Part shown: piece by piece, positions 1-57,857 of the stretch | How positions within the stretch are numbered: position 1 is the first letter of the stretch | How the letters are laid out: each line of letters starts with the position of its first letter | Origin: Burkholderiales bacterium | GTDB taxonomy: Bacteria > Pseudomonadota > Gammaproteobacteria > Burkholderiales > SG8-39 | Direction of reading: 5' to 3' | Assembly (NCBI GenBank): GCA_035514595.1 | Contig: DATKAX010000245.1 | Location: 1 to 57,857 of the forward strand | Length of the DNA: 57,857 nt | Notes under the pieces: model-generated | Told to the model about the DNA's origin: nothing | Seen by the model: only the letters and a program-made list of their open reading frames with translations | The model's database searches: none | Made by a program: the position numbers and the translations under genes

Positions 1-1902
1 TTCGAGAAGCTCAATGCGCGCCAGCGCGAGGCGGCGCGCTTCGGGCGCGGGCCGCTGCTGATCCTCGCCGGCGCCGGGACCGGCAAGACCAACACCCTCG
101 CGCACCGCGTGGCGCATCTCGTGCTCGAGGGCGCGAGCCCGCAGCGCATCCTGCTGCTTACCTTCACGCGCCGCGCCGCGGCGGAGATGACGCGGCGCGC
201 GCAGCGCATCCTGGGCGCGGTCGCCCCCGAGGTGCGGCTGCCCTGGTCGGGCACCTTCCACGCGATCGCCAATCGCCTGCTGCGCAGGCACTGCGCGCGC
301 GTCGGCCTCGAGCCGGGCTTCAGCGTGCTCGACCGCGGCGACGCCGCCGACCTGATGGACCTGGCGCGCCACGAGCTCGGCTTTTCCGCGACCGAGCGGC
401 GCTTTCCACGCAAGGACACCTGTCTCGCCATCTATTCGCACCGGGTGAACGCTCAAGGCTCGCTCGCCGGCACGCTGCAAGCGCTGTTCCCGTGGTGCGC
501 GCAGTGGGAGGCGGAGCTCGGCGCGCTCTACCGCGCGTATGTCGAGCGCAAGCTCGCGAGCCAGGCCCTCGACTACGACGACCTGCTGCTCTACTGGCAC
601 GCGATGCTCGCCGACGAGCGCCTCGCGCGCGACATCGGCGGCGCCTTCGACCACATCCTGGTCGACGAGTACCAGGACACCAACGCCCTGCAGGCCGAGA
701 TCGTCGCCCGCTTGAAGCCCGGGGGCGAGGGCGTGACCGTGGTGGGCGACGACGCGCAGGCGATCTACTCCTTTCGCGGCACCACGGTCGAGAACATCCT
801 CGGCTTCGAGGGCGCGGTGGTCGCCCTCGAGGAGAACTACCGCTCGACGCAGCCGATCCTGGACGCCGCGAACGCGCTCGCCGGAAAGCGCCTGCGCGCC
901 ACGCGGCAGGGCGGCGCGAAGCCGCGCTACGTCACGCTCGCAGACGACGAGGACCAGGCGGCCTATGTGGTCGCCGGCGTGCTCGCGGCGCGCGAGGGCG
1001 GCACCGAGCTCAGGCGCCAGGCGGTGCTGTTTCGCAGCTCGCACCACAGCGATCTCCTGGAGCTCGAGCTGGTGCGCCGGAACATCCCCTACGTGAAGTA
1101 CGGCGGGCTCAAGTTCCTCGAGGCGGCGCACGTGAAGGACCTGCTCGCGGTGCTGCGCTGGGCGGACAACCCGAGGAACCGGCTGGCCGCCTTCCGGGCG
1201 CTGCAGCTCCTGCCCGGGGTCGGGCCCGCCCGCGCCGAGCGCGGCTTCTCGCAGGTCGAAGCCGGAAATTGGGAAGCCCTCCGGGAGCACGACGGCGATT
1301 TCGCGGCGCTCCTCGGCTGGCTGATGGACCCGGGCACGCCGTGGCCGGGGCAGGTCGCCCGCGTGCGCGAGTGGTATGCGCCTCAGCTCGAGCGCCGCTA
1401 CGAGCAGGCCGAGGTGCGCATCGGCGATCTCGAGCAGCTCGAGCGCATCGCGGTGAATTTCGCGACGCGCGAGGCGTTCCTGAGCGAGCTTGCCCTCGAC
1501 CCGCCGGCGGCGAGCGGCGATCTCGCGGGCGAGCCGCACCTGGACGAGGACTACCTCGTGCTGTCCACGGTGCATTCCGCGAAGGGGCAGGAATGGGACG
1601 CGGTGTACGTGCTCAACGTCGTCGACGGCAGCTTTCCTTCCGAGTTCGCCGCGGCCCGCGCCGAGTCGATCGAGGAGGAGCGGCGCCTGCTCTATGTCGC
1701 GATGACGCGCGCGAAGAGCGAGCTGCATCTCCTCGCGCCGCTCAAGTTCTACGTCACCCAGCAGCCGCGCCGCGGGGACCGGCACGTCTATGGGGCGAAG
1801 AGCCGCTTCATGACGCCGGCGGTGAGGGCATGCCTGGAACCGGTTGCCTTTTCCGCCCGGCCCGCGGTGGACGTCGCCGCCCGTCTGCGGAAAATGTGGT
1901 GA
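1..1902 (+). CDS. UvrD/Rep-family ATP-dependent DNA helicase (5' end cut by window edge)
   Basis: Frame 1 is open from base 1 (FEKLNARQREAA...). Motifs: Walker A AGAGTGKT, DEYQDTN, VVGDDAQAIYSFRG, NYRST, TVHSAKGQEWD, LLYVAMTRAK. Confidence 0.9.
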   Translation, partial: FEKLNARQREAARFGRGPLLILAGAGTGKTNTLAHRVAHLVLEGASPQRILLLTFTRRAAAEMTRRAQRILGAVAPEVRLPWSGTFHAIANRLLRRHCARVGLEPGFSVLDRGDAADLMDLARHELGFSATERRFPRKDTCLAIYSHRVNAQGSLAGTLQALFPWCAQWEAELGALYRAYVERKLASQALDYDDLLLYWHAMLADERLARDIGGAFDHILVDEYQDTNALQAEIVARLKPGGEGVTVVGDDAQAIYSFRGTTVENILGFEGAVVALEENYRSTQPILDAANALAGKRLRATRQGGAKPRYVTLADDEDQAAYVVAGVLAAREGGTELRRQAVLFRSSHHSDLLELELVRRNIPYVKYGGLKFLEAAHVKDLLAVLRWADNPRNRLAAFRALQLLPGVGPARAERGFSQVEAGNWEALREHDGDFAALLGWLMDPGTPWPGQVARVREWYAPQLERRYEQAEVRIGDLEQLERIAVNFATREAFLSELALDPPAASGDLAGEPHLDEDYLVLSTVHSAKGQEWDAVYVLNVVDGSFPSEFAAARAESIEEERRLLYVAMTRAKSELHLLAPLKFYVTQQPRRGDRHVYGAKSRFMTPAVRACLEPVAFSARPAVDVAARLRKMW

Positions 1903-1982
1903 GTAATATTTCCATCGCCGTCGCGCTTCCCCGACAATGGGGATTCGCTCTGCGGTCTTGTCAAATTTTCACTCTTCTCGCT

Positions 1983-2011
1983 TGTAGCGATTGCCGCTAC
2001 ACTGTGTAGCG
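1983..2011. promoter_or_regulatory. Candidate operator: TGTAGCG-N5-CGCTACA plus a third TGTAGCG half-site
   Basis: Half-sites read at 1983-1989, 1995-2001 (inverted) and 2005-2011, about 30 nt upstream of the GTG start of the hydrolase gene. Confidence 0.25.
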
Positions 2012-2038
2012 TACTAACGACGTCGCGGGAGGGCAGGG

Positions 2039-3220
2039 GTGAAGGGAGGACTGGACGCGCTCGCGCGCGCAATGGCGCTTGCAACGGCGCTCGCAGGGGG
2101 GCTCGCCGCCGGCGCCGCTCTTGCTCAGGACGACGCCTACCACGGCTCCAGGCTCGTCGAGGAGAAGGTGCGCATCCCGGCGCGCGACGGGCGCTATGCC
2201 GTGGCCGCCACCATCCTGCGCCCGGAGGGCGACGGACCCTACGGCGCCGTAGTGCTGAACCACGGCGTATCCGCCTCGGCGCGCGAGCGCGCGCGCGAAT
2301 CGGCCGATCTCCTGATGGGCGCGGCGTCGGTGTTCGCGCGCCGCGGCTACGTAGTGGTGATGCCGCTGCGCCGCGGGTTCGGCGCCACCGGCGGCGCCAT
2401 GGCCGAGGACCCGGGCAGCTGCGCGAATCCCGACTACAGGCGCGCCGAGCAGGCGGCGGCGGACGACGTGATGCTCGCCTACGAGTATGCGCGGCGCCTG
2501 CCTTACGTCGAGGGCAACCGCATGATCCTCGCCGGCCAGTCCGCCGGCGGCATGGTGTCGCTTTTCACCGCGGGCACGCGCAACCCGCCCGGCCTCGCCG
2601 CGGTGCTCGGCTTCGCCGCGGGGCGCGGCGGCGACCCGGACCGCAGCCCGGGCGTGCCCTGCGCGGTCGAGCCGATCGCGGCGGTGCTCGACGGCCTCGG
2701 GCGCGCCGTGAAGGTGCCGGTGCTTTTCCACTACGCCGAGAACGACCTGTTCTTCAACCCGGCCACCACCAAGCTCTGGTTCCAGCGCTTCGCCGCCGGC
2801 GGCGCGCGCGCCGAGTACGTGCTGCAGCCGGCCTTCGGCCGCAACGGGCACTACGTCTTCGGCAACGCGCTCGGCGTGCGCTACTGGCTGCCCACGGTCG
2901 AGCGCTTCCTCGCCAAGCACGGCCTGCCCTTCGCGCGCCTCGACGCAGGCGATCCCGAGCGCCAGACGCTGCTCGCGCTCGACCGGCTGCCGAACGTCCG
3001 CTCCGAGGGCTGCCGCAACCTCTACCGGGCGTTCCTCGAATCGCCCGGCCCGCGCGCCTACGCCGTGAGCGGCGACGGCCGCTGCGGCTTCGCCGGCGGC
3101 GTCCCCGACGCGCGCGAGGCGGCGATGCGCCAGTGCGGCGCGCTCGCGAAGGCGAGCTGCGCCCTTTACGCGGTCGACGGCGCGGTGATCTGGAAAGAGA
3201 CGCTCGCCGGCCAGCAGTAG
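2039..3220 (+). CDS. Secreted alpha/beta hydrolase (dienelactone-hydrolase-like) with a Cys-containing C-terminal extension
   Basis: GTG start preceded by GGGAGGG. Signal-peptide-like N-terminus ...AAGAALAQDD. Nucleophile elbow GQSAGG. C-terminal ~100 aa with 4 Cys (GDGRCGFAGG...AAMRQCGALAKASCALYAV). Confidence 0.7.
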   Translation: MKGGLDALARAMALATALAGGLAAGAALAQDDAYHGSRLVEEKVRIPARDGRYAVAATILRPEGDGPYGAVVLNHGVSASARERARESADLLMGAASVFARRGYVVVMPLRRGFGATGGAMAEDPGSCANPDYRRAEQAAADDVMLAYEYARRLPYVEGNRMILAGQSAGGMVSLFTAGTRNPPGLAAVLGFAAGRGGDPDRSPGVPCAVEPIAAVLDGLGRAVKVPVLFHYAENDLFFNPATTKLWFQRFAAGGARAEYVLQPAFGRNGHYVFGNALGVRYWLPTVERFLAKHGLPFARLDAGDPERQTLLALDRLPNVRSEGCRNLYRAFLESPGPRAYAVSGDGRCGFAGGVPDAREAAMRQCGALAKASCALYAVDGAVIWKETLAGQQ

Positions 3221-3251
3221 AGCGGGCCGGAAATGCAAGATACTAGGGGCC

Positions 3252-5997
<2,746 letters not shown>

Positions 5998-5999
<2 letters not shown>

Positions 6000-6022
6000 A
6001 TTCGGGGTCAGAGCCCGAATTC
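5998..6022 (-). repeat. REP-like hairpin element, copy 1
   Basis: gaattcggggtcagagcccgaattc: 9-bp stem GAATTCGGG/CCCGAATTC with 7-nt loop; overlaps the ppc stop codon. Confidence 0.8.
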
Positions 6023-6027
6023 CGAGA

Positions 6028-6052
6028 AAAAATGGGGTCAGAACAAGATTTC
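6028..6052 (-). repeat. REP-like element, degenerate copy 2
   Basis: aaaatggggtcagaacaagatttc keeps the GGGGTCAGA core and the GATTTC arm but has lost stem complementarity. Confidence 0.5.
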
Positions 6053-6085
6053 CACCGGGCACGAAGTGCGCCACGGAGAAGAACG

Positions 6086-6110
6086 GGGATCGGGCTCTGA
6101 CCCCGAATTC
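6086..6110 (+). repeat. REP-like hairpin element, copy 3 (inverted relative to copy 1)
   Basis: ggggatcgggctctgaccccgaattc; 8 nt upstream of the yajD ATG. Confidence 0.75.
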
Positions 6111-6117
6111 GTTGGAA

Positions 6118-6429
6118 ATGAAACCGGAAAAGGCCTATCGCGACCAAGCGCTGAAGATCCTGCCGTGGATCTGCACGCGCTGCGCGCGCGAGTTCTCGGG
6201 CAAGCGCGTGCGCGAGCTCACGGTGCACCACAAGGACGGCAACCACGAGAACAACCCGCCGGACGGCAGCAACTGGGAGCTGCTGTGCATCTACTGCCAC
6301 GAAAACGAGCACGCAAGGGTGGTCGACTCGCAGGCCGGCGGCACGTCGCGCGAGCCCGCGAAGGCGCCGGCGACGCACAAGCCGCTCGCGGCGCTGGGGA
6401 AGCTGCTAAAAAAGAAAAATGGGGACTGA
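6118..6429 (+). CDS. yajD: HNH endonuclease, YajD family
   Basis: YRDQALKILPWICTRCAREF...RELTVHHKDGNHENNPPDGSNWELLCIYCHENEH closely parallels E. coli YajD as I recall it; ATG at 6118 is in frame with the longer track ORF. Confidence 0.85.
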   Translation: MKPEKAYRDQALKILPWICTRCAREFSGKRVRELTVHHKDGNHENNPPDGSNWELLCIYCHENEHARVVDSQAGGTSREPAKAPATHKPLAALGKLLKKKNGD

Positions 6430-6446
6430 CCTGACTGACCCCATTT
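6417..6446. terminator. Bidirectional terminator-like hairpin between convergent genes
   Basis: AAATGGGG-(14 nt actgacctgactga)-CCCCATTT; contains the yajD stop and ends at the stop of the minus-strand small gene; A-run before and T-run after. Confidence 0.5.
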
Positions 6447-6612
6447 AGCGGAAGTTCTCGGTTCGGTCGGAGCGCGGGTTCCTGGGCCGCGCCTCGCGCA
6501 CGTCCTGGCGCGCCTCGACCGCTGCCGTTTCCACCCATTCCCCGAGCCAGCCCTTGTGCCAGCTGTAGGCGACGCCGATCACTGCGGCGAGCAGAAGGAA
6601 TTTGGCTTTCAT
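6445..6612 (-). CDS. 55-aa small membrane-anchored/secreted protein
   Basis: MKAKFLLLAAVIGVAYSW... hydrophobic N-terminus; ATG overlaps the Nudix stop (ATGA) so it is translationally coupled. Confidence 0.5.
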   Translation of the reverse strand: MKAKFLLLAAVIGVAYSWHKGWLGEWVETAAVEARQDVREARPRNPRSDRTENFR

Positions 6613-7031
6613 GGGGACTCCGATATGGTGCGACGCGCCCATTCGAGAACGATCGCGAGGCGCGGTGGCAGCAGGTCTTGCGCCTCGCCGATGCTTATCC
6701 AGCGATATTCGTGGTGCTCCGGCCTGCCGAGCTCCGGCGAAACCGGGAGCTCGATCGCTTCCTGCGCGGTCTCGGCGAGGTAGTAACGCGCGACCTTGCC
6801 GCCGGAGTAGGGCAGCGTTTCCTTGAACTCGTCGCCAAAGGGAAAGTCCAGGCCAGCGAGCCCGGTCTCCTCCTTTACCTCGCGCCTCGCGCACGCGAGC
6901 GGGTCTTCGCCGGGCTCGACGCTGCCCTTGGGAAAATCCCAGTTCTTGTAGGCGCGCAGGGCGAGAAAGCGGATGCCGCGGTCGGTGCGTCGAAACACGA
7001 CGCAGCCCGCGGCGCGCGAGCCGGTCTTCAT
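6609..7031 (-). CDS. NUDIX hydrolase, Ap4A-hydrolase (NUDT2)-like
   Basis: Nudix box GSVEPGEDPLACARREVKEETGL preceded by WDFPKG. Confidence 0.85.
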   Translation of the reverse strand: MKTGSRAAGCVVFRRTDRGIRFLALRAYKNWDFPKGSVEPGEDPLACARREVKEETGLAGLDFPFGDEFKETLPYSGGKVARYYLAETAQEAIELPVSPELGRPEHHEYRWISIGEAQDLLPPRLAIVLEWARRTISESP

Positions 7032-7168
7032 CGCGAAAATACTACAGGAGTGCTACGCAAGCGCCTGGGCAGAAATGCTCGCCGCCCGAGCGGGCCCTAG
7101 CCAGAGGAGGAGGAGGAGGCTTCGGATGCTCGGACGGCGAGGCAAGCCGTGAATTAGTTGGCGCTTTT

Positions 7169-7354
7169 TCAGTGCGCCGCGCGCGGTGTATGAAACGTTT
7201 TGCTCAATGCTCCCTTGGCGCGCGCCAAGGCTTCGAGGGCCGCATCGAGCGCAAGTTCCCAGCGTTCCGCACGCTCGAATTCGGCCGCATAGCGGCTTCG
7301 AACCTGCGGCGGCAGGGAGTTCGCCGCCTGCCGCCAGAAGGAAGCTTTACGCAT
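7169..7354 (-). CDS. Hypothetical 61-aa protein
   Basis: ATG overlaps the end of the upstream small ORF by 8 nt (ATGCGTAA); third-position GC fairly high by eye; no recognised family. Confidence 0.35.
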   Translation of the reverse strand: MRKASFWRQAANSLPPQVRSRYAAEFERAERWELALDAALEALARAKGALSKTFHTPRAAH

Positions 7355-7526
7355 GGCGGACCACCTTGGCGCCGATCGCCGACATGGCGCGGCCGTAAAG
7401 CGATTTCACGCTCGTCGCGCCCGCGCGGAACGCCTGCGACAGCGCTTCGGCGCGCAAGCGGCGCGCTTCGAGCTCCAGCGCGTACAATTCCTCGCGGCTG
7501 GGATAGCGGTATTCGTATTTCGTCAT
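7347..7526 (-). CDS. Hypothetical 59-aa protein (MTKYEYRYPSREELYALELEARRLRAEAL...)
   Basis: ATG at 7526 preceded by AGGAGA with 7-nt spacing; strong GC3 bias by eye; divergent from the LysR gene. Confidence 0.45.
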   Translation of the reverse strand: MTKYEYRYPSREELYALELEARRLRAEALSQAFRAGATSVKSLYGRAMSAIGAKVVRHA

Positions 7527-7623
7527 GGTTTGATCTCCTGTCACTCCTGCAAGATAGGGCCGCGGAGCGGTCAGGACAAACGATCAATTTTCACCACAGG
7601 CTTAAGAAAAACTCATCGGTTCC

Positions 7624-8574
7624 GTGATTTATCGCCTGCCACCCCTCAACGCGCTGCGGGTATTCGAGGCGGCGGCGCGCCACCTGTCCTTCAAGGATGC
7701 GGCGGCCGAGCTCTCCATCACGCAGGCCGCGGTCAGCCACCAGGTCAAGAGCCTCGAGGAGTACCTCGGCGTGGAATTGTTCCGGCGCGCCGGCCGCGGC
7801 GTGGCGCTCACCGAAGCCGCCCGCGCCTGCCTGCCGCGGCTGCGCGAAGGCTTCGATTCGCTCGCCGCGGCGGTGGAGATGATCCGCGAGCGCGCCGAGG
7901 AGACCGAGCTGATGATCACCGCGCCGCCGGTATTCACCGCGCGCTGGCTGATGCCGCGGCTCGCGGATTTCTCCAGGCGCGAGCCAAAGATCGAGGTGCG
8001 CGTGGTCGCGAGCAGCAAGATGGTGGACGCCGGGGCGCTCGATTCGCCGGCGCTCATGAGCGGGCTCGACCTGCGCGAGGGCACTTCGGGAGTCGAGATT
8101 CACCTCGGCTCGGGCGATTACCCCGGCTATCGCGCCGACCGCCTGTTCGGGGTGTCCATGGCGGTGGTGGCGAGCCCGGAGCTCGTCAAGGGCGAGCCGC
8201 CCCTGAACGAGCCCGCCGACCTGGCAAGCCAGGTGCTGCTGCACGACGATGCGATGGACCTGGTCGCGCAGGGCAACGCCTGGCAGAAGTGGCTCGAGGC
8301 GGCCGGCGTCGCCGAGCGCGTCGATGCCGAGCGCGGCCCGCATTTCTCCTCCAACATCCTGTCGCTCGAGGCCGCCTCGCAGAAGCTGGGCGTGGCCCTC
8401 GCGCTGCGCCCGCTGGTGGACGCCGACATCGCCTCGGGCCGGCTGGTGGCGCCGTTCGCGGTGGAAGTCAAGCCGCTCGGCTCCTACTACCTCGTCTGCC
8501 CGGAAGTCATCGCCGAGCGCCCGGCAGTGGCAGCGTTCCGCAAGTGGCTGCTCGGGCAGGCGGTAACTGCATGA
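7624..8574 (+). CDS. LysR-family transcriptional regulator (GcvA/AmpR-like subgroup)
   Basis: N-terminal wHTH LNALRVFEAAARHLSFKDAAAELSITQAAVSHQVKSLE; 316 aa; GTG start. Confidence 0.9.
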   Translation: MIYRLPPLNALRVFEAAARHLSFKDAAAELSITQAAVSHQVKSLEEYLGVELFRRAGRGVALTEAARACLPRLREGFDSLAAAVEMIRERAEETELMITAPPVFTARWLMPRLADFSRREPKIEVRVVASSKMVDAGALDSPALMSGLDLREGTSGVEIHLGSGDYPGYRADRLFGVSMAVVASPELVKGEPPLNEPADLASQVLLHDDAMDLVAQGNAWQKWLEAAGVAERVDAERGPHFSSNILSLEAASQKLGVALALRPLVDADIASGRLVAPFAVEVKPLGSYYLVCPEVIAERPAVAAFRKWLLGQAVTA

Positions 8575-8590
8575 AACGGGCGCGTTTTTT
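8574..8590 (+). terminator. Weak intrinsic terminator after the LysR gene
   Basis: AAACG-GGCG-CGTTT followed by the T-run TTTTTT. Confidence 0.3.
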
Positions 8591-8635
8591 GCAACGCTCT
8601 TGATTCAGGCGGCAGGCGCCGCCAGATAAGCCCGG

Positions 8636-9042
8636 ATGACCTCCCGCGACATCTCCAACTGGATGTGGAGCGAGGCGCTTTCCATGCTGGATCGCGCCGA
8701 GCGCCTGCAGCGCCAGTTCTTCACCCACGCTGCGCTGGCCTGGGAGCCGCCGGTCGACGTTCTCGAAACGGCGGACGGGCTCGCGCTGCAGGTGGCGCTG
8801 CCAGGCGTGCCCGCCGACGCGATCACGATCGGGCTGGACCCCGACGGCGTCTCGATTTCCGCGCTGCGCGCTTTTCCGTGCAGGGAGAACACCACGCAGA
8901 TCCATCGCATCGAGATTCCGTACGGCCGGTTCGAGCGGCGCATCGCGCTGCCGCTCGCCGACCCCTACAACCCGCTCGAGCTCGCGTCGAAGACGCTCGC
9001 CGACGGGATGCTTACGCTGGTCTTCCGCAGGAGGGAGCGCGC

Positions 9043-9046
<4 letters not shown>
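8636..9046 (+). CDS. Hsp20/alpha-crystallin family small heat-shock protein
   Basis: WEPPVDVLETADGLALQVALPGV...RIEIPYGRFERRIALP...DGMLTLVF is the typical ACD pattern. Confidence 0.85.
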
Positions 9047-11412
<2,366 letters not shown>

Positions 11413-11417
11413 CCGGA

Positions 11418-11442
11418 GAAACCGGGGTCAGAGCCCGATTTC
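11418..11442 (-). repeat. REP-like hairpin element, copy 4
   Basis: gaaaccggggtcagagcccgatttc, 6 nt after the lon stop. Confidence 0.75.
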
Positions 11443-11458
11443 CGGCGCTGAGCGCCGG
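11442..11458. terminator. GC hairpin adjoining REP copy 4
   Basis: CCGGCGC-TGA-GCGCCGG, 7-bp stem, no T-run. Confidence 0.3.
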
Positions 11459-11657
11459 CCGCACGGGCAGCCGGTCGAGCAGCCGCAGCAGCGCGCGCCG
11501 CTTTGCCTCACGTCTGGGGTTCAATCGAGTTTCCTGTAGAAATTGCCGGGAGCACTTGCGCCTTCAGTGTAAGCGAAGCGGCAGGCGGACGCATTCCGCG
11601 CTGCGGCAAACGCCGCGGCAGCGCTACCGCGTTGATTTTTCTTTGCATTGAGAAAAG

Positions 11658-11683
11658 GAAATCGGGCTCTGACCCCGATTTTC
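11658..11683 (+). repeat. REP-like hairpin element, copy 5
   Basis: gaaatcgggctctgaccccgattttc, inverted relative to copy 4, 27 nt upstream of the M48 protease ATG. Confidence 0.75.
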
Positions 11684-11709
11684 GCCTCGCCGCCGTAAAA
11701 TCTCGCGGC

Positions 11710-13002
11710 ATGAGACTCGCGGTTTTCACGCACCTGCGTGCGGTAGCGCTGCTCGCCGCGGCGGCGCTCGCAGGCTGCGCGACCAATCCGATCACCGGGC
11801 GCAGCCAGTTCCTGCTGGTGTCCGAGGAGATGGCGATCGGAAACTCTGCTTCGGCCTACGCGCAGATGGTCGGGCAGTGGCAGAAGAAGGGCAGGATCGA
11901 GACCGGCACGCCGCGCGCCGAGAAGTTGCGCGAGATCACCGACCGGCTGGTCGCGCAGGCGGTGCGCTTTCGTCCCGACTCCGCGCAGTGGAGCTGGGAA
12001 GTGCAGCTGATCGACGAGCCCAAGACCATCAACGCCTTCTGCATGGCGGGCGGCAAGATGGGGATCTATACCGGGTTCTGGGAAAAGCTCGGGGCGAGCG
12101 ACGACGAGATCGCCGCGGTGATGGGCCACGAGATCGGGCATGCGCTCGCCAGCCACACGCGCGAGCGCATGTCGATCGCGATGACCTCGCAGGTGGCGAC
12201 CCAGGTCGCAGCGATCGCGCTCTCCTCGCGCGATCAGAGCGGGCTCGCGCTCACGGGCATGCAGCTCGCCTCGGTGCTCGCGATCCAGCTTCCCAACAGC
12301 CGCGAAGGCGAGACCGAGGCCGACCAGATCGGCATCGAGCTCGCGGCGCGCGCCGGCTTCGACCCGCGCGCCGCGGTGACGCTGTGGGAGAAGATGGGCA
12401 AGGAAAGCGCCGGCAGGAACCCGCCCGAATTCCTGTCCACGCATCCCTCGCCGCAGAACCGCGCCGCGCGCCTGACGGAGCTGGTGGCGCGGGTCGATCC
12501 GTACTACCAGGCGGCGAAGGCCGGGAAGGGCACGAGCGGCGCGCCGCGCTTTCTCGCCTCCAACGAGGCGGCCAACGAGCGCGTGGTTGCCGCGCCCGGC
12601 GAGCTCTCGCGCGAGGAGTACGCCGCGCGCGCGGCAAAGGAAGCCGACACGCTCACCTTTCTCGCCGAGCCTTTCGAGCGTTTCCGGAGCGCAAGCGCGC
12701 TGTTCGAGTGCCGACTGCAATGCGCCTTCGGCTATGCGGCGAACACCGGCGCCTGGAAGCGGGCGCACGGCAAGGGCGAGTGGCGCGAGCTCGCGCTTTC
12801 GGTGATGCAGGTAGGCTACCTCTCCGACCTCTCCTATTTCATGCTCGCCGAGGCTGCGAACGGCCTCGGGCTCAAGGACGCCGCCGCAACGTACTATCGG
12901 CGCGCGATAGAGGCGGGCAGCCAGTACGGTTGCGGCGCCGCGGAGCCCGGTTGCGAGGGCTTCGAGGTGCAGAAACTGGCGCAGGCAGCGCTGCGCCGCT
13001 GA
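11710..13002 (+). CDS. M48-family zinc metalloprotease lipoprotein with C-terminal extension
   Basis: Lipobox LAGC after a hydrophobic leader; HEIGHAL zinc motif; downstream E...TEADQIG; C-terminal ~130 aa Cys-containing helical region. Confidence 0.85.
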
Positions 13003-13014
13003 AACCGCCGCTGC

Positions 13015-14247
13015 TCAGCCTGGAGTACGCGGCCTGCTGGCGGCGAAGTCCTGGCGCTCGAGCAGCCAGGACACGGCGAGCCCGGCGGCGAGCGCCCAGA
13101 AGGGCGCGCCGATGTTGAGGAAGGAGATGTCGGACACGGTCACGAGGAAAGTGACCAGCGCGCCCAGGGTGAAGCGCTCGCGAAACGACGCTGTGAACGC
13201 GCCCTGCAGCACCCGCAGCATCGCGAGCCCGGCCAGCGTGGCGATGAACGCGGCGGGGGTCGCAAGCATCAGGCGCGTGAACACCGGCGCGAGCAGCCCG
13301 AAGGCGAGCGCGAGGACGCCGACCGCGACGCCGGCGCTGTAGTGCCGCGCCTTTTCGCCCGAGGCGCAAAGGATCGCGTTGACCGGCCCGGTGAGGCAGG
13401 TGGACACGGAGCCGACCAGCGCCGAGGCGATCGATCCCGCGCCGCAGGCGGCGGTCACCGCGTCCATCGGCGGGCGGTGTCCCGCCGCGGTCAGCACCGC
13501 GAAGCCCTGGGCGTTCTGCGCCACCAGCACGCTGATGGCGAGCGGCACGACCAGCTCGACCATCGCGCGCCAGGAGAAGACCGGCGCGTACAGGCCGGGC
13601 CGCGCCATTTCCAGGGAGAGCGCGCCGGGCGCGAGCCCGCCCAGGATCGCGAGCGCCCCCGCGCCCACGGCGAGCGCCCCGATCAGCGGCGGCACCCAGC
13701 GCGCGAGCCGCGGCAGCGCGCTCAAGCCCAGGAACGCCAGCGTCATCGGCAGGGCGATCCTGAAATCGGCCTTCAGGGCGAGGACCAGCTCGACCCCGAA
13801 GCGCAGGAACACGCCTGCCACCATCGCCATCACGATGGGCATCGGGACTGCGCTCATCGCGCGGCGCACCCATCCGGTGAGGCCGAGCAGGAGCATGAGC
13901 AGGCCGGTCGCGTGGAACGCCCCGATCACCTCGGGAAAGCTGAGGTGCTGCAGGGCCGGAGCGACCAGCACCGTGCCCGGAATCGTCCAGAAGAAGACCA
14001 GGGGCTGCCGGTAGAGCAGGCAAAACGCGATGCTGATGAGGCCATTGAGGAAGAAGGCGCCGAAGATCCAGGAGGCGAGGTCGGCCTCCGAGAGTCCGCC
14101 CTGGCGTCCCACCGAGAGCAGGATCGCCACCGGCCCCGAGGCCGCGAACAGGAAAGCGATGAGCGCGCTCCCCGCGTAAAGCCCGCCGAAGTCGGCGAGC
14201 ACTCGCCTGGGCCCGGGAACCGGCGTGACGGGCTTTTCGAGCGGCAT
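13015..14247 (-). CDS. benE: Benzoate/H+ symporter BenE-family transporter
   Basis: Polytopic membrane protein with BenE-like N-terminal block [25 protein letters not shown]...; start taken at MPLEKP (14247), in frame. Confidence 0.8.
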
Positions 14248-14495
14248 GCGAACCGGATTCTGTGGAAAATCCCTCGCGCCCGCAGCGCTGTTTTGCACGG
14301 CCTGTCGCGACGCCACGCCACGACGTCGACGCAGGTCGATTGCGGAATCCGGAAACCGCGACACGAGCGAGCGGCCGGCAGCGATTGTGTCGGGTGATGC
14401 GCGGCAGGAGAATCACTCCCTGCCAAGCGGCGATCAGACCGCGAGTACGCTTTGCAGGCCCTGCCGGGGACGGTCCGGTCCTCGGGGTCGGGCCG

Positions 14496-14519
14496 GAAAT
14501 CGGGCTCTGACCCCGGTTT

Positions 14520-14521
<2 letters not shown>
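14496..14521 (+). repeat. REP-like hairpin element, copy 6
   Basis: gaaatcgggctctgaccccggttttc, overlaps the nadE stop codon. Confidence 0.75.
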
Positions 14522-16505
<1,984 letters not shown>

Positions 16506-16529
16506 CCGTGCATTCTAGCGCAAGTGTAT

Positions 16530-16553
16530 TATGGTGCCTCACACCATATGGTG
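16530..16553. promoter_or_regulatory. Candidate operator: TATGGTG-N5-CACCATA overlapping the 12-bp palindrome CACCATATGGTG
   Basis: Half-sites at 16530-16536, 16542-16548 and 16547-16553; overlaps the ATG (16548) of the first gene of the two-gene module. Confidence 0.35.
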
Positions 16554-16769
16554 CTGCTGCGGGAAACGGTGTTCGGCGCAGGCGCGCTCGTCGAGATCGA
16601 GCTGCACGACGACTTGCGCTACCGCTTGCGCTACGGCGATCTCGTGGTCTACGAGAACGGCCGGCGCCGTATGCGCGGCCGCACGCGGCCCTACGAGTTT
16701 CGCTCCGTCGAGCAGCTGCGCTATGACTTCGAGCAGGACGTCGCAGCCGCGGGAGGCCGCCTTGGCTAG
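16548..16769 (+). CDS. 73-aa protein resembling the C-terminal part of DUF6516/TumE-type toxins
   Basis: ...RYGDLVVYENGRRRMRGRTRPYEFRSVEQLRYDFEQDV recalls the (Y)EF-x5-L-x2-DF-x2-DV tail of that family (from memory); 8-nt overlap with the downstream HTH gene. Confidence 0.45.
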   Translation: MVLLRETVFGAGALVEIELHDDLRYRLRYGDLVVYENGRRRMRGRTRPYEFRSVEQLRYDFEQDVAAAGGRLG

Positions 16770-17121
16770 AACGCTCGAGCTGCGCGTAGGGGCGGCGGCG
16801 GATGCGCTCGATCGTTTCGAAGCCGCCTGGAACCGCGTTGCCGAAGGGCGCGGCATGAAGCCGCTCGCGGTGCTTACGCTGCGTGATCTTCCCCTGCTGC
16901 TGAGAACGCTCACGCCGGCGCGCTGGGCGCTGCTCGAGCGGCTCAAGGCGCAAGGCCCGATGTCGGTCTACGAGCTCGCTAAGCGTTTGGAGCGTGATTA
17001 CAAGAACGTCCACACCGACGTCGCGCGGCTCACGGAGCTCGGCTTAGTCGAGCGGGCGGAGAATGCGGGCGTAACCGTCACCTGGGACCTTATTCGCGCC
17101 GAGTTCCCGTTAACGCAGTAA
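16762..17121 (+). CDS. HTH DNA-binding protein (HVO_A0114/MarR-like antitoxin-type regulator)
   Basis: TTG start preceded by GGGAGG; ARTLELRVGAAADALDRF... then wHTH LTPARWALLERLKAQGPMSVYELAKRLERDYKNVHTDVARLTELGLVER. Confidence 0.65.
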   Translation: MARTLELRVGAAADALDRFEAAWNRVAEGRGMKPLAVLTLRDLPLLLRTLTPARWALLERLKAQGPMSVYELAKRLERDYKNVHTDVARLTELGLVERAENAGVTVTWDLIRAEFPLTQ

Positions 17122-17132
17122 CGACCCGTAGG

Positions 17133-17157
17133 GAATTCGGGCTCTGACCCCGAATTC
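17133..17157 (+). repeat. REP-like hairpin element, copy 7 (best copy)
   Basis: gaattcgggctctgaccccgaattc, perfect 9-bp stem, between the convergent HTH gene and corA. Confidence 0.8.
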
Positions 17158-17162
17158 GGGCG

Positions 17163-18128
17163 TTAGAGCCAGCCGGCCTTGCGCAGGCGGTAGAAGAGGT
17201 AGCCGTCGAGCGCGGCCATCACGGCGAGCACCGTGGGGTAGCCGAAGGCCCATTCGAGCTCGGGCATGTGCGCGAAGTTCATGCCGTACACGCCGGCGAT
17301 CATGGTGGGCACCGCGACCAGTGCCGCGTAGGCGGCGAGGCGCTTGGTCACCTCGCTCTCGCCGATGGTGATCATGGCGAGGTTGACCTGGATCGCGGTC
17401 GCCACCGTGTCGCGCAGCGAGTCGATCGACTGGTTGAGCCGTACCAGGTGGTCGTAGACGTCCCGGAAGTACTCGCCCAGGCCCGTGCAGACGCCCGGGA
17501 CGCGCCCGCCGAACAGCCGCCCGGTGCCCTCGAGGAGCGGTCCGCCCACGTGCTTCAGCGTGGAGAGCTGCCGCTTGACGTAATACAGCGCCTCGATGTT
17601 GGCGCGCGGCGAGACGCCGGAAAAAAGCTGCTCCTCGATGCGCTCGAGCTCCGTCTCCACCGCCTCGAGCACCGGAAAATACCGGTCGACGACCGCGTCC
17701 ATGAGCGCGTACAGGACGTAGCCCGAGCCGTGGCGCAGCAGGTCGGGCTCGCCCTCGGCGCGCGCGCGCACGTCCTGGAAGCCGCGCTCGGTGCTCTGGC
17801 GCACCGAGAGCACGTAGTTGCGCCCGACGAAGACGTCGACCTCGCCCACCTTGAGCGCCTCGCCGGCCACCTCGACCGTCTTGAGCACCACGAACAGCGA
17901 ATCCCCGTATTCCTCGATCTTGGGGCGCTGGTGGCCGTGGCGCGCATCCTCCACCGCGAGCGGGTGCAGGTCGAACTCCTCGCGCATCTCCTCCAGCTCG
18001 GCCTCGGAGGCGTCGCGCAGGGCGACCCACACGAAGCAGCCGGGGCGCGCGAGATAGCCGCTGATCTCGCGCTTGTCGATGTCGGCGAGCTTGCGGCCCT
18101 CCTGGTAGGCGACGCAGTTGACCAGCAT
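17163..18128 (-). CDS. corA: Magnesium/cobalt transporter CorA
   Basis: C-terminal two TM helices with the YGMNF motif; 321 aa. Confidence 0.9.
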   Translation of the reverse strand: MLVNCVAYQEGRKLADIDKREISGYLARPGCFVWVALRDASEAELEEMREEFDLHPLAVEDARHGHQRPKIEEYGDSLFVVLKTVEVAGEALKVGEVDVFVGRNYVLSVRQSTERGFQDVRARAEGEPDLLRHGSGYVLYALMDAVVDRYFPVLEAVETELERIEEQLFSGVSPRANIEALYYVKRQLSTLKHVGGPLLEGTGRLFGGRVPGVCTGLGEYFRDVYDHLVRLNQSIDSLRDTVATAIQVNLAMITIGESEVTKRLAAYAALVAVPTMIAGVYGMNFAHMPELEWAFGYPTVLAVMAALDGYLFYRLRKAGWL

Positions 18129-18163
18129 GGGACGGCATAATAAGGATTTTTCAGAGAGCTCCC

Positions 18164-19378
18164 ATGCCGGAGATCAGCCGCAGGGCCGCGAGCCTAGGAA
18201 CCGAGAACGCCTTCGTCGTGCTGGCGGAAGTGAACGCGCTCGCGCGCGAGGGCAAGGACATCATCAGCTTCTGCATCGGCCAGCCGGACTTCCCCGCGCC
18301 GCAGAACGTGCAGGAGGCGGCGATCCGCGCCATCCGCGCCGGCAAGCACGGCTACACGCCTTCCGCGGGGATCGACGAGCTGCGCGAGGCGGCGGCGAAG
18401 TACCTCGCCGGCATGCGCGGGGGCCTGCCGATCCGGCCGCAGGACGTCGTGGTCGGCGCCGGCGCGAAGCCGTTCATCGCCTACGCGATCCTCTCCACCA
18501 CCGAGCACGGCGCGGGCGACGAGGTGATCTACCCGAACCCGGGGTTCCCGATCTACGAGTCGCAGATCGCGGCGAGCGGCGCAAGACCGGTGCCGATCCA
18601 CCTGCACGAGGACCGCAACTTCGCTTTCAACATTCAGGATCTCGAAAAGCTGCTCAACAAGAGAACCCGGCTGCTGATCCTCAACTATCCGCACAACCCC
18701 ACCGGCGGCTGTCTCACGCGCAAGGATCTGGAGGAGGTCGCGCGGCTGCTCGAGAAGCATCCGCAGGTCTGGGTCTACGCCGACGAGATCTACTCGCGCC
18801 TGGTGTTCGACGGCGCTTTCTTCTCGATCGCGCAGCTTGCGGGGATGCTCGAGCGCACCATCGTCTCGGACGGCGCCTCCAAGACCTGGGCGATGACCGG
18901 CTGGCGCATCGGCTTCGCCTCGAACCCGGCGCTCGCGCCGGTGTTCACCCGCTGGATCACCAACACGGAGTCCTGCGCCTCGCAGATCAGCCAGTGGGCG
19001 GCGCTCGAGGCGATCACCGGGCCGCAGGACGCGGCCGAGGCGATGAAAGCGAGCTTCCTCGAGCGCCGCGATCTCATCGTGCGCCTGCTGAACGAGGTGC
19101 CGGGCGTGAGCTGCCAGGTGCCGGGCGGCGCGTTCTACGCCTGGCCGAACGTGACCGAGGCCTGCCGCCGGGTCGGCGCCGCCGACTCCGAGGAGTTCCG
19201 CAAGCGCCTGCTCAACGACGCCGGGGTGGCGGTGCTCGCCGACATCCATTTCGGCATGCGCGTGCCGGGCGAGGGCCAGCACGTGCGTTTTTCCTACGCG
19301 GCGTCGAAGCAGGCGATCGAAGCGGGCGTGCAACGCATGGCGGACTTCATCCGCAAGAACACGCGCCGGGCCGCATGA
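18164..19378 (+). CDS. Pyridoxal-phosphate-dependent aminotransferase (class I, aspartate aminotransferase-like)
   Basis: [11 protein letters not shown] lysine context [13 protein letters not shown], 404 aa. Confidence 0.9.
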
Positions 19379-19830
19379 GCGGGCGCAATCCGCCGTCGGT
19401 GACGGTCGCCGCCGTCATCGAGCGCGGCGGCAGGTTCCTGCTGGTCGAGGAAATGATCGACGGCCGCCGGGTGCTCAACCAGCCCGCCGGCCACCTCGAT
19501 CCGGGAGAGAGCCTGGTGCAAGCCTGCGGCCGCGAGGTGATGGAGGAGACCGCGCACCATTTCGAGCCCCAGGGGCTGGTGGGCGTCTACCGCTGGCATT
19601 ACGCGGCGAAGGACGTGACGTTCCTGCGGTTCTGTTTCCGGGGAGCCGTTGTCGGCGTGGAGCCCGGGAGAGCCCTGGACAAGGAAATCATCGCCCTGCA
19701 ATGGCTCACGGGCGACGCGTTGAAAAGCCGGCGCGCGGAGCACCGCTCGCCGCTGGTGCAGCAGTGCGTGGACGACTACCTCGCCGGCAGGAATTTTCCG
19801 CTCGCGCTGCTCTCCAAGGAATTCCCATGA
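19375..19830 (+). CDS. NUDIX hydrolase (NudJ-like, upstream of mnmA as in E. coli)
   Basis: Nudix box [23 protein letters not shown]; ATGA overlap with the aminotransferase stop and with the mnmA start. Confidence 0.8.
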
Positions 19831-20879
19831 AAGTGGTCGTCGGCATGTCGGGCGGGGTGGATTCCTCGGTGGCCGCGCTGCTGCTCAAGCGCGCGGGGCA
19901 CGAGGTGGTGGGCCTGTTCATGAAGAACTGGGAGGACGACGACGCCGACGCGTACTGCCCGGCGCGCGAGGATCTGGTCGACGCGGCCGCCGCCGCGGAT
20001 GTCATCGGCATCGAGCTCGAGGCGGTCAATTTTTCCGCGGAGTACAAGGACCGCGTGTTCGCCGAGTTCCTGCGCGAGTACGCCGCCGGGCGCACGCCGA
20101 ACCCCGACGTGCTGTGCAACGCCGAGATCAAGTTCCGCGCCTTTCTCGACCATGCGATGCGCCTGGGCGCCGGGGCGATCGCGACGGGGCACTACGCGCG
20201 CGTCGATGTTTCGGGGAACGCGTTTCGTCTTCTGAAAGGAAAGGACCAGGCCAAGGATCAGAGCTACTTCCTGCACCGGCTCACGCAGGAGCAGCTCGCT
20301 CGGGTGCTGTTCCCGGTCGGCGGCCTGGCGAAAAGCGAGGTGCGCCGCATCGCGCGCGAGGCCGGGCTGCCGAATCACGCGAAGAAGGACTCGACCGGCA
20401 TCTGCTTCATCGGGGAGCGCCCGTTCCGCGAGTTTCTGAACCGCTACCTGCCGCGCGCGCCGGGCGCGATCACGACTGCGGAGGGCAAAACCGTGGGCGA
20501 GCACATCGGGCTCGCCTTCTACACCATCGGGCAGAGAAAGGGCATCGGGCTCGGCGGGCCGGGAGCGGCCTGGTACGTGGCGCACAAGGATCCGCAGACG
20601 AACACGCTCGTCGTGGTGCGCGGCCACGAGCATCCGCTGCTGCTCAAGCACAGCCTGGAGGCCGAAGGCGCGAGCTGGGTCTCGGGAAGACCCCCCGAGA
20701 GCCCTTCGCCGCATACGGCGAAGACGCGCTACCGGCAGCCCGACGCGCCGTGCACGCTGAGCGTGGCGGCGAGCGCGATCCGGGTCGACTTTCCGGCGCC
20801 GCAATGGGCCGTGACGCCGGGCCAGTCGGTGGTGCTCTACGACGGCGAAGCCTGCCTCGGCGGCGCGGTGATCCGCTAA
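19827..20879 (+). CDS. mnmA: tRNA 2-thiouridine(34) synthase MnmA
   Basis: PP-loop [32 protein letters not shown]. Confidence 0.95.
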
Positions 20880-21142
20880 TGAAGCAGGATGAGGGCCCCG
20901 CCCTGCGAGGTCGGCTCGAGGTCCAGCGTGCTGCCCTCGAGCAGCTGCGCGACGCGATCGTCGAGCAGCAGCACCGGCCGGCCCTCGTGGTCGTACGTCG
21001 CGTCGCCCGGACGAGCCTGATCCAGCTTTGATTTCAGCGTATTACCCTCGATCTCGAGGCGGATCGCGGTCTCCTGCGGGGCTTGGGCGCGCTCGAGCAC
21101 GTCGCACAAATACCCCCCGGCGGCTGGGGTCATCATGAGCAT
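20876..21142 (-). CDS. 88-aa HesB/IscA-fold-like protein lacking the cluster-binding cysteines
   Basis: Pattern ...[52 protein letters not shown] resembles single-domain IscA-like proteins, but there is no C-terminal CxGC. Confidence 0.45.
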
Positions 21143-21200
21143 GAGGTCCTCCTTCGTGGCTGGAAGGCGGGATGACAGCGCCGGCGCGCGCTTGGTTCCC

Positions 21201-21800
21201 TCAGAGCGCCCGCACTTCCTTCCCGAGGGCCGGGAGGACCCGCTCTGCGAACCAGGGGTTGTCCAGCAGCCAGCGCTTGTTCCGCCAGCTCGGATGCGGC
21301 AGCGGGAAGAACGCCGGCAGGTATTCGCGGAACGCGCGCACGGTTTGCGCGACGGAGCGCTTCTTCCGCGCGCCGAGATAATAGGCCTGCGCGTACGCGC
21401 CCACCAGCAGCGTGAGCCGGATCGCGGGAAGCGCGGCGCGAAAGCGCGGCTGCCACAGCGCGGCGCAAGGCGCGAGCGGCGGCAGATCGGCGCCTTTCAC
21501 CGTGCCGGGATAGCACAATCCGACCGGCACGATGGCCACGCGCGAGCCGTCGTAGAACGCCGCGCGGTCCATGCCGAGCCACGCGCGCAGCACTTCGCCC
21601 GAGGGATCGTTCCAGGGAATGCCGCTTTCGTGCACCCGGCGCCCGGGCGCCTGGCCGACGATCAGCAGCCGAGCGCCGCGCGCGACGCGGAATACCGGCC
21701 GGGGCCCGAGCGGCAGCCGGCTTTCGCAGAGGCGGCAGGCGCGGGCTTCGCGGCTCACCGCGGAAAGCGATTTCTCCACCCCCGTATAATAGGCGCCCAT
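21201..21800 (-). CDS. Uracil-DNA glycosylase superfamily protein
   Basis: CRLCE..., motif A GQAPG, motif B PHPSWRN. Start is uncertain: ATG 21800 overlaps the purB ATG; in-frame GTGs lie at 21779 and 21758. Confidence 0.8.
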   Translation of the reverse strand: MGAYYTGVEKSLSAVSREARACRLCESRLPLGPRPVFRVARGARLLIVGQAPGRRVHESGIPWNDPSGEVLRAWLGMDRAAFYDGSRVAIVPVGLCYPGTVKGADLPPLAPCAALWQPRFRAALPAIRLTLLVGAYAQAYYLGARKKRSVAQTVRAFREYLPAFFPLPHPSWRNKRWLLDNPWFAERVLPALGKEVRAL

Positions 21801-23163
21801 GCCCTCGCCGCTCGCCGCGCTGTCGCCGCTCGACGGCCGGTACGCCAGCACGGCCGATCCGTTGCGCAGCTACTTCAGCGAGCAGGCCCTCATCCGCTAC
21901 CGCGTGAGAATCGAGCTTGCCTGGCTCCAGGCGCTCGCCGGCGAGCGCGCGATCCGCGAGTTGAAGCCGTTTTCGCGACGCAGCGCAGCCGATTTCGGCC
22001 GCATCCTGAAGGCGTTCTCCGAGCGCGACGCCGAGCACATCAAGAACATCGAGGCCGAGACCAACCATGACGTCAAGGCGATCGAGTACTGGCTGAAGTC
22101 GAAGCTCGCCAGGAACCGCGAGGCGCAGCGCGCGCTCGAGTTCGTGCATTTCGCGTGCACCTCCGAGGACGTCAACAACCTCGCCTACGCGCTGATGGTC
22201 GCGGAGTCGCGCGAGCGCGTGATGCTGCCGCGACTCGACGAGCTGGTGGCCGCGCTGAAGGGGCTCGCGCGCAGGCACGCGGCGCTGCCGATGCTCTCGC
22301 GCACCCACGGCCAGGCAGCCACCCCGACCACGCTCGGCAAGGAGATGGCGAACTTCGCGCACCGCCTGGAGCGCGCGCGGGGCCGCATCGCCGCGGTGGG
22401 CGTGCTGGGCAAGATCAACGGCGCGGTCGGCAACTACAACGCGCACGCCGTTGCGTACCCGGGCTTTCCCTGGGAGCGCTTCGCGCGCCGCTTCGTCGAA
22501 AGCCTGGGGCTCGAGTTTAATCCCTATACGACGCAGATCGAGCCGCACGACTGGCTCGCCGAGATGCTCGACGCCTACGCCAGGGCCAACAGCGTGCTGC
22601 TCGACCTGGACCGCGACCTCTGGGGCTACGTCTCGCTCGGCTATTTCGCGCAGAAGACGAAGCCGGGCGAGGTCGGCTCCTCGACCATGCCGCATAAGGT
22701 GAACCCGATCGATTTCGAGAACTCGGAGGGCAACGTGGGCATCGCCAACGCGCTGCTGCGCCACCTCGCCGAGAAGCTGCCGGTGTCGCGCTGGCAGCGC
22801 GATCTCTCGGACTCGACCGCGCAGCGCAACCTCGGCGCGGCGCTCGGGCACACGCTGCTCGCCTACGCCTCCTGCCTGCGCGGCCTCGCCAGGCTGCAGG
22901 CCGATCCGCAGCGGCTCGCCGCCGACCTCGAGGCGAACTGGGAAGTGCTGGCCGAGGCGGTGCAGCAGGTGATGCGCCGCTACGGGGTGCCCGAAGCCTA
23001 CGAGAAGCTGAAGGCCATGAGCCGCGGCAGGCGGCTCGAGCGCAGCGACCTCGCGCAGTTCGTGCGCCGGCTGCCGATCCCGGCCGAGGCGAAAAGGCGC
23101 CTGCTCGCGCTGACGCCCGCGAAGTACACCGGCCTGGCGGCCGACCTGGCGCGCCGCGTCTAG
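21799..23163 (+). CDS. purB: Adenylosuccinate lyase
   Basis: SPLDGRY N-terminus, signature SSTMPHKVNP, 454 aa. Confidence 0.95.
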   Translation: MPSPLAALSPLDGRYASTADPLRSYFSEQALIRYRVRIELAWLQALAGERAIRELKPFSRRSAADFGRILKAFSERDAEHIKNIEAETNHDVKAIEYWLKSKLARNREAQRALEFVHFACTSEDVNNLAYALMVAESRERVMLPRLDELVAALKGLARRHAALPMLSRTHGQAATPTTLGKEMANFAHRLERARGRIAAVGVLGKINGAVGNYNAHAVAYPGFPWERFARRFVESLGLEFNPYTTQIEPHDWLAEMLDAYARANSVLLDLDRDLWGYVSLGYFAQKTKPGEVGSSTMPHKVNPIDFENSEGNVGIANALLRHLAEKLPVSRWQRDLSDSTAQRNLGAALGHTLLAYASCLRGLARLQADPQRLAADLEANWEVLAEAVQQVMRRYGVPEAYEKLKAMSRGRRLERSDLAQFVRRLPIPAEAKRRLLALTPAKYTGLAADLARRV

Positions 23164-23175
23164 CCGCTTCCCCGC

Positions 23176-25179
23176 ATGATCTACGCAGCGACGATCTTCC
23201 TGTCGTCGTTCCTGCTGTTCCTGGTGCAGCCGCTGATCGCGAGGCTGATCCTGCCGTGGTTCGGCGGCAGCGCGGCGGTGTGGACGACGTGCATGCTGTT
23301 CTTCCAGGCGCTGCTGCTCGCGGGCTACGCCTATGCGCACCTGCTCATGAAGCTTCCGCGGGCGAAGCTGCGATTCGCCGTCCACGGCGCGCTGCTCGCG
23401 GCCGCGGTGGCGGTCCTGCCGATCGCGCCCGCGGAAGCGTGGAAGCCGGGGGGCGAAGAAGAGCCGGTGAGCTACATCCTGTGGCTTCTCGCGGCCGCCG
23501 TCGGGCTGCCGTACTTCCTGCTCGCCTCCACGAGCCCGCTGCTGCAGGCCTGGTATGCCCGGGCCCGGCCCGGCGCCAACCCCTACCCGCTGTTCGCCGT
23601 CTCGAACCTGGCTTCGCTCGCGGCGCTGCTCGGCTACCCGTTCCTGGTCGAGCCGGTGTTCAGCGCGGGCGCCCAGGTGAGCGCCTGGTCGTGGCTGTTC
23701 GCGGCGTTCGCGCTGGCTTGCGCCGCCCTCGCCTGGCGCACGCCCCAGCATGCTCTTGCCCCGAAGTTGGAGTCCCAAAACTCGCGAAACGAAAGGCGGC
23801 CGGTCGGGACTTGGCTCGTGCTCTCGGCGACCGGCTCGGTGCTGCTGCTCGCCGTCACCAATCACCTGACGCAGAACGTGGCCTCGGTGCCTCTGCTGTG
23901 GATCGCGCCCCTCACGCTGTACCTGGCGAGCTTCATCGTCGCGTTCGAGGGCAGGGGCTGGTACCGGCCGGAAACCCTCTGGGTATTCCTGCTCGCCTGG
24001 CTTGCCGGCATGGCCTGGCTGCTCGTCGACTCGGAGTTTCACTACGACCTGCCGCTGCAGCTCGGGATGTTTCTCCCCGGCATGTTCCTGGGATGCCTGT
24101 TCTGCCACGGCGAGCTGTACCGGCTGCGGCCGGCGCCGGGCCATCTGACGGCCTTCTATCTCGCGATTTCCGCGGGCGGCGCGCTGGGCGGCCTGCTGGT
24201 GGCGGTGGTCGCCCCGCTTGCTTTCGACGGCTACTACGAGCTCGGCATCGGCCTGGTGGTGCTCGCGCTGCTTGCCGCGCTGCGCTTCGCCGGGCTGGGC
24301 GCCGCCGCGCGCTACGCGAGCCTGGCGGTGCTTTTTGGCGTGGCCGGCTGCGCGGCGTACGAAGGGATGCGGCAGCAGCAGGACGTGCGCGTCGCCTCGC
24401 GCAGCTTCTACGGCGTGCTGCGCGTCAAGGAGTACGGCTCGCCCGGCGAGGAGTCGCACCTGCGCCGTCTCGTGCACGGCACCATCATGCACGGCGAGCA
24501 GTACCAGCACGAGTCGGTGCGCACCATGCTCACCACGTACTACCAGCCGAGCTCGGGAATCGGTGCCGCGATCCTGTCGCGCCAGGAGCGGCCGGTCCGC
24601 ATCGGCGTGATCGGGCTGGGCACGGGCACGCTGGCGGCCTACGGCCGGCGCGGCGACCTCTACCGCTTCTACGACATCGATCCGCGTGTCGTGCGCATCG
24701 CCAGGACCGAGTTCAGCTACCTCACCGACAGCGAAGCCGAGATCGAGATCGCATTGGGCGACGCGCGCCTCACGCTCGGGCGCGAGGCGCCGCAGCAATT
24801 CGACGTGCTGGCGCTCGACGCCTTCTCGAGCGACGCGATCCCGGTCCATCTCATCACGCGCGAGGCGCTCGGCACCTACCTCCGCCACGTCAGGCCGGAC
24901 GGGATCGTCGCATTCCACGTCTCGAACCGCTTCCTCGACCTCGTCCCGGTCGTCGCCCGCCTGGCGAAGGAGCACGCCGCGCACGCGGTGCTGGTGCGCG
25001 ACGACCCCGAGGACGGCGACGGCCTGAGGTCGAAAAGCGACTGGGTGCTGGTGGCGCGCGAGCCCGCGGCGCTTCAGGCGAAGGCGATCGTCGAGGCGGG
25101 CGCGGTGCCGGCCGAGGATCGGCCGGGCTGGCGGACCTGGACCGACGACTACTCCAACCTGGTCCAGATCCTCAAGTGA
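23176..25179 (+). CDS. Fused polytopic membrane domain / spermidine-synthase-like methyltransferase-fold protein
   Basis: About 400 aa of multiple hydrophobic helices, then RIGVIGLGTGTLA...YDIDP...LDAFSSDAIPVHL (SpeE-like). Confidence 0.8.
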   Translation: MIYAATIFLSSFLLFLVQPLIARLILPWFGGSAAVWTTCMLFFQALLLAGYAYAHLLMKLPRAKLRFAVHGALLAAAVAVLPIAPAEAWKPGGEEEPVSYILWLLAAAVGLPYFLLASTSPLLQAWYARARPGANPYPLFAVSNLASLAALLGYPFLVEPVFSAGAQVSAWSWLFAAFALACAALAWRTPQHALAPKLESQNSRNERRPVGTWLVLSATGSVLLLAVTNHLTQNVASVPLLWIAPLTLYLASFIVAFEGRGWYRPETLWVFLLAWLAGMAWLLVDSEFHYDLPLQLGMFLPGMFLGCLFCHGELYRLRPAPGHLTAFYLAISAGGALGGLLVAVVAPLAFDGYYELGIGLVVLALLAALRFAGLGAAARYASLAVLFGVAGCAAYEGMRQQQDVRVASRSFYGVLRVKEYGSPGEESHLRRLVHGTIMHGEQYQHESVRTMLTTYYQPSSGIGAAILSRQERPVRIGVIGLGTGTLAAYGRRGDLYRFYDIDPRVVRIARTEFSYLTDSEAEIEIALGDARLTLGREAPQQFDVLALDAFSSDAIPVHLITREALGTYLRHVRPDGIVAFHVSNRFLDLVPVVARLAKEHAAHAVLVRDDPEDGDGLRSKSDWVLVAREPAALQAKAIVEAGAVPAEDRPGWRTWTDDYSNLVQILK

Positions 25180-25182
25180 CGC

Positions 25183-25207
25183 GAATCGGGCTCTGACCCC
25201 GGTTTTC
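25183..25207 (+). repeat. REP-like hairpin element, copy 8
   Basis: gaatcgggctctgaccccggttttc, between convergent stops; last base overlaps the secF stop. Confidence 0.75.
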
Positions 25208-26148
25208 TAGACCACCGCGCCCTCGTGCTCGTCGCGCCGGTCGCGCTTGAGGGGCTTCACGAACTGGTCGCGCTTGGCGCCGAACCACATCAGCAGCGGG
25301 CTCGCGACCAGCACCGAGGAGTAGATGCCGAACAGGATGCCGATGGTGAGCGCGAGGGCGAAGTAGTGCAGCGCCGGGCCGCCGAAGATCAGCATGGTGA
25401 CCACCATCATCTGGGTGCTGCCGTGGGTGATGATGGTGCGCGAGATGTTGGCGGTGATCGCGCTGTCGATGACCTCGGCGGTCGACGCCTTTCTCAGCTT
25501 GCGGAAGTTCTCGCGCACCCGGTCGAACACCACCACCGACTCGTTGACGGAGTAGCCGAGGACCGCCAGCACCGCGGCGAGCACGGCGAGCGAGAACTCC
25601 CACTGGAAGAACGCGAAGAAGCCCAGGATGATGACGACGTCGTGCAGGTTGGCGATGATCGCCGACAGGCCGAAGCGCCACTCGAAGCGCATCCACAGGT
25701 AGAGCACGATGCCCACGGCGGTCACCAGCAGGGCGAGCGCGCCGTACTCCGCGAGCTCGCGGCCGACCTGCGGGCCGACGAACTCGACGCGCCGCAGCTC
25801 CGCGGACCGGTCGCGCTCCTGCAGGATCGCGAGCACCTTCTGCGAGAGATCCGCGCTCGACTGCTCCTTCTCGATCGGCATGCGGATCAGCGCGTCGCGC
25901 GAGGTGCCGAAGGTCTGCACCTCGGCCTTGTAGCCGGCGCCCTCGAGCGCCCGGCGGATGCCCTCGACGTCCGCGGCCTGCTGGTAGCCGACCTCGATCA
26001 GCGTGCCGCCGGTGAACTCGACCGAGAAGTTGAGGCCGCGGGTGGCGAGGAACAGCACCGCGATGAGGAAAGTGAGCACCGAGATGATGTTGAAGACGAG
26101 CGCATACCGCATGAACGGCAGGGTTCGCCGGATCTTGAAGAATTCCAC
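25207..26148 (-). CDS. secF: Protein translocase subunit SecF
   Basis: Position after secD and SecF-type 6-TM pattern (NFSVEFTGGT...). Confidence 0.95.
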   Translation of the reverse strand: MEFFKIRRTLPFMRYALVFNIISVLTFLIAVLFLATRGLNFSVEFTGGTLIEVGYQQAADVEGIRRALEGAGYKAEVQTFGTSRDALIRMPIEKEQSSADLSQKVLAILQERDRSAELRRVEFVGPQVGRELAEYGALALLVTAVGIVLYLWMRFEWRFGLSAIIANLHDVVIILGFFAFFQWEFSLAVLAAVLAVLGYSVNESVVVFDRVRENFRKLRKASTAEVIDSAITANISRTIITHGSTQMMVVTMLIFGGPALHYFALALTIGILFGIYSSVLVASPLLMWFGAKRDQFVKPLKRDRRDEHEGAVV

Positions 26149-26165
26149 GCTCTATGCTCCCGCGC

Positions 26166-28004
26166 TCATTTCCAGGACGTGTTGCCGATCGCGAGCCTCG
26201 CGACGCGGCGCCGATGGCCGTAGAGAAGGTTCACCATGCCGCGCGAGACCACCACGGCCGAGAAAATCGAGGTGAGGATGCCCAGGCAGTGCACCACCGC
26301 GAACCCGCGCACCGGCCCATGGCCGAAGATCAGCAGCGCGAGGCCGGCGATCAGCGTGGTGATGTTCGAGTCGAGGATCGTGCCCCAGGCGCGCTCGTAG
26401 CCCGCCGCGATCGCGGCCTGGGGCGTCGCGCCGCCGCGCAGCTCCTCGCGGATGCGCTCGTTGATCAGCACGTTGGCGTCGATCGCCATGCCCAGCGTGA
26501 GCGCGATGGCCGCGATGCCCGGCAGCGTGAGGGTCGCCTGCAACAGCGAGAGCAGGGCGATGAGCAGCAGCAGGTTCGCGGCCAGCGCGATCGAGGAGAT
26601 CACGCCGAAGGCCGAGTAGTAGACCGACATGAACACGATGATCGCGACGAAGCCCCACTGGGTGGCGTTGAACCCCTTCTCGATGTTCTCCCGCCCTAGA
26701 CTGGGGCCGACGGTGCGTTCCTCTACGATCTCCATCGGCGCGGCGAGGGCGCCGGCGCGGATCAGGAGCGCGAGGTTGTTGGTCTCGGCAGGCGTGAAGG
26801 CGCCGGTGATCTGAAAGCGGTTGCCGAACTCGCCCTGGATGGTCGCCACCGAGATCGCCTCGCCCCGGCCTTTCTCGAACAGGATGATCGCCATCAGGCG
26901 CTTGAGATTCTCGCGGGTGGTGACCCGCATGGCGCGGCCGCCGGCCTGGTCGAGCTCGACCGCCACCGCCGGACGGTTGTCCTGGTCGAAGGTCGCCTGC
27001 GCGCCGATGAACTGGTCGCCGGTCACGATCACCTGCCGTTTTACCGGCACCTGCGCGACGCTGCCGTCGCGCCTGCGCTCCGGGAACACGTCGACCCCGA
27101 ACGTGGTGCCGCTGCGCATCGCGTCCTCGTCCACCAGCCGCACCTCCAGCGTCGCGGTGCGGCCGAGAATCTCCTTGGCGCGCGTCACGTCCTGCACCCC
27201 GGGGAGCTGGACCACGATGCGGTCGGCCCCCTGCTGCTGGATCACCGGCTCGGCCACGCCCAGCTCGTTGACGCGCTTGTGCAGCGTGCCGATGTTCTGC
27301 TGCAGCGCCGCCTCCTGCACGCGCGCATGCACCTCCGGGCGCAGCGTTCCCGTGAGCAGCAGCTCCTGCCCGGTGTCCCGCGCCTGCAGGGCGAGGTCGG
27401 GAAGGTTGGCGAGGATCGCCTCGCGCGCCTTCTCGCGCGCCTCGGCGTCGCGGAAGCGGATGTGCAGCGCCTGGCCTTCGCGGGTGATGCCGCCGTGGCG
27501 GATGTTGCGCTCGCGCAGGAGCAAGCGCGCATCCGCGGCGAGGTTCTCGACGCGCTTCTGGAGCGCCGCTTGCAGGTCGACCTGGAGCAGGAAATGCACG
27601 CCGCCGCGCAGATCGAGGCCGAGGTACATCGGCAGCGCGCGGATCGCGGTGAGCCAGTTGGGCGAGGCGGGCAGCAGGTTGAGCGCCACCGAGTAGGCGC
27701 CGGCCGCCGGATCGGGGTTGAGGGCGCGCTCGATCAGGTCCTTCGCCCGCAGCTGGGTGTCGGGATCGGCGAATCGCACCCGCACGCTCGTCGCATCGAG
27801 CACCGCGCCGGTGTACGGGATGGCCTCCTTTTCGAGGATCCGCTCGACGCGTGAGAGCAGCTGCGCGTCGACCTTTACCGTGACGCTGGCGCTCGAGACC
27901 TGTACCGCCGGCGACTCGCCGAAGAAGTTCGGCAGCGTGTAGAGGAAGGCGGCGACGATCGCCACCGCGATCAGCGCGTACTTCCAGACAGGAAAACGGT
28001 TCAC
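26166..28004 (-). CDS. secD: Protein translocase subunit SecD
   Basis: 612 aa, LGLDLRGGVHFLLQVD, large periplasmic domain, C-terminal 6 TM. Confidence 0.95.
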   Translation of the reverse strand: MNRFPVWKYALIAVAIVAAFLYTLPNFFGESPAVQVSSASVTVKVDAQLLSRVERILEKEAIPYTGAVLDATSVRVRFADPDTQLRAKDLIERALNPDPAAGAYSVALNLLPASPNWLTAIRALPMYLGLDLRGGVHFLLQVDLQAALQKRVENLAADARLLLRERNIRHGGITREGQALHIRFRDAEAREKAREAILANLPDLALQARDTGQELLLTGTLRPEVHARVQEAALQQNIGTLHKRVNELGVAEPVIQQQGADRIVVQLPGVQDVTRAKEILGRTATLEVRLVDEDAMRSGTTFGVDVFPERRRDGSVAQVPVKRQVIVTGDQFIGAQATFDQDNRPAVAVELDQAGGRAMRVTTRENLKRLMAIILFEKGRGEAISVATIQGEFGNRFQITGAFTPAETNNLALLIRAGALAAPMEIVEERTVGPSLGRENIEKGFNATQWGFVAIIVFMSVYYSAFGVISSIALAANLLLLIALLSLLQATLTLPGIAAIALTLGMAIDANVLINERIREELRGGATPQAAIAAGYERAWGTILDSNITTLIAGLALLIFGHGPVRGFAVVHCLGILTSIFSAVVVSRGMVNLLYGHRRRVARLAIGNTSWK

Positions 28005-28321
28005 TGCAGTGTCTTGATGGTTCCCTTGGGCAGGGAAACCTGGACCGCGGTCCTCTGCACCACGATCTCGGTGCTGGGGGCGATCTCGAGCGTGAGGTAC
28101 TGCTCGCCCAGCTTGGAGATCCGGCCGACCACGCCCCCCGCGGTGACCACCTCGTCGCCCTTCTGCAGCGCCTCGATCATGCGCTTCTGCTCCTTCGCCC
28201 GCTTCATCTGCGGCCGGATCATCAGGAAGTACAACAGCACGAACATCAGGATGATCGGCAGGAAGCCGATGAATCCCGGATCGCCGCCCGCCGCCTGGGC
28301 GTATGCAGGGGAAATGATCAC
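28001..28321 (-). CDS. yajC: Preprotein translocase subunit YajC
   Basis: 106 aa, single TM, FVLLYFLMIRPQMKRAKEQKRM...GDEVVTAGG. Confidence 0.92.
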   Translation of the reverse strand: MIISPAYAQAAGGDPGFIGFLPIILMFVLLYFLMIRPQMKRAKEQKRMIEALQKGDEVVTAGGVVGRISKLGEQYLTLEIAPSTEIVVQRTAVQVSLPKGTIKTLQ

Positions 28322-28349
28322 TGCCGACTCCGAAAGGGAACGGCGGGGA

Positions 28350-30449
<2,100 letters not shown>

Positions 30450-30468
30450 TTATAATTTCCGCCCTCGG

Positions 30469-30555
30469 GCCGGAATGGCGGAACCGGTAGACGCAGCGGA
30501 CTCAAAATCCGCCGGTGGCGACACCATGAGAGTTCGAGTCTCTCTTCCGGCACCA
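30469..30555 (+). tRNA. tRNA-Leu (anticodon CAA), CCA encoded
   Basis: Manual fold: acceptor GCCGGAA/TTCCGGC, anticodon stem GCGGA/TCCGC with loop CTCAAAA, long variable arm, T-arm GAGAG-TTCGAGT-CTCTC. TATAAT at 30451-30456 lies upstream. Confidence 0.92.
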
Positions 30556-30676
30556 GGCGAGCGTTGCCATGTGCGACGCCGGGATAAGGGAAAACGTCGA
30601 TCGGCGGCAGTCCTTGCTGGACAGGGCGCAGGGCCGGGCGTAGGCTCTCCCGGCATTGATTCGTCCCGGGGGGGGC

Positions 30677-31765
30677 ATGGGCAAGGCGCTGATCCAAGTG
30701 CTTCCTTCGGCGCGCAACACGGTGATGGTGGTCGACGACCAGTCGACCGGACGCGCCATTCTGGAGCAGGTGGTCCGCAGCCTCGACGAACGGGTCGCGG
30801 TCGAGGGCTTCGCGCGGCCGGTCGACGCCGTGGTCTGGGCCACGCGCCACATCTCCGACCTGGTGCTGGTCGACTACATGATGCCGGAGATGGACGGCAT
30901 CGAGTTCGTGAAGCGGCTGCGCGCGCTCCCCGGCTACGAGCACGTGCCGATCGTGATGGTGACCGTGCACGACGATCGCAAGGTGCGCTACGCCGCGCTC
31001 GACGCCGGGATTACCGATTTTCTCACCAAGCCGGTCGACGCCCGCGAGTGCCTTGCCCGCTGCCGCAACCTGCTCACGCTGCGCCGGCAGCAGCTCGCGC
31101 TGGAGGACCGCCGGCGGCTGCTCGAGCACATGGTCGAGGACGCGACCCGCGAAGTGCGCGAGCGCGAGAAGGAGACGCTGCTGCGCCTCGCCCGGGCGGG
31201 GGAGTTCCGCGACGAGGAGACCGGCTATCACCTGATCCGCATGTCGCGCTACTCGCGGCTCATCGCCAACGCCGTGGGCCTGGAGCGCGACGAGGCGGAA
31301 ACCGTGGAGCTGGCCGCTCCGCTCCACGACATCGGCAAGATCGGCATCCCGGACCAGATCCTGCTCAAGCCCGGCAGGCTCGACGAAGGCGAGTGGGGCG
31401 TGATGCGGCGCCATCCGGTCATCGGCCACGAGATCCTCAAGGGCAGCGCCTCCAAGTACGTGCGCATGGGGGCGCTGATCGCGCTCGGCCATCACGAGAA
31501 ATACGACGGCTCGGGCTATCCCAACGGCCTGGTCGGCGACCACATCCCGCTTTGCGCGCGCATCGTCGCCGTGGCCGATGTCTACGACGCGCTGACCTCG
31601 GTTCGCCCCTACAAGGCGGCGTGGAGCACCGAGCAGGCGCTCGAGTACGTGGTCTCGCAGGCCGGCCGGCATTTCGATCCGCGCCTGGTCGAGGCCTTTG
31701 CCGGCATGAAGAAGGAAGTGCTGCAGATCCAGAACGAGTGGCGCGACCCGCCGCACGCGCGCTGA
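30677..31765 (+). CDS. Two-component response regulator with HD-GYP (c-di-GMP phosphodiesterase) output, RpfG-like
   Basis: REC (VMVVDDQS...DYMMPEMDG...TKP) followed by HDIGKIGIP...HHEKYDGSGYPNGL. Start taken at ATG 30677; a TTG at 30656 is also possible. Confidence 0.85.
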   Translation: MGKALIQVLPSARNTVMVVDDQSTGRAILEQVVRSLDERVAVEGFARPVDAVVWATRHISDLVLVDYMMPEMDGIEFVKRLRALPGYEHVPIVMVTVHDDRKVRYAALDAGITDFLTKPVDARECLARCRNLLTLRRQQLALEDRRRLLEHMVEDATREVREREKETLLRLARAGEFRDEETGYHLIRMSRYSRLIANAVGLERDEAETVELAAPLHDIGKIGIPDQILLKPGRLDEGEWGVMRRHPVIGHEILKGSASKYVRMGALIALGHHEKYDGSGYPNGLVGDHIPLCARIVAVADVYDALTSVRPYKAAWSTEQALEYVVSQAGRHFDPRLVEAFAGMKKEVLQIQNEWRDPPHAR

Positions 31766-34281
31766 TGAGGGGCCTGAGAGACGCGATCGCCCGCATGCGC
31801 GCCACGCTGGCGGCGCGCCCGGATACGGAGCACGAGCAGGCGCTGGTGCGCATCGTCGTCGTCGCCCTGGTCTGCCTTTACCTCGTTCCCGGCGCGCTGA
31901 CAAACGAGGAAGAGCCGACGATCCGGCTGCTGCTCGCGTACCTCGGCGTGTCGGTGCTTCTTTTCATGCGCATCCTTGCCGCGCCCGGCGTCTCGGTCGT
32001 GCGGCGCGTCGCCGCTTGCCTGGGCGACGTCGCAGTGGTCACGTGGTGCATGATCTTCCTCGACGAGCGCGCGGCGCCGCTTTTCCTGGTCTACGTCTGG
32101 GTGACGCTGGCGAACGGCTTCCGATTCGGCCAGCGCTATCTCGTGGTTTCCCTCGCGCTCAGCGTCATCGGCTTCTCGCTGGTGCTCTGGCAAAGCCCGT
32201 TCTGGCGCAGCTACTCGGCCATCGGTTACGGGCTTCTGGTCGGCTTCGTCGCGCTGAGCCTGTACGTGCGCTCGCTGGTGACGAAGCTGTTCGACGCGCT
32301 GGCGCGCGCCGAGGCGGCGAACCAGGCCAAGCGCCGATTCATTTCCGTGGTCAGCCACGAGATGAGGACGCCGCTCAACGCCATCATCGGCATGGCGGAT
32401 CTGCTGCGCGACACCACGCTCAGCCGCGAGCAGGCCGACATGCTGCAGACGCTGCGAAGCTCCTCGCGCGTCATGCTCGGTTTGATCGACGATGTGCTCG
32501 ATTTCTCCAAGATCGAGGCCGGCAAGGTGGTGCTGGAGAAGGCCGACTTCGACCTGCACGCGCTGGTCAACAGCACCTGCCGCATCCTCGCCGCCCAGGC
32601 CGCCGCCAAGGGCGTCGAGTTCGTGGTGTCGATCATGCCGGAAGTGACGCCGACGTTGCGCGGCGATCCGCATTACCTGCGCCAGGTGCTCATCAACCTG
32701 GCGGGCAACGCGGTCAAGTTCACCGAGCACGGCAGCGTCACCTTGCACGTCACGGCGCAGTCGGAGACCGAGTCCGCCGTACGCCTCAAGTTCTCGATCC
32801 GCGATACCGGCATCGGCATTGCGCCCGAGGCGCAGGCGCACATTTTCGAGAGCTTTACCCAGGCCGACCAATCCACCGGCAGGCGCTTCGGCGGCACGGG
32901 CCTGGGGACCACGATCGCCAAGCAGCTGGTGGGCCTGATGGGGGGCAAGCTTGGGCTGGAGAGCGCGGTGGGCCTGGGCAGCACGTTCTGGTTCGAGGTC
33001 GAGTTCGAGAAACAGCCCGAGCGCGTGTCGGCCGGCACGGGCGAGCTCTCCGGCGCCCGCGTGCTGCTGGTGGGCTTCCCGGCAGCGCAGCGCGAGCCGG
33101 TAGAGCATGCCCTGCAGGGCTGGGGCGCGGCCCCCATCACGGTCGCCAGCGTCGACGAGGGCGCGGCGCGCCTGATCGCCGAGATCAGCCTCGCCAAGCC
33201 CTACCACAGCGTTCTCATCTATGCGACCGGTCAGGATCTGAAGCTTGCCCAGCGCTTCCGCCGCGCCGTGCCGGACCCGGCCCCGCCGACGGTGCTCGCG
33301 GTGCCGCGGAACGCCGATGTGCCGCGGTTCGAGGCGCTTTCCGCGGGCTTCGGCGCGGTCCTCGAGTTGCCGTTCGACAAGCGGCAGCTGTTCAACGTGC
33401 TGCACTCGGTCGCCGCGGGCGACGAGGTGCGCGAAGGGGTGGTGCGCCTGCGGGACTACGCGCGGGGCGGTGCCGCGGCGCGCAGGCTGCGCGTGCTGGT
33501 GGCGGACGACAACCCGACCAACCGCGAGGTGATCGGCAAGATCCTCGAGCGCGGCGGCCACGGCGTCACCCTCGCCAACGACGGCGAGCAGGCGCTCGAC
33601 GCGATGGAAGGCGAGCGCTTCGACATCGTGCTGCTCGACCGGAACATGCCCGGAATGGGGGGCATGGAGGCGCTGCAGGCGATCCGGCTGATGACGCGCG
33701 CGCGCGAGCGGCTTCCGGTGCTGATGCTCTCGGCCGATGTGACGCCGGAGGCGAAGCGCGAGGCGCTCGAGGCGGGGTTCGACGCGTTCCTTCCCAAGCC
33801 GATCGAGGCGCTGCGCCTGCTGGAGGAGGTTCAGGCGTTTTGCGCCGTCAGGCCCGAGGAGCCCCGGCGGGTGGAGATCGCGCAACCGGCGCGCGCGCCG
33901 CGCTCCGCGGCGGCGCCCGCCTCGGTGGTCAATCTCGAGACGCTCGGGCACCTCGAGGAGCTGGGCTCCTCGGTCGCATTCGTCGAGAAGCTCATCGGCG
34001 TGTTCCTCGCCGACGGCAGCGCGCTGCTTGCGCGCGTCGAGCAAGCGCTCGCCGGACGCAACTACGGCGAGTTCCGGTCGCTGCTGCATGCCATGAAAGG
34101 TTCCTCGGCGAGCATGGGCACCGACAAGCTGACCGAGCTGTGTGCAGCGCTCGGACGGCTCAGCGACGCCGAGCTGCGCCTGCAGGCGCCCGCGCTGTTG
34201 CGTTCGCTCAGCGACGAGCTCGCCGCGGCACGCGGCGAGCTCGAGCGCTACCTGCGAGACAGGCAGCAATCCACAGGCTGA
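31765..34281 (+). CDS. Hybrid sensor histidine kinase (5-TM input, HisKA, HATPase, pseudo-REC, REC, HPt), RpfC-like
   Basis: TGATG overlap with the upstream gene. H-box SHEMRTPLN, G-boxes DTGIGI/GGTGLG, receiver VLVADDNPTN...LLDRNMPGMGG, HPt HAMKGSSASMG; 838 aa. Confidence 0.85.
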   Translation: MRGLRDAIARMRATLAARPDTEHEQALVRIVVVALVCLYLVPGALTNEEEPTIRLLLAYLGVSVLLFMRILAAPGVSVVRRVAACLGDVAVVTWCMIFLDERAAPLFLVYVWVTLANGFRFGQRYLVVSLALSVIGFSLVLWQSPFWRSYSAIGYGLLVGFVALSLYVRSLVTKLFDALARAEAANQAKRRFISVVSHEMRTPLNAIIGMADLLRDTTLSREQADMLQTLRSSSRVMLGLIDDVLDFSKIEAGKVVLEKADFDLHALVNSTCRILAAQAAAKGVEFVVSIMPEVTPTLRGDPHYLRQVLINLAGNAVKFTEHGSVTLHVTAQSETESAVRLKFSIRDTGIGIAPEAQAHIFESFTQADQSTGRRFGGTGLGTTIAKQLVGLMGGKLGLESAVGLGSTFWFEVEFEKQPERVSAGTGELSGARVLLVGFPAAQREPVEHALQGWGAAPITVASVDEGAARLIAEISLAKPYHSVLIYATGQDLKLAQRFRRAVPDPAPPTVLAVPRNADVPRFEALSAGFGAVLELPFDKRQLFNVLHSVAAGDEVREGVVRLRDYARGGAAARRLRVLVADDNPTNREVIGKILERGGHGVTLANDGEQALDAMEGERFDIVLLDRNMPGMGGMEALQAIRLMTRARERLPVLMLSADVTPEAKREALEAGFDAFLPKPIEALRLLEEVQAFCAVRPEEPRRVEIAQPARAPRSAAAPASVVNLETLGHLEELGSSVAFVEKLIGVFLADGSALLARVEQALAGRNYGEFRSLLHAMKGSSASMGTDKLTELCAALGRLSDAELRLQAPALLRSLSDELAAARGELERYLRDRQQSTG

Positions 34282-34352
34282 CGCCGGTTCGGCACGCTAG
34301 AATTCGCGCACCGCGGCGCTGATGCCGCGCGTTTATCGCGGAGTCCAACAAG

Positions 34353-35024
34353 ATGTCGTTTTTCATCACCCTGATCGAGATGACCGATTCGGCCCGTCGT
34401 GGACTGGAAGAAATCCCCAAGATGCACACGATGATCCACCACGGGCTGGAGGTCGGGGAGTACAGGGCGTTTCTGCACGACCTGTATCACATCGTCTGGC
34501 ATTTCTGCCCGATCATGGCCGCTGCCGCGGCGCGCTGCGACGATCGCTACCGGGAAGTCCGCTACGAGCTCTACGAGCGCATCGAGGAGGAAAAAGGACA
34601 CGAAACATGGGTGCTTGAGGACATTCAGGCTGTGGGAGGCGATGTCGCCGGCGCCCGTACTCATCCACCGAGCGCCCCCGTGCAAGCCATGATCGCGTTC
34701 AATTATCACGGCGCCGAACGGGTTCACCCATGTTCCGTGCTCGGGATGCTCTATACCCTCGAGGTGGTCTCCTCCGTGTACGCCGGCCGGGTTTCCGAGT
34801 CGATCGCCCGCGCGATCGGGCGCGACGTCGACGGGCCGGGGTTCAAGTTTCTCTCGTCCCATGCCACCATGGACGTCGACCATCTCGCCAAGCTCAACGT
34901 GCTGGTTAAGAAGATCGAGGAGCCGGCGGCGCAGCAATTCATCATCAACTCCACGCGCGTCAACTTCTACCAGTTCGGCCTGATGTTCCGCGAGGGAGGA
35001 TTCAGTTCCCTCGTCGCCGACTGA
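34353..35024 (+). CDS. Heme-oxygenase-like di-iron oxidase/oxygenase (iron-containing redox enzyme family) candidate
   Basis: All-helical 223 aa. Ligand-like pattern E80-x2-H83 (EEEKGHETW), E137 (YTLEVV), H170-x3-D174-x2-H177 (SHATMDVDH). GGAG lies 9 nt upstream of the ATG. Confidence 0.65.
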   Translation: MSFFITLIEMTDSARRGLEEIPKMHTMIHHGLEVGEYRAFLHDLYHIVWHFCPIMAAAAARCDDRYREVRYELYERIEEEKGHETWVLEDIQAVGGDVAGARTHPPSAPVQAMIAFNYHGAERVHPCSVLGMLYTLEVVSSVYAGRVSESIARAIGRDVDGPGFKFLSSHATMDVDHLAKLNVLVKKIEEPAAQQFIINSTRVNFYQFGLMFREGGFSSLVAD

Positions 35025-35037
35025 AGGCGCAGGACGC

Positions 35038-35979
35038 TTATCCCGCCGCCGCCAGCCGCTCCTCCGCCAGCGCCTCCGCCGTCACGTCGCTGACGTCCCC
35101 CAGCTCCGTGCGGCGCATCTGGGCGCGCACGATGCGGCCCATCATCTTGAGGTCGCGATCCTGCAGCCGGAAGGCGGCATCGACCCACACCTCCGTGATG
35201 GCGTCGAGCTCTTCGCGGGTCACCGGGTTCACCAGCTTGCGCGCGCGGTACGCGGCCTGCATGCCGTTCCTGCGCCTCGCGTTTCTGGCGATCCATTCGC
35301 GCACCGCCGTCGGTCCCTCGCCGTCCTTTGCGAGCACGTCCACAACGCCCATCTCGTGCAGCTTGGCCGCCGGCAGGATCCTGCCCGAGAGAATCAGCTC
35401 CTCGGCCGCGCGCATGCCGATGCGGCGCGACAACAGGCTGTAGGCGCCCATTCCCGGGAACAGGTTGAACAGGATCTCGGGAAATCCAAGCTGCGCGCTT
35501 TCTTCGGCAACGATCACATCCGAGGCGAGGGCGCACTCGAAGCCGCCGCCGAGCGCGTCGCCTTGCACCAGCGCGATCTTGGTGAGCGTCGGGCTGAAAA
35601 AGTTCTGCGTGCGCGGATACATGTTGTCGATGCAGAGCCGGGCGTAATGCGCCAGCGCGTCGCGGTCGCGCGCCTTGATCAGCAGCACGAACAGCGCCAG
35701 GTCGCCACCGAGGTTGAACACGCGCGGCACGCGGGAGCCGGTCACGTAGTAGTTCACCTCGTGCGTGGTGCCTTCGATCTCGACGCGCCCGCGGTTGGCC
35801 GCCAGCCGCTGGTCATGCGCAAGGATGTCCTTCAGCAGCCCCAGGCTGTAGCAGGCCGTTCCGCGCGGGTTGAAATAGCCCCAGATCGTGCCGGTGGCCG
35901 GCTCGAACTCGGTTTCATACTGAGAATTGGCCTTGCCGTAAGGCAGGCATAGCCCGACTGCATCGCGCATGTTGCTCAT
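35038..35979 (-). CDS. rpfF: DSF-family signal synthase (RpfF-like crotonase)
   Basis: VFNLGGDLALF, ALVQGDALGGGFECAL, GFPEILFNLFPGMGAYS, EVWVDAAFRL..MMGRIVRAQMRR match blocks of Xanthomonas RpfF recalled from memory. Both catalytic Glu are present. ATG 35979 is preceded by GGGAGA. Confidence 0.85.
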   Translation of the reverse strand: MSNMRDAVGLCLPYGKANSQYETEFEPATGTIWGYFNPRGTACYSLGLLKDILAHDQRLAANRGRVEIEGTTHEVNYYVTGSRVPRVFNLGGDLALFVLLIKARDRDALAHYARLCIDNMYPRTQNFFSPTLTKIALVQGDALGGGFECALASDVIVAEESAQLGFPEILFNLFPGMGAYSLLSRRIGMRAAEELILSGRILPAAKLHEMGVVDVLAKDGEGPTAVREWIARNARRRNGMQAAYRARKLVNPVTREELDAITEVWVDAAFRLQDRDLKMMGRIVRAQMRRTELGDVSDVTAEALAEERLAAAG

Positions 35980-36169
35980 TGCGGTTCTCCCGATAAAGGA
36001 GCCCTTCGCGGGGCTCCAACGCCTAGGCCCGGCGTGGCAGGGAGCCAGCCGGTACCTCCCGCAATCATTAGACGCCCCCCTCCCTGAGATGTGCAATCAG
36101 GAGTTCCCCGATGGGGTATTGCCTTGTTGCCCGACCGCCACATCGGGTAAATTCAGCCGGCGGGGGCCT

Positions 36170-38326
<2,157 letters not shown>

Positions 38327-38330
<4 letters not shown>

Positions 38331-39649
38331 GCGGCTTCGGGCGCCGTCGCGTCGGGCCGCTTCTTGCGACGGCGGCGCCGGCGCTTGCGCGGTCCGGTGT
38401 CGGGCAGCAGCATCGCCTTGCGCGCCTCCGCGTCGGCGCCCTGGAACGCGCGCCACCAGGTCTCCAGCTCGGCTGGCACCTCGCCGCTCGCCGCGCGCAG
38501 CGCGAGAAAGTCGTACGCCATGCGAAAGCGCGGCGACTCGAGCAGGCGGTAGGCGCGGTTCCCCGAGCGTATCTCGAAGCGCGGCTGCATCGTCCAGACC
38601 TCGCGCATGGTGGCGATCAGCTTGCGGGTGATCGCGAGCTTGGCGGACTGCGTCTCGAGAATTTCGTCCATCGCGCTCTCGAGCGCGGCGATCGGCTTCT
38701 CACCGCGCGCCTGGCGAGCCTTCGAGGCCGCGAGCACCTCGTGCCAGAGCAGCGCCGCGAACAGGAACGCGGGCGAAACCGGGCGCTCGGCGAGCACGCG
38801 CTCGTCGGTCTGCGCGAGGGCGAGCGTCACGAAGCGCTCGCCGAGCGGCTGCTCGAGGATCACGTCGAGCAGCGGCAGCAGCCCCTCGTGCAGCCCGACT
38901 TCGCGCAACTGCCGGAGGCAGGCGCTCGCGTGGCCCGAGAGCAGCAGCTTCAGCATCTCGTCGAACAGCCGCGCAGGCGGCACGCGCTCGATCAGCGGCG
39001 CGAGCTCGCGGATCGGCTTGCGCGTCGCCGGGTCGATGGTGAGCGCGAGCTTCCCCGCGAGCCGCACCGCCCGCAGCATGCGCACCGGGTCCTCGCGGTA
39101 GCGCGTGTCCGGATCGCCGATCATTCGCAAGGTGCGCTTTTTCAGGTCGGTGAGGCCGCCGTGAAAATCAACCACCTCCTCGGTGGCGGGATCGAAGTAA
39201 AGCGCGTTGATCGTGAAGTCGCGCCGCCGGGCGTCCTCTTCCTGGCTGCCGAAGACATTGTCGCGCAGCACCCGCCCATGCTCGTCTTTCTCGGCGGTTT
39301 GCGGATCCGCCGTGCGGAACGTCGAGACTTCGACGGTATCGCCGCCCATCATGACGTGGACCAGGCGAAAGCGCCGTCCGATGATGAGCGCGCGCCGGAA
39401 CAGCGGCTTGATCTGCTCGGGGCGCGCGTCTGTCGCGACGTCGAAGTCCTTCGGTACGATGCCCAGCAGCAGGTCGCGCACGGCGCCGCCGACCACGTAG
39501 GCCGAAAAGCCCGCCTCGCGCAGCACCGCGCAAACCCTGGCCGCGGGCGCGGACAGCGCGTCGCGGGCGAGGCCGTGCTTGCCCTGCGCTACGCGAACCA
39601 TCCGATCGGAAGGCAGCCCGAGAACCCGCCGGATGAACCTCTTGATCAT
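38327..39649 (-). CDS. pcnB: Poly(A) polymerase I
   Basis: Start MIKRFIRRV; YVVGGAVRDLLLG..PKDFDVAT; basic C-terminal tail. Confidence 0.92.
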
Positions 39650-39663
39650 CAAGGGCCGGAATT

Positions 39664-40329
39664 CTACCGGCGCAGCGAGATCACCGCCCAGCCGCGGCGG
39701 GCCGCCTCGGCGCAGAGCTGCGGATCGGGATCCACGGCGACCGGTCGCGTTACCCTCTCGAGCAGGGGCAGGTCGTTGTGCGAGTCGCTGTAGAAGCTGC
39801 TTTCCTGGAACTCGTCGAGGTGGCGTCCGAGCCCCGACAGCCACTGTTCCAGGCGCCGCACCTTGCCGTCGCGGAAGCAGGGCGTCCCGGCAACACGGCC
39901 GGTGAAGCGTCCGTTGCGCGACTCGGGCTCGGTCGCGACAAGGTGCGCGACGCCGAATTCGCACGCGATCGGCGAGGTGACGAAGCTGTTGGTCGCGGTA
40001 ATGATCGCGCACAGGTCGCCGCGGGCGAGGTGCTCCCGGACCAGCGCGCGCGCCGCCGGAGAGATCATCGGCGCGATGCGGCTGCGCATGAAGTCGGCGT
40101 GCCACCGGGCGAGGTCCTCCGGCGAGTGCTCGGCGAGCGGCCGCAGCGCGAACCCGAGGTACTCGTGGATGTCGAGCGTGCCGGCGGCGTATTGCTCGTA
40201 GTACTCCCGGTTCTGGGCTTCGTAGCGCTCGCGGTCGAGCACGCCCCGGTCGACGAGGAACTGGCCCCATTCGAAGTCGCTGTCGCCGCGCAGCAGGGTG
40301 TTGTCGAGATCGAACAGAGCGAGGCGCAT
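39664..40329 (-). CDS. HAD-IB family hydrolase (SerB-like)
   Basis: MRLALFDLDNTLL motif I, later ITATNSF and SDSHNDLPLL. Confidence 0.8.
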   Translation of the reverse strand: MRLALFDLDNTLLRGDSDFEWGQFLVDRGVLDRERYEAQNREYYEQYAAGTLDIHEYLGFALRPLAEHSPEDLARWHADFMRSRIAPMISPAARALVREHLARGDLCAIITATNSFVTSPIACEFGVAHLVATEPESRNGRFTGRVAGTPCFRDGKVRRLEQWLSGLGRHLDEFQESSFYSDSHNDLPLLERVTRPVAVDPDPQLCAEAARRGWAVISLRR

Positions 40330-40375
40330 CGCGCGCCGCATTCTACCCGCTGCGCCACCGCGATCCCGGGACGGG

Positions 40376-40771
40376 CTAGAAGCGGCGCTGCACGCCGATG
40401 CGGAAATCCTGCAGGCGCAAAAGCCCGCCGGGTTCGCTCGAGAGCGTTTCCGCGCTTACCGCCCAATCGGGCGACAGCCAGTAGCGGCCGAACACGGAAA
40501 CCTGGCGCTGCTCCCGGTCGTGCTCCCAGCCCTGGGCAAGCGACATGCCGAGGCTACCGCGCTCGCCGAACGTATACGACCACTGCATCCGGGGGTTGAA
40601 GCGCTCGTACTCGGAGGCGAGCCAGCCGCGCGCGAACGTCGGATCGAGGCCCGGCTCTGCGCGTTGCGGTACCCGAAGCCCTGATTGCGCGTGCGCCGGC
40701 GCGGCCGCGGCAAGCGCGGCGCCCAGGGCAAACGCCAGCAGGAAAAGCCTCGGCAATCGCACGGCGCGCAT
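40376..40771 (-). CDS. Secreted hypothetical protein (131 aa)
   Basis: Signal peptide ...AAAAPAHA-QS, aromatic-rich, ends with F. Confidence 0.5.
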   Translation of the reverse strand: MRAVRLPRLFLLAFALGAALAAAAPAHAQSGLRVPQRAEPGLDPTFARGWLASEYERFNPRMQWSYTFGERGSLGMSLAQGWEHDREQRQVSVFGRYWLSPDWAVSAETLSSEPGGLLRLQDFRIGVQRRF

Positions 40772-40797
40772 TCCAGTTTATAGAAAACTTAATTTAC

Positions 40798-41442
40798 TCA
40801 CGGCAAGCGTGTTTGTCGAGGCAGTTCTGCCCTCTGTTGCGCCGCCGCCAATGCTTCCCGCACTAGCGGCAGGGTCAGTGCTCGCTGCCGGACAAGCGAA
40901 TACCGATCAAGCACTTCCAATACGGCCAGCAGCGTGCTCATGTCGCGCGGCAGGCGTGTTAAAAGATATTCGAGGACCTCGTCGCCGAGCCGCAGCCCGC
41001 GCCGCTCGGCTTGCGAGCGCAAGTGCCGGGCCTTGTCGGCGTCGGAAAGGGGCTGGAGCTGATAGACGAGTCCCCAGGCAAGGCGCGTCCTCAAATCCTC
41101 CCGCAGGGCGAGATGTGCGGGAGCGGTGCTGCCCGAAGCGAGCACCGCCGGGCCGCTCCCGTCGCGGGCGGCGTCGATCGCGACGAACAGCGCCTGCAGG
41201 TGCCCCGGGCGGAGCGTTTCGACGTCGTCGGCGGCCACAAGCGCGGGGTTCGCGCGCAACGCGGCTGTGAGCAGGTGCGTGCGGCCGCTGCCCGGCCGCC
41301 CCCACAGGTACACGATGGCCTCGCGCAGCTCGCCGGCGGCGAGGCTGCGCACGCCGGCAAGCGCCTCGGCGTTGGCGCCGGCGACATAGTTGTCGAAATC
41401 CGGCTCCGCCGGCGGCACCATCTCGAGCGGTAGCTGCTGCAT
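40798..41442 (-). CDS. hda: DnaA regulatory inactivator Hda
   Basis: QLPLEM...FDNYVAG.N...[13 protein letters not shown], divergent from purM; start taken at MQQLPL. Confidence 0.85.
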
Positions 41443-41488
41443 GACCCGACGATCGGTAGAATCGTGGAAATCCCGCCCCGACTCTAGC

Positions 41489-42490
41489 ATGCCGAACCCG
41501 ATCACCTACCGCGACGCCGGCGTCGACATCGACGCCGGGGACGCGCTGATCGAGGCGATCAAGCCCTTCGCCCGCAGGACGCTGCGCCCCGAGGTGCTGG
41601 CGGGCATCGGCGGCTTTGGGGCGCTTTGCGAGATTCCCCGGAAGTATCGCCATCCCGTGCTGGTGTCGGGCACCGACGGGGTCGGGACCAAGCTCAAGCT
41701 CGCCTTTGCGCTCGGGCGGCACGACACCATCGGCGTCGACCTGGTGGCGATGAGCGTGAACGACGTGCTCGTGCAGGGCGCCGAGCCGCTGTTCTTCCTC
41801 GATTATTTCGCCTGCGGCAAGCTCGATACGGGCGTCGCCGCCGAGGTCGTCAAGGGCATTGCGCGCGGTTGCGAGCTCGCCGGATGCGCGCTGATCGGCG
41901 GCGAGACCGCGGAGATGCCCGGCATGTACCCGGAAGGCGAATACGACCTTGCCGGGTTCTGCGTCGGCGTGGTCGAGAAATCACGCATCATCGACGGGCG
42001 ATCGATCGGTCCCGGCGATGCGATCCTCGGGCTCGCCTCGAGCGGCCCGCACGCCAACGGCTATTCGCTGATCCGCAAACTGCTCGAGCACGCCGGGTCC
42101 GATCGGGTCGCCGAGTTTCTCGAGCCGACGCGCATCTACGTGAAGCCGGTGCTCGAGCTCCTGGAAGCGGTCCCGGTGAAGGGCCTCGCGCACATCACGG
42201 GTGGCGGCCTTACCGGCAATGTGCCGCGCATCCTCCCTCGAGGACTCGCGGCGAGAATAGAGAAAGGCGCCTGGCCCCGCCCGCGGCTTTTCCGCTGGCT
42301 CCAGGAGCAGGGCGACATCGCCGAGGACGAGATGCACCGGGTCTTCAATTGCGGCATCGGGATGGTGGTCATCGTCGATGCCGCCGACGCGAGGCGCGCC
42401 GCGCAGATCCTGGGCGCCTCCGGGGAGACCGTCTACGCGATCGGCTCGATCGAGCCATCGCCGGGCGAGGCGCAAGTGCGTCTGGTCTAG
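41489..42490 (+). CDS. purM: Phosphoribosylformylglycinamidine cyclo-ligase
   Basis: [33 protein letters not shown]. Confidence 0.95.
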
Positions 42491-43344
42491 CTCGACCCGC
42501 GCCGGGCAAGGTAGATTCCGGCCAGCACCACCACGCCGCCTGCCACCTGCAGCGGCGCGAGTCCCTCCGAGAGCAGCAGCCAGGCGAACGCTGCCGCCAT
42601 CACCGGCTGGAAGAGCAGGCTCACCGAAGAGAATGCTGCAGGCAGGTGGGCGAGGGCGTAAGCGATCAATCCCTGCCCGGCGGCGTGCGAGACGAGCGCG
42701 AGGCCGGCGAGCGTCGCCCAGCCCTGGGTCGTGACGGGCAGCATCTGCTCGCCGGAGACGAGCGCCACGGGGAAAAGGAAGATCGCGGTAATGGTGCTGG
42801 TCACGGCCATGACATGCACCGCGGTGCTGCCGCGATCGCGCAGCCCTTTCACAGCCAGGATGTAGCCGGCGTAGAACATCGCGGTGACGACTCCGAGGGC
42901 GTCGCCCACCAGGCCCTGGGGCGAAAAAGCGAGGCTCGAGCGCACGAGCAGCGCGACGCCGGCGAGCGCCGTCACGAGTCCCGCGAGAAACATGCCGCTC
43001 GGCTTTTGCCGGAGGAACAGCCACGCCGCGAGGGTGACGAATATCGCGGCAAGGTTGGCGAGCAGCGTCGAGTTTGCGACCGAGGTAAGCTGGATCGAGG
43101 CGTGCCAGAAACCGAGATCACCGGCGAAGGCGACCCCGGCGGCGAGCATCAGCGGCCAGTGGATCGCCTGCCGCGTGGCCGCGAGCGGCCGGAAGAATGG
43201 GTATACGAGCCAGAGCGCCGGCACGGCGAGCGCGACGCGCCAGAACGCGGTGGCCGTCGGCCCGGCCTCGGAAACCCGCACGAAGATCGGCGACAGCGCG
43301 ATGCAGGTGGCGCCGGCGAGCAGGGCGGGGAGCGCGGGCGGCAT
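42487..43344 (-). CDS. DMT-superfamily (EamA) transporter
   Basis: 285 aa, ~10 TM, two EamA-like halves. Confidence 0.8.
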
Positions 43345-43406
43345 GGCCCGCCGATGTTACTTGAGGTCGTTCCAGCGCTTCGCGGGAGACCTTTCCGGTA
43401 GAATTT

Positions 43407-46400
43407 TTGGGCATGGCAAGGCCGCGCTTCGTTCACCTGAGGATCCATAGCGAGTACTCGGTGACCGACGGTATCGTGCGCCTCGACGACGTCGTGAAGC
43501 GTGCGGCGGCCGACGGCATGCCCGCGCTGGCGCTCACGGACGCGGCCAACCTCTTCGGGATGATCAAGTTCTACGGCGCCGCCCGCGCCGCCGGAATCAA
43601 GCCGATCATCGGCGCCGACTGCTGGCTGCAAAACGAGGCCGACCGCGAAAAGCCGTTTCGTTTCCTGCTGCTGTGCGCCTCGCGCGCAGGCTACCGCAGG
43701 CTCTGCGAGCTGCTGTCGCGGGCCTGGCTCAGGAACGCGCATCGCGGACGGGCCGAAATCGCGCGGGCCTGGCTGGAGGAGGCCCCGACCGACGGCCTGA
43801 TCGCGCTCTCGGGAGCCGGCTCGGGCGATCTGGGGCAGGCCCTGCTGGCAGGCCATGCCGAGCTCGCCGAGCAGCTCGCGAAGCGCTGGGCGGATCACTT
43901 CCCGGGGCGCTACTACATCGAGCTGCAGCGCGCCGGCCATCCCGCCGGCGAAGCCCTGCTGTCGCGCTCGGTCGCCCTCGCCACGCGGCTCGGCCTGCCG
44001 GTGGTGGCCACTCACCCGGTGCAGTTTCTCGAGCCGGACGATTTCAAGGCGCACGAGGCCCGCGTCTGCATCGCGCAGGGCTACGTGCTGGGCGATCAGC
44101 GGCGCCCGAAGCAGTTCAGCGCCGAGCAGTTCTTCAAGAGCCAGGAGGAAATGGCAGCGGCGTTCGCCGACATTCCGCAGGCGCTCGAGAACAGCCTGGA
44201 GATCGCGCGCCGCTGCAACCTCGAGATCGAGCTCGGCAGGAACCGCCTGCCGGCGTTCCCCACGCCGCAGGGCGTGTCGATCGACGATTACCTGAGAATC
44301 CAGGCCGAGGCGGGGCTCGCGGGACGGGCAGAAAGCCTTCGGCTGCCGCCCGAAGACCTGCCGCGATACCGCGAGCGCCTGGATTTCGAGATCCGCACCA
44401 TCGTGCAGATGGGCTTCGCGGGCTATTTCCTGATCGTCGCTGATTTCATCAACTGGGCGCGCGCGAACGGCGTGCCCGTGGGCCCGGGACGTGGCTCGGG
44501 CGCAGGCTCGCTGGTCGCCTACGCCCTCGGCATCACCAATCTCGATCCACTGCGCTACGACCTGCTGTTCGAGCGCTTCCTCAATCCCGAGCGCGTGTCG
44601 ATGCCGGACTTCGACATCGACTTCTGCCAGGATGGCCGGGATCGGGTGATCGGCTACGTGCGCGGCAAGTACGGCGAAGACAGCGTTTCGCAGATCGTCA
44701 CCTTCGGCACCCTGGCCGCGCGCGCGGTGGTGCGCGATGTCGGCCGCGTGCTCGATCTCGGCTACGGCTTCTGCGACCAGCTCGCGAAGCTCATCCCGGT
44801 GCAGCCCGGCAAGACCATCACGCTCGAGATGGCGCGCGAAATGGAGCCGCTGCTTGCCCAGCGCGAGCGCCAGGAGGACGAGGTGCGGGAGCTGCTCGAG
44901 CTCGGCGGCAAGCTCGAGGGCCTGGTGCGCAACGTCGGCATGCATGCCGGCGGCGTGCTGATCGCGCCGGGCCGGCTCACCGACTTCTGTCCCCTGTATG
45001 CGGCGGAAGGCACCTCGAACGTCGTATCCCAGCTCGACAAGGACGACGTCGAGGCCGTCGGGCTGGTGAAGTTCGACTTCCTCGGGCTGACGACGCTGAC
45101 CATCCTCGACTGGGCCGAGCGCTACGTGCGCGGCCTGGGCGAGCCAGGGTTTTCCTTGGAAAAGATTCCCCTGGATGATGCGCAGACCTACGGGCTCCTT
45201 TCCTCGGCCAACACCACCGCGGTGTTCCAGCTGGAATCGCGCGGCATGCGAGACCTGATCAAGCGCGCCCGCCCCGACCGCTTCGAGGACGTGATCGCGC
45301 TGGTGGCGCTCTACCGGCCGGGGCCGATGGATCTGATCCCCGAGTACATCGACCGCAAGCACGGCAAGCGCGTCGAGTACCTCGATCCGCGCCTCGAGCC
45401 GATCCTCGGCCCGACCTACGGCATCATGGTCTACCAGGAGCAGGTGATGCAGATCGCGCAGGTCATCGGCGGCTACACGCTCGGCGGCGCCGACCTTCTG
45501 CGCCGGGCGATGGGCAAGAAAAAGCCCGAGGAAATGGCGCAGCAGCGCGACATCTTCGTGGCTGGCGCGCAGGCGAACGGCGTGGCGCGCGCCAGGGCGA
45601 CGCAGCTCTTCGACCTGATGGAGAAGTTCGCGGGCTACGGCTTCAACAAGTCGCACGCCGCCGCTTACGCGCTGCTCGCCTACCAGACCGCCTACATGAA
45701 GGCGCACCACGCGGCGGCGTTCGTCGCCGCCAACCTGTCGGCGGTCATCGACGATACGGACAAGGTGCGCCAGTTCCACGAGGACGGCCTCGCCAACCGC
45801 CTGACCATCCTGCCGCCGGACATCGACGCATCCGAGTACCGCTTCGTTCCCGTCGACCGCAGCACCATCCGCTACGGGCTGGGCGCGGTGCGCGGCACCG
45901 GAGAGGCCGCGATTTCGGCGCTGCTCGAGGCGCGGCGCGCAGGCCGATTCGAAAGCCTGTTCGACTTCTGCCGCCGCATCGACAAGCGGATCGTCAACCG
46001 CCGCGTGGTCGAGGCGCTGGTGCGCGCCGGCGCCTTCGATGGCATCGACGCCAACCGCGCACGGCTGCTCGCCTCGGTCGGACGCGCGCTCGAGGCCGCC
46101 GAGCAGGTCGAGCGCCAGGCCTCTCAGGACAGCCTGTTCGGCGAGGCCGAGGCGCCGCGCGGCGGCGGGCATGTCGTGATCGAGGCGGCTCCCTGGAGCC
46201 TCGGGCAGACGCTGCTGGAAGAGAAGGCGGCGCTGGGCTTCTACCTCTCGGGTCACCTGTTCTCGGTTTACGAGCGCCAGCTCGCCGGTTTCCCGCGCAC
46301 TGCGCTCGCGGCGCTATCGCCTGCTTCGCACGCCGTGTGGATGGCGGGCGTCGTTTCCTCGGCGCGCACGCAGATGACGCGGCGCGGCCGCATGATGGTG

Positions 46401-46838
46401 GTGATGCTCGATGACGCCAGCGCCCAGGTCGAGATCACGGTGTTCAACGAGCTGTTCGAGAAGCACCGCGACAAGCTGAAGGAGGACTCGCTTCTCGTGG
46501 TGCAGGGCAAGGTGCAGAAGGACGAGTTTTCAGGGGGGCTGCGGGTCGCGGCGGAGGACCTGCTCGACCTCGACACGCTGCGCGGACGGTTCGCGGCGCG
46601 CCTTCGCATCGCGATGAACGGGCAGGCGGACGCGAAGCGGCTGCAGCAGATGCTGGCGCCTTACCGGGCCACCGGCGGCGGCGCATGCCAGGTCGTCGTG
46701 AGCTACCAGAACGGCGTCGGGGCGTGCGATGTGGTGCTCGGCGAAGCCTGGCGCGTGCGGCCCGATACCCGACTGCTCGCCGACCTGGGCGACTGGCTCG
46801 CCCCGGAGAACGTCCAGGTCCTCTACGCGAGCGCCTAG
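43407..46838 (+). CDS. dnaE: DNA polymerase III subunit alpha
   Basis: PHP domain FVHLRIHSEYS, GFAGYFLIVADFI, PDFDIDF, YGFNKSHAAAYA; 1143 aa. Confidence 0.97.
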   Translation: MGMARPRFVHLRIHSEYSVTDGIVRLDDVVKRAAADGMPALALTDAANLFGMIKFYGAARAAGIKPIIGADCWLQNEADREKPFRFLLLCASRAGYRRLCELLSRAWLRNAHRGRAEIARAWLEEAPTDGLIALSGAGSGDLGQALLAGHAELAEQLAKRWADHFPGRYYIELQRAGHPAGEALLSRSVALATRLGLPVVATHPVQFLEPDDFKAHEARVCIAQGYVLGDQRRPKQFSAEQFFKSQEEMAAAFADIPQALENSLEIARRCNLEIELGRNRLPAFPTPQGVSIDDYLRIQAEAGLAGRAESLRLPPEDLPRYRERLDFEIRTIVQMGFAGYFLIVADFINWARANGVPVGPGRGSGAGSLVAYALGITNLDPLRYDLLFERFLNPERVSMPDFDIDFCQDGRDRVIGYVRGKYGEDSVSQIVTFGTLAARAVVRDVGRVLDLGYGFCDQLAKLIPVQPGKTITLEMAREMEPLLAQRERQEDEVRELLELGGKLEGLVRNVGMHAGGVLIAPGRLTDFCPLYAAEGTSNVVSQLDKDDVEAVGLVKFDFLGLTTLTILDWAERYVRGLGEPGFSLEKIPLDDAQTYGLLSSANTTAVFQLESRGMRDLIKRARPDRFEDVIALVALYRPGPMDLIPEYIDRKHGKRVEYLDPRLEPILGPTYGIMVYQEQVMQIAQVIGGYTLGGADLLRRAMGKKKPEEMAQQRDIFVAGAQANGVARARATQLFDLMEKFAGYGFNKSHAAAYALLAYQTAYMKAHHAAAFVAANLSAVIDDTDKVRQFHEDGLANRLTILPPDIDASEYRFVPVDRSTIRYGLGAVRGTGEAAISALLEARRAGRFESLFDFCRRIDKRIVNRRVVEALVRAGAFDGIDANRARLLASVGRALEAAEQVERQASQDSLFGEAEAPRGGGHVVIEAAPWSLGQTLLEEKAALGFYLSGHLFSVYERQLAGFPRTALAALSPASHAVWMAGVVSSARTQMTRRGRMMVVMLDDASAQVEITVFNELFEKHRDKLKEDSLLVVQGKVQKDEFSGGLRVAAEDLLDLDTLRGRFAARLRIAMNGQADAKRLQQMLAPYRATGGGACQVVVSYQNGVGACDVVLGEAWRVRPDTRLLADLGDWLAPENVQVLYASA

Positions 46839-47773
46839 GGCCCCCAGCGCACTTGGCAGGGCTCGCGGCCGAGCACGGTGCACTGACGGAAATACCAGGC
46901 GTTCACCAGGCGCCCGGCCGGGTCGAACCTGCGCTTCTCTGCGAGAAACCGGTTGAGCTGCGGGTAGCAGGCGTCGATCTGCTCGCGCGTCGCGTCCGGC
47001 GTAAAGGCGATCGGAAAACTTCCGCCTTGCGCGATCGCTGCGTCGATCAGCGCCAGGCGCGCCTGCGTGGTGCGCACCGCGCCGCCGATCGCCCTCCAGT
47101 CGCCCAGCCGCAGACTCACCTCGGCGAACTCGCGTCGCGCCCAGCGCAGGAAGGTCTCGTCCTCCGGCCGCGTGCGGCGCACCTCGAGCGCCTCCACGGC
47201 GAGGTGCCAGGCGGCGCACACCGCCCGGGCCTCGCCGAGGTAGGCTTCGAGGCGTTCGGGCGGAACCAGGACATGAACCCAGCGCGCGGGGGACCCGGCG
47301 TCGGGGAGGACCCGCGGCGTGCCCGCCAGGGACTCGCTCACGGCGCGCTCGAGCGAGGCGACGCGCAGGGTGACGCTGTAGGCGGCGCCGAACAGTCCGT
47401 GTCCGCCGACGGCGAGGCCGAACAACTCGGGATGCACCGTGCGGCTCGCGCGCCGCAGCTCGCCGTCCGGCGTGACCAGGGCGAGCGACTCGACATGCGC
47501 CACGGCCGGGCGCCCGTCGGGCCCGGCGGCGTTCGCGGCGATGCTCTCGCCGACGCTCGCCAGGGTGGTGGGAATCCCCGCCACCTCGGCGTCTCCGGGA
47601 CGCAAGCGCTCGGCGAGCGCCTTCCAGGTCGTGCCGGCCTGCACCTCGACCAGACCGCGATCTGCGTCGTGGCGCAGGATGCGGTCCAGCCGCGCGGGGT
47701 CGATGCGGCGGGCGTGGCGCACCGCGTCTTGCAGCTCCAAAGCGGACAACGGGATAGTGAGCATGCTTGGCAT
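46835..47773 (-). CDS. FAD-binding (PCMH-type)-like oxidoreductase, atypically short
   Basis: LVEVQAGTTWKAL..., PDGELRRASR..HPELF...GGHGLFG, C-terminal FDPAGRLVNAWY. ATG 47773 is preceded by GGGGAGG. The usual GxGHS segment is not evident. Confidence 0.55.
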   Translation of the reverse strand: MPSMLTIPLSALELQDAVRHARRIDPARLDRILRHDADRGLVEVQAGTTWKALAERLRPGDAEVAGIPTTLASVGESIAANAAGPDGRPAVAHVESLALVTPDGELRRASRTVHPELFGLAVGGHGLFGAAYSVTLRVASLERAVSESLAGTPRVLPDAGSPARWVHVLVPPERLEAYLGEARAVCAAWHLAVEALEVRRTRPEDETFLRWARREFAEVSLRLGDWRAIGGAVRTTQARLALIDAAIAQGGSFPIAFTPDATREQIDACYPQLNRFLAEKRRFDPAGRLVNAWYFRQCTVLGREPCQVRWGP

Positions 47774-47834
47774 GAGAGCCTCCCCGGGTCGATGCGATGC
47801 CGCCGATTGTTCGGCGGCAGCTTGCTGCAGCGCA

Positions 47835-47853
47835 ATACCTGCAGCGCAGGTAT
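47835..47853. promoter_or_regulatory. Inverted repeat ATACCTGC-AGC-GCAGGTAT in a divergent promoter region
   Basis: Perfect 8-bp arms; also a direct repeat CTGCAGCGCA x2 (47826-47835 and 47840-47849); lies between the FAD-like gene and the HTH gene. Confidence 0.3.
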
Positions 47854-47876
47854 CGGAATCTGCTACCGTGCGTCGC

Positions 47877-48620
47877 ATGCCTTCCCGCAGCCGCTTCGTT
47901 GAGGCGCTCAAGAAAAGCGTGCGCGCCCGGGGCCTCACCTATGCCGGCCTGGCGCGCGAGCTGCGGCTCTCGGAGGCGAGCGTGAAGCGCATGTTTTCCC
48001 GCGGCAGCTTCAGCCTCGCGCGCATCGAGGAGATCCTGGCGGTGCTCGATCTCGAGCTGCATGACGTCGCGCGCATGAGCCGCGGCGCGGCCTCGGGGCC
48101 GCTGGAGCTCGCGCACGAGCAGGAGGCGGCGCTCGCGCGCGACGAGCGCCTGCTCTCGGTGTTCTGGCTGGTGCTGAACGACTGGCGCTTCGAGGAGGTA
48201 CTCGATACGTTTTCCATCACACGCGCCGAGCTGACGCTCGCCTTCGCCCGGCTCGAGAAGCTCAAGCTGATCGATTGGGGGCCGCGCGAGCGCGTGCGGC
48301 TCAGGGTGCCCCGGGACTTCCGCTGGCGCGCCGGCGGCCCGGTGAAGAAGGCCTACGGCCGCCGTGTGATGGGCGAATTCCTCGCCGGACGGTTCGACGC
48401 GCCGCTCGAGCTGCTGCGATTCGAGTCGCGCGTGCTCTCGGCCGAGTCGGCCGCGGTGCTCAAGCGCCGGCTGGAGCGCCTGGTCGTGGATTTCAACCAG
48501 CTTGCCGAGACCGACTCCTCGGTTCCGAGCGGACGCCGCGTGGGCATTGCGCTCCTGGCGGCGTGCCGGCCGTGGGAATTCTCGGTGGTCAATGCCTTGA
48601 AACGGCGCAAGAGCGCCTAG
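47877..48620 (+). CDS. XRE/Cro-type HTH transcriptional regulator with ~170-aa C-terminal domain
   Basis: [35 protein letters not shown] at the N-terminus. Confidence 0.7.
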
Positions 48621-48898
48621 ACCGTGGGGTGCAGTTCGAACCCGGCGTAAGACGGCTCCTGCGCATCGCCCTGGGCTGCGATCAGCTGCGCAACCACGGC
48701 ACCGGGCGGACCGCGGCGCGCCCAGGCGATCAAGGATTCGACGATCTCCTCGGGGCCCTGAAGCATCGCCTCGACGCTGCCGTCCGCGCGGTTCCTGACC
48801 CAGCCGTTGACGCCCAGTTTTCGCGCCTCGTGGCGTAGCGCGGCACGGAAGCCGACGCCCTGTACGCGGCCTTTGACACGAATTTGCCGCGTCACCAT
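48617..48898 (-). CDS. acyP: Acylphosphatase
   Basis: [11 protein letters not shown]...[12 protein letters not shown] signature. Confidence 0.85.
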
Positions 48899-48967
48899 GC
48901 AACGCCCCGACACCCCATGTTAAGCTGGCCTTCGCTCTGAGGAGCGAAGCGAAAGGGGAAAAACAAC

Positions 48968-49360
48968 ATGCGCATCGCCTTGCTTATTGTCGCAGCGCTG
49001 GCCTTGGTCGCGTTCGTCGCGGTTTCGTATGTGCTGCCGCAGATGCAGGGCGCCCAGGCCATGGGCGCTGCGCAAGCCCTGATCAGCGGCGCCGATGCGG
49101 CGAAGCAGCAGGTCGCGGCGGCGGCGCAGAAGTCCGGCAGCCTCGCCGGTTCGGGAAAGGGCGTGAAGATCGCGCCGAGGAACGATCGCGAGCACGGCGA
49201 GATGAAATGGATCGTCGCCGACAACGGCGCGATCCGCGGCTGGAACGGCAAGAACGCCCTCGAAGTGGCGATCACGCCCGCGCTCCAGGCCGCCAACGTG
49301 AGCTGGACCTGCAAGGGCTATCCGGTCAGCGCGATGCCGGGGAGCTGCGGCGGCCGCTAG
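48968..49360 (+). CDS. Pilin-fold protein lacking a class III (prepilin) signal
   Basis: Hydrophobic alpha1-like N-terminus, AQALISGADAAKQQV..., C-terminal disulfide loop WTCKGYPVSAMPGSC; no G/FTLIE cleavage motif. Confidence 0.55.
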   Translation: MRIALLIVAALALVAFVAVSYVLPQMQGAQAMGAAQALISGADAAKQQVAAAAQKSGSLAGSGKGVKIAPRNDREHGEMKWIVADNGAIRGWNGKNALEVAITPALQAANVSWTCKGYPVSAMPGSCGGR

Positions 49361-49865
49361 CCGAGCTGACCGCGGTCAGGATCCCCTGGATGATGGCCGC
49401 GGGCTCCGGCGGGCACCCCGGCACGGCCACGTCGACCGGAATCACGTTCGAGACGCGCCCGCGGCTGGCGTAGCTCTCGCCGAAGATCCCCCCGCTGCAG
49501 CCGCAATCGCCGATCGTTACCACGAGCTTGGGCTCCGGCGTCGCGTCGTAGGTGCGGCGCAACGCCTCCTCCATGTGGCGCGACACCGGTCCTGTGACCA
49601 GCAGCAGGTCGGCGTGGCGGGGGCTGGCGACGAAGCGCACGCCCAGGCGCTCGAGGTTGTAGTAGGGGCTGTTGCAGGCATGGATCTCGAGCTCGCAGCC
49701 GTTGCAGGAGCCGGCATCCACGTGGCGGATCGCGAGCGAGCGCCCGAAATGCTCGAGCACCGTTTCCCGCAGGCGCTGCGCCCCGAGGCGCAGCGCCTCG
49801 TCGGGCTGCGGGGCAGGCTCGCTGACAAGGCCGGTCTTGGCGATCTGCTTCAGGATCTGGTACAT
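49326..49865 (-). CDS. NuoB/HycG/HyfI-like small subunit (4Fe-4S)
   Basis: GSCNGCELE, SPRHADLLLVTG, GDCGCSGG, PGCPPEP. Confidence 0.9.
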   Translation of the reverse strand: MYQILKQIAKTGLVSEPAPQPDEALRLGAQRLRETVLEHFGRSLAIRHVDAGSCNGCELEIHACNSPYYNLERLGVRFVASPRHADLLLVTGPVSRHMEEALRRTYDATPEPKLVVTIGDCGCSGGIFGESYASRGRVSNVIPVDVAVPGCPPEPAAIIQGILTAVSSASGRRSSPASR

Positions 49866-49867
49866 GG

Positions 49868-51421
49868 CTAGAGGTCCTGGCCGCTGTAGGACAGGTTGAA
49901 CGACTTGTTGATAAGCGGGAAGTCCGGGACGATGTTGCCGAGCACGGCGCGCTCGAGCGCCGGCCAGTTCTGCCACGACGGGTCGTGGGGATGCACGCGA
50001 TGCAACCTGCCTTCAGCCGCGGTCTCGAGCGCGAGGAAGACGTCGCCGCGCCAGCCTTCGATCCAGCCGCAGCCGCGCCGCCCGGGCTGCGGCGCCGGCA
50101 TTGGAGCCCGCAGCTCGCCGCCCGGCATGCGCTCGAGCAGCGCGCGGATCAGCCGCAGCGACTCTGCCAGCTCCTCGAAGCGCACCGAGACGCGCGCCGC
50201 GACGTCGCCGCGAATGTGCCCGGCGACGCGCACGGCGAGATCCTGGTAGGGTGGTACCGGCAAATCGAAACGCAGGTCGTGCGCCTGTCCGCTTGCGCGC
50301 CCGGCAAGGCCGGTGAGGCCGAGCCGCTCGGCAAGCTCGGGCGACACCTGTCCGGTCATGATGAACCGGTCCTGGGCGCCCGCGTGCTCGTCGTAGATGG
50401 CGCGCAGGACGGCGATCTCGGCCTCCAGCGCGGCGAGCGCTTCGCGCAGGCGCTCGCTGCCCGCAGCTTCGAGGTCGCGTGCGACGCCGCCCGGCACCAC
50501 GTAGTCCATCAGGTAACGGTGCCCGAGCAGCTCGCGCTGCAGCCGCAGAAGATCCTCCTTCAGGCGCCAGAACTGGAAGAAGCCGAACGACAGGGCGACG
50601 TCGTTGCCGAGATAGCCCAGGTCGCCCAGATGGTTTGCGATGCGCTCGAGCTCGAGCGCGACGCCGCGCAGCGCGGCGGCGCGCGCTGGGACTTCGACGC
50701 CGCACGCGCCCTCGAGCGCCATGGCGTAAGCCCAGGCGTAGGCGACGGTCGAGTCGCCGCTCACCCGGCCGGCGAGGCGCGCGCCGTCCTCCGCGCTCAG
50801 TTCCTCGAAGCGTTTTTCGATGCCCTTGTGCTTATAGCCGAGGCGCTCCTCGAGCCGCAGGATCTTCTCGCCGACGATCGAGAAGCGGAAGTGGCCCGGC
50901 TCGATGGTGCCGGCGTGGACCGGCCCGACCGGAATCTCGTGCACGCCTTCCCCCTCGACGCGTACGAAAGGGTAGCGGTCCTCGCCGGTATCGAAGCGCG
51001 CCGCGGCATCGAAATCCTTGCGCAGCGGGAACACGCCCCCGGGCCACGCGCCGTGGCGCAGCCACTTGCGCTGGTCTGCGTTCGCCTGCGCGTGCACGCC
51101 GAGCAGGTCGTAGGCGGCACGCTGCATGCGGCTCGCGGCGGGGAAGATGTCGGCGATTCCGGGGTAGCGGGGGTGCTCGCGCTCGAGCGCGACGCTGAGC
51201 CACGCCAGCCCGGCGCGCAGGGCGAGCGCGACGTGAAGCACGTAGCCTGCGCCGCGCGGCGTTTCGTCGCTTGCCCAAAGCGCCACCAGCCGCGCCTTCT
51301 GCGCGCGCGCCTTCTCGGCCACGCCGCGCAGGGCATCGCGCTCGAGCTCGGCGTGCCACGCGGGCAGCGCGCCGGGCAATCGTCGTGCCTCGATGCCGAG
51401 ATCGGGGAAGGGCAGGCTCAT
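49868..51421 (-). CDS. Fused NuoC-NuoD / HycE-HyfG-like large subunit lacking the Ni-Fe cysteine ligands
   Basis: VGPVHAGTIEPGHFRF, LGYKHKGIEK. RVSGDS replaces RxCGxC and NLSYSG replaces DPCxxC. 517 aa. Confidence 0.88.
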   Translation of the reverse strand: MSLPFPDLGIEARRLPGALPAWHAELERDALRGVAEKARAQKARLVALWASDETPRGAGYVLHVALALRAGLAWLSVALEREHPRYPGIADIFPAASRMQRAAYDLLGVHAQANADQRKWLRHGAWPGGVFPLRKDFDAAARFDTGEDRYPFVRVEGEGVHEIPVGPVHAGTIEPGHFRFSIVGEKILRLEERLGYKHKGIEKRFEELSAEDGARLAGRVSGDSTVAYAWAYAMALEGACGVEVPARAAALRGVALELERIANHLGDLGYLGNDVALSFGFFQFWRLKEDLLRLQRELLGHRYLMDYVVPGGVARDLEAAGSERLREALAALEAEIAVLRAIYDEHAGAQDRFIMTGQVSPELAERLGLTGLAGRASGQAHDLRFDLPVPPYQDLAVRVAGHIRGDVAARVSVRFEELAESLRLIRALLERMPGGELRAPMPAPQPGRRGCGWIEGWRGDVFLALETAAEGRLHRVHPHDPSWQNWPALERAVLGNIVPDFPLINKSFNLSYSGQDL

Positions 51422-52866
51422 CCGATGAAGGCCGCCGCCTGGCGATACCAGTCGACGAGGTACGGTGGAATATACAGGCCGAGCAGCAGCACGAGCGCGA
51501 GATGCACGAATACCGGGACCAGCGCAGGACGGTGCGGCAGCGGCGCCGCGCTCGTCTCGCCGAATATCATCGGCTGCACCTTGCCGAAGATCGCCGCGAA
51601 AGCGACGCCGAGCGCGATCAGCAGGAACGGCGTTGCCCAGGAATGCTCGTGCATGGCCGTCGTGAGCACCATGAACTCGCTCGTGAACACGCCGAACGGC
51701 GGCATGCCAAGGATCGCGAGGGTGCCGAGCGCGAGCCCCCAGCCGATAGTCGGGCTCTGCTGGATTAGGCCGCGGATCGAGCCCATGTCCTGGGTGCCGC
51801 AGGCCTGCGTGGCGTGCCCGACGGTGAAGAAGATCGCCGACTTGGTGAGCGAGTGCACGGTCATGTGAAGCAGGCCGGCGAACGCGGCGACCGGCCCGCC
51901 CATGCCGAAGGCGAACGTCATGATCCCCATGTGCTCGATCGACGAATAGGCGAACATGCGCTTGATGTCCTTCTGGCGCGAGAGGAAGAACGCGGCCACC
52001 ACCACCGAAAGCAGGCCGAAGCCCATCATCAGCCCGCCCGAGAAATTGCGCTCGAGCGCGCCGTCCACCAGCACCTTGCTGCGCACCACGGCGTAGAGCG
52101 CCACGTTGAGCAGCAGCCCGGAGAGCACTGCCGAGATCGGCGTCGGGCCCTCGGCGTGCGCGTCGGGCAGCCAGTTGTGCAGCGGCACGAGCCCGACCTT
52201 GGTGCCGTAGCCGACCAGCAGGAAAACGAAGGCGAGCGACAGCACGGTGGGCTCGAGCTCGCCGCGCACTTCGTGCAGGTGGGTCCAGAGCAGCGCGTGG
52301 CCGCCGGGGCCGAGCACCTTCTCGGCGGCGAAGTAGAGCAGGATGGTGCCGAACAGCGCCTGCGCGATGCCGACCGAGCACAGGATGAAGTACTTCCAGG
52401 CAGCTTCCAGGCTCGCCGGGGTGCGGTACAGCGATACCAGCAGCACCGTGGAGAGCGTCGCCCCCTCCATCGCCACCCACAGCATGCCGACGTTGTTCGA
52501 CAGCAGCGTGAGCAGCATGGTGAAGCTGAACAGCTGGTACATGCTGTGGTAGAGCCGAAGGCGCGCGCTGTTGACGCGCTGGTGGTGCTCTTCGGTGCGC
52601 ATGTAGGGGCGCGAGAACAAAGCAGTGGTGAACGCCACGAACGCGGTGAGCGCCACCAGGAACACGTTGAAGGGATCGACGAACACCTGCTCGTTGAGCG
52701 CGGTCATCGGGCCGTCCGCGATCACGCGCGCGGTGAGCAGCGCCGCGGCGGCCAGCGTGCCGAGGCTGGCCGCCGCGTTCGCCTCGGGCGCCCAGGGTCG
52801 GTGGCCGAAGGCGGCGAGCAGCACCGCCCCCGCGAGCGGCACCCCCAGGACGAGCGCGATCTCCAT
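51418..52866 (-). CDS. Antiporter-like membrane subunit (HyfF/NuoN-like)
   Basis: 482 aa polytopic, WLPDAHAEGPTPISA motif. Confidence 0.9.
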   Translation of the reverse strand: MEIALVLGVPLAGAVLLAAFGHRPWAPEANAAASLGTLAAAALLTARVIADGPMTALNEQVFVDPFNVFLVALTAFVAFTTALFSRPYMRTEEHHQRVNSARLRLYHSMYQLFSFTMLLTLLSNNVGMLWVAMEGATLSTVLLVSLYRTPASLEAAWKYFILCSVGIAQALFGTILLYFAAEKVLGPGGHALLWTHLHEVRGELEPTVLSLAFVFLLVGYGTKVGLVPLHNWLPDAHAEGPTPISAVLSGLLLNVALYAVVRSKVLVDGALERNFSGGLMMGFGLLSVVVAAFFLSRQKDIKRMFAYSSIEHMGIMTFAFGMGGPVAAFAGLLHMTVHSLTKSAIFFTVGHATQACGTQDMGSIRGLIQQSPTIGWGLALGTLAILGMPPFGVFTSEFMVLTTAMHEHSWATPFLLIALGVAFAAIFGKVQPMIFGETSAAPLPHRPALVPVFVHLALVLLLGLYIPPYLVDWYRQAAAFIG

Positions 52867-53534
52867 CAATCTTCCTTCAGCTTTTCCATGTGACGGATCT
52901 CGAGGCTGTCGAACTGCTCGCGGATGTGGAAGAAGAAGATGCCGAAGATGAAGGTGCCCACCAGCACGTCGAGCGCGATCCCGAGCTCGACGACCAGCGG
53001 CATTCCGTAGGTGGCGCTGGTCGCGGCGAAGAACACGCCGTTCTCCATGGACAGGAAGCCGATCACCTGCGGCACCGCCTTGCGGCGCACGATCATCATC
53101 AGGAACGACAGCAGCACGCTGGCGAGCGCGATGCCGAGCGTCGAGCGCGTGATGGTGCTCGCCATCTGCGAGATGGGGGTGGCGAGCGCGAAGGCGAAGA
53201 TCGCGAGGCCGATGCCGACGAGCATCGTGGCCGGGATGTTGATCAGCGTCTCTACGTCCCAGCGCACGGACAGCTTGTCGATCAGCCGGTGCAGCACCCA
53301 CGGGATCAGGATCACTTTGAGCAGCAGGGTCAGGGCCGCGGAGAAGTACAGATGCCAGTGGCCGGTGATGTAGGCCACGATCAGGGTCGACAGGGCGAGC
53401 GCGGCGCCCTGCCAGGCATACAGCTTGATCAGCGTCAGCACGCGGCGCTGCGCCAGCATCGCGAAGGCGAGCAGCAGCAGCAGCGCCGCGAGCAGGTTGA
53501 CCAGCTGGCTGCTGAGCGGCAGCGCCGCGCTCAT
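52866..53534 (-). CDS. HyfE-like small membrane subunit
   Basis: 222 aa, multi-TM, position between the hyfC-like and hyfF-like genes, MENGVFF block. Confidence 0.8.
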   Translation of the reverse strand: MSAALPLSSQLVNLLAALLLLLAFAMLAQRRVLTLIKLYAWQGAALALSTLIVAYITGHWHLYFSAALTLLLKVILIPWVLHRLIDKLSVRWDVETLINIPATMLVGIGLAIFAFALATPISQMASTITRSTLGIALASVLLSFLMMIVRRKAVPQVIGFLSMENGVFFAATSATYGMPLVVELGIALDVLVGTFIFGIFFFHIREQFDSLEIRHMEKLKED

Positions 53535-54481
53535 GCGTGCACCACGAAATGGATCAGCATGCCGAGCACCGCGAGCAGGAAGGCGGTCGACAGGAATTCG
53601 GACGCCAGGAACAGGCGCATCTTCGCGAGCAGCGCCTCGATGAGCGCAAGTCCGGCGCCGGCAACGGCGAGCTTGGCGGTGAGCGCGCCAAGCGCGAGCG
53701 GCAGCGCCGCCCAGTCCTGCGCCGGGGCGATGCCCCAGGGCAGGAACAGCGCGAAGCCGATCCCCATGTAGGCGACCAGCTTGATCGCCACGGCCCACTC
53801 GATCAGCGCGAGGTGCCGCGCCGAATACTCGAGGATCATGGCCTCGTGGATCATGGTGAGCTCGAGGTGGGTCGCCGGGTTGTCCACCGGGATGCGCGCG
53901 TTCTCGGCGAGCAGCACCATGAGGAACGCGACCCCCGCGAATGCGAGGCTCGGGTAGATCGCGAATTCGCGGTGCGCCAGCGTCTCGACGATCGTCGGCA
54001 GCTGCGTCGAGCCGGAGATGAACGCCGCGGTGAACAGCGTCATCAGCATCGCCGGCTCGGCGAGGAAGCCGATCATCATCTCGCGCCGCGCGCCCAGGCC
54101 GCCGAACGAGGTTCCGGTGTCCATCGCCGCGAGCGCGCCGAACACCCGCGCCACGGCGAATACGCCGACCAGCGCGATGATGTCGGCGGCGGGAGCAAAC
54201 GGCAGGTCGGTGGCGAGCATCGGAACGATGCCGGCGGCGAGCCACATGCAGCCGAAGAGCACATAGGGCGTGATGCGAAACAGGGGCGAGGTGGTGTCGG
54301 CGATGACCGCGTCCTTGTGGAACAGCTTTGCCAGCGTGTAGTAGGGCAGCCAGGGGCTCGGCGCCGAGCGATTCTGCAGCCACGCGCGGCAGATGTTGAC
54401 CCAGCCCATCACGAGCGGCGCGACCAGCACCACCAGCACCGACTGCAGCACCTGGAAGGCGATGGCGGGAAGCTGGCTCAT
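53531..54481 (-). CDS. NuoH/HycD/HyfC-like membrane subunit
   Basis: 316 aa; RIPVDNPATHLELTMIHEAMILEYS block is typical of HycD. Confidence 0.9.
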   Translation of the reverse strand: MSQLPAIAFQVLQSVLVVLVAPLVMGWVNICRAWLQNRSAPSPWLPYYTLAKLFHKDAVIADTTSPLFRITPYVLFGCMWLAAGIVPMLATDLPFAPAADIIALVGVFAVARVFGALAAMDTGTSFGGLGARREMMIGFLAEPAMLMTLFTAAFISGSTQLPTIVETLAHREFAIYPSLAFAGVAFLMVLLAENARIPVDNPATHLELTMIHEAMILEYSARHLALIEWAVAIKLVAYMGIGFALFLPWGIAPAQDWAALPLALGALTAKLAVAGAGLALIEALLAKMRLFLASEFLSTAFLLAVLGMLIHFVVHA

Positions 54482-56493
54482 CGCACGAACACCAGCAGCG
54501 CGATCAGGGTCAGGAAGCTGTACAGCAGGTAGATGCTGATGCGGCCGCGCTGCAGCAGCCCGACCTTTGCAGAGACGTACTCCGCAAGCCGCGCCACCGG
54601 CAGGTAGAGCCAGTACCAGTGACGATCCTCGATCTTGAGCGTGTACCTGGGCGCCGGGTCATCGGGTCCCGGCAGCTGCCGCTTCATCAGGTACAGGGGT
54701 CCGAACACGTGCCGGATCGGCTGGCCGAAGGCGTCCGCCGTGTCCTGCATGCGGGTGGTCTGCTCGGGGAAACCGCAATCCCAGGGGGCGGCGGCGCGCA
54801 CGCGGCCGTGGTAGAACCACCGCACCAGGCGCAACGTGATCAGCACCACGGCGAGCACCACGAAAAGAAAGATGATCGGGCTGTAGCTCGCCTGCGCCGG
54901 GCTGGTCGGTACCAGCCACAGCCAGTTCGATTCGAGTGCCGCCGTGGCGAGCCCGCTGCCGGTGACGGAGGCGCCCACGCGGTTCAGCGTGAGCAGCATC
55001 GCGGAAGGAAACAGCCCCAGGACGAAGCAGCCGGCGGTGAGCCATGCGAGGCCGATCTGCTCGCTCGGGCTTGCATCGCCTCGTGGACGCGGCGTCTCCG
55101 CGGCGAGGCGCGCGCGGCCGAGGAATGCCACCCCGAACACCTTGACGAAGCACATCGCAGTGAGCGCCCCGGCGAGCGCAAGGGTGGCGGCGAACAGCGG
55201 CAGCAGGCTTCTGACCACGCCGTTTTCGAGCAGCGGCGCCTGCAGCGCGGTCTGGAAGGTGAGCCATTCCGAGACGAAGCCGTTGAGCGGCGGGAGCGCC
55301 GAAATCGCAAGCGCGCCGACCAGGAAGCAGAACGCCGTGACCGGCATGGTGCGGATCAGCCCGCCCATGGCGTTGAGGTCGCGCAGGCCGGTGGCATGCA
55401 GGATCGAGCCGGCGCCGAGGAACAGCAGCCCCTTGAACACGGCGTGGTTCAGCGTGTGATACAGCGCCGCGATCAGCCCGAGCGCGCCGGCTGCGGGATG
55501 CCCGAAGCCGAAGAACACCATCGACATGCCCAGGCCGAGCAGGATGATGCCGATGTTCTCGACCGAGTGATAGGCGAGCAGCCGCTTGAGGTCGTGCTGC
55601 ATCAGCGCGTAGAGCACGCCGAACAGCGTGGTGCCGGCGCCGATCAGCAGCACCAGGATGCCCCATTCCCAGCGCACGTCCCCGATCAGGTCGTAGCTCA
55701 CGCGCACCATGCCGTAGATCGCGGTCTTGATCATCACGCCGCTCATCAGCGCCGAAACGGGCGAAGGCGCCGCCGGGTGCGCCTCGGGCAGCCAGGCGTG
55801 CAGCGGGATCATGCCCGCCTTGGCGCCGAAACCGAAGAACGCGAGCAGGAACGCCACGCTCGCCCAGAACGGGTCCAGTTCGGCGGCGCGCAGCGCGTCG
55901 AACGAGTAATCGCCGCCGCCGCCATGCATGACGCCGAAGCACAGCAGGATCGCGAGCGCGCCAAGGTGCGCGATCAGCAGATAGAGGAAGCCGGCGCTGC
56001 GGATCGGCGGCCGGTGGTGATCCGTCGTGACGAGGAAATACGAAGCCAGCGCCATCGTCTCCCACGCGACCATGAACAGGTACGCGTCGTCGGCGAGGAT
56101 GACCACGGCCATGCTCGCCAGGAAAACGTGGTACTGCATGCAGATGAGCCGCAGTCGTGGCGCTCCCTCCTCGCCGAAGTAGCCGACGCAATAGACTGAA
56201 ACGCCGGCGCCTACGAACCCGAGCAGCAGCAGGAAGAACCCGCTGAGCGGGTCGAGCCTGAGGTGAAACGGCAAGTCCGGCAGTCCGAGGGGCAGAACCA
56301 TGCCCGAGGCGGGCAACCAGGCGGCCTGCGCGCCGAGCGTCGCGAGCGCGAGGCCCGCAACGGCGCCGGCCGGAAACAGTACCTTGAGCGCAAAACCGGG
56401 CCTCGCCGGGAGCAGCCCGAGCGCGCCGATCGCGAGCCAAGACAGGACCGCGGCAAGCGATCCGGCAAGCAGGCTGTCAGAGCTCTCGATCAA
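54478..56493 (-). CDS. Antiporter-like membrane subunit (HyfB/HycC/NuoL-like)
   Basis: 671 aa polytopic, WLPEAHPAAPSPVSALMSG. TTG start at 56493 (no in-frame ATG nearby). Confidence 0.9.
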   Translation of the reverse strand: MIESSDSLLAGSLAAVLSWLAIGALGLLPARPGFALKVLFPAGAVAGLALATLGAQAAWLPASGMVLPLGLPDLPFHLRLDPLSGFFLLLLGFVGAGVSVYCVGYFGEEGAPRLRLICMQYHVFLASMAVVILADDAYLFMVAWETMALASYFLVTTDHHRPPIRSAGFLYLLIAHLGALAILLCFGVMHGGGGDYSFDALRAAELDPFWASVAFLLAFFGFGAKAGMIPLHAWLPEAHPAAPSPVSALMSGVMIKTAIYGMVRVSYDLIGDVRWEWGILVLLIGAGTTLFGVLYALMQHDLKRLLAYHSVENIGIILLGLGMSMVFFGFGHPAAGALGLIAALYHTLNHAVFKGLLFLGAGSILHATGLRDLNAMGGLIRTMPVTAFCFLVGALAISALPPLNGFVSEWLTFQTALQAPLLENGVVRSLLPLFAATLALAGALTAMCFVKVFGVAFLGRARLAAETPRPRGDASPSEQIGLAWLTAGCFVLGLFPSAMLLTLNRVGASVTGSGLATAALESNWLWLVPTSPAQASYSPIIFLFVVLAVVLITLRLVRWFYHGRVRAAAPWDCGFPEQTTRMQDTADAFGQPIRHVFGPLYLMKRQLPGPDDPAPRYTLKIEDRHWYWLYLPVARLAEYVSAKVGLLQRGRISIYLLYSFLTLIALLVFVR

Positions 56494-56549
56494 GCAGCGC
56501 GAATTATATTATCATTCGATTCACATTTGGAGCGCATGGTCCCATACCG

Positions 56550-56732
56550 ATGAAGAAGATGGAGGAACGCACCGCCCGGCTCACCATTCTGGTCGATCCG
56601 CGAAAGAAAGCGCTCTTCGAAAGGCTGTGCGCGGAGCAGGATCAGACGCCCTCCCAGGTCGTGCGGCGGCTGATCCGCGAGTACATCGAGGCGCGCCTGG
56701 GCAGGCCCTGGGTGCCGGGCAAGGACGACTAG
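56550..56732 (+). CDS. Ribbon-helix-helix (CopG-like) DNA-binding protein
   Basis: RLTILVDPRKKALFERLCAEQDQTPSQVVRRLIREYI is a beta-alpha-alpha pattern; 60 aa. Confidence 0.6.
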   Translation: MKKMEERTARLTILVDPRKKALFERLCAEQDQTPSQVVRRLIREYIEARLGRPWVPGKDD

Positions 56733-57857
56733 CGCTTGCCGGAGCGTCCGTCCCGCTTGAGGATCGCGCCCGCCACCAGAAGCCCGCAAACCGCGGCGCC
56801 GCCCACCAGCAGCCAGTCGCGCCTGCGCCAGCCGCGCGGCGCCGGGCGGGGCAGCGAGCGGATCGCCTGGGTGGCGGTCTGGCTTTCCGCGGCATCGGTC
56901 AGCGTGCTCCCGGTGAGCGCCGCGAGGCGCTGCGTCGCTTCCATCGAGTCGAAGGACGCCGCCATGCCGCGCGACGGCGCCGGCGCGGTCTCTTCGGGCG
57001 CCCCGTCTGCCTCGCGCGTGCGATTGAAGGTCTGCGCGAGCACCACCGACTGGGCGCGCGTATCGACGAGCTCGGGCTGCGAGCCGCTCGCCAGCGTCGC
57101 GATCGGACGCGAGGGCTGGGTCGTGGTGAGCGGCCCGGCAAGCTGGCGCTCGCACTCGCGCAGGTCGCGCGCCACCTCGCGCGCATCGCTGTAGCGCCCG
57201 TCGAGCGGCTTGGAGAGCATCTTCGCGACGATGTAGTCCAGCATCTCAGGCACCGCTTTGTTGATCGCGCCGGGCGCCGGCGGGGCGAAGTTGACGATCT
57301 GGTACATCAGCGCGGTGACGTTCTCGCCGCTGAAGGGCGCCGAGCCGCACAGCATCTCGTAGAGGATCACCCCCAGCGAGAAAATGTCGGAACGATGGTC
57401 GGCACGCTTGCCGATCACCTGCTCGGGCGACATGTACTTCGGCGATCCCAGCATGACGCCGGTCTGGGTGAGGTCGACCGAGGCGCGCATGCGCGCGATG
57501 CCGAAATCGGTGATTTTCACCGGGCCGCTCGCCACCACCATGATGTTCGCCGGCTTGATGTCGCGGTGCACGATTCCCTGGCGGAACGCGTAGTCGAGCG
57601 CTCCGCAGCACTTGAACGCCACCTCGAGCGCGTCGTCCACATCTAGCAGGCCGTCTGACGCGGTGAACTGGGCGAGGTCGCCGCCCGGCACGTACTCGAT
57701 CGCGATGTAGCCGCCGCCCTGCTCTTCCACGGCCGCCTCGAGGATCGTGGCGATATGCGGATGCGAGATGCGCCCGGCGAGCGACGCTTCGTTGAGAAAC
57801 TGCTTCGTGTGGGTCTTGTCGAAGTCTTCCGCCGCGACGACTTCCGGGTCGAGCACC
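56729..57857 (-). CDS. Hanks-type Ser/Thr protein kinase, C-terminal TM anchor (N-terminus beyond window)
   Basis: HRDIKPANIM, DFGIA, SPEQ, then a Pro/Ala-rich linker and TM WLLVGGAAVCGLLVAGAIL 9 aa from the stop. Confidence 0.9.
   Translation of the reverse strand, partial: VLDPEVVAAEDFDKTHTKQFLNEASLAGRISHPHIATILEAAVEEQGGGYIAIEYVPGGDLAQFTASDGLLDVDDALEVAFKCCGALDYAFRQGIVHRDIKPANIMVVASGPVKITDFGIARMRASVDLTQTGVMLGSPKYMSPEQVIGKRADHRSDIFSLGVILYEMLCGSAPFSGENVTALMYQIVNFAPPAPGAINKAVPEMLDYIVAKMLSKPLDGRYSDAREVARDLRECERQLAGPLTTTQPSRPIATLASGSQPELVDTRAQSVVLAQTFNRTREADGAPEETAPAPSRGMAASFDSMEATQRLAALTGSTLTDAAESQTATQAIRSLPRPAPRGWRRRDWLLVGGAAVCGLLVAGAILKRDGRSGKR

Follow-up and report, generated by a model that had tools for sequence, protein, structure and literature searches.

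Results

Gene organisation of the locus

Within the window, as we call the whole stretch of 57,857 nucleotides from a Burkholderiales bacterium that was analysed here, a small gene for a predicted heme-oxygenase-like di-iron oxidase (HDO) is located between genes resembling rpfC and rpfF (Table 1). The original prediction had placed a 223-amino-acid all-helical protein at this position, 71 nt after a hybrid kinase and 13 nt before a convergent synthase. The open reading frame is indeed present and its AF2 model is all-helical; the spacings also match the coordinates of the reading frames, with 71 nt between the hybrid kinase stop (34281) and the HDO gene and 13 nt between the HDO gene and the stop codon (35038-35040) of the convergent crotonase. 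The sequence GGAG is found about 12 nt 5´ of the HDO ATG. A promoter and terminator scan of the region from 30.3 to 36.7 kb yielded nothing informative, and the 13-nt convergent gap contained no fitting hairpin.

Table 1. Genes of the rpf-type cassette and their positions in the window.
Feature	Position	Strand	Evidence and remarks
RpfG-like response regulator, REC + HD-GYP c-di-GMP phosphodiesterase	30656..31765	+	Response_reg 1.4e-24, HD_5 2.3e-34
RpfC-like hybrid sensor histidine kinase, 838 aa	31765..34281	+	HisKA 1.3e-21, HATPase_c 1.1e-26, Response_reg 1.6e-25, Hpt 6e-10
HDO gene (PF14518), 223 aa	34353..35024	+	ATG start; Pfam, AF2, Foldseek, ligand conservation
RpfF-like crotonase, DSF/BDSF-synthase clade, 313 aa	35038..35979	-	ATG at 35979; open frame to 36096; convergent on HDO

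The cassette opens with the RpfG-like gene, the translation of which contains the motif HHEKYDGSGYP. The encoded protein is 81-93% identical across 28 related loci, and its stop codon overlaps the start of the kinase gene (TGATG), which was set at ATG 31765. The N-terminal input region of the kinase is hydrophobic and multi-pass, with five to six segments between about residues 25 and 170 as judged by eye (a simple hydrophobic-window script flagged none). Most of the 49 genome loci related to the window also have an RpfC-type kinase and a REC-HD-GYP regulator beside the synthase; some of these loci lie on incomplete contigs.

The RpfF-like crotonase passes Pfam ECH_1 (1.4e-20) and reaches 355 bits against NCBIfam NF006452/PRK08788 (cut-off 177), but it fails the RpfF equivalog NF053515 (Xanthomonas) with 218.6 bits against a cut-off of 550. 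Thus, "DSF synthase" is to be read as a family-level label only. In the PDB it comes closest to the DSF synthases 5fus, 6dgn and 3m6m, with E values of about 1e-52 to 1e-54, compared with E 1e-15 for ordinary enoyl-CoA hydratases. The catalytic pair of glutamates (E141 and E161 in Xcc RpfF) is carried here by GGGFE...FPE at a spacing of 20 residues, and it does not vary in an alignment with Bcam0581/5fus. Domains and PDB relatives therefore agree with the DSF sensor and RpfF-like synthase that had been proposed as neighbours of the HDO gene, the latter at the level of the family. The reported lack of RpfB was reproduced as well, since a tblastn search with five AMP-binding domains detected no AMP-binding/RpfB-like acyl-CoA ligase gene in the 57.8-kb window (no match below E 0.5). 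A conserved 78-aa reading frame beside rpfF (36170-36406) was considered as a part of the system and rejected; it has no Pfam match and is missing from the other clades.

Family, fold and candidate metal ligands of HDO

Against Pfam PF14518 (Haem_oxygenas_2) the HDO protein scores 72.5 bits (E 4.8e-20; gathering threshold 28.9 bits), whereas it stays just under the gathering threshold of TENA_THI-4 (PF03070; 20.4 versus 22 bits). The AF2 model comprises ten helices with a pLDDT of 95.5 and a pTM of 0.91; it was computed from a diverse alignment, and an alignment restricted to close homologues gave a pLDDT of 41.5. Foldseek returned TM-scores of 0.80-0.83 to 3dde and CADD and of 0.75-0.77 to UndA, and placed TenA and PqqC structures under these di-metal members. 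A profile search of the PDB likewise retrieved 3dde (4.7e-37), CADD (2.6e-14) and UndA (1.7e-7). A placement in the TenA or PqqC families had been named as the outcome that would speak against a di-iron oxidase; the Pfam match and the nearest folds (3dde, CADD, MboA, UndA) instead place the protein in the di-metal branch.

The six residues proposed as metal ligands, E80, H83, E137, H170, D174 and H177, are all found at these positions, and in the AF2 model they sit on the helices 64-93, 128-154 and 165-186. E137, H170, D174 and H177 align exactly to the CADD ligands E142, H174, D178 and H181, and E79/E80 together with H83 align to the E81/E82 region of CADD. All six are invariant in 20 of 20 close homologues, and they are kept in 16/16 proteins in which HDO is fused to a crotonase, in 17/17 fusions to AMP-binding enzymes and in 39-44 of the 46 stand-alone HDO representatives (at 50% identity). 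The match to PF14518 and this conservation among homologues show that the ligand set is not a chance motif. Taken together, family membership and structural model suggest that HDO is probably a heme-oxygenase-like, O2-activating enzyme with a di-metal site, most likely Fe2.

Recurrent linkage of HDO and synthase genes

The original prediction had asked whether the gene occurs next to rpfF homologues in other genomes. Such a linkage is recurrent, persists through rearrangement and takes three independent forms: convergent, co-directional and fused. The convergent arrangement rpfG-rpfC-HDO / rpfF was found in 47 of 49 MAG loci of uncultured Burkholderiales (in the remaining two the contig ends) and also in Lacisediminimonas sp. 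(WP_304795720.1), where HDO is 43% identical and the upstream flank is different. In a second HDO clade (about 45% identical) the HDO gene is followed co-directionally by an rpfF-like gene in 71 of 80 metagenome loci; the nine contigs in which this linkage was not seen have at most 351 nt of sequence remaining. Of the 32 second-clade loci that contain enough sequence, 25 have a convergent hybrid kinase. The metagenome pattern scan for HDO relatives was built on a narrow alignment set. In soil, rhizosphere and sediment metagenomes the system is common, with hundreds of contigs.

The third form is a single crotonase::HDO polypeptide of 593-685 aa, of which 16 distinct clusters were obtained at 90% identity. 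The fusion genes are located on contigs of up to 528 kb, one of them from a Rhodothalassiaceae (alphaproteobacterial) MAG, and are adjoined by hybrid kinases. The crotonase half of the fusion protein P0244 is 45% identical to the window synthase (E 2e-72) and passes PRK08788. An MMPL lipid exporter gene adjoins one of the fusion genes.

Sister loci contain additional lipid oxygenases within the cassette (cytochrome P450, FA_desaturase, FA_hydroxylase, the Coq4 family and PF10118). Distant HDO relatives are fused to AMP-binding (acyl-activating) enzymes and are found in lipid gene neighbourhoods (membrane-lipid or hopanoid), and these fusions fit carboxylic or fatty-acid substrates. A literature search on the operon with T_hemolysin, AMP-binding::HDO and SDR found nothing. 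Two further distant homologues, P0245 and P0246, are stand-alone proteins, both encoded on short contigs. Loci with a PRK08788-type synthase and a kinase that lack HDO were detected in Mongoliimonas terrestris and at two other alphaproteobacterial loci; thus, HDO is dispensable for signalling in general. In the literature searched, we found no paper that ties HDO, TenA or PqqC-type proteins to DSF systems, in line with the original remark that no described DSF system with such an enzyme was known to its author.

Discussion

On balance, we think that HDO catalyses a biosynthetic tailoring step on the product of the RpfF-like enzyme, as part of a pathway for a fatty-acid-derived quorum-sensing signal. 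Judged from its family, the RpfF-like crotonase would dehydrate a 3-hydroxyacyl-ACP and cleave its thioester by hydrolysis, so that a cis-2-enoic acid or another medium-chain fatty acid is set free. The free carboxylate could then be taken up by the di-iron site of HDO in a UndA-like manner, with O2 activation triggered by the substrate, and the chain might be oxidised by hydroxylation, epoxidation, further desaturation or oxidative decarboxylation. The domain architecture of the neighbouring proteins suggests that the HDO product would bind as ligand to the RpfC-like hybrid kinase in the membrane, which may signal via a phosphorelay to the REC-HD-GYP regulator and thereby to c-di-GMP.

A synthase fused to the destroyer of its own product would be futile, and the fusion therefore favours a consecutive biosynthetic step. 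In addition, the variable lipid oxygenases in sister loci are what one would expect if a lipid signal were tailored in varying ways. Both observations lead us to favour tailoring over turnover. Other points speak against tailoring: the HDO gene of the window clade is co-transcribed with the sensor and the regulator and not with the synthase, a layout that also suits regulation or turnover, the nearest solved structure, 3dde, has no assigned function, and synthase/kinase loci that lack HDO occur. We know of no precedent for the HDO-catalysed oxidation of a 2-enoic acid.

If HDO acts as a tailoring enzyme, the hosts probably make a chemically modified signal that is not yet described. More tentatively, we propose that the RpfF-like enzyme and HDO might form a two-enzyme or single-polypeptide synthase for a new signal class, in which a cis-2-enoic acid would be oxidised or decarboxylated in an O2-dependent manner to give, for instance, a hydroxy- or epoxy-enoic acid or a volatile alkene, alkyne or methyl ketone. 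Such a signal could be sensed by the RpfC-like kinases, its output would report the availability of oxygen and iron together with cell density, and it might be diversified by lineage-specific P450s, desaturases and hydroxylases.

In Xanthomonas, the acyl-CoA ligase RpfB resets the signal levels. DSF receptors in general are known to need the carboxylate of the signal. HDO might substitute for RpfB by oxidatively inactivating the DSF-type acid, for instance by decarboxylation, and UndA-type chemistry would indeed strip the carboxylate. Such a turnover function would also fit the window without an AMP-binding/RpfB-like gene and the transcript that HDO of the window clade shares with sensor and regulator; however, an RpfB homologue may lie elsewhere in the genome, of which one window was covered. 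The apparent HDO-rpfF operon at 71 loci argues against it, and so does the covalent fusion in 16 protein clusters, which would tie the synthase stoichiometrically to the destroyer of its own product. The fusions thus make turnover less likely, and we regard it as unlikely, even if it survives better than the alternatives that follow.

RpfF enzymes release free fatty acids promiscuously, and the RpfF-like protein might act mainly as an acyl-ACP thioesterase/dehydratase that supplies HDO with free fatty acids. The product would then be a hydrocarbon or an oxidised lipid, such as a 1-alkene or a methyl ketone, with a metabolic, membrane or antagonistic role, and the kinase would sense something else. 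A close fold match of HDO, UndA, turns free medium-chain acids into 1-alkenes (PMC13108848). The AMP-binding fusions of related HDOs, their membrane-lipid or hopanoid neighbourhoods and the MMPL lipid exporter would agree with such a function as well. We consider it rather improbable, since each of the three architectures has a hybrid sensor kinase beside the HDO/synthase pair and the window clade adds a c-di-GMP phosphodiesterase regulator, a combination that marks a signal/receptor module rather than a metabolic operon.

Little credence is given to a purely regulatory or sensory role, in which the di-iron protein would be a sensor of O2, iron, NO or redox state, or a DtpC-like peroxide-protective factor, and would act on the synthase or the kinase through protein-protein contact, leaving the signal unaltered. 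The location of the HDO gene within the kinase/regulator operon is compatible with this, and RpfF is known to be controlled by protein partners, namely the REC domain of RpfC and the FI domain of RpfR (PMC6361424). Furthermore, one HDO-like protein was reported to have a protective rather than a biosynthetic role (PMC13232832). The full catalytic-type ligand set is nevertheless kept in the stand-alone proteins and in both kinds of fusion, the AMP-binding fusion suits an enzyme of an acyl pathway and not a sensor for DSF kinases, and every top match with a characterised function is an enzyme.

Finally, a CADD-like p-aminobenzoate synthase for folate biosynthesis, brought to mind by the nearby folK and panC (in the window, folK, encoding HPPK, follows downstream at a distance of about 3 kb), by folB beside one fusion gene and by CADD being the second-best solved relative, is so improbable that it was rejected: HDO reaches 17.7 bits against the NCBIfam CADD model TIGR04305 (cut-off 200), the sacrificial residues Tyr27 and Lys152 of CADD align to K23 and V147, pcnB-folK-panBC is a common housekeeping block, and folate genes are missing from the second clade and from most of the fusion loci, the crotonase being the partner that is conserved everywhere.

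DSF-family signals are by definition cis-2-unsaturated fatty acids made by RpfF alone. An adjacent or fused di-iron oxygenase implies a DSF branch with a chemically different signal that requires O2. If the tailoring proposed here is true, it would broaden the range of chemistry in fatty-acid quorum sensing and connect communication between cells with oxygen and iron status. For the HDO superfamily, this would be the first role in signal biosynthesis and, on present knowledge, the second fatty-acid substrate class for HDOs after UndA. The system is compact, consisting of two genes or of one fused gene.

Comparison with known systems

UndA, the medium-chain fatty acid decarboxylase of Pseudomonas (4wwj, 6p5q), shares its fold with HDO (TM 0.75-0.77, profile E 1.7e-7), and both are small, soluble, single-domain proteins. 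We take the ligand pattern of UndA to be like that of HDO (E-x2-H, E, H-x3-D-x2-H). The substrates of UndA, free medium-chain fatty acids, would by analogy belong to the presumed product class of the RpfF-type neighbour. However, with 16-18% identity UndA is not an orthologue and is missed by a single-sequence search, and owing to this low identity a fatty-acid substrate for HDO is proposed as an analogy. UndA-style decarboxylation, which involves abstraction of a beta-H, could not be carried over to a 2-enoic acid in a simple way, and to our knowledge UndA is not encoded with a signal synthase, a sensor kinase or a c-di-GMP regulator.

The nearest solved relative, in sequence as well as in fold, is Sden_3740 of Shewanella denitrificans (3dde), a structural-genomics DUF with a heme oxygenase-like fold (E 1.8e-7 with a single sequence and 4.7e-37 with a profile; TM 0.80). 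All six ligand positions are kept in its alignment with HDO, yet the two proteins are only about 20% identical. Chlamydia CADD (CT610; 1rcw, 8va9), a p-aminobenzoate synthase, is similar in fold (TM 0.82-0.83) but carries the histidine after the first glutamate at +7 instead of +3/+4, and the HDO system has no folate context.

Compared with the canonical rpf/DSF systems (rpfB-rpfF / rpfC-rpfG in Xanthomonas, RpfF-RpfR in Burkholderia and Cronobacter), the hosts are different, being uncultured soil and groundwater Burkholderiales. Unlike in Xanthomonas, there is no rpfB nearby, and the synthase fits PRK08788 and not the RpfF equivalog. An RpfF-clade crotonase with the glutamate pair is present here too, and its convergence on an operon for the kinase (HisKA-HATPase-REC-Hpt) and the REC-HD-GYP regulator is presumably the layout of Xanthomonas. 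What sets the system apart from the canonical ones is the HDO gene itself, located between kinase and synthase in the window and fused to the synthase elsewhere.

HDO gene, fold and candidate metal ligands

The gene for the heme-oxygenase-like di-metal oxidase/oxygenase (HDO) has a GGAG about 12 nt 5' of its start codon, begins 71 nt after the kinase stop (34281) and ends 13 nt from the stop codon of the convergent crotonase gene (35038). Re-reading of the window sequence bore out the coordinates, both gaps and the ORF of the original prediction, and in the translation E80, H83, E137, H170, D174 and H177 are located as it had stated. In Pfam the protein passes PF14518 (Haem_oxygenas_2, "iron-containing redox enzyme"; 72.5 bits, E 4.8e-20), scores just below threshold with the non-metal TENA/THI-4/PQQC model, and reaches 17.7 with the NCBIfam CADD model (cut-off 200). 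A single-sequence search of the PDB matched only 3dde (E 1.8e-7), a structural-genomics protein without assigned function, and a profile from diverse homologues found 3dde (4.7e-37), CADD (2.6e-14), MboA (3.7e-9), UndA (1.7e-7) and, weakly, BesC. The AlphaFold model, based on an alignment of 57 diverse sequences, is all-helical (pLDDT 95.5, pTM 0.91); its top Foldseek matches are 3dde, CADD and UndA (TM 0.75-0.83), followed by PqqC, TenA, BesC, HrmI and true heme oxygenases. Profile and structure thus place the protein nearest to di-metal members, ahead of TenA and PqqC, as had been proposed. Public annotation calls such proteins "PQQ biosynthesis protein C", "TenA family transcriptional regulator" or "iron-containing redox enzyme family protein".

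In the profile alignment, CADD E142, H174, D178 and H181 align exactly with E137, H170, D174 and H177, and CADD E81/E82 with E79/E80; counting residues along the alignment gives the same CADD ligand numbers. The histidine after the first glutamate is placed differently, H83 having the UndA-like +3 spacing whereas CADD has +7. All six ligands are invariant in 20 close homologues, and they are retained by all 16 crotonase fusions, all 17 AMP-binding fusions and 39-44 of the 46 stand-alone representatives. Judged by alignment and helix assignment, they probably converge on one di-metal site. K23 and V147 stand where CADD has the residues that it sacrifices, Tyr27 and Lys152, which rules out a CADD-type pABA synthase.

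Coordinates of the cassette genes and of related loci in homologous contigs (L handles)
Feature	Contig and position	Strand	Remark
REC-HD-GYP regulator	window 30656-31765
Hybrid kinase	window 31765-34281		HisKA + HATPase + REC + Hpt
HDO	window 34353-35024	+	ATG start, 223 aa
RpfF-like crotonase	window 35038-35979		convergent on HDO
AMP-binding::HDO operon	L056:6279-9918; L057:6409-10665; L058:1-4080
Cytochrome P450	L037:5596-6927; L038:5575-6927	+	insert
Membrane fatty-acid desaturase	L031:6034-6933; L008:1760-2896; L012:1778-2989	-	insert
Fatty-acid hydroxylase plus alpha/beta hydrolase	L046:2529-3500, 1590-2501	-, +	insert
Coq4-family protein	L039:6289-6951; L040:7662-8405; L047:6194-6928	-	insert
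PF10118 "metal-dependent hydrolase"	L026:5959-6675	-	insert

Neighbouring synthase, kinase and regulator

The crotonase matches the DSF/BDSF synthases 5fus, 6dgn, 7zq7 and 3m6m in the PDB with E 1e-52 to 1e-54, whereas its matches to ordinary enoyl-CoA hydratases reach only ~1e-15. It has both catalytic glutamates and passes NCBIfam PRK08788; it fails the cut-off of the Xanthomonas-type RpfF equivalog model. The kinase is labelled a putative DSF sensor from its architecture and position. By eye, a multi-pass hydrophobic input region precedes the kinase domains; a simple hydrophobic-window script flagged no segment in this protein. The regulator stop overlaps the kinase ATG (TGATG, 31763-31767), suggesting translational coupling. 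Long alternative-frame or antisense ORFs (768-1268 aa) run across the kinase at 30475-34281 (+), 31609-34269 (-) and 32016-34322 (+), one of them crossing the tRNA gene; these are a common artefact of high G+C, and none has domain support of its own.

Association of HDO and synthase

A scan of species-representative genomes gave 49 HDO loci (HDO identity 69-89%), all in MAGs whose labels are, with few exceptions, Burkholderiales or Betaproteobacteria. The RpfF-like gene converges on the HDO in 47 of them; in the two exceptions the contig ends 2 and 833 nt past the HDO. By itself this could reflect phylogenetic inertia. The association nevertheless exceeds inherited synteny, as three further arrangements show. 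The same regulator-kinase-HDO cassette with convergent crotonase occurs in a Lacisediminimonas sp. contig, where the HDO is only 43% identical to that of the window, the kinase-HDO gap is 3 nt and the upstream flank is dnaK-dnaJ instead of queA/tRNA-Leu. In metagenomes, a scan that started from distant homologues revealed 80 loci of a second clade (HDO ~45% identical), in which an RpfF-like gene follows co-directionally in 71, the other nine contigs ending within 351 nt, and a convergent hybrid kinase comes next in 25 of the 32 loci long enough to show one. Finally, an all-against-library search found single polypeptides of ~600-690 aa in which the crotonase is N-terminal and the PF14518 domain C-terminal, and a dedicated search counted 16 distinct clusters, at 90% identity, of proteins that combine the two. 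Their contigs reach 528 kb, one being annotated as a Rhodothalassiaceae (Alphaproteobacteria) MAG, and the fused ORF is intact at DNA level in two independent assemblies. Its crotonase half shares 45% identity with the window synthase (E 2e-72) and passes PRK08788, and an RpfC-like hybrid kinase adjoins the fusion gene too. The recurrence with rpfF homologues that the original prediction called for is therefore found in genomes, metagenomes and protein clusters, in convergent, co-directional and fused form.

The subfamily-specific residues W49, N117, Y143, F166 and N204 are common to the window HDO and the crotonase-fused domains, whereas AMP-binding fusions differ at these positions. Three alphaproteobacterial loci carry a stand-alone synthase and kinase and no HDO, which makes the HDO an optional addition to a core of synthase and sensor.

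The window cassette, directly preceded by a tRNA-Leu(CAA) gene (30469-30555, +), lies between queA/tRNA-Leu and a housekeeping block, panC-(dNK)-folK-pcnB (flanks 29435-30490 and 36403-38456); that of Lacisediminimonas lies between dnaK-dnaJ and panB-folK-pcnB. Given these differing flanks, it behaves as an insertable module beside a conserved block. A 78-aa ORF without Pfam match (36170-36406, +), divergent from the rpfF-like gene, is kept in 37 of the 49 Burkholderiales loci (74-83% identity) and was not found in the Lacisediminimonas locus, the second clade or the fusion loci. In two independent MAG contigs, a second HDO copy directly follows the first (L008:1130-1751, L012:1145-1766), both interrupted by the same frameshift near residue 152-154, and a 3' rpfF-like fragment lies between the copies (L008:1032-1127); apparently the HDO/rpfF junction was partly duplicated in tandem. 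At L050:10269-15345, genes for an MMPL-type transporter, a PhyH-family dioxygenase and a LuxI/LuxR pair come after that of the crotonase::HDO fusion protein P0244, placing two kinds of quorum-sensing synthase within 6 kb.

Environmental data contain many members of the family: the 90%-clustered protein database holds 1176 matches at E <= 0.001 (the best 120 of 1176 being 78-92% identical), with 892 50%-identity representatives at the same threshold and >500 confirmed metagenome stretches. Carriers are mostly uncultured.

Possible function

More distant HDO domains (30-36% identity) are fused to AMP-binding acyl-activating enzymes in a conserved operon, T_hemolysin (PF12261) / AMP-binding::HDO / SDR, on which no literature was found. 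In L057 it is surrounded by hopanoid/membrane-lipid genes (squalene-hopene cyclase, SQS_PSY, MMPL, MlaC). Such fusions and their neighbourhood suggest that the wider family acts on carboxylic or lipid substrates. Within the clade of the window, the kinase-HDO-synthase intervals of sister loci appear to be a hotspot for inserted lipid-modifying oxygenase genes, as would be expected if a lipid signal were modified in different ways from lineage to lineage.

The original prediction offered tailoring of the DSF signal or its turnover. We lean towards tailoring, in which the HDO oxidises the synthase product to the kinase ligand. The RpfF-like enzyme would free a cis-2-enoic or related medium-chain acid; the HDO may take this acid at its putative di-iron site and oxidise it with O2 (candidates are hydroxylation, epoxidation, desaturation and oxidative decarboxylation); the product might be the ligand of the RpfC-like kinase, which could then control c-di-GMP through the HD-GYP regulator. 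The first of these four steps alone has support beyond analogy. Turnover, with the HDO as substitute for the RpfB acyl-CoA ligase, would suit its co-transcription with the sensor genes and the absence of a ligase; indeed, as foreseen, no AMP-binding (RpfB-like) gene is detectable within the whole 57.8-kb window. Turnover does not fit easily with stoichiometric fusion of the HDO to its synthase, so we regard it as unlikely. That the product is a hydrocarbon or lipid other than a signal seems about as unlikely, and a sensory or protective role of the HDO slightly more so. A folate/pABA role was rejected, since the CADD model is missed and the CADD sacrificial residues are not conserved.

To our knowledge, no member of the window HDO's subfamily has been characterised. 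A full-text literature search returned no paper linking HDO/TenA/PqqC/UndA-type proteins with DSF, rpfF or crotonase, and a 2026 HDO mini-review names fatty acids for UndA only and quorum sensing never (PMC13108848). DSF-type loci themselves are known; what appears to be new here is a DSF-type locus with a predicted di-iron oxygenase as an integral part.

Follow-up and report, generated by a model that had tools for sequence, protein, structure and literature searches.

What kind of enzyme is encoded by a hydrogenase-4-like operon whose large subunit carries none of the cysteines of a [NiFe] site? In the stretch of Burkholderiales DNA that we analyzed (57,857 nucleotides, hereafter the 58-kb window), six minus-strand genes at 49326-56493, in the order A-B-C-D-E-F, encode a HyfB/NuoL-like antiporter-like membrane subunit (A, 54478..56493, 671 aa, TTG start), a HycD/HyfC/NuoH-like membrane subunit (B, 53531..54481, 316 aa), a HyfE-like membrane subunit (C, 52866..53534, 222 aa), a HyfF/NuoM-N-like antiporter-like subunit (D, 51418..52866, 482 aa), a fused NuoC::NuoD or HycE-like large subunit (E, 49868..51421, 517 aa) and a NuoB/HycG-like small subunit (F, 49326..49865, 179 aa). 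The initial annotation had described six co-directional genes with junctions of 0-4 nt and had given them these family assignments, and both descriptions hold: the junctions from A to E overlap by 4, 4, 1 and 4 nt, a 2-nt gap separates E from F, and Pfam and NCBIfam agree on the families. Pfam finds Proton_antipo_M in A (E = 6.8e-58) and D, NADHdh in B (E = 1.5e-28), Complex1_30kDa and Complex1_49kDa in E and Oxidored_q6 in F (E = 7.2e-33). The NCBIfam models 'hydrogenase 4 subunit B' (NF005086, 858 bits against a curated cut-off of 667) and 'hydrogenase 4 subunit F' (NF005045, 860 bits against 543) recognize A and D, and 'hydrogenase 4 membrane subunit' (HyfE, NF008556) matches C under its cut-off (E = 3.3e-24). 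Mislabeling of such operons had been predicted and does occur, with Variovorax and Rhizobium orthologues named 'hydrogenase 4 subunit B/F', 'formate hydrogenlyase' and 'hydrogenase-4 component E' in RefSeq and the large subunit named 'Ni,Fe-hydrogenase III large subunit' by JGI. The operon is surrounded by chromosomal housekeeping genes.

The large subunit, which contains the motifs VGPVHAGTIEPGHFRF and LGYKHKGIEK, has E. coli HycE as its best solved relative (7z0s_E, E = 3.6e-61 in the PDB sequence match), and its AlphaFold2 model (pLDDT 88.8, pTM 0.92) has the same chain as best Foldseek match (TM 0.93). Pairwise alignment with HycE and a MAFFT alignment with HycE, HyfG and NuoCD both place HycE RVCGICGFAH over RVSGDSTVAY and DPCYSCTDR over NLSYSGQDL, so that all four [NiFe] cysteines are substituted and no cysteine pairs stand in register, as the initial annotation had proposed for both motifs. 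The N-terminal remnant RVSGDS occupies residues 219-224 (50750..50767, minus strand), and the C-terminal remnant lies at 49871..49897 on the same strand (NLSYSG at 49880-49897), directly followed by the stop codon (49868-49870). By the same alignment the quinone ligands of complex I are missing as well: Gly222 stands where NuoD has Tyr87, and around His38 the sequence resembles a hydrogenase. Across 83 large-subunit orthologues, with identity down to 43%, no cysteine is conserved, every column being at most 57% Cys. The replacement residues are constant or almost so: G222 and D223 occur in all 83, S221 in 74 and Ser or Thr at 224 in 81, and at the other end N505, K506 and S507 are invariant, with Y512 and D516 in 82 and G514 in 80. 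The β1-β2 loop GPxHAGxIEPGHFRF is kept across the same set, and the stop codon immediately follows the NLSYSGQDL equivalent in 76 of 81 loci, a C-terminus corresponding to that of processed, mature HycE.

One might suspect a functionless, decaying remnant of hydrogenase-4, as hyfA, D, H, J and R are missing relative to E. coli and the genome paper of Cupriavidus metallidurans CH34 likened its operon to an incomplete one (PMC2864759). Yet all six frames are intact with overlaps of the translational-coupling type, the substituted residues are invariant, and the same gene order recurs in several phyla at 43-86% identity. Clustered at 90% identity, the sequences that match the large subunit still make up over 8000 clusters. 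The conservation data refute this reading, and we consider it scarcely credible.

In contrast to the large subunit, gene F retains its metal ligands. As had been claimed from the sequence, it keeps four cysteines, Cys54, Cys57, Cys121 and Cys151, which line up with those of HycG, HyfI and NuoB. Each is present in 76 to 78 of 78 orthologous small subunits. The first two lie in GSCNGC, the HycG pattern, where NuoB has a tandem CC. Gene F carries a single hydrogenase-type (CxxC...C...C) [4Fe-4S] site. Searches of the window by tblastn with E. coli HycF, HyfH, NuoI, HyfA, HycB, HydN and NuoE/F/G gave no match, and the motif CxxCxxCxxxC[PGAS] is absent from all six frames of the window, which bears out the reported lack of a HycF/HyfH-type 2x[4Fe-4S] subunit. 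The reported lack of formate dehydrogenase, hyp and endopeptidase genes stands too for these 58 kb, though not for the whole genome: tblastn with E. coli HypA-F, HycI and FdhF returned a single match, to the acylphosphatase domain of HypF (48698-48886).

The absence of a conserved cysteine, the C-terminus of the processed HycE type and the lack of hyp or protease genes in the window suggest that the complex is not a [NiFe] enzyme. That it is not a hydrogenase is the likeliest reading but a provisional one, because in studies of the Azorhizobium caulinodans Hyq 'endo-hydrogenase', the same six-gene complex, both the uptake and the evolution of H2 were reported to depend on hyq (PMC2650096, PMC3357923). 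Deletion of hyq slowed diazotrophic growth in that organism and, in a hupSL-deletion background, removed about 80% of microaerobic H2 evolution, and H2 output was still high in a nifK hupSL double mutant (PMC2650096; PMC3357923). A genuine H2-converting enzyme with a catalytic site independent of the four canonical cysteines would also fit the invariant, undrifted pocket of gene E and its hydrogenase-type IEPGHFRF loop with Glu174 and His177. However, the Azorhizobium data are whole-cell and indirect, H2 does not induce Nitrospira Ehr (PMC12342949), and the clade of the window lacks any conserved large-subunit cysteine, including the C258, C491 and C497 of HyqG. To our knowledge no hydrogenase works without a thiolate-bound metal, which counts further against an H2-converting enzyme; we judge it very unlikely.

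The membrane arm retains charged residues that complex I and Hyf use to translocate ions. In gene A, Glu145 (TM5), Lys225 (TM7), Lys256 (TM8) and Glu409 (TM12) align with the pump residues of NuoM; gene D retains Glu134, Lys223 and Glu397, its TM8 position being Asn as in HyfF. Residues R133, E142, D200, E207, E218, K270 and R289 of gene B are invariant with HyfC, HycD and NuoH, and gene C shares K73, E164, E183 and D189 with E. coli HyfE and with at least 95% of the 72 orthologues compared. With transport residues kept in both antiporter-like, the HyfE-like and the NuoH-like subunits, and with no electron-input subunit identifiable in the window, redox chemistry might have been lost altogether, leaving an Mrp-like cation/proton antiporter or similar transporter in which the peripheral arm and its cluster are structural or act as a redox sensor. 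Mrp antiporters nevertheless operate without a NuoB/C/D arm, and here the arm is as conserved as the membrane part, both the pocket residues beside the cluster and the cluster ligands being invariant, a pattern expected of a catalytic site. We therefore regard a purely transporting complex as improbable. Taken together, the conservation of pocket, cluster and pump residues and the confident AlphaFold2 model, which superposes on HycE, argue that the operon is functional.

The six-gene order is unchanged wherever flank suffices among the 83 loci, from Beta- and Gammaproteobacteria, Nitrospirota and Acidobacteria, and no HyfH, HycF or NuoI gene interrupts it there. In the Nitrospirota (L065, L067, L076, L078, L084 and L086) the large subunit is 44-48% identical to that of the window; the full order is present where upstream flank suffices (L067, L084, L086), and matches to genes A and B went undetected in L065. 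In a neighbor-joining tree of 100 sequences, which carries no bootstrap values and includes no named Geobacter Ehr sequence, the cysteine-less large subunits, those of the window and Rhizobium HyqG among them, form one group adjoining sequences with all four cysteines (CCCC), with HycE and HyfG outside. The complex probably descends from group-4 [NiFe] hydrogenases; the Ni-Fe site would have been lost once, long ago, with strong selection maintained since.

The six subunits might be only a coupling core that takes up electrons through a recruited module whose genes lie elsewhere, perhaps a formate dehydrogenase or a separate NuoI-like ferredoxin protein, and the whole would serve as a respiratory module driven by formate or another substrate. 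The Ehr subunits of Geobacter reach higher abundance on formate (PMC7894505), and Margulisbacteria and Saganbacteria have been suggested to pair FDH with Ehr (PMC6349859). Two loci, those of Methylibium (L024) and Aquabacterium (L039), have a second cysteine-less cluster directly upstream of the operon. The L024 small subunit that we examined carries a fused NuoI-like 2x[4Fe-4S] domain, and tblastn matches in L039 follow the same order. Variovorax (L001) shows at that end a partial small-subunit match and an annotated 4Fe-4S protein. Against such a module, the 58-kb window contains none, an FdhF-like match is found near one locus only (L033) and is weak, and within 4 kb of the operon no partner is conserved across the 83 loci, a ribbon-helix-helix (RHH) gene alone recurring. 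We consider recruitment unlikely.

We favor, with about even confidence in the full mechanism, an ion-translocating, single-[4Fe-4S] oxidoreductase of the Ehr/Hyq type without a [NiFe] hydrogenase function. In this proposal a soluble one-electron carrier, ferredoxin or flavodoxin for instance, would trade electrons directly with the lone cluster and would dock on the NuoB-like surface usually covered by the NuoI/HycF subunit missing here; genes for either carrier are not conserved beside the operon across the loci compared. The second partner of the cluster would be a substrate, most plausibly a membrane quinone, in a remodeled pocket at the NuoD/NuoB/NuoH interface, where the former Ni-Fe site is rebuilt from invariant Ser-Gly-Asp and Asn-Lys-Ser...Tyr...Gly-x-Asp with no conserved cysteine. 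Donor and acceptor are both suggested by the architecture, and quinone itself has no specific support in the sequence, since the NuoD quinone ligands are absent and the cluster has a hydrogenase-type CxxC and not the tandem CC of N2. The forward reaction would build an ion-motive force, and in reverse that force could drive electrons from quinol to the low-potential carrier. One published result speaks against this mechanism, which gives it no direct explanation: in A. caulinodans, genetics credit hyq with about 80% of microaerobic H2 evolution, also when nifK is mutated (PMC3357923).

The recurrent RHH neighbor suggests how the operon may be controlled. A 60-aa gene on the plus strand (56550..56732), divergent from gene A, matches Pfam RHH_9 above the cut-off (E = 6.9e-24) and is a candidate regulator; homologues 49-79% identical lie directly upstream of the operon in the window and 20 other loci, among about 55 with enough upstream flank. 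The 56-nt divergent intergenic region (56494..56549), with an AT-rich element, CGAATGATAATATAATTCG, is a candidate operator/promoter; scans for consensus promoters and inverted repeats did not flag it, and L051, L053, L054, L061 and L063 have similar near-palindromes of the ATGATAAT type in their own divergent intergenic regions. No sigma-54-like site was found upstream of gene A, matches across the window being fewer than expected by chance. The adjacent RHH_9 protein, and not NifA with sigma-54 as in Azorhizobium, probably governs expression.

The window operon is a typical member of the described Ehr/Hyq family and its kind is not new; this analysis adds the conserved adjoining RHH_9 gene and the absence here of three cysteines that HyqG of Alphaproteobacteria conserves. 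The initial annotation had named the Ehr class from the cysteine loss, the four-Cys NuoB-like subunit, the missing HycF/HyfH and the overall architecture, and the match to that class stands; its view of Ehr as known from comparative genomics needs amending, since Hyq has been studied genetically and hyfBCEFGI noted in Cupriavidus genomes (PMC2650096, PMC3357923, PMC2864759). All essentials are shared with Ehr, expanded as the Ech/energy-converting-hydrogenase-related complex, of Geobacter sulfurreducens (GSU0739-0745), Nitrospirales and M. tuberculosis (Rv0082-0087): a group-4-type large subunit without CxxC motifs, a NuoB-like small subunit and NuoL-like, NuoH-like, HyfE-like and NuoM-like membrane subunits. 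The term Ehr was reportedly used again by Marreiros et al. in 2013. A Nitrospirota group that includes orthologues with the six-gene order has been described as Ehr (PMC12342949, PMC10284858), and Ehr has been placed beside group 4f hydrogenases (PMC10284858), a placement to which our tree also points. The M. tuberculosis cluster is present without maturation genes (PMC6728331) and has the ArsR-type regulator Rv0081 where the clade of the window has RHH_9.

Hyq of A. caulinodans (hyqRBCEFGI, AZC_4355-4360) has the identical B-C-E-F-G-I order; HyqG is a NuoC::NuoD fusion of 504 aa, against 517 here, with both CxxC motifs gone, and HyqI has four conserved cysteines like gene F (PMC3357923). The Rhizobium orthologue falls in the same cysteine-less clade at 43-45% large-subunit identity, but C258, C491 and C497, which Sprecher et al. 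found conserved in alphaproteobacteria, are Gly, Ile and Leu in the window (Rhizobium PLCNKSFNCSYSG, window PLINKSFNLSYSG). The window has the divergent RHH_9 gene in place of an XRE-type hyqR or NifA/sigma-54 promoter, and it contains no nif genes. The nearest cultured relatives found are C. metallidurans CH34 (Rmet_4666-4671) and C. necator H16 (H16_A2196-2201). CH34 has the same six genes, a 59% identical large subunit and RHH homologues on both flanks, but carries the operon on its second replicon, whereas the window operon lies among chromosomal housekeeping genes; the six Cupriavidus hyf genes were deemed unlikely to support lithotrophic growth (PMC2864759).

In both sequence and structure the large subunit matches E. 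coli Hyf and Hyc/formate hydrogenlyase (PDB 7z0s) best. Each of HyfB, C, E, F, G and I is homologous to one window subunit, and the CxxC ligation of the proximal cluster is shared. In contrast to them, the window complex lacks the [NiFe] cysteines, a cleavable C-terminal extension, the HyfA/HyfH (HycB/HycF) ferredoxin subunits, HyfD, HyfJ, HyfR and FocB, and fdhF, hyp and hycI are absent near the operon. With complex I (Nuo) and Pyrococcus MBS it shares the NuoB/C/D arm and the NuoH-like and antiporter-like subunits, but it lacks the NuoI/MbsN 2x[4Fe-4S] subunit, NuoEFG, tandem-Cys N2 ligation and, by alignment, equivalents of NuoD His38 and Tyr87. Gene E shares with NuoD and MbsL the lack of a Ni-Fe site and, by its PDB matches, a pocket at the membrane interface opposite the proximal [4Fe-4S] cluster.

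The six-gene minus-strand operon very probably belongs to the Ehr/Hyq family. Gene A (54478-56493, 671 aa) encodes an antiporter-like protein that scores above the curated cut-off for NF005086, 'hydrogenase 4 subunit B' (NCBIfam), and gene D (51418-52866, 482 aa) encodes another, above the cut-off for NF005045, 'hydrogenase 4 subunit F'. Between them lie gene B (53531-54481, 316 aa), which is NuoH/HycD-like (Pfam, NCBIfam), and gene C (52866-53534, 222 aa), which is HyfE-like at a score below the NCBIfam cut-off; gene E (49868-51421, 517 aa), a NuoC plus NuoD fusion, and the NuoB-like gene F (49326-49865, 179 aa) complete the set (Pfam, NCBIfam). From A to E the genes overlap by 4, 4, 1 and 4 nt, and a 2-nt gap separates E from F. 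One operon thus brings together the NuoH-like, HyfE-like and NuoL/M-like antiporter-type subunits of an Ehr-type membrane module. The G+C content of the window is about 69%, and outside the operon it holds ordinary housekeeping genes of a chromosome (UvrD, PEP carboxylase, Lon, SecDF, Tgt, PurM, PcnB, DnaE); the operon is therefore on no obvious mobile element. Scans for promoters, terminators and repeats across the operon gave nothing above chance. A plus-strand ORF at 49985-51868 picked by a GC3 heuristic was rejected as a shadow of gene E; the Pfam evidence lies on the minus strand.

The best solved relative of the large subunit encoded by gene E is E. coli HycE (7z0s_E, E = 3.6e-61). HMMER agrees with a MAFFT alignment of E, HycE, HyfG, NuoCD and the Variovorax and Rhizobium orthologues in placing RVSGDSTVAY of E opposite RVCGICGFAH of HycE, and NLSYSGQDL opposite DPCYSCTDR. 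The initial annotation had claimed that all Ni-Fe cysteines are lost, with RVSGDS (nt 50750-50767) in place of RxCGxC and NLSYSG (nt 49880-49897) in place of DPCxxC; the loss of all four is borne out, in register with both HycE and HyfG, and the coordinates are exact. Gene E ends at ...SGQDL, the position at which HycE is cut during maturation, with the stop directly after it in 76 of 81 loci, and the protein is therefore without an extension for a maturation protease. No column of the 83 E orthologues holds cysteine in more than 57% of the sequences, and the Burkholderiales version is a large subunit without any conserved cysteine. Five homologues (P0125, P0128, P0130, P0243 and P0263) fall in the cysteine-less clade yet have the first of the four ligand cysteines (RxCGDS...), which may be either a remnant of the ancestral state or a reversion.

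The pocket around the former active site is strongly conserved in its rebuilt form. G222, D223, N505, K506 and S507 occur in 83 of 83 E orthologues, Y512 and D516 in 82, G514 in 80 and S221 in 74, and the loop GP-x-HAG-x-IEPGHFRF is almost invariant among them. An AlphaFold2 model of E (pLDDT 88.8, pTM 0.92) superposes on HycE with a TM score of 0.93 and on E. coli NuoCD with one of about 0.85 (Foldseek). Its only stretches scoring below 50 are 166-176, 195-199 and 513-517; the first of these is the beta1-beta2 loop and the last the C-terminal motif, and both line the former active site. That the complex is a true hydrogenase with a non-canonical site is very improbable in our view. This reading is kept alive only by whole-cell data from Azorhizobium caulinodans, which assigned about 80% of the H2 evolved under microaerobic conditions to hyq, even in a nifK mutant (PMC2650096, PMC3357923); that the large subunit of the window is devoid of conserved cysteine tells against it. 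The authors of the Azorhizobium work themselves noted that HyqG has neither CxxC motif and called a Ni-Fe site 'uncertain, if not unlikely' (PMC2650096, PMC3357923). It would be a long shot to suppose that the Ser-Gly-Asp / Asn-Lys-Ser...Tyr-Ser-Gly-x-Asp pocket is a catalytic site of a new kind, able to turn over H2 with no Ni-Fe centre held by cysteines; if it were, the H2 data on Azorhizobium Hyq would be vindicated and a fourth class of hydrogenase would exist.

The small subunit retains its cluster site. The NuoB-like protein had been credited with four cluster cysteines, and Cys54, Cys57, Cys121 and Cys151 are indeed in register with HycG, HyfI and NuoB and are kept in 76 to 78 of 78 gene F orthologues. 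The first pair forms a hydrogenase-type GSCNGC motif, as opposed to the tandem CC by which NuoB ligates cluster N2. In the membrane arm, both antiporter-like subunits, A and D, have the TM5 Glu, TM7 Lys and TM12 Glu of NuoL/M/N, with the TM8 Lys in A as well; B shares R133, E142, D200, E207, E218, K270 and R289 with NuoH, HycD and HyfC, and K73, E164, E183 and D189 of C are kept together with HyfE. The conserved pocket of E, the cysteines of F and these membrane charges together make the pattern of a working ion-translocating redox machine and not of a relic. Decay of the operon is refuted by the conservation data, and we give it next to no credence. A complex that acts as a non-redox antiporter would be a poor fit with the invariant cluster ligands and pocket residues, and we regard it as improbable.

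The window was also described initially as lacking a HycF/HyfH-type subunit, formate dehydrogenase, hyp genes and endopeptidase, and tblastn and a six-frame motif scan agree. Searches of the window with E. coli HycF, HyfH, NuoI, HyfA, HycB, HydN, HycI and FdhF found none of these proteins, those with NuoA, NuoE/F/G, NuoJ and NuoK were equally negative, and the ferredoxin-type motif CxxCxxCxxxC occurs in none of the six frames. HypA-F queries detected no hyp gene in the 58-kb window, a result whose scope is the window and not the genome. The tblastn matches were of two kinds only: HyfD matched genes A and D, as expected from their paralogy, and the acylphosphatase domain of HypF matched a stand-alone acylphosphatase gene (48617-48913, minus strand). 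This second match, the sole Hyp-matching sequence of the window, probably reflects domain homology only. The acylphosphatase gene lies just downstream of the operon, and it is kept there in the closest relatives among the orthologous loci of other genomes (L008, L045, L083 and L090).

Alternatively, the complex could be a core recruiting an electron-input module encoded elsewhere. A hint of this is that the Methylibium operon is directly preceded by a second, different cysteine-less cluster (L024, 1-3000) whose large subunit reads ...IVGDSS... and ...FDLSYCGNDL and whose small subunit is a fusion of a NuoI-like 2x[4Fe-4S] domain and a NuoB-like domain. The Aquabacterium locus (L039, 300-3800) gives tblastn matches in the same order, and in Variovorax (L001, 1-500) a partial small-subunit match at the locus edge stands next to an annotated 4Fe-4S protein. 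Some relatives therefore carry a ferredoxin-type module. Against recruitment as a general principle, neighbourhood clustering of 84 loci revealed no partner generally conserved within ±4 kb of the operon, be it a ferredoxin, flavodoxin, formate dehydrogenase or hyp gene. We consider recruitment rather unlikely.

Our preferred reading is that the complex couples electron transfer through one cluster to ion translocation. It draws on the single [4Fe-4S] site without a second iron-sulfur subunit, the invariant rebuilt pocket beside that cluster and the intact pump residues; taken as a whole, we put it forward tentatively, as a plausible mechanism rather than a probable one. As the NuoI/HycF position is empty, a small carrier of the ferredoxin/flavodoxin type should be able to reach the cluster from the cytoplasmic side. 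The other redox partner would occupy the pocket where the NuoD-, NuoB- and NuoH-like subunits meet. For this partner quinone would be the obvious candidate, and Sprecher et al. proposed it. The case for quinone is weak, because the complex-I ligands are absent by alignment, with Gly222 at the Tyr87 position, and the cluster ligation is of the hydrogenase type. The complex might also operate in reverse, with the ion-motive force pushing electrons from quinol to a low-potential carrier, ferredoxin or flavodoxin. Reverse operation would fit the nif-regulon membership in rhizobia and the presence of the complex in iron-, sulfur- and nitrite-oxidising lithoautotrophs.

A gene for a 60-residue ribbon-helix-helix protein (RHH_9; 56550-56732, plus strand; Pfam E = 6.9e-24) diverges from gene A, 56 nt from its start. 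In 20 other loci a homologue of it (49-79% identity) is the direct upstream neighbour of the operon, in either orientation, and we infer that the protein is likely a dedicated regulator of the operon. The 56-nt divergent spacer (56494-56549) is AT-rich and holds the element CGAATGATAATATAATTCG; near-palindromes of the type ATGATAAT occur at the same place in L051, L053, L054, L061 and L063. The AT-rich element went unflagged in generic scans for promoters and repeats, and it is from reading the sequence and comparing it with the other loci that we regard the spacer as a likely candidate operator/promoter. The literature on these operons contains, as far as we found, no description of an RHH_9 regulator/operator pair. 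On the far side of the RHH_9 gene, a Ser/Thr protein kinase gene (56729-57856, minus strand), cut by the window end, converges on it so that the two stops overlap by a few bases.

Relatives of the large subunit are numerous, with more than 8000 clusters at 90% identity, the best of them 70-99% identical and from Burkholderiales metagenome bins, and, at 50% clustering and E ≤ 1e-30, 1104 representatives, true hydrogenases and NuoD among them. The exact large-subunit sequence of the window is not on record; a 99%-identical relative (P0001) sits on an ENA metagenome contig of 6.2 kb, where the genes downstream are the same and no further context is gained. Most of 101 full-length representatives have R-x-S-G-D-[S/T/E] and N-L-S-Y-[S/A]-G-x-D-L, and a minority have R-x-C-G-x-C and E-L-C-Y-x-C-x-D-R, which marks that minority as true [NiFe] enzymes. 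In a neighbour-joining tree of 100 sequences without bootstrap values, the cysteine-less proteins fall into a single group adjacent to that of the four-cysteine proteins, and HycE and HyfG lie outside. The window protein groups with Variovorax, and Rhizobium HyqG occupies a neighbouring branch of the cysteine-less group. This tree, which holds no named Geobacter reference and carries no support values, points to a single ancient loss. The position of an Ehr complex is also seen in it, E lying with other cysteine-less sequences next to the group 4f [NiFe] hydrogenases. The Ehr reading of the initial annotation is supported by the loss of the Ni-Fe cysteines, the four-cysteine small subunit, the membrane module and the tree position.

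A scan of one genome per species gave 80 loci, in Gallionella, Sideroxyarcus, Thiobacillus, Thiomonas, Methylibium, Paraburkholderia, Burkholderia, Rhodanobacter and Steroidobacter and further in Acidithiobacillus, Methylobacter, Mariprofundus, Acidobacteria and Nitrospirota; the list is ranked by similarity to a Burkholderiales query and cannot show enrichment in iron-, sulfur- or nitrite-oxidisers. Synteny across 83 loci is strict, the order A-B-C-D-E-F being unchanged in every locus with enough flank and without an inserted HyfH, HycF or NuoI gene. The Nitrospirota orthologues tie the operon of the window to the Ehr of PMC12342949 and PMC10284858. One Nitrospirota locus (L067, 98-12188) has two tandem operons of Ehr/Hyq type; identity to the proteins of the window is 33-39% (C, D and E) and 62% (F) for the upstream operon and 45-65% for the downstream one.

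Within ±4 kb of the operon in the 84 loci, the recurrent neighbours are the RHH gene, a spermidine-synthase-like gene and a large response-regulator-like protein, and other recurrent clusters look like high-GC shadow ORFs. The spermidine-synthase-like gene ('fused MFS/spermidine synthase', NF037959) stands beside the operon in 13 loci (L001, L003, L022, L024, L026, L029, L031, L039, L042, L043, L051, L055 and L066); the member of this family in the window is at 23176-25179 (plus strand), 29 kb from the operon. Convergent with gene F is a 130-aa ORF (48968-49360, plus strand) that matches no family and whose N-terminus is hydrophobic; it shares 35 nt with the 3' end of F. L045 conserves this ORF, and the gene calls on contig L090 include it. 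Two long ORFs, 46835-47938 (minus strand, FAD_binding_4 domain) and 47439-48620 (plus strand, no family match), overlap by about 500 nt. Their counterparts on the near-identical contig L090 are called as 312 aa and 247 aa, and the true starts of both should therefore give genes shorter than the longest ORFs.

The same six-gene unit has been published under three names, Ehr, Hyq and hyfBCEFGI. Ehr was named 'Ech-hydrogenase-related' in Geobacter sulfurreducens (GSU0739-0745; EhrA-1, EhrC, EhrL, EhrS) and later 'energy-converting hydrogenase related' (PMC7894505, PMC12342949, PMC10284858, PMC6728331, PMC6349859, PMC4758237). Its Geobacter subunits are more abundant on formate (PMC7894505), it has been reported for about half of the Nitrospirales genomes, where it is not induced by H2 (PMC12342949), and also for M. 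tuberculosis (Rv0081-0087), a species without maturation genes (PMC6728331). As for hyfBCEFGI, it was remarked that these genes of Cupriavidus metallidurans CH34 (Rmet_4666-4671) and of C. necator H16 (H16_A2196-2201) look like an incomplete hyf operon (PMC2864759). Large-subunit identity to E is 59% for CH34, 57% for Variovorax and 43-45% for Rhizobium. We found no solved structure or biochemical characterisation of the family in the literature, no Ehr or Hyq structure among Foldseek matches to the PDB, and nothing on an Ehr/Hyq-type complex in the Gallionellaceae pangenome paper.

It had been predicted that automated annotation would mislabel the operon, and RefSeq labels of its orthologues do mix 'hydrogenase 4 subunit B/F', 'formate hydrogenlyase' and 'NADH-quinone oxidoreductase subunit C/H/B'. 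Public annotation routinely calls Ehr/Hyq subunits hydrogenase-4, formate hydrogenlyase or NuoC, with the result that H2 or formate metabolism is over-called when metabolism is reconstructed from genomes and metagenomes. The operon is of value as a reminder of this. The family is very common, and a single iron-sulfur cluster marks it out as a relative of complex I. The SGD / NKSFNLSYSGxDL pocket, the Burkholderiales large subunit without conserved cysteine and the linked RHH_9 gene offer handles for mutagenesis and regulation work, and C. necator H16, C. metallidurans CH34 and Paraburkholderia are tractable cultured relatives.

Compared with complex I, the complex is without the NuoD ligands His38 and Tyr87 (T. 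thermophilus numbering), the Tyr position corresponding to Gly222 and the beta1-beta2 loop being hydrogenase-like; its small subunit has SCNGC where NuoB ligates N2 with tandem cysteines, and the NuoI, NuoE/F/G, NuoA, NuoJ and NuoK of complex I have no tblastn match in the window. Group 4a hydrogenase-4 and formate hydrogenlyase have four Ni-Fe cysteines and a C-terminal extension removed by a protease, whereas E has neither, and their 2x[4Fe-4S] subunits (HyfA/HyfH, HycB/HycF) and linked formate dehydrogenase are absent from the window. Hyq of A. caulinodans (hyqRBCEFGI) is a six-subunit core homologue of complex I with a 504-residue NuoC::NuoD fusion, HyqG; its operon is NifA-dependent, and deletion slows diazotrophic growth (PMC2650096, PMC3357923). 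It begins with an XRE-type gene, hyqR, behind a NifA/sigma-54 promoter, and the Rhizobium locus has an HTH_3 gene, whereas no HTH gene lies upstream of the operon of the window, which has the divergent RHH_9 gene instead. There is also no sigma-54-like site in 56494-56800, and the window as a whole has 15 sigma-54 matches against 19 expected by chance. According to Sprecher et al., C258, C491 and C497 (A. caulinodans numbering) are fully conserved in alphaproteobacterial HyqG (PMC3357923), but these positions are Gly272, Ile504 and Leu510 in the window, and the Rhizobium readings ...GAICND... and PLCNKSFNCSYSG contrast with ...GYLGND... and PLINKSFNLSYSG. Among the 83 orthologues, which are mostly beta- and gammaproteobacterial, the three columns hold cysteine in 19, 18 and 3 sequences and mostly Gly, Ile and Leu. 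With Hyq the operon shares the hyqBCEFGI gene order and a NuoC::NuoD-fused large subunit with neither CxxC motif. It is one more member of a known and widespread kind, and not a new kind of system.
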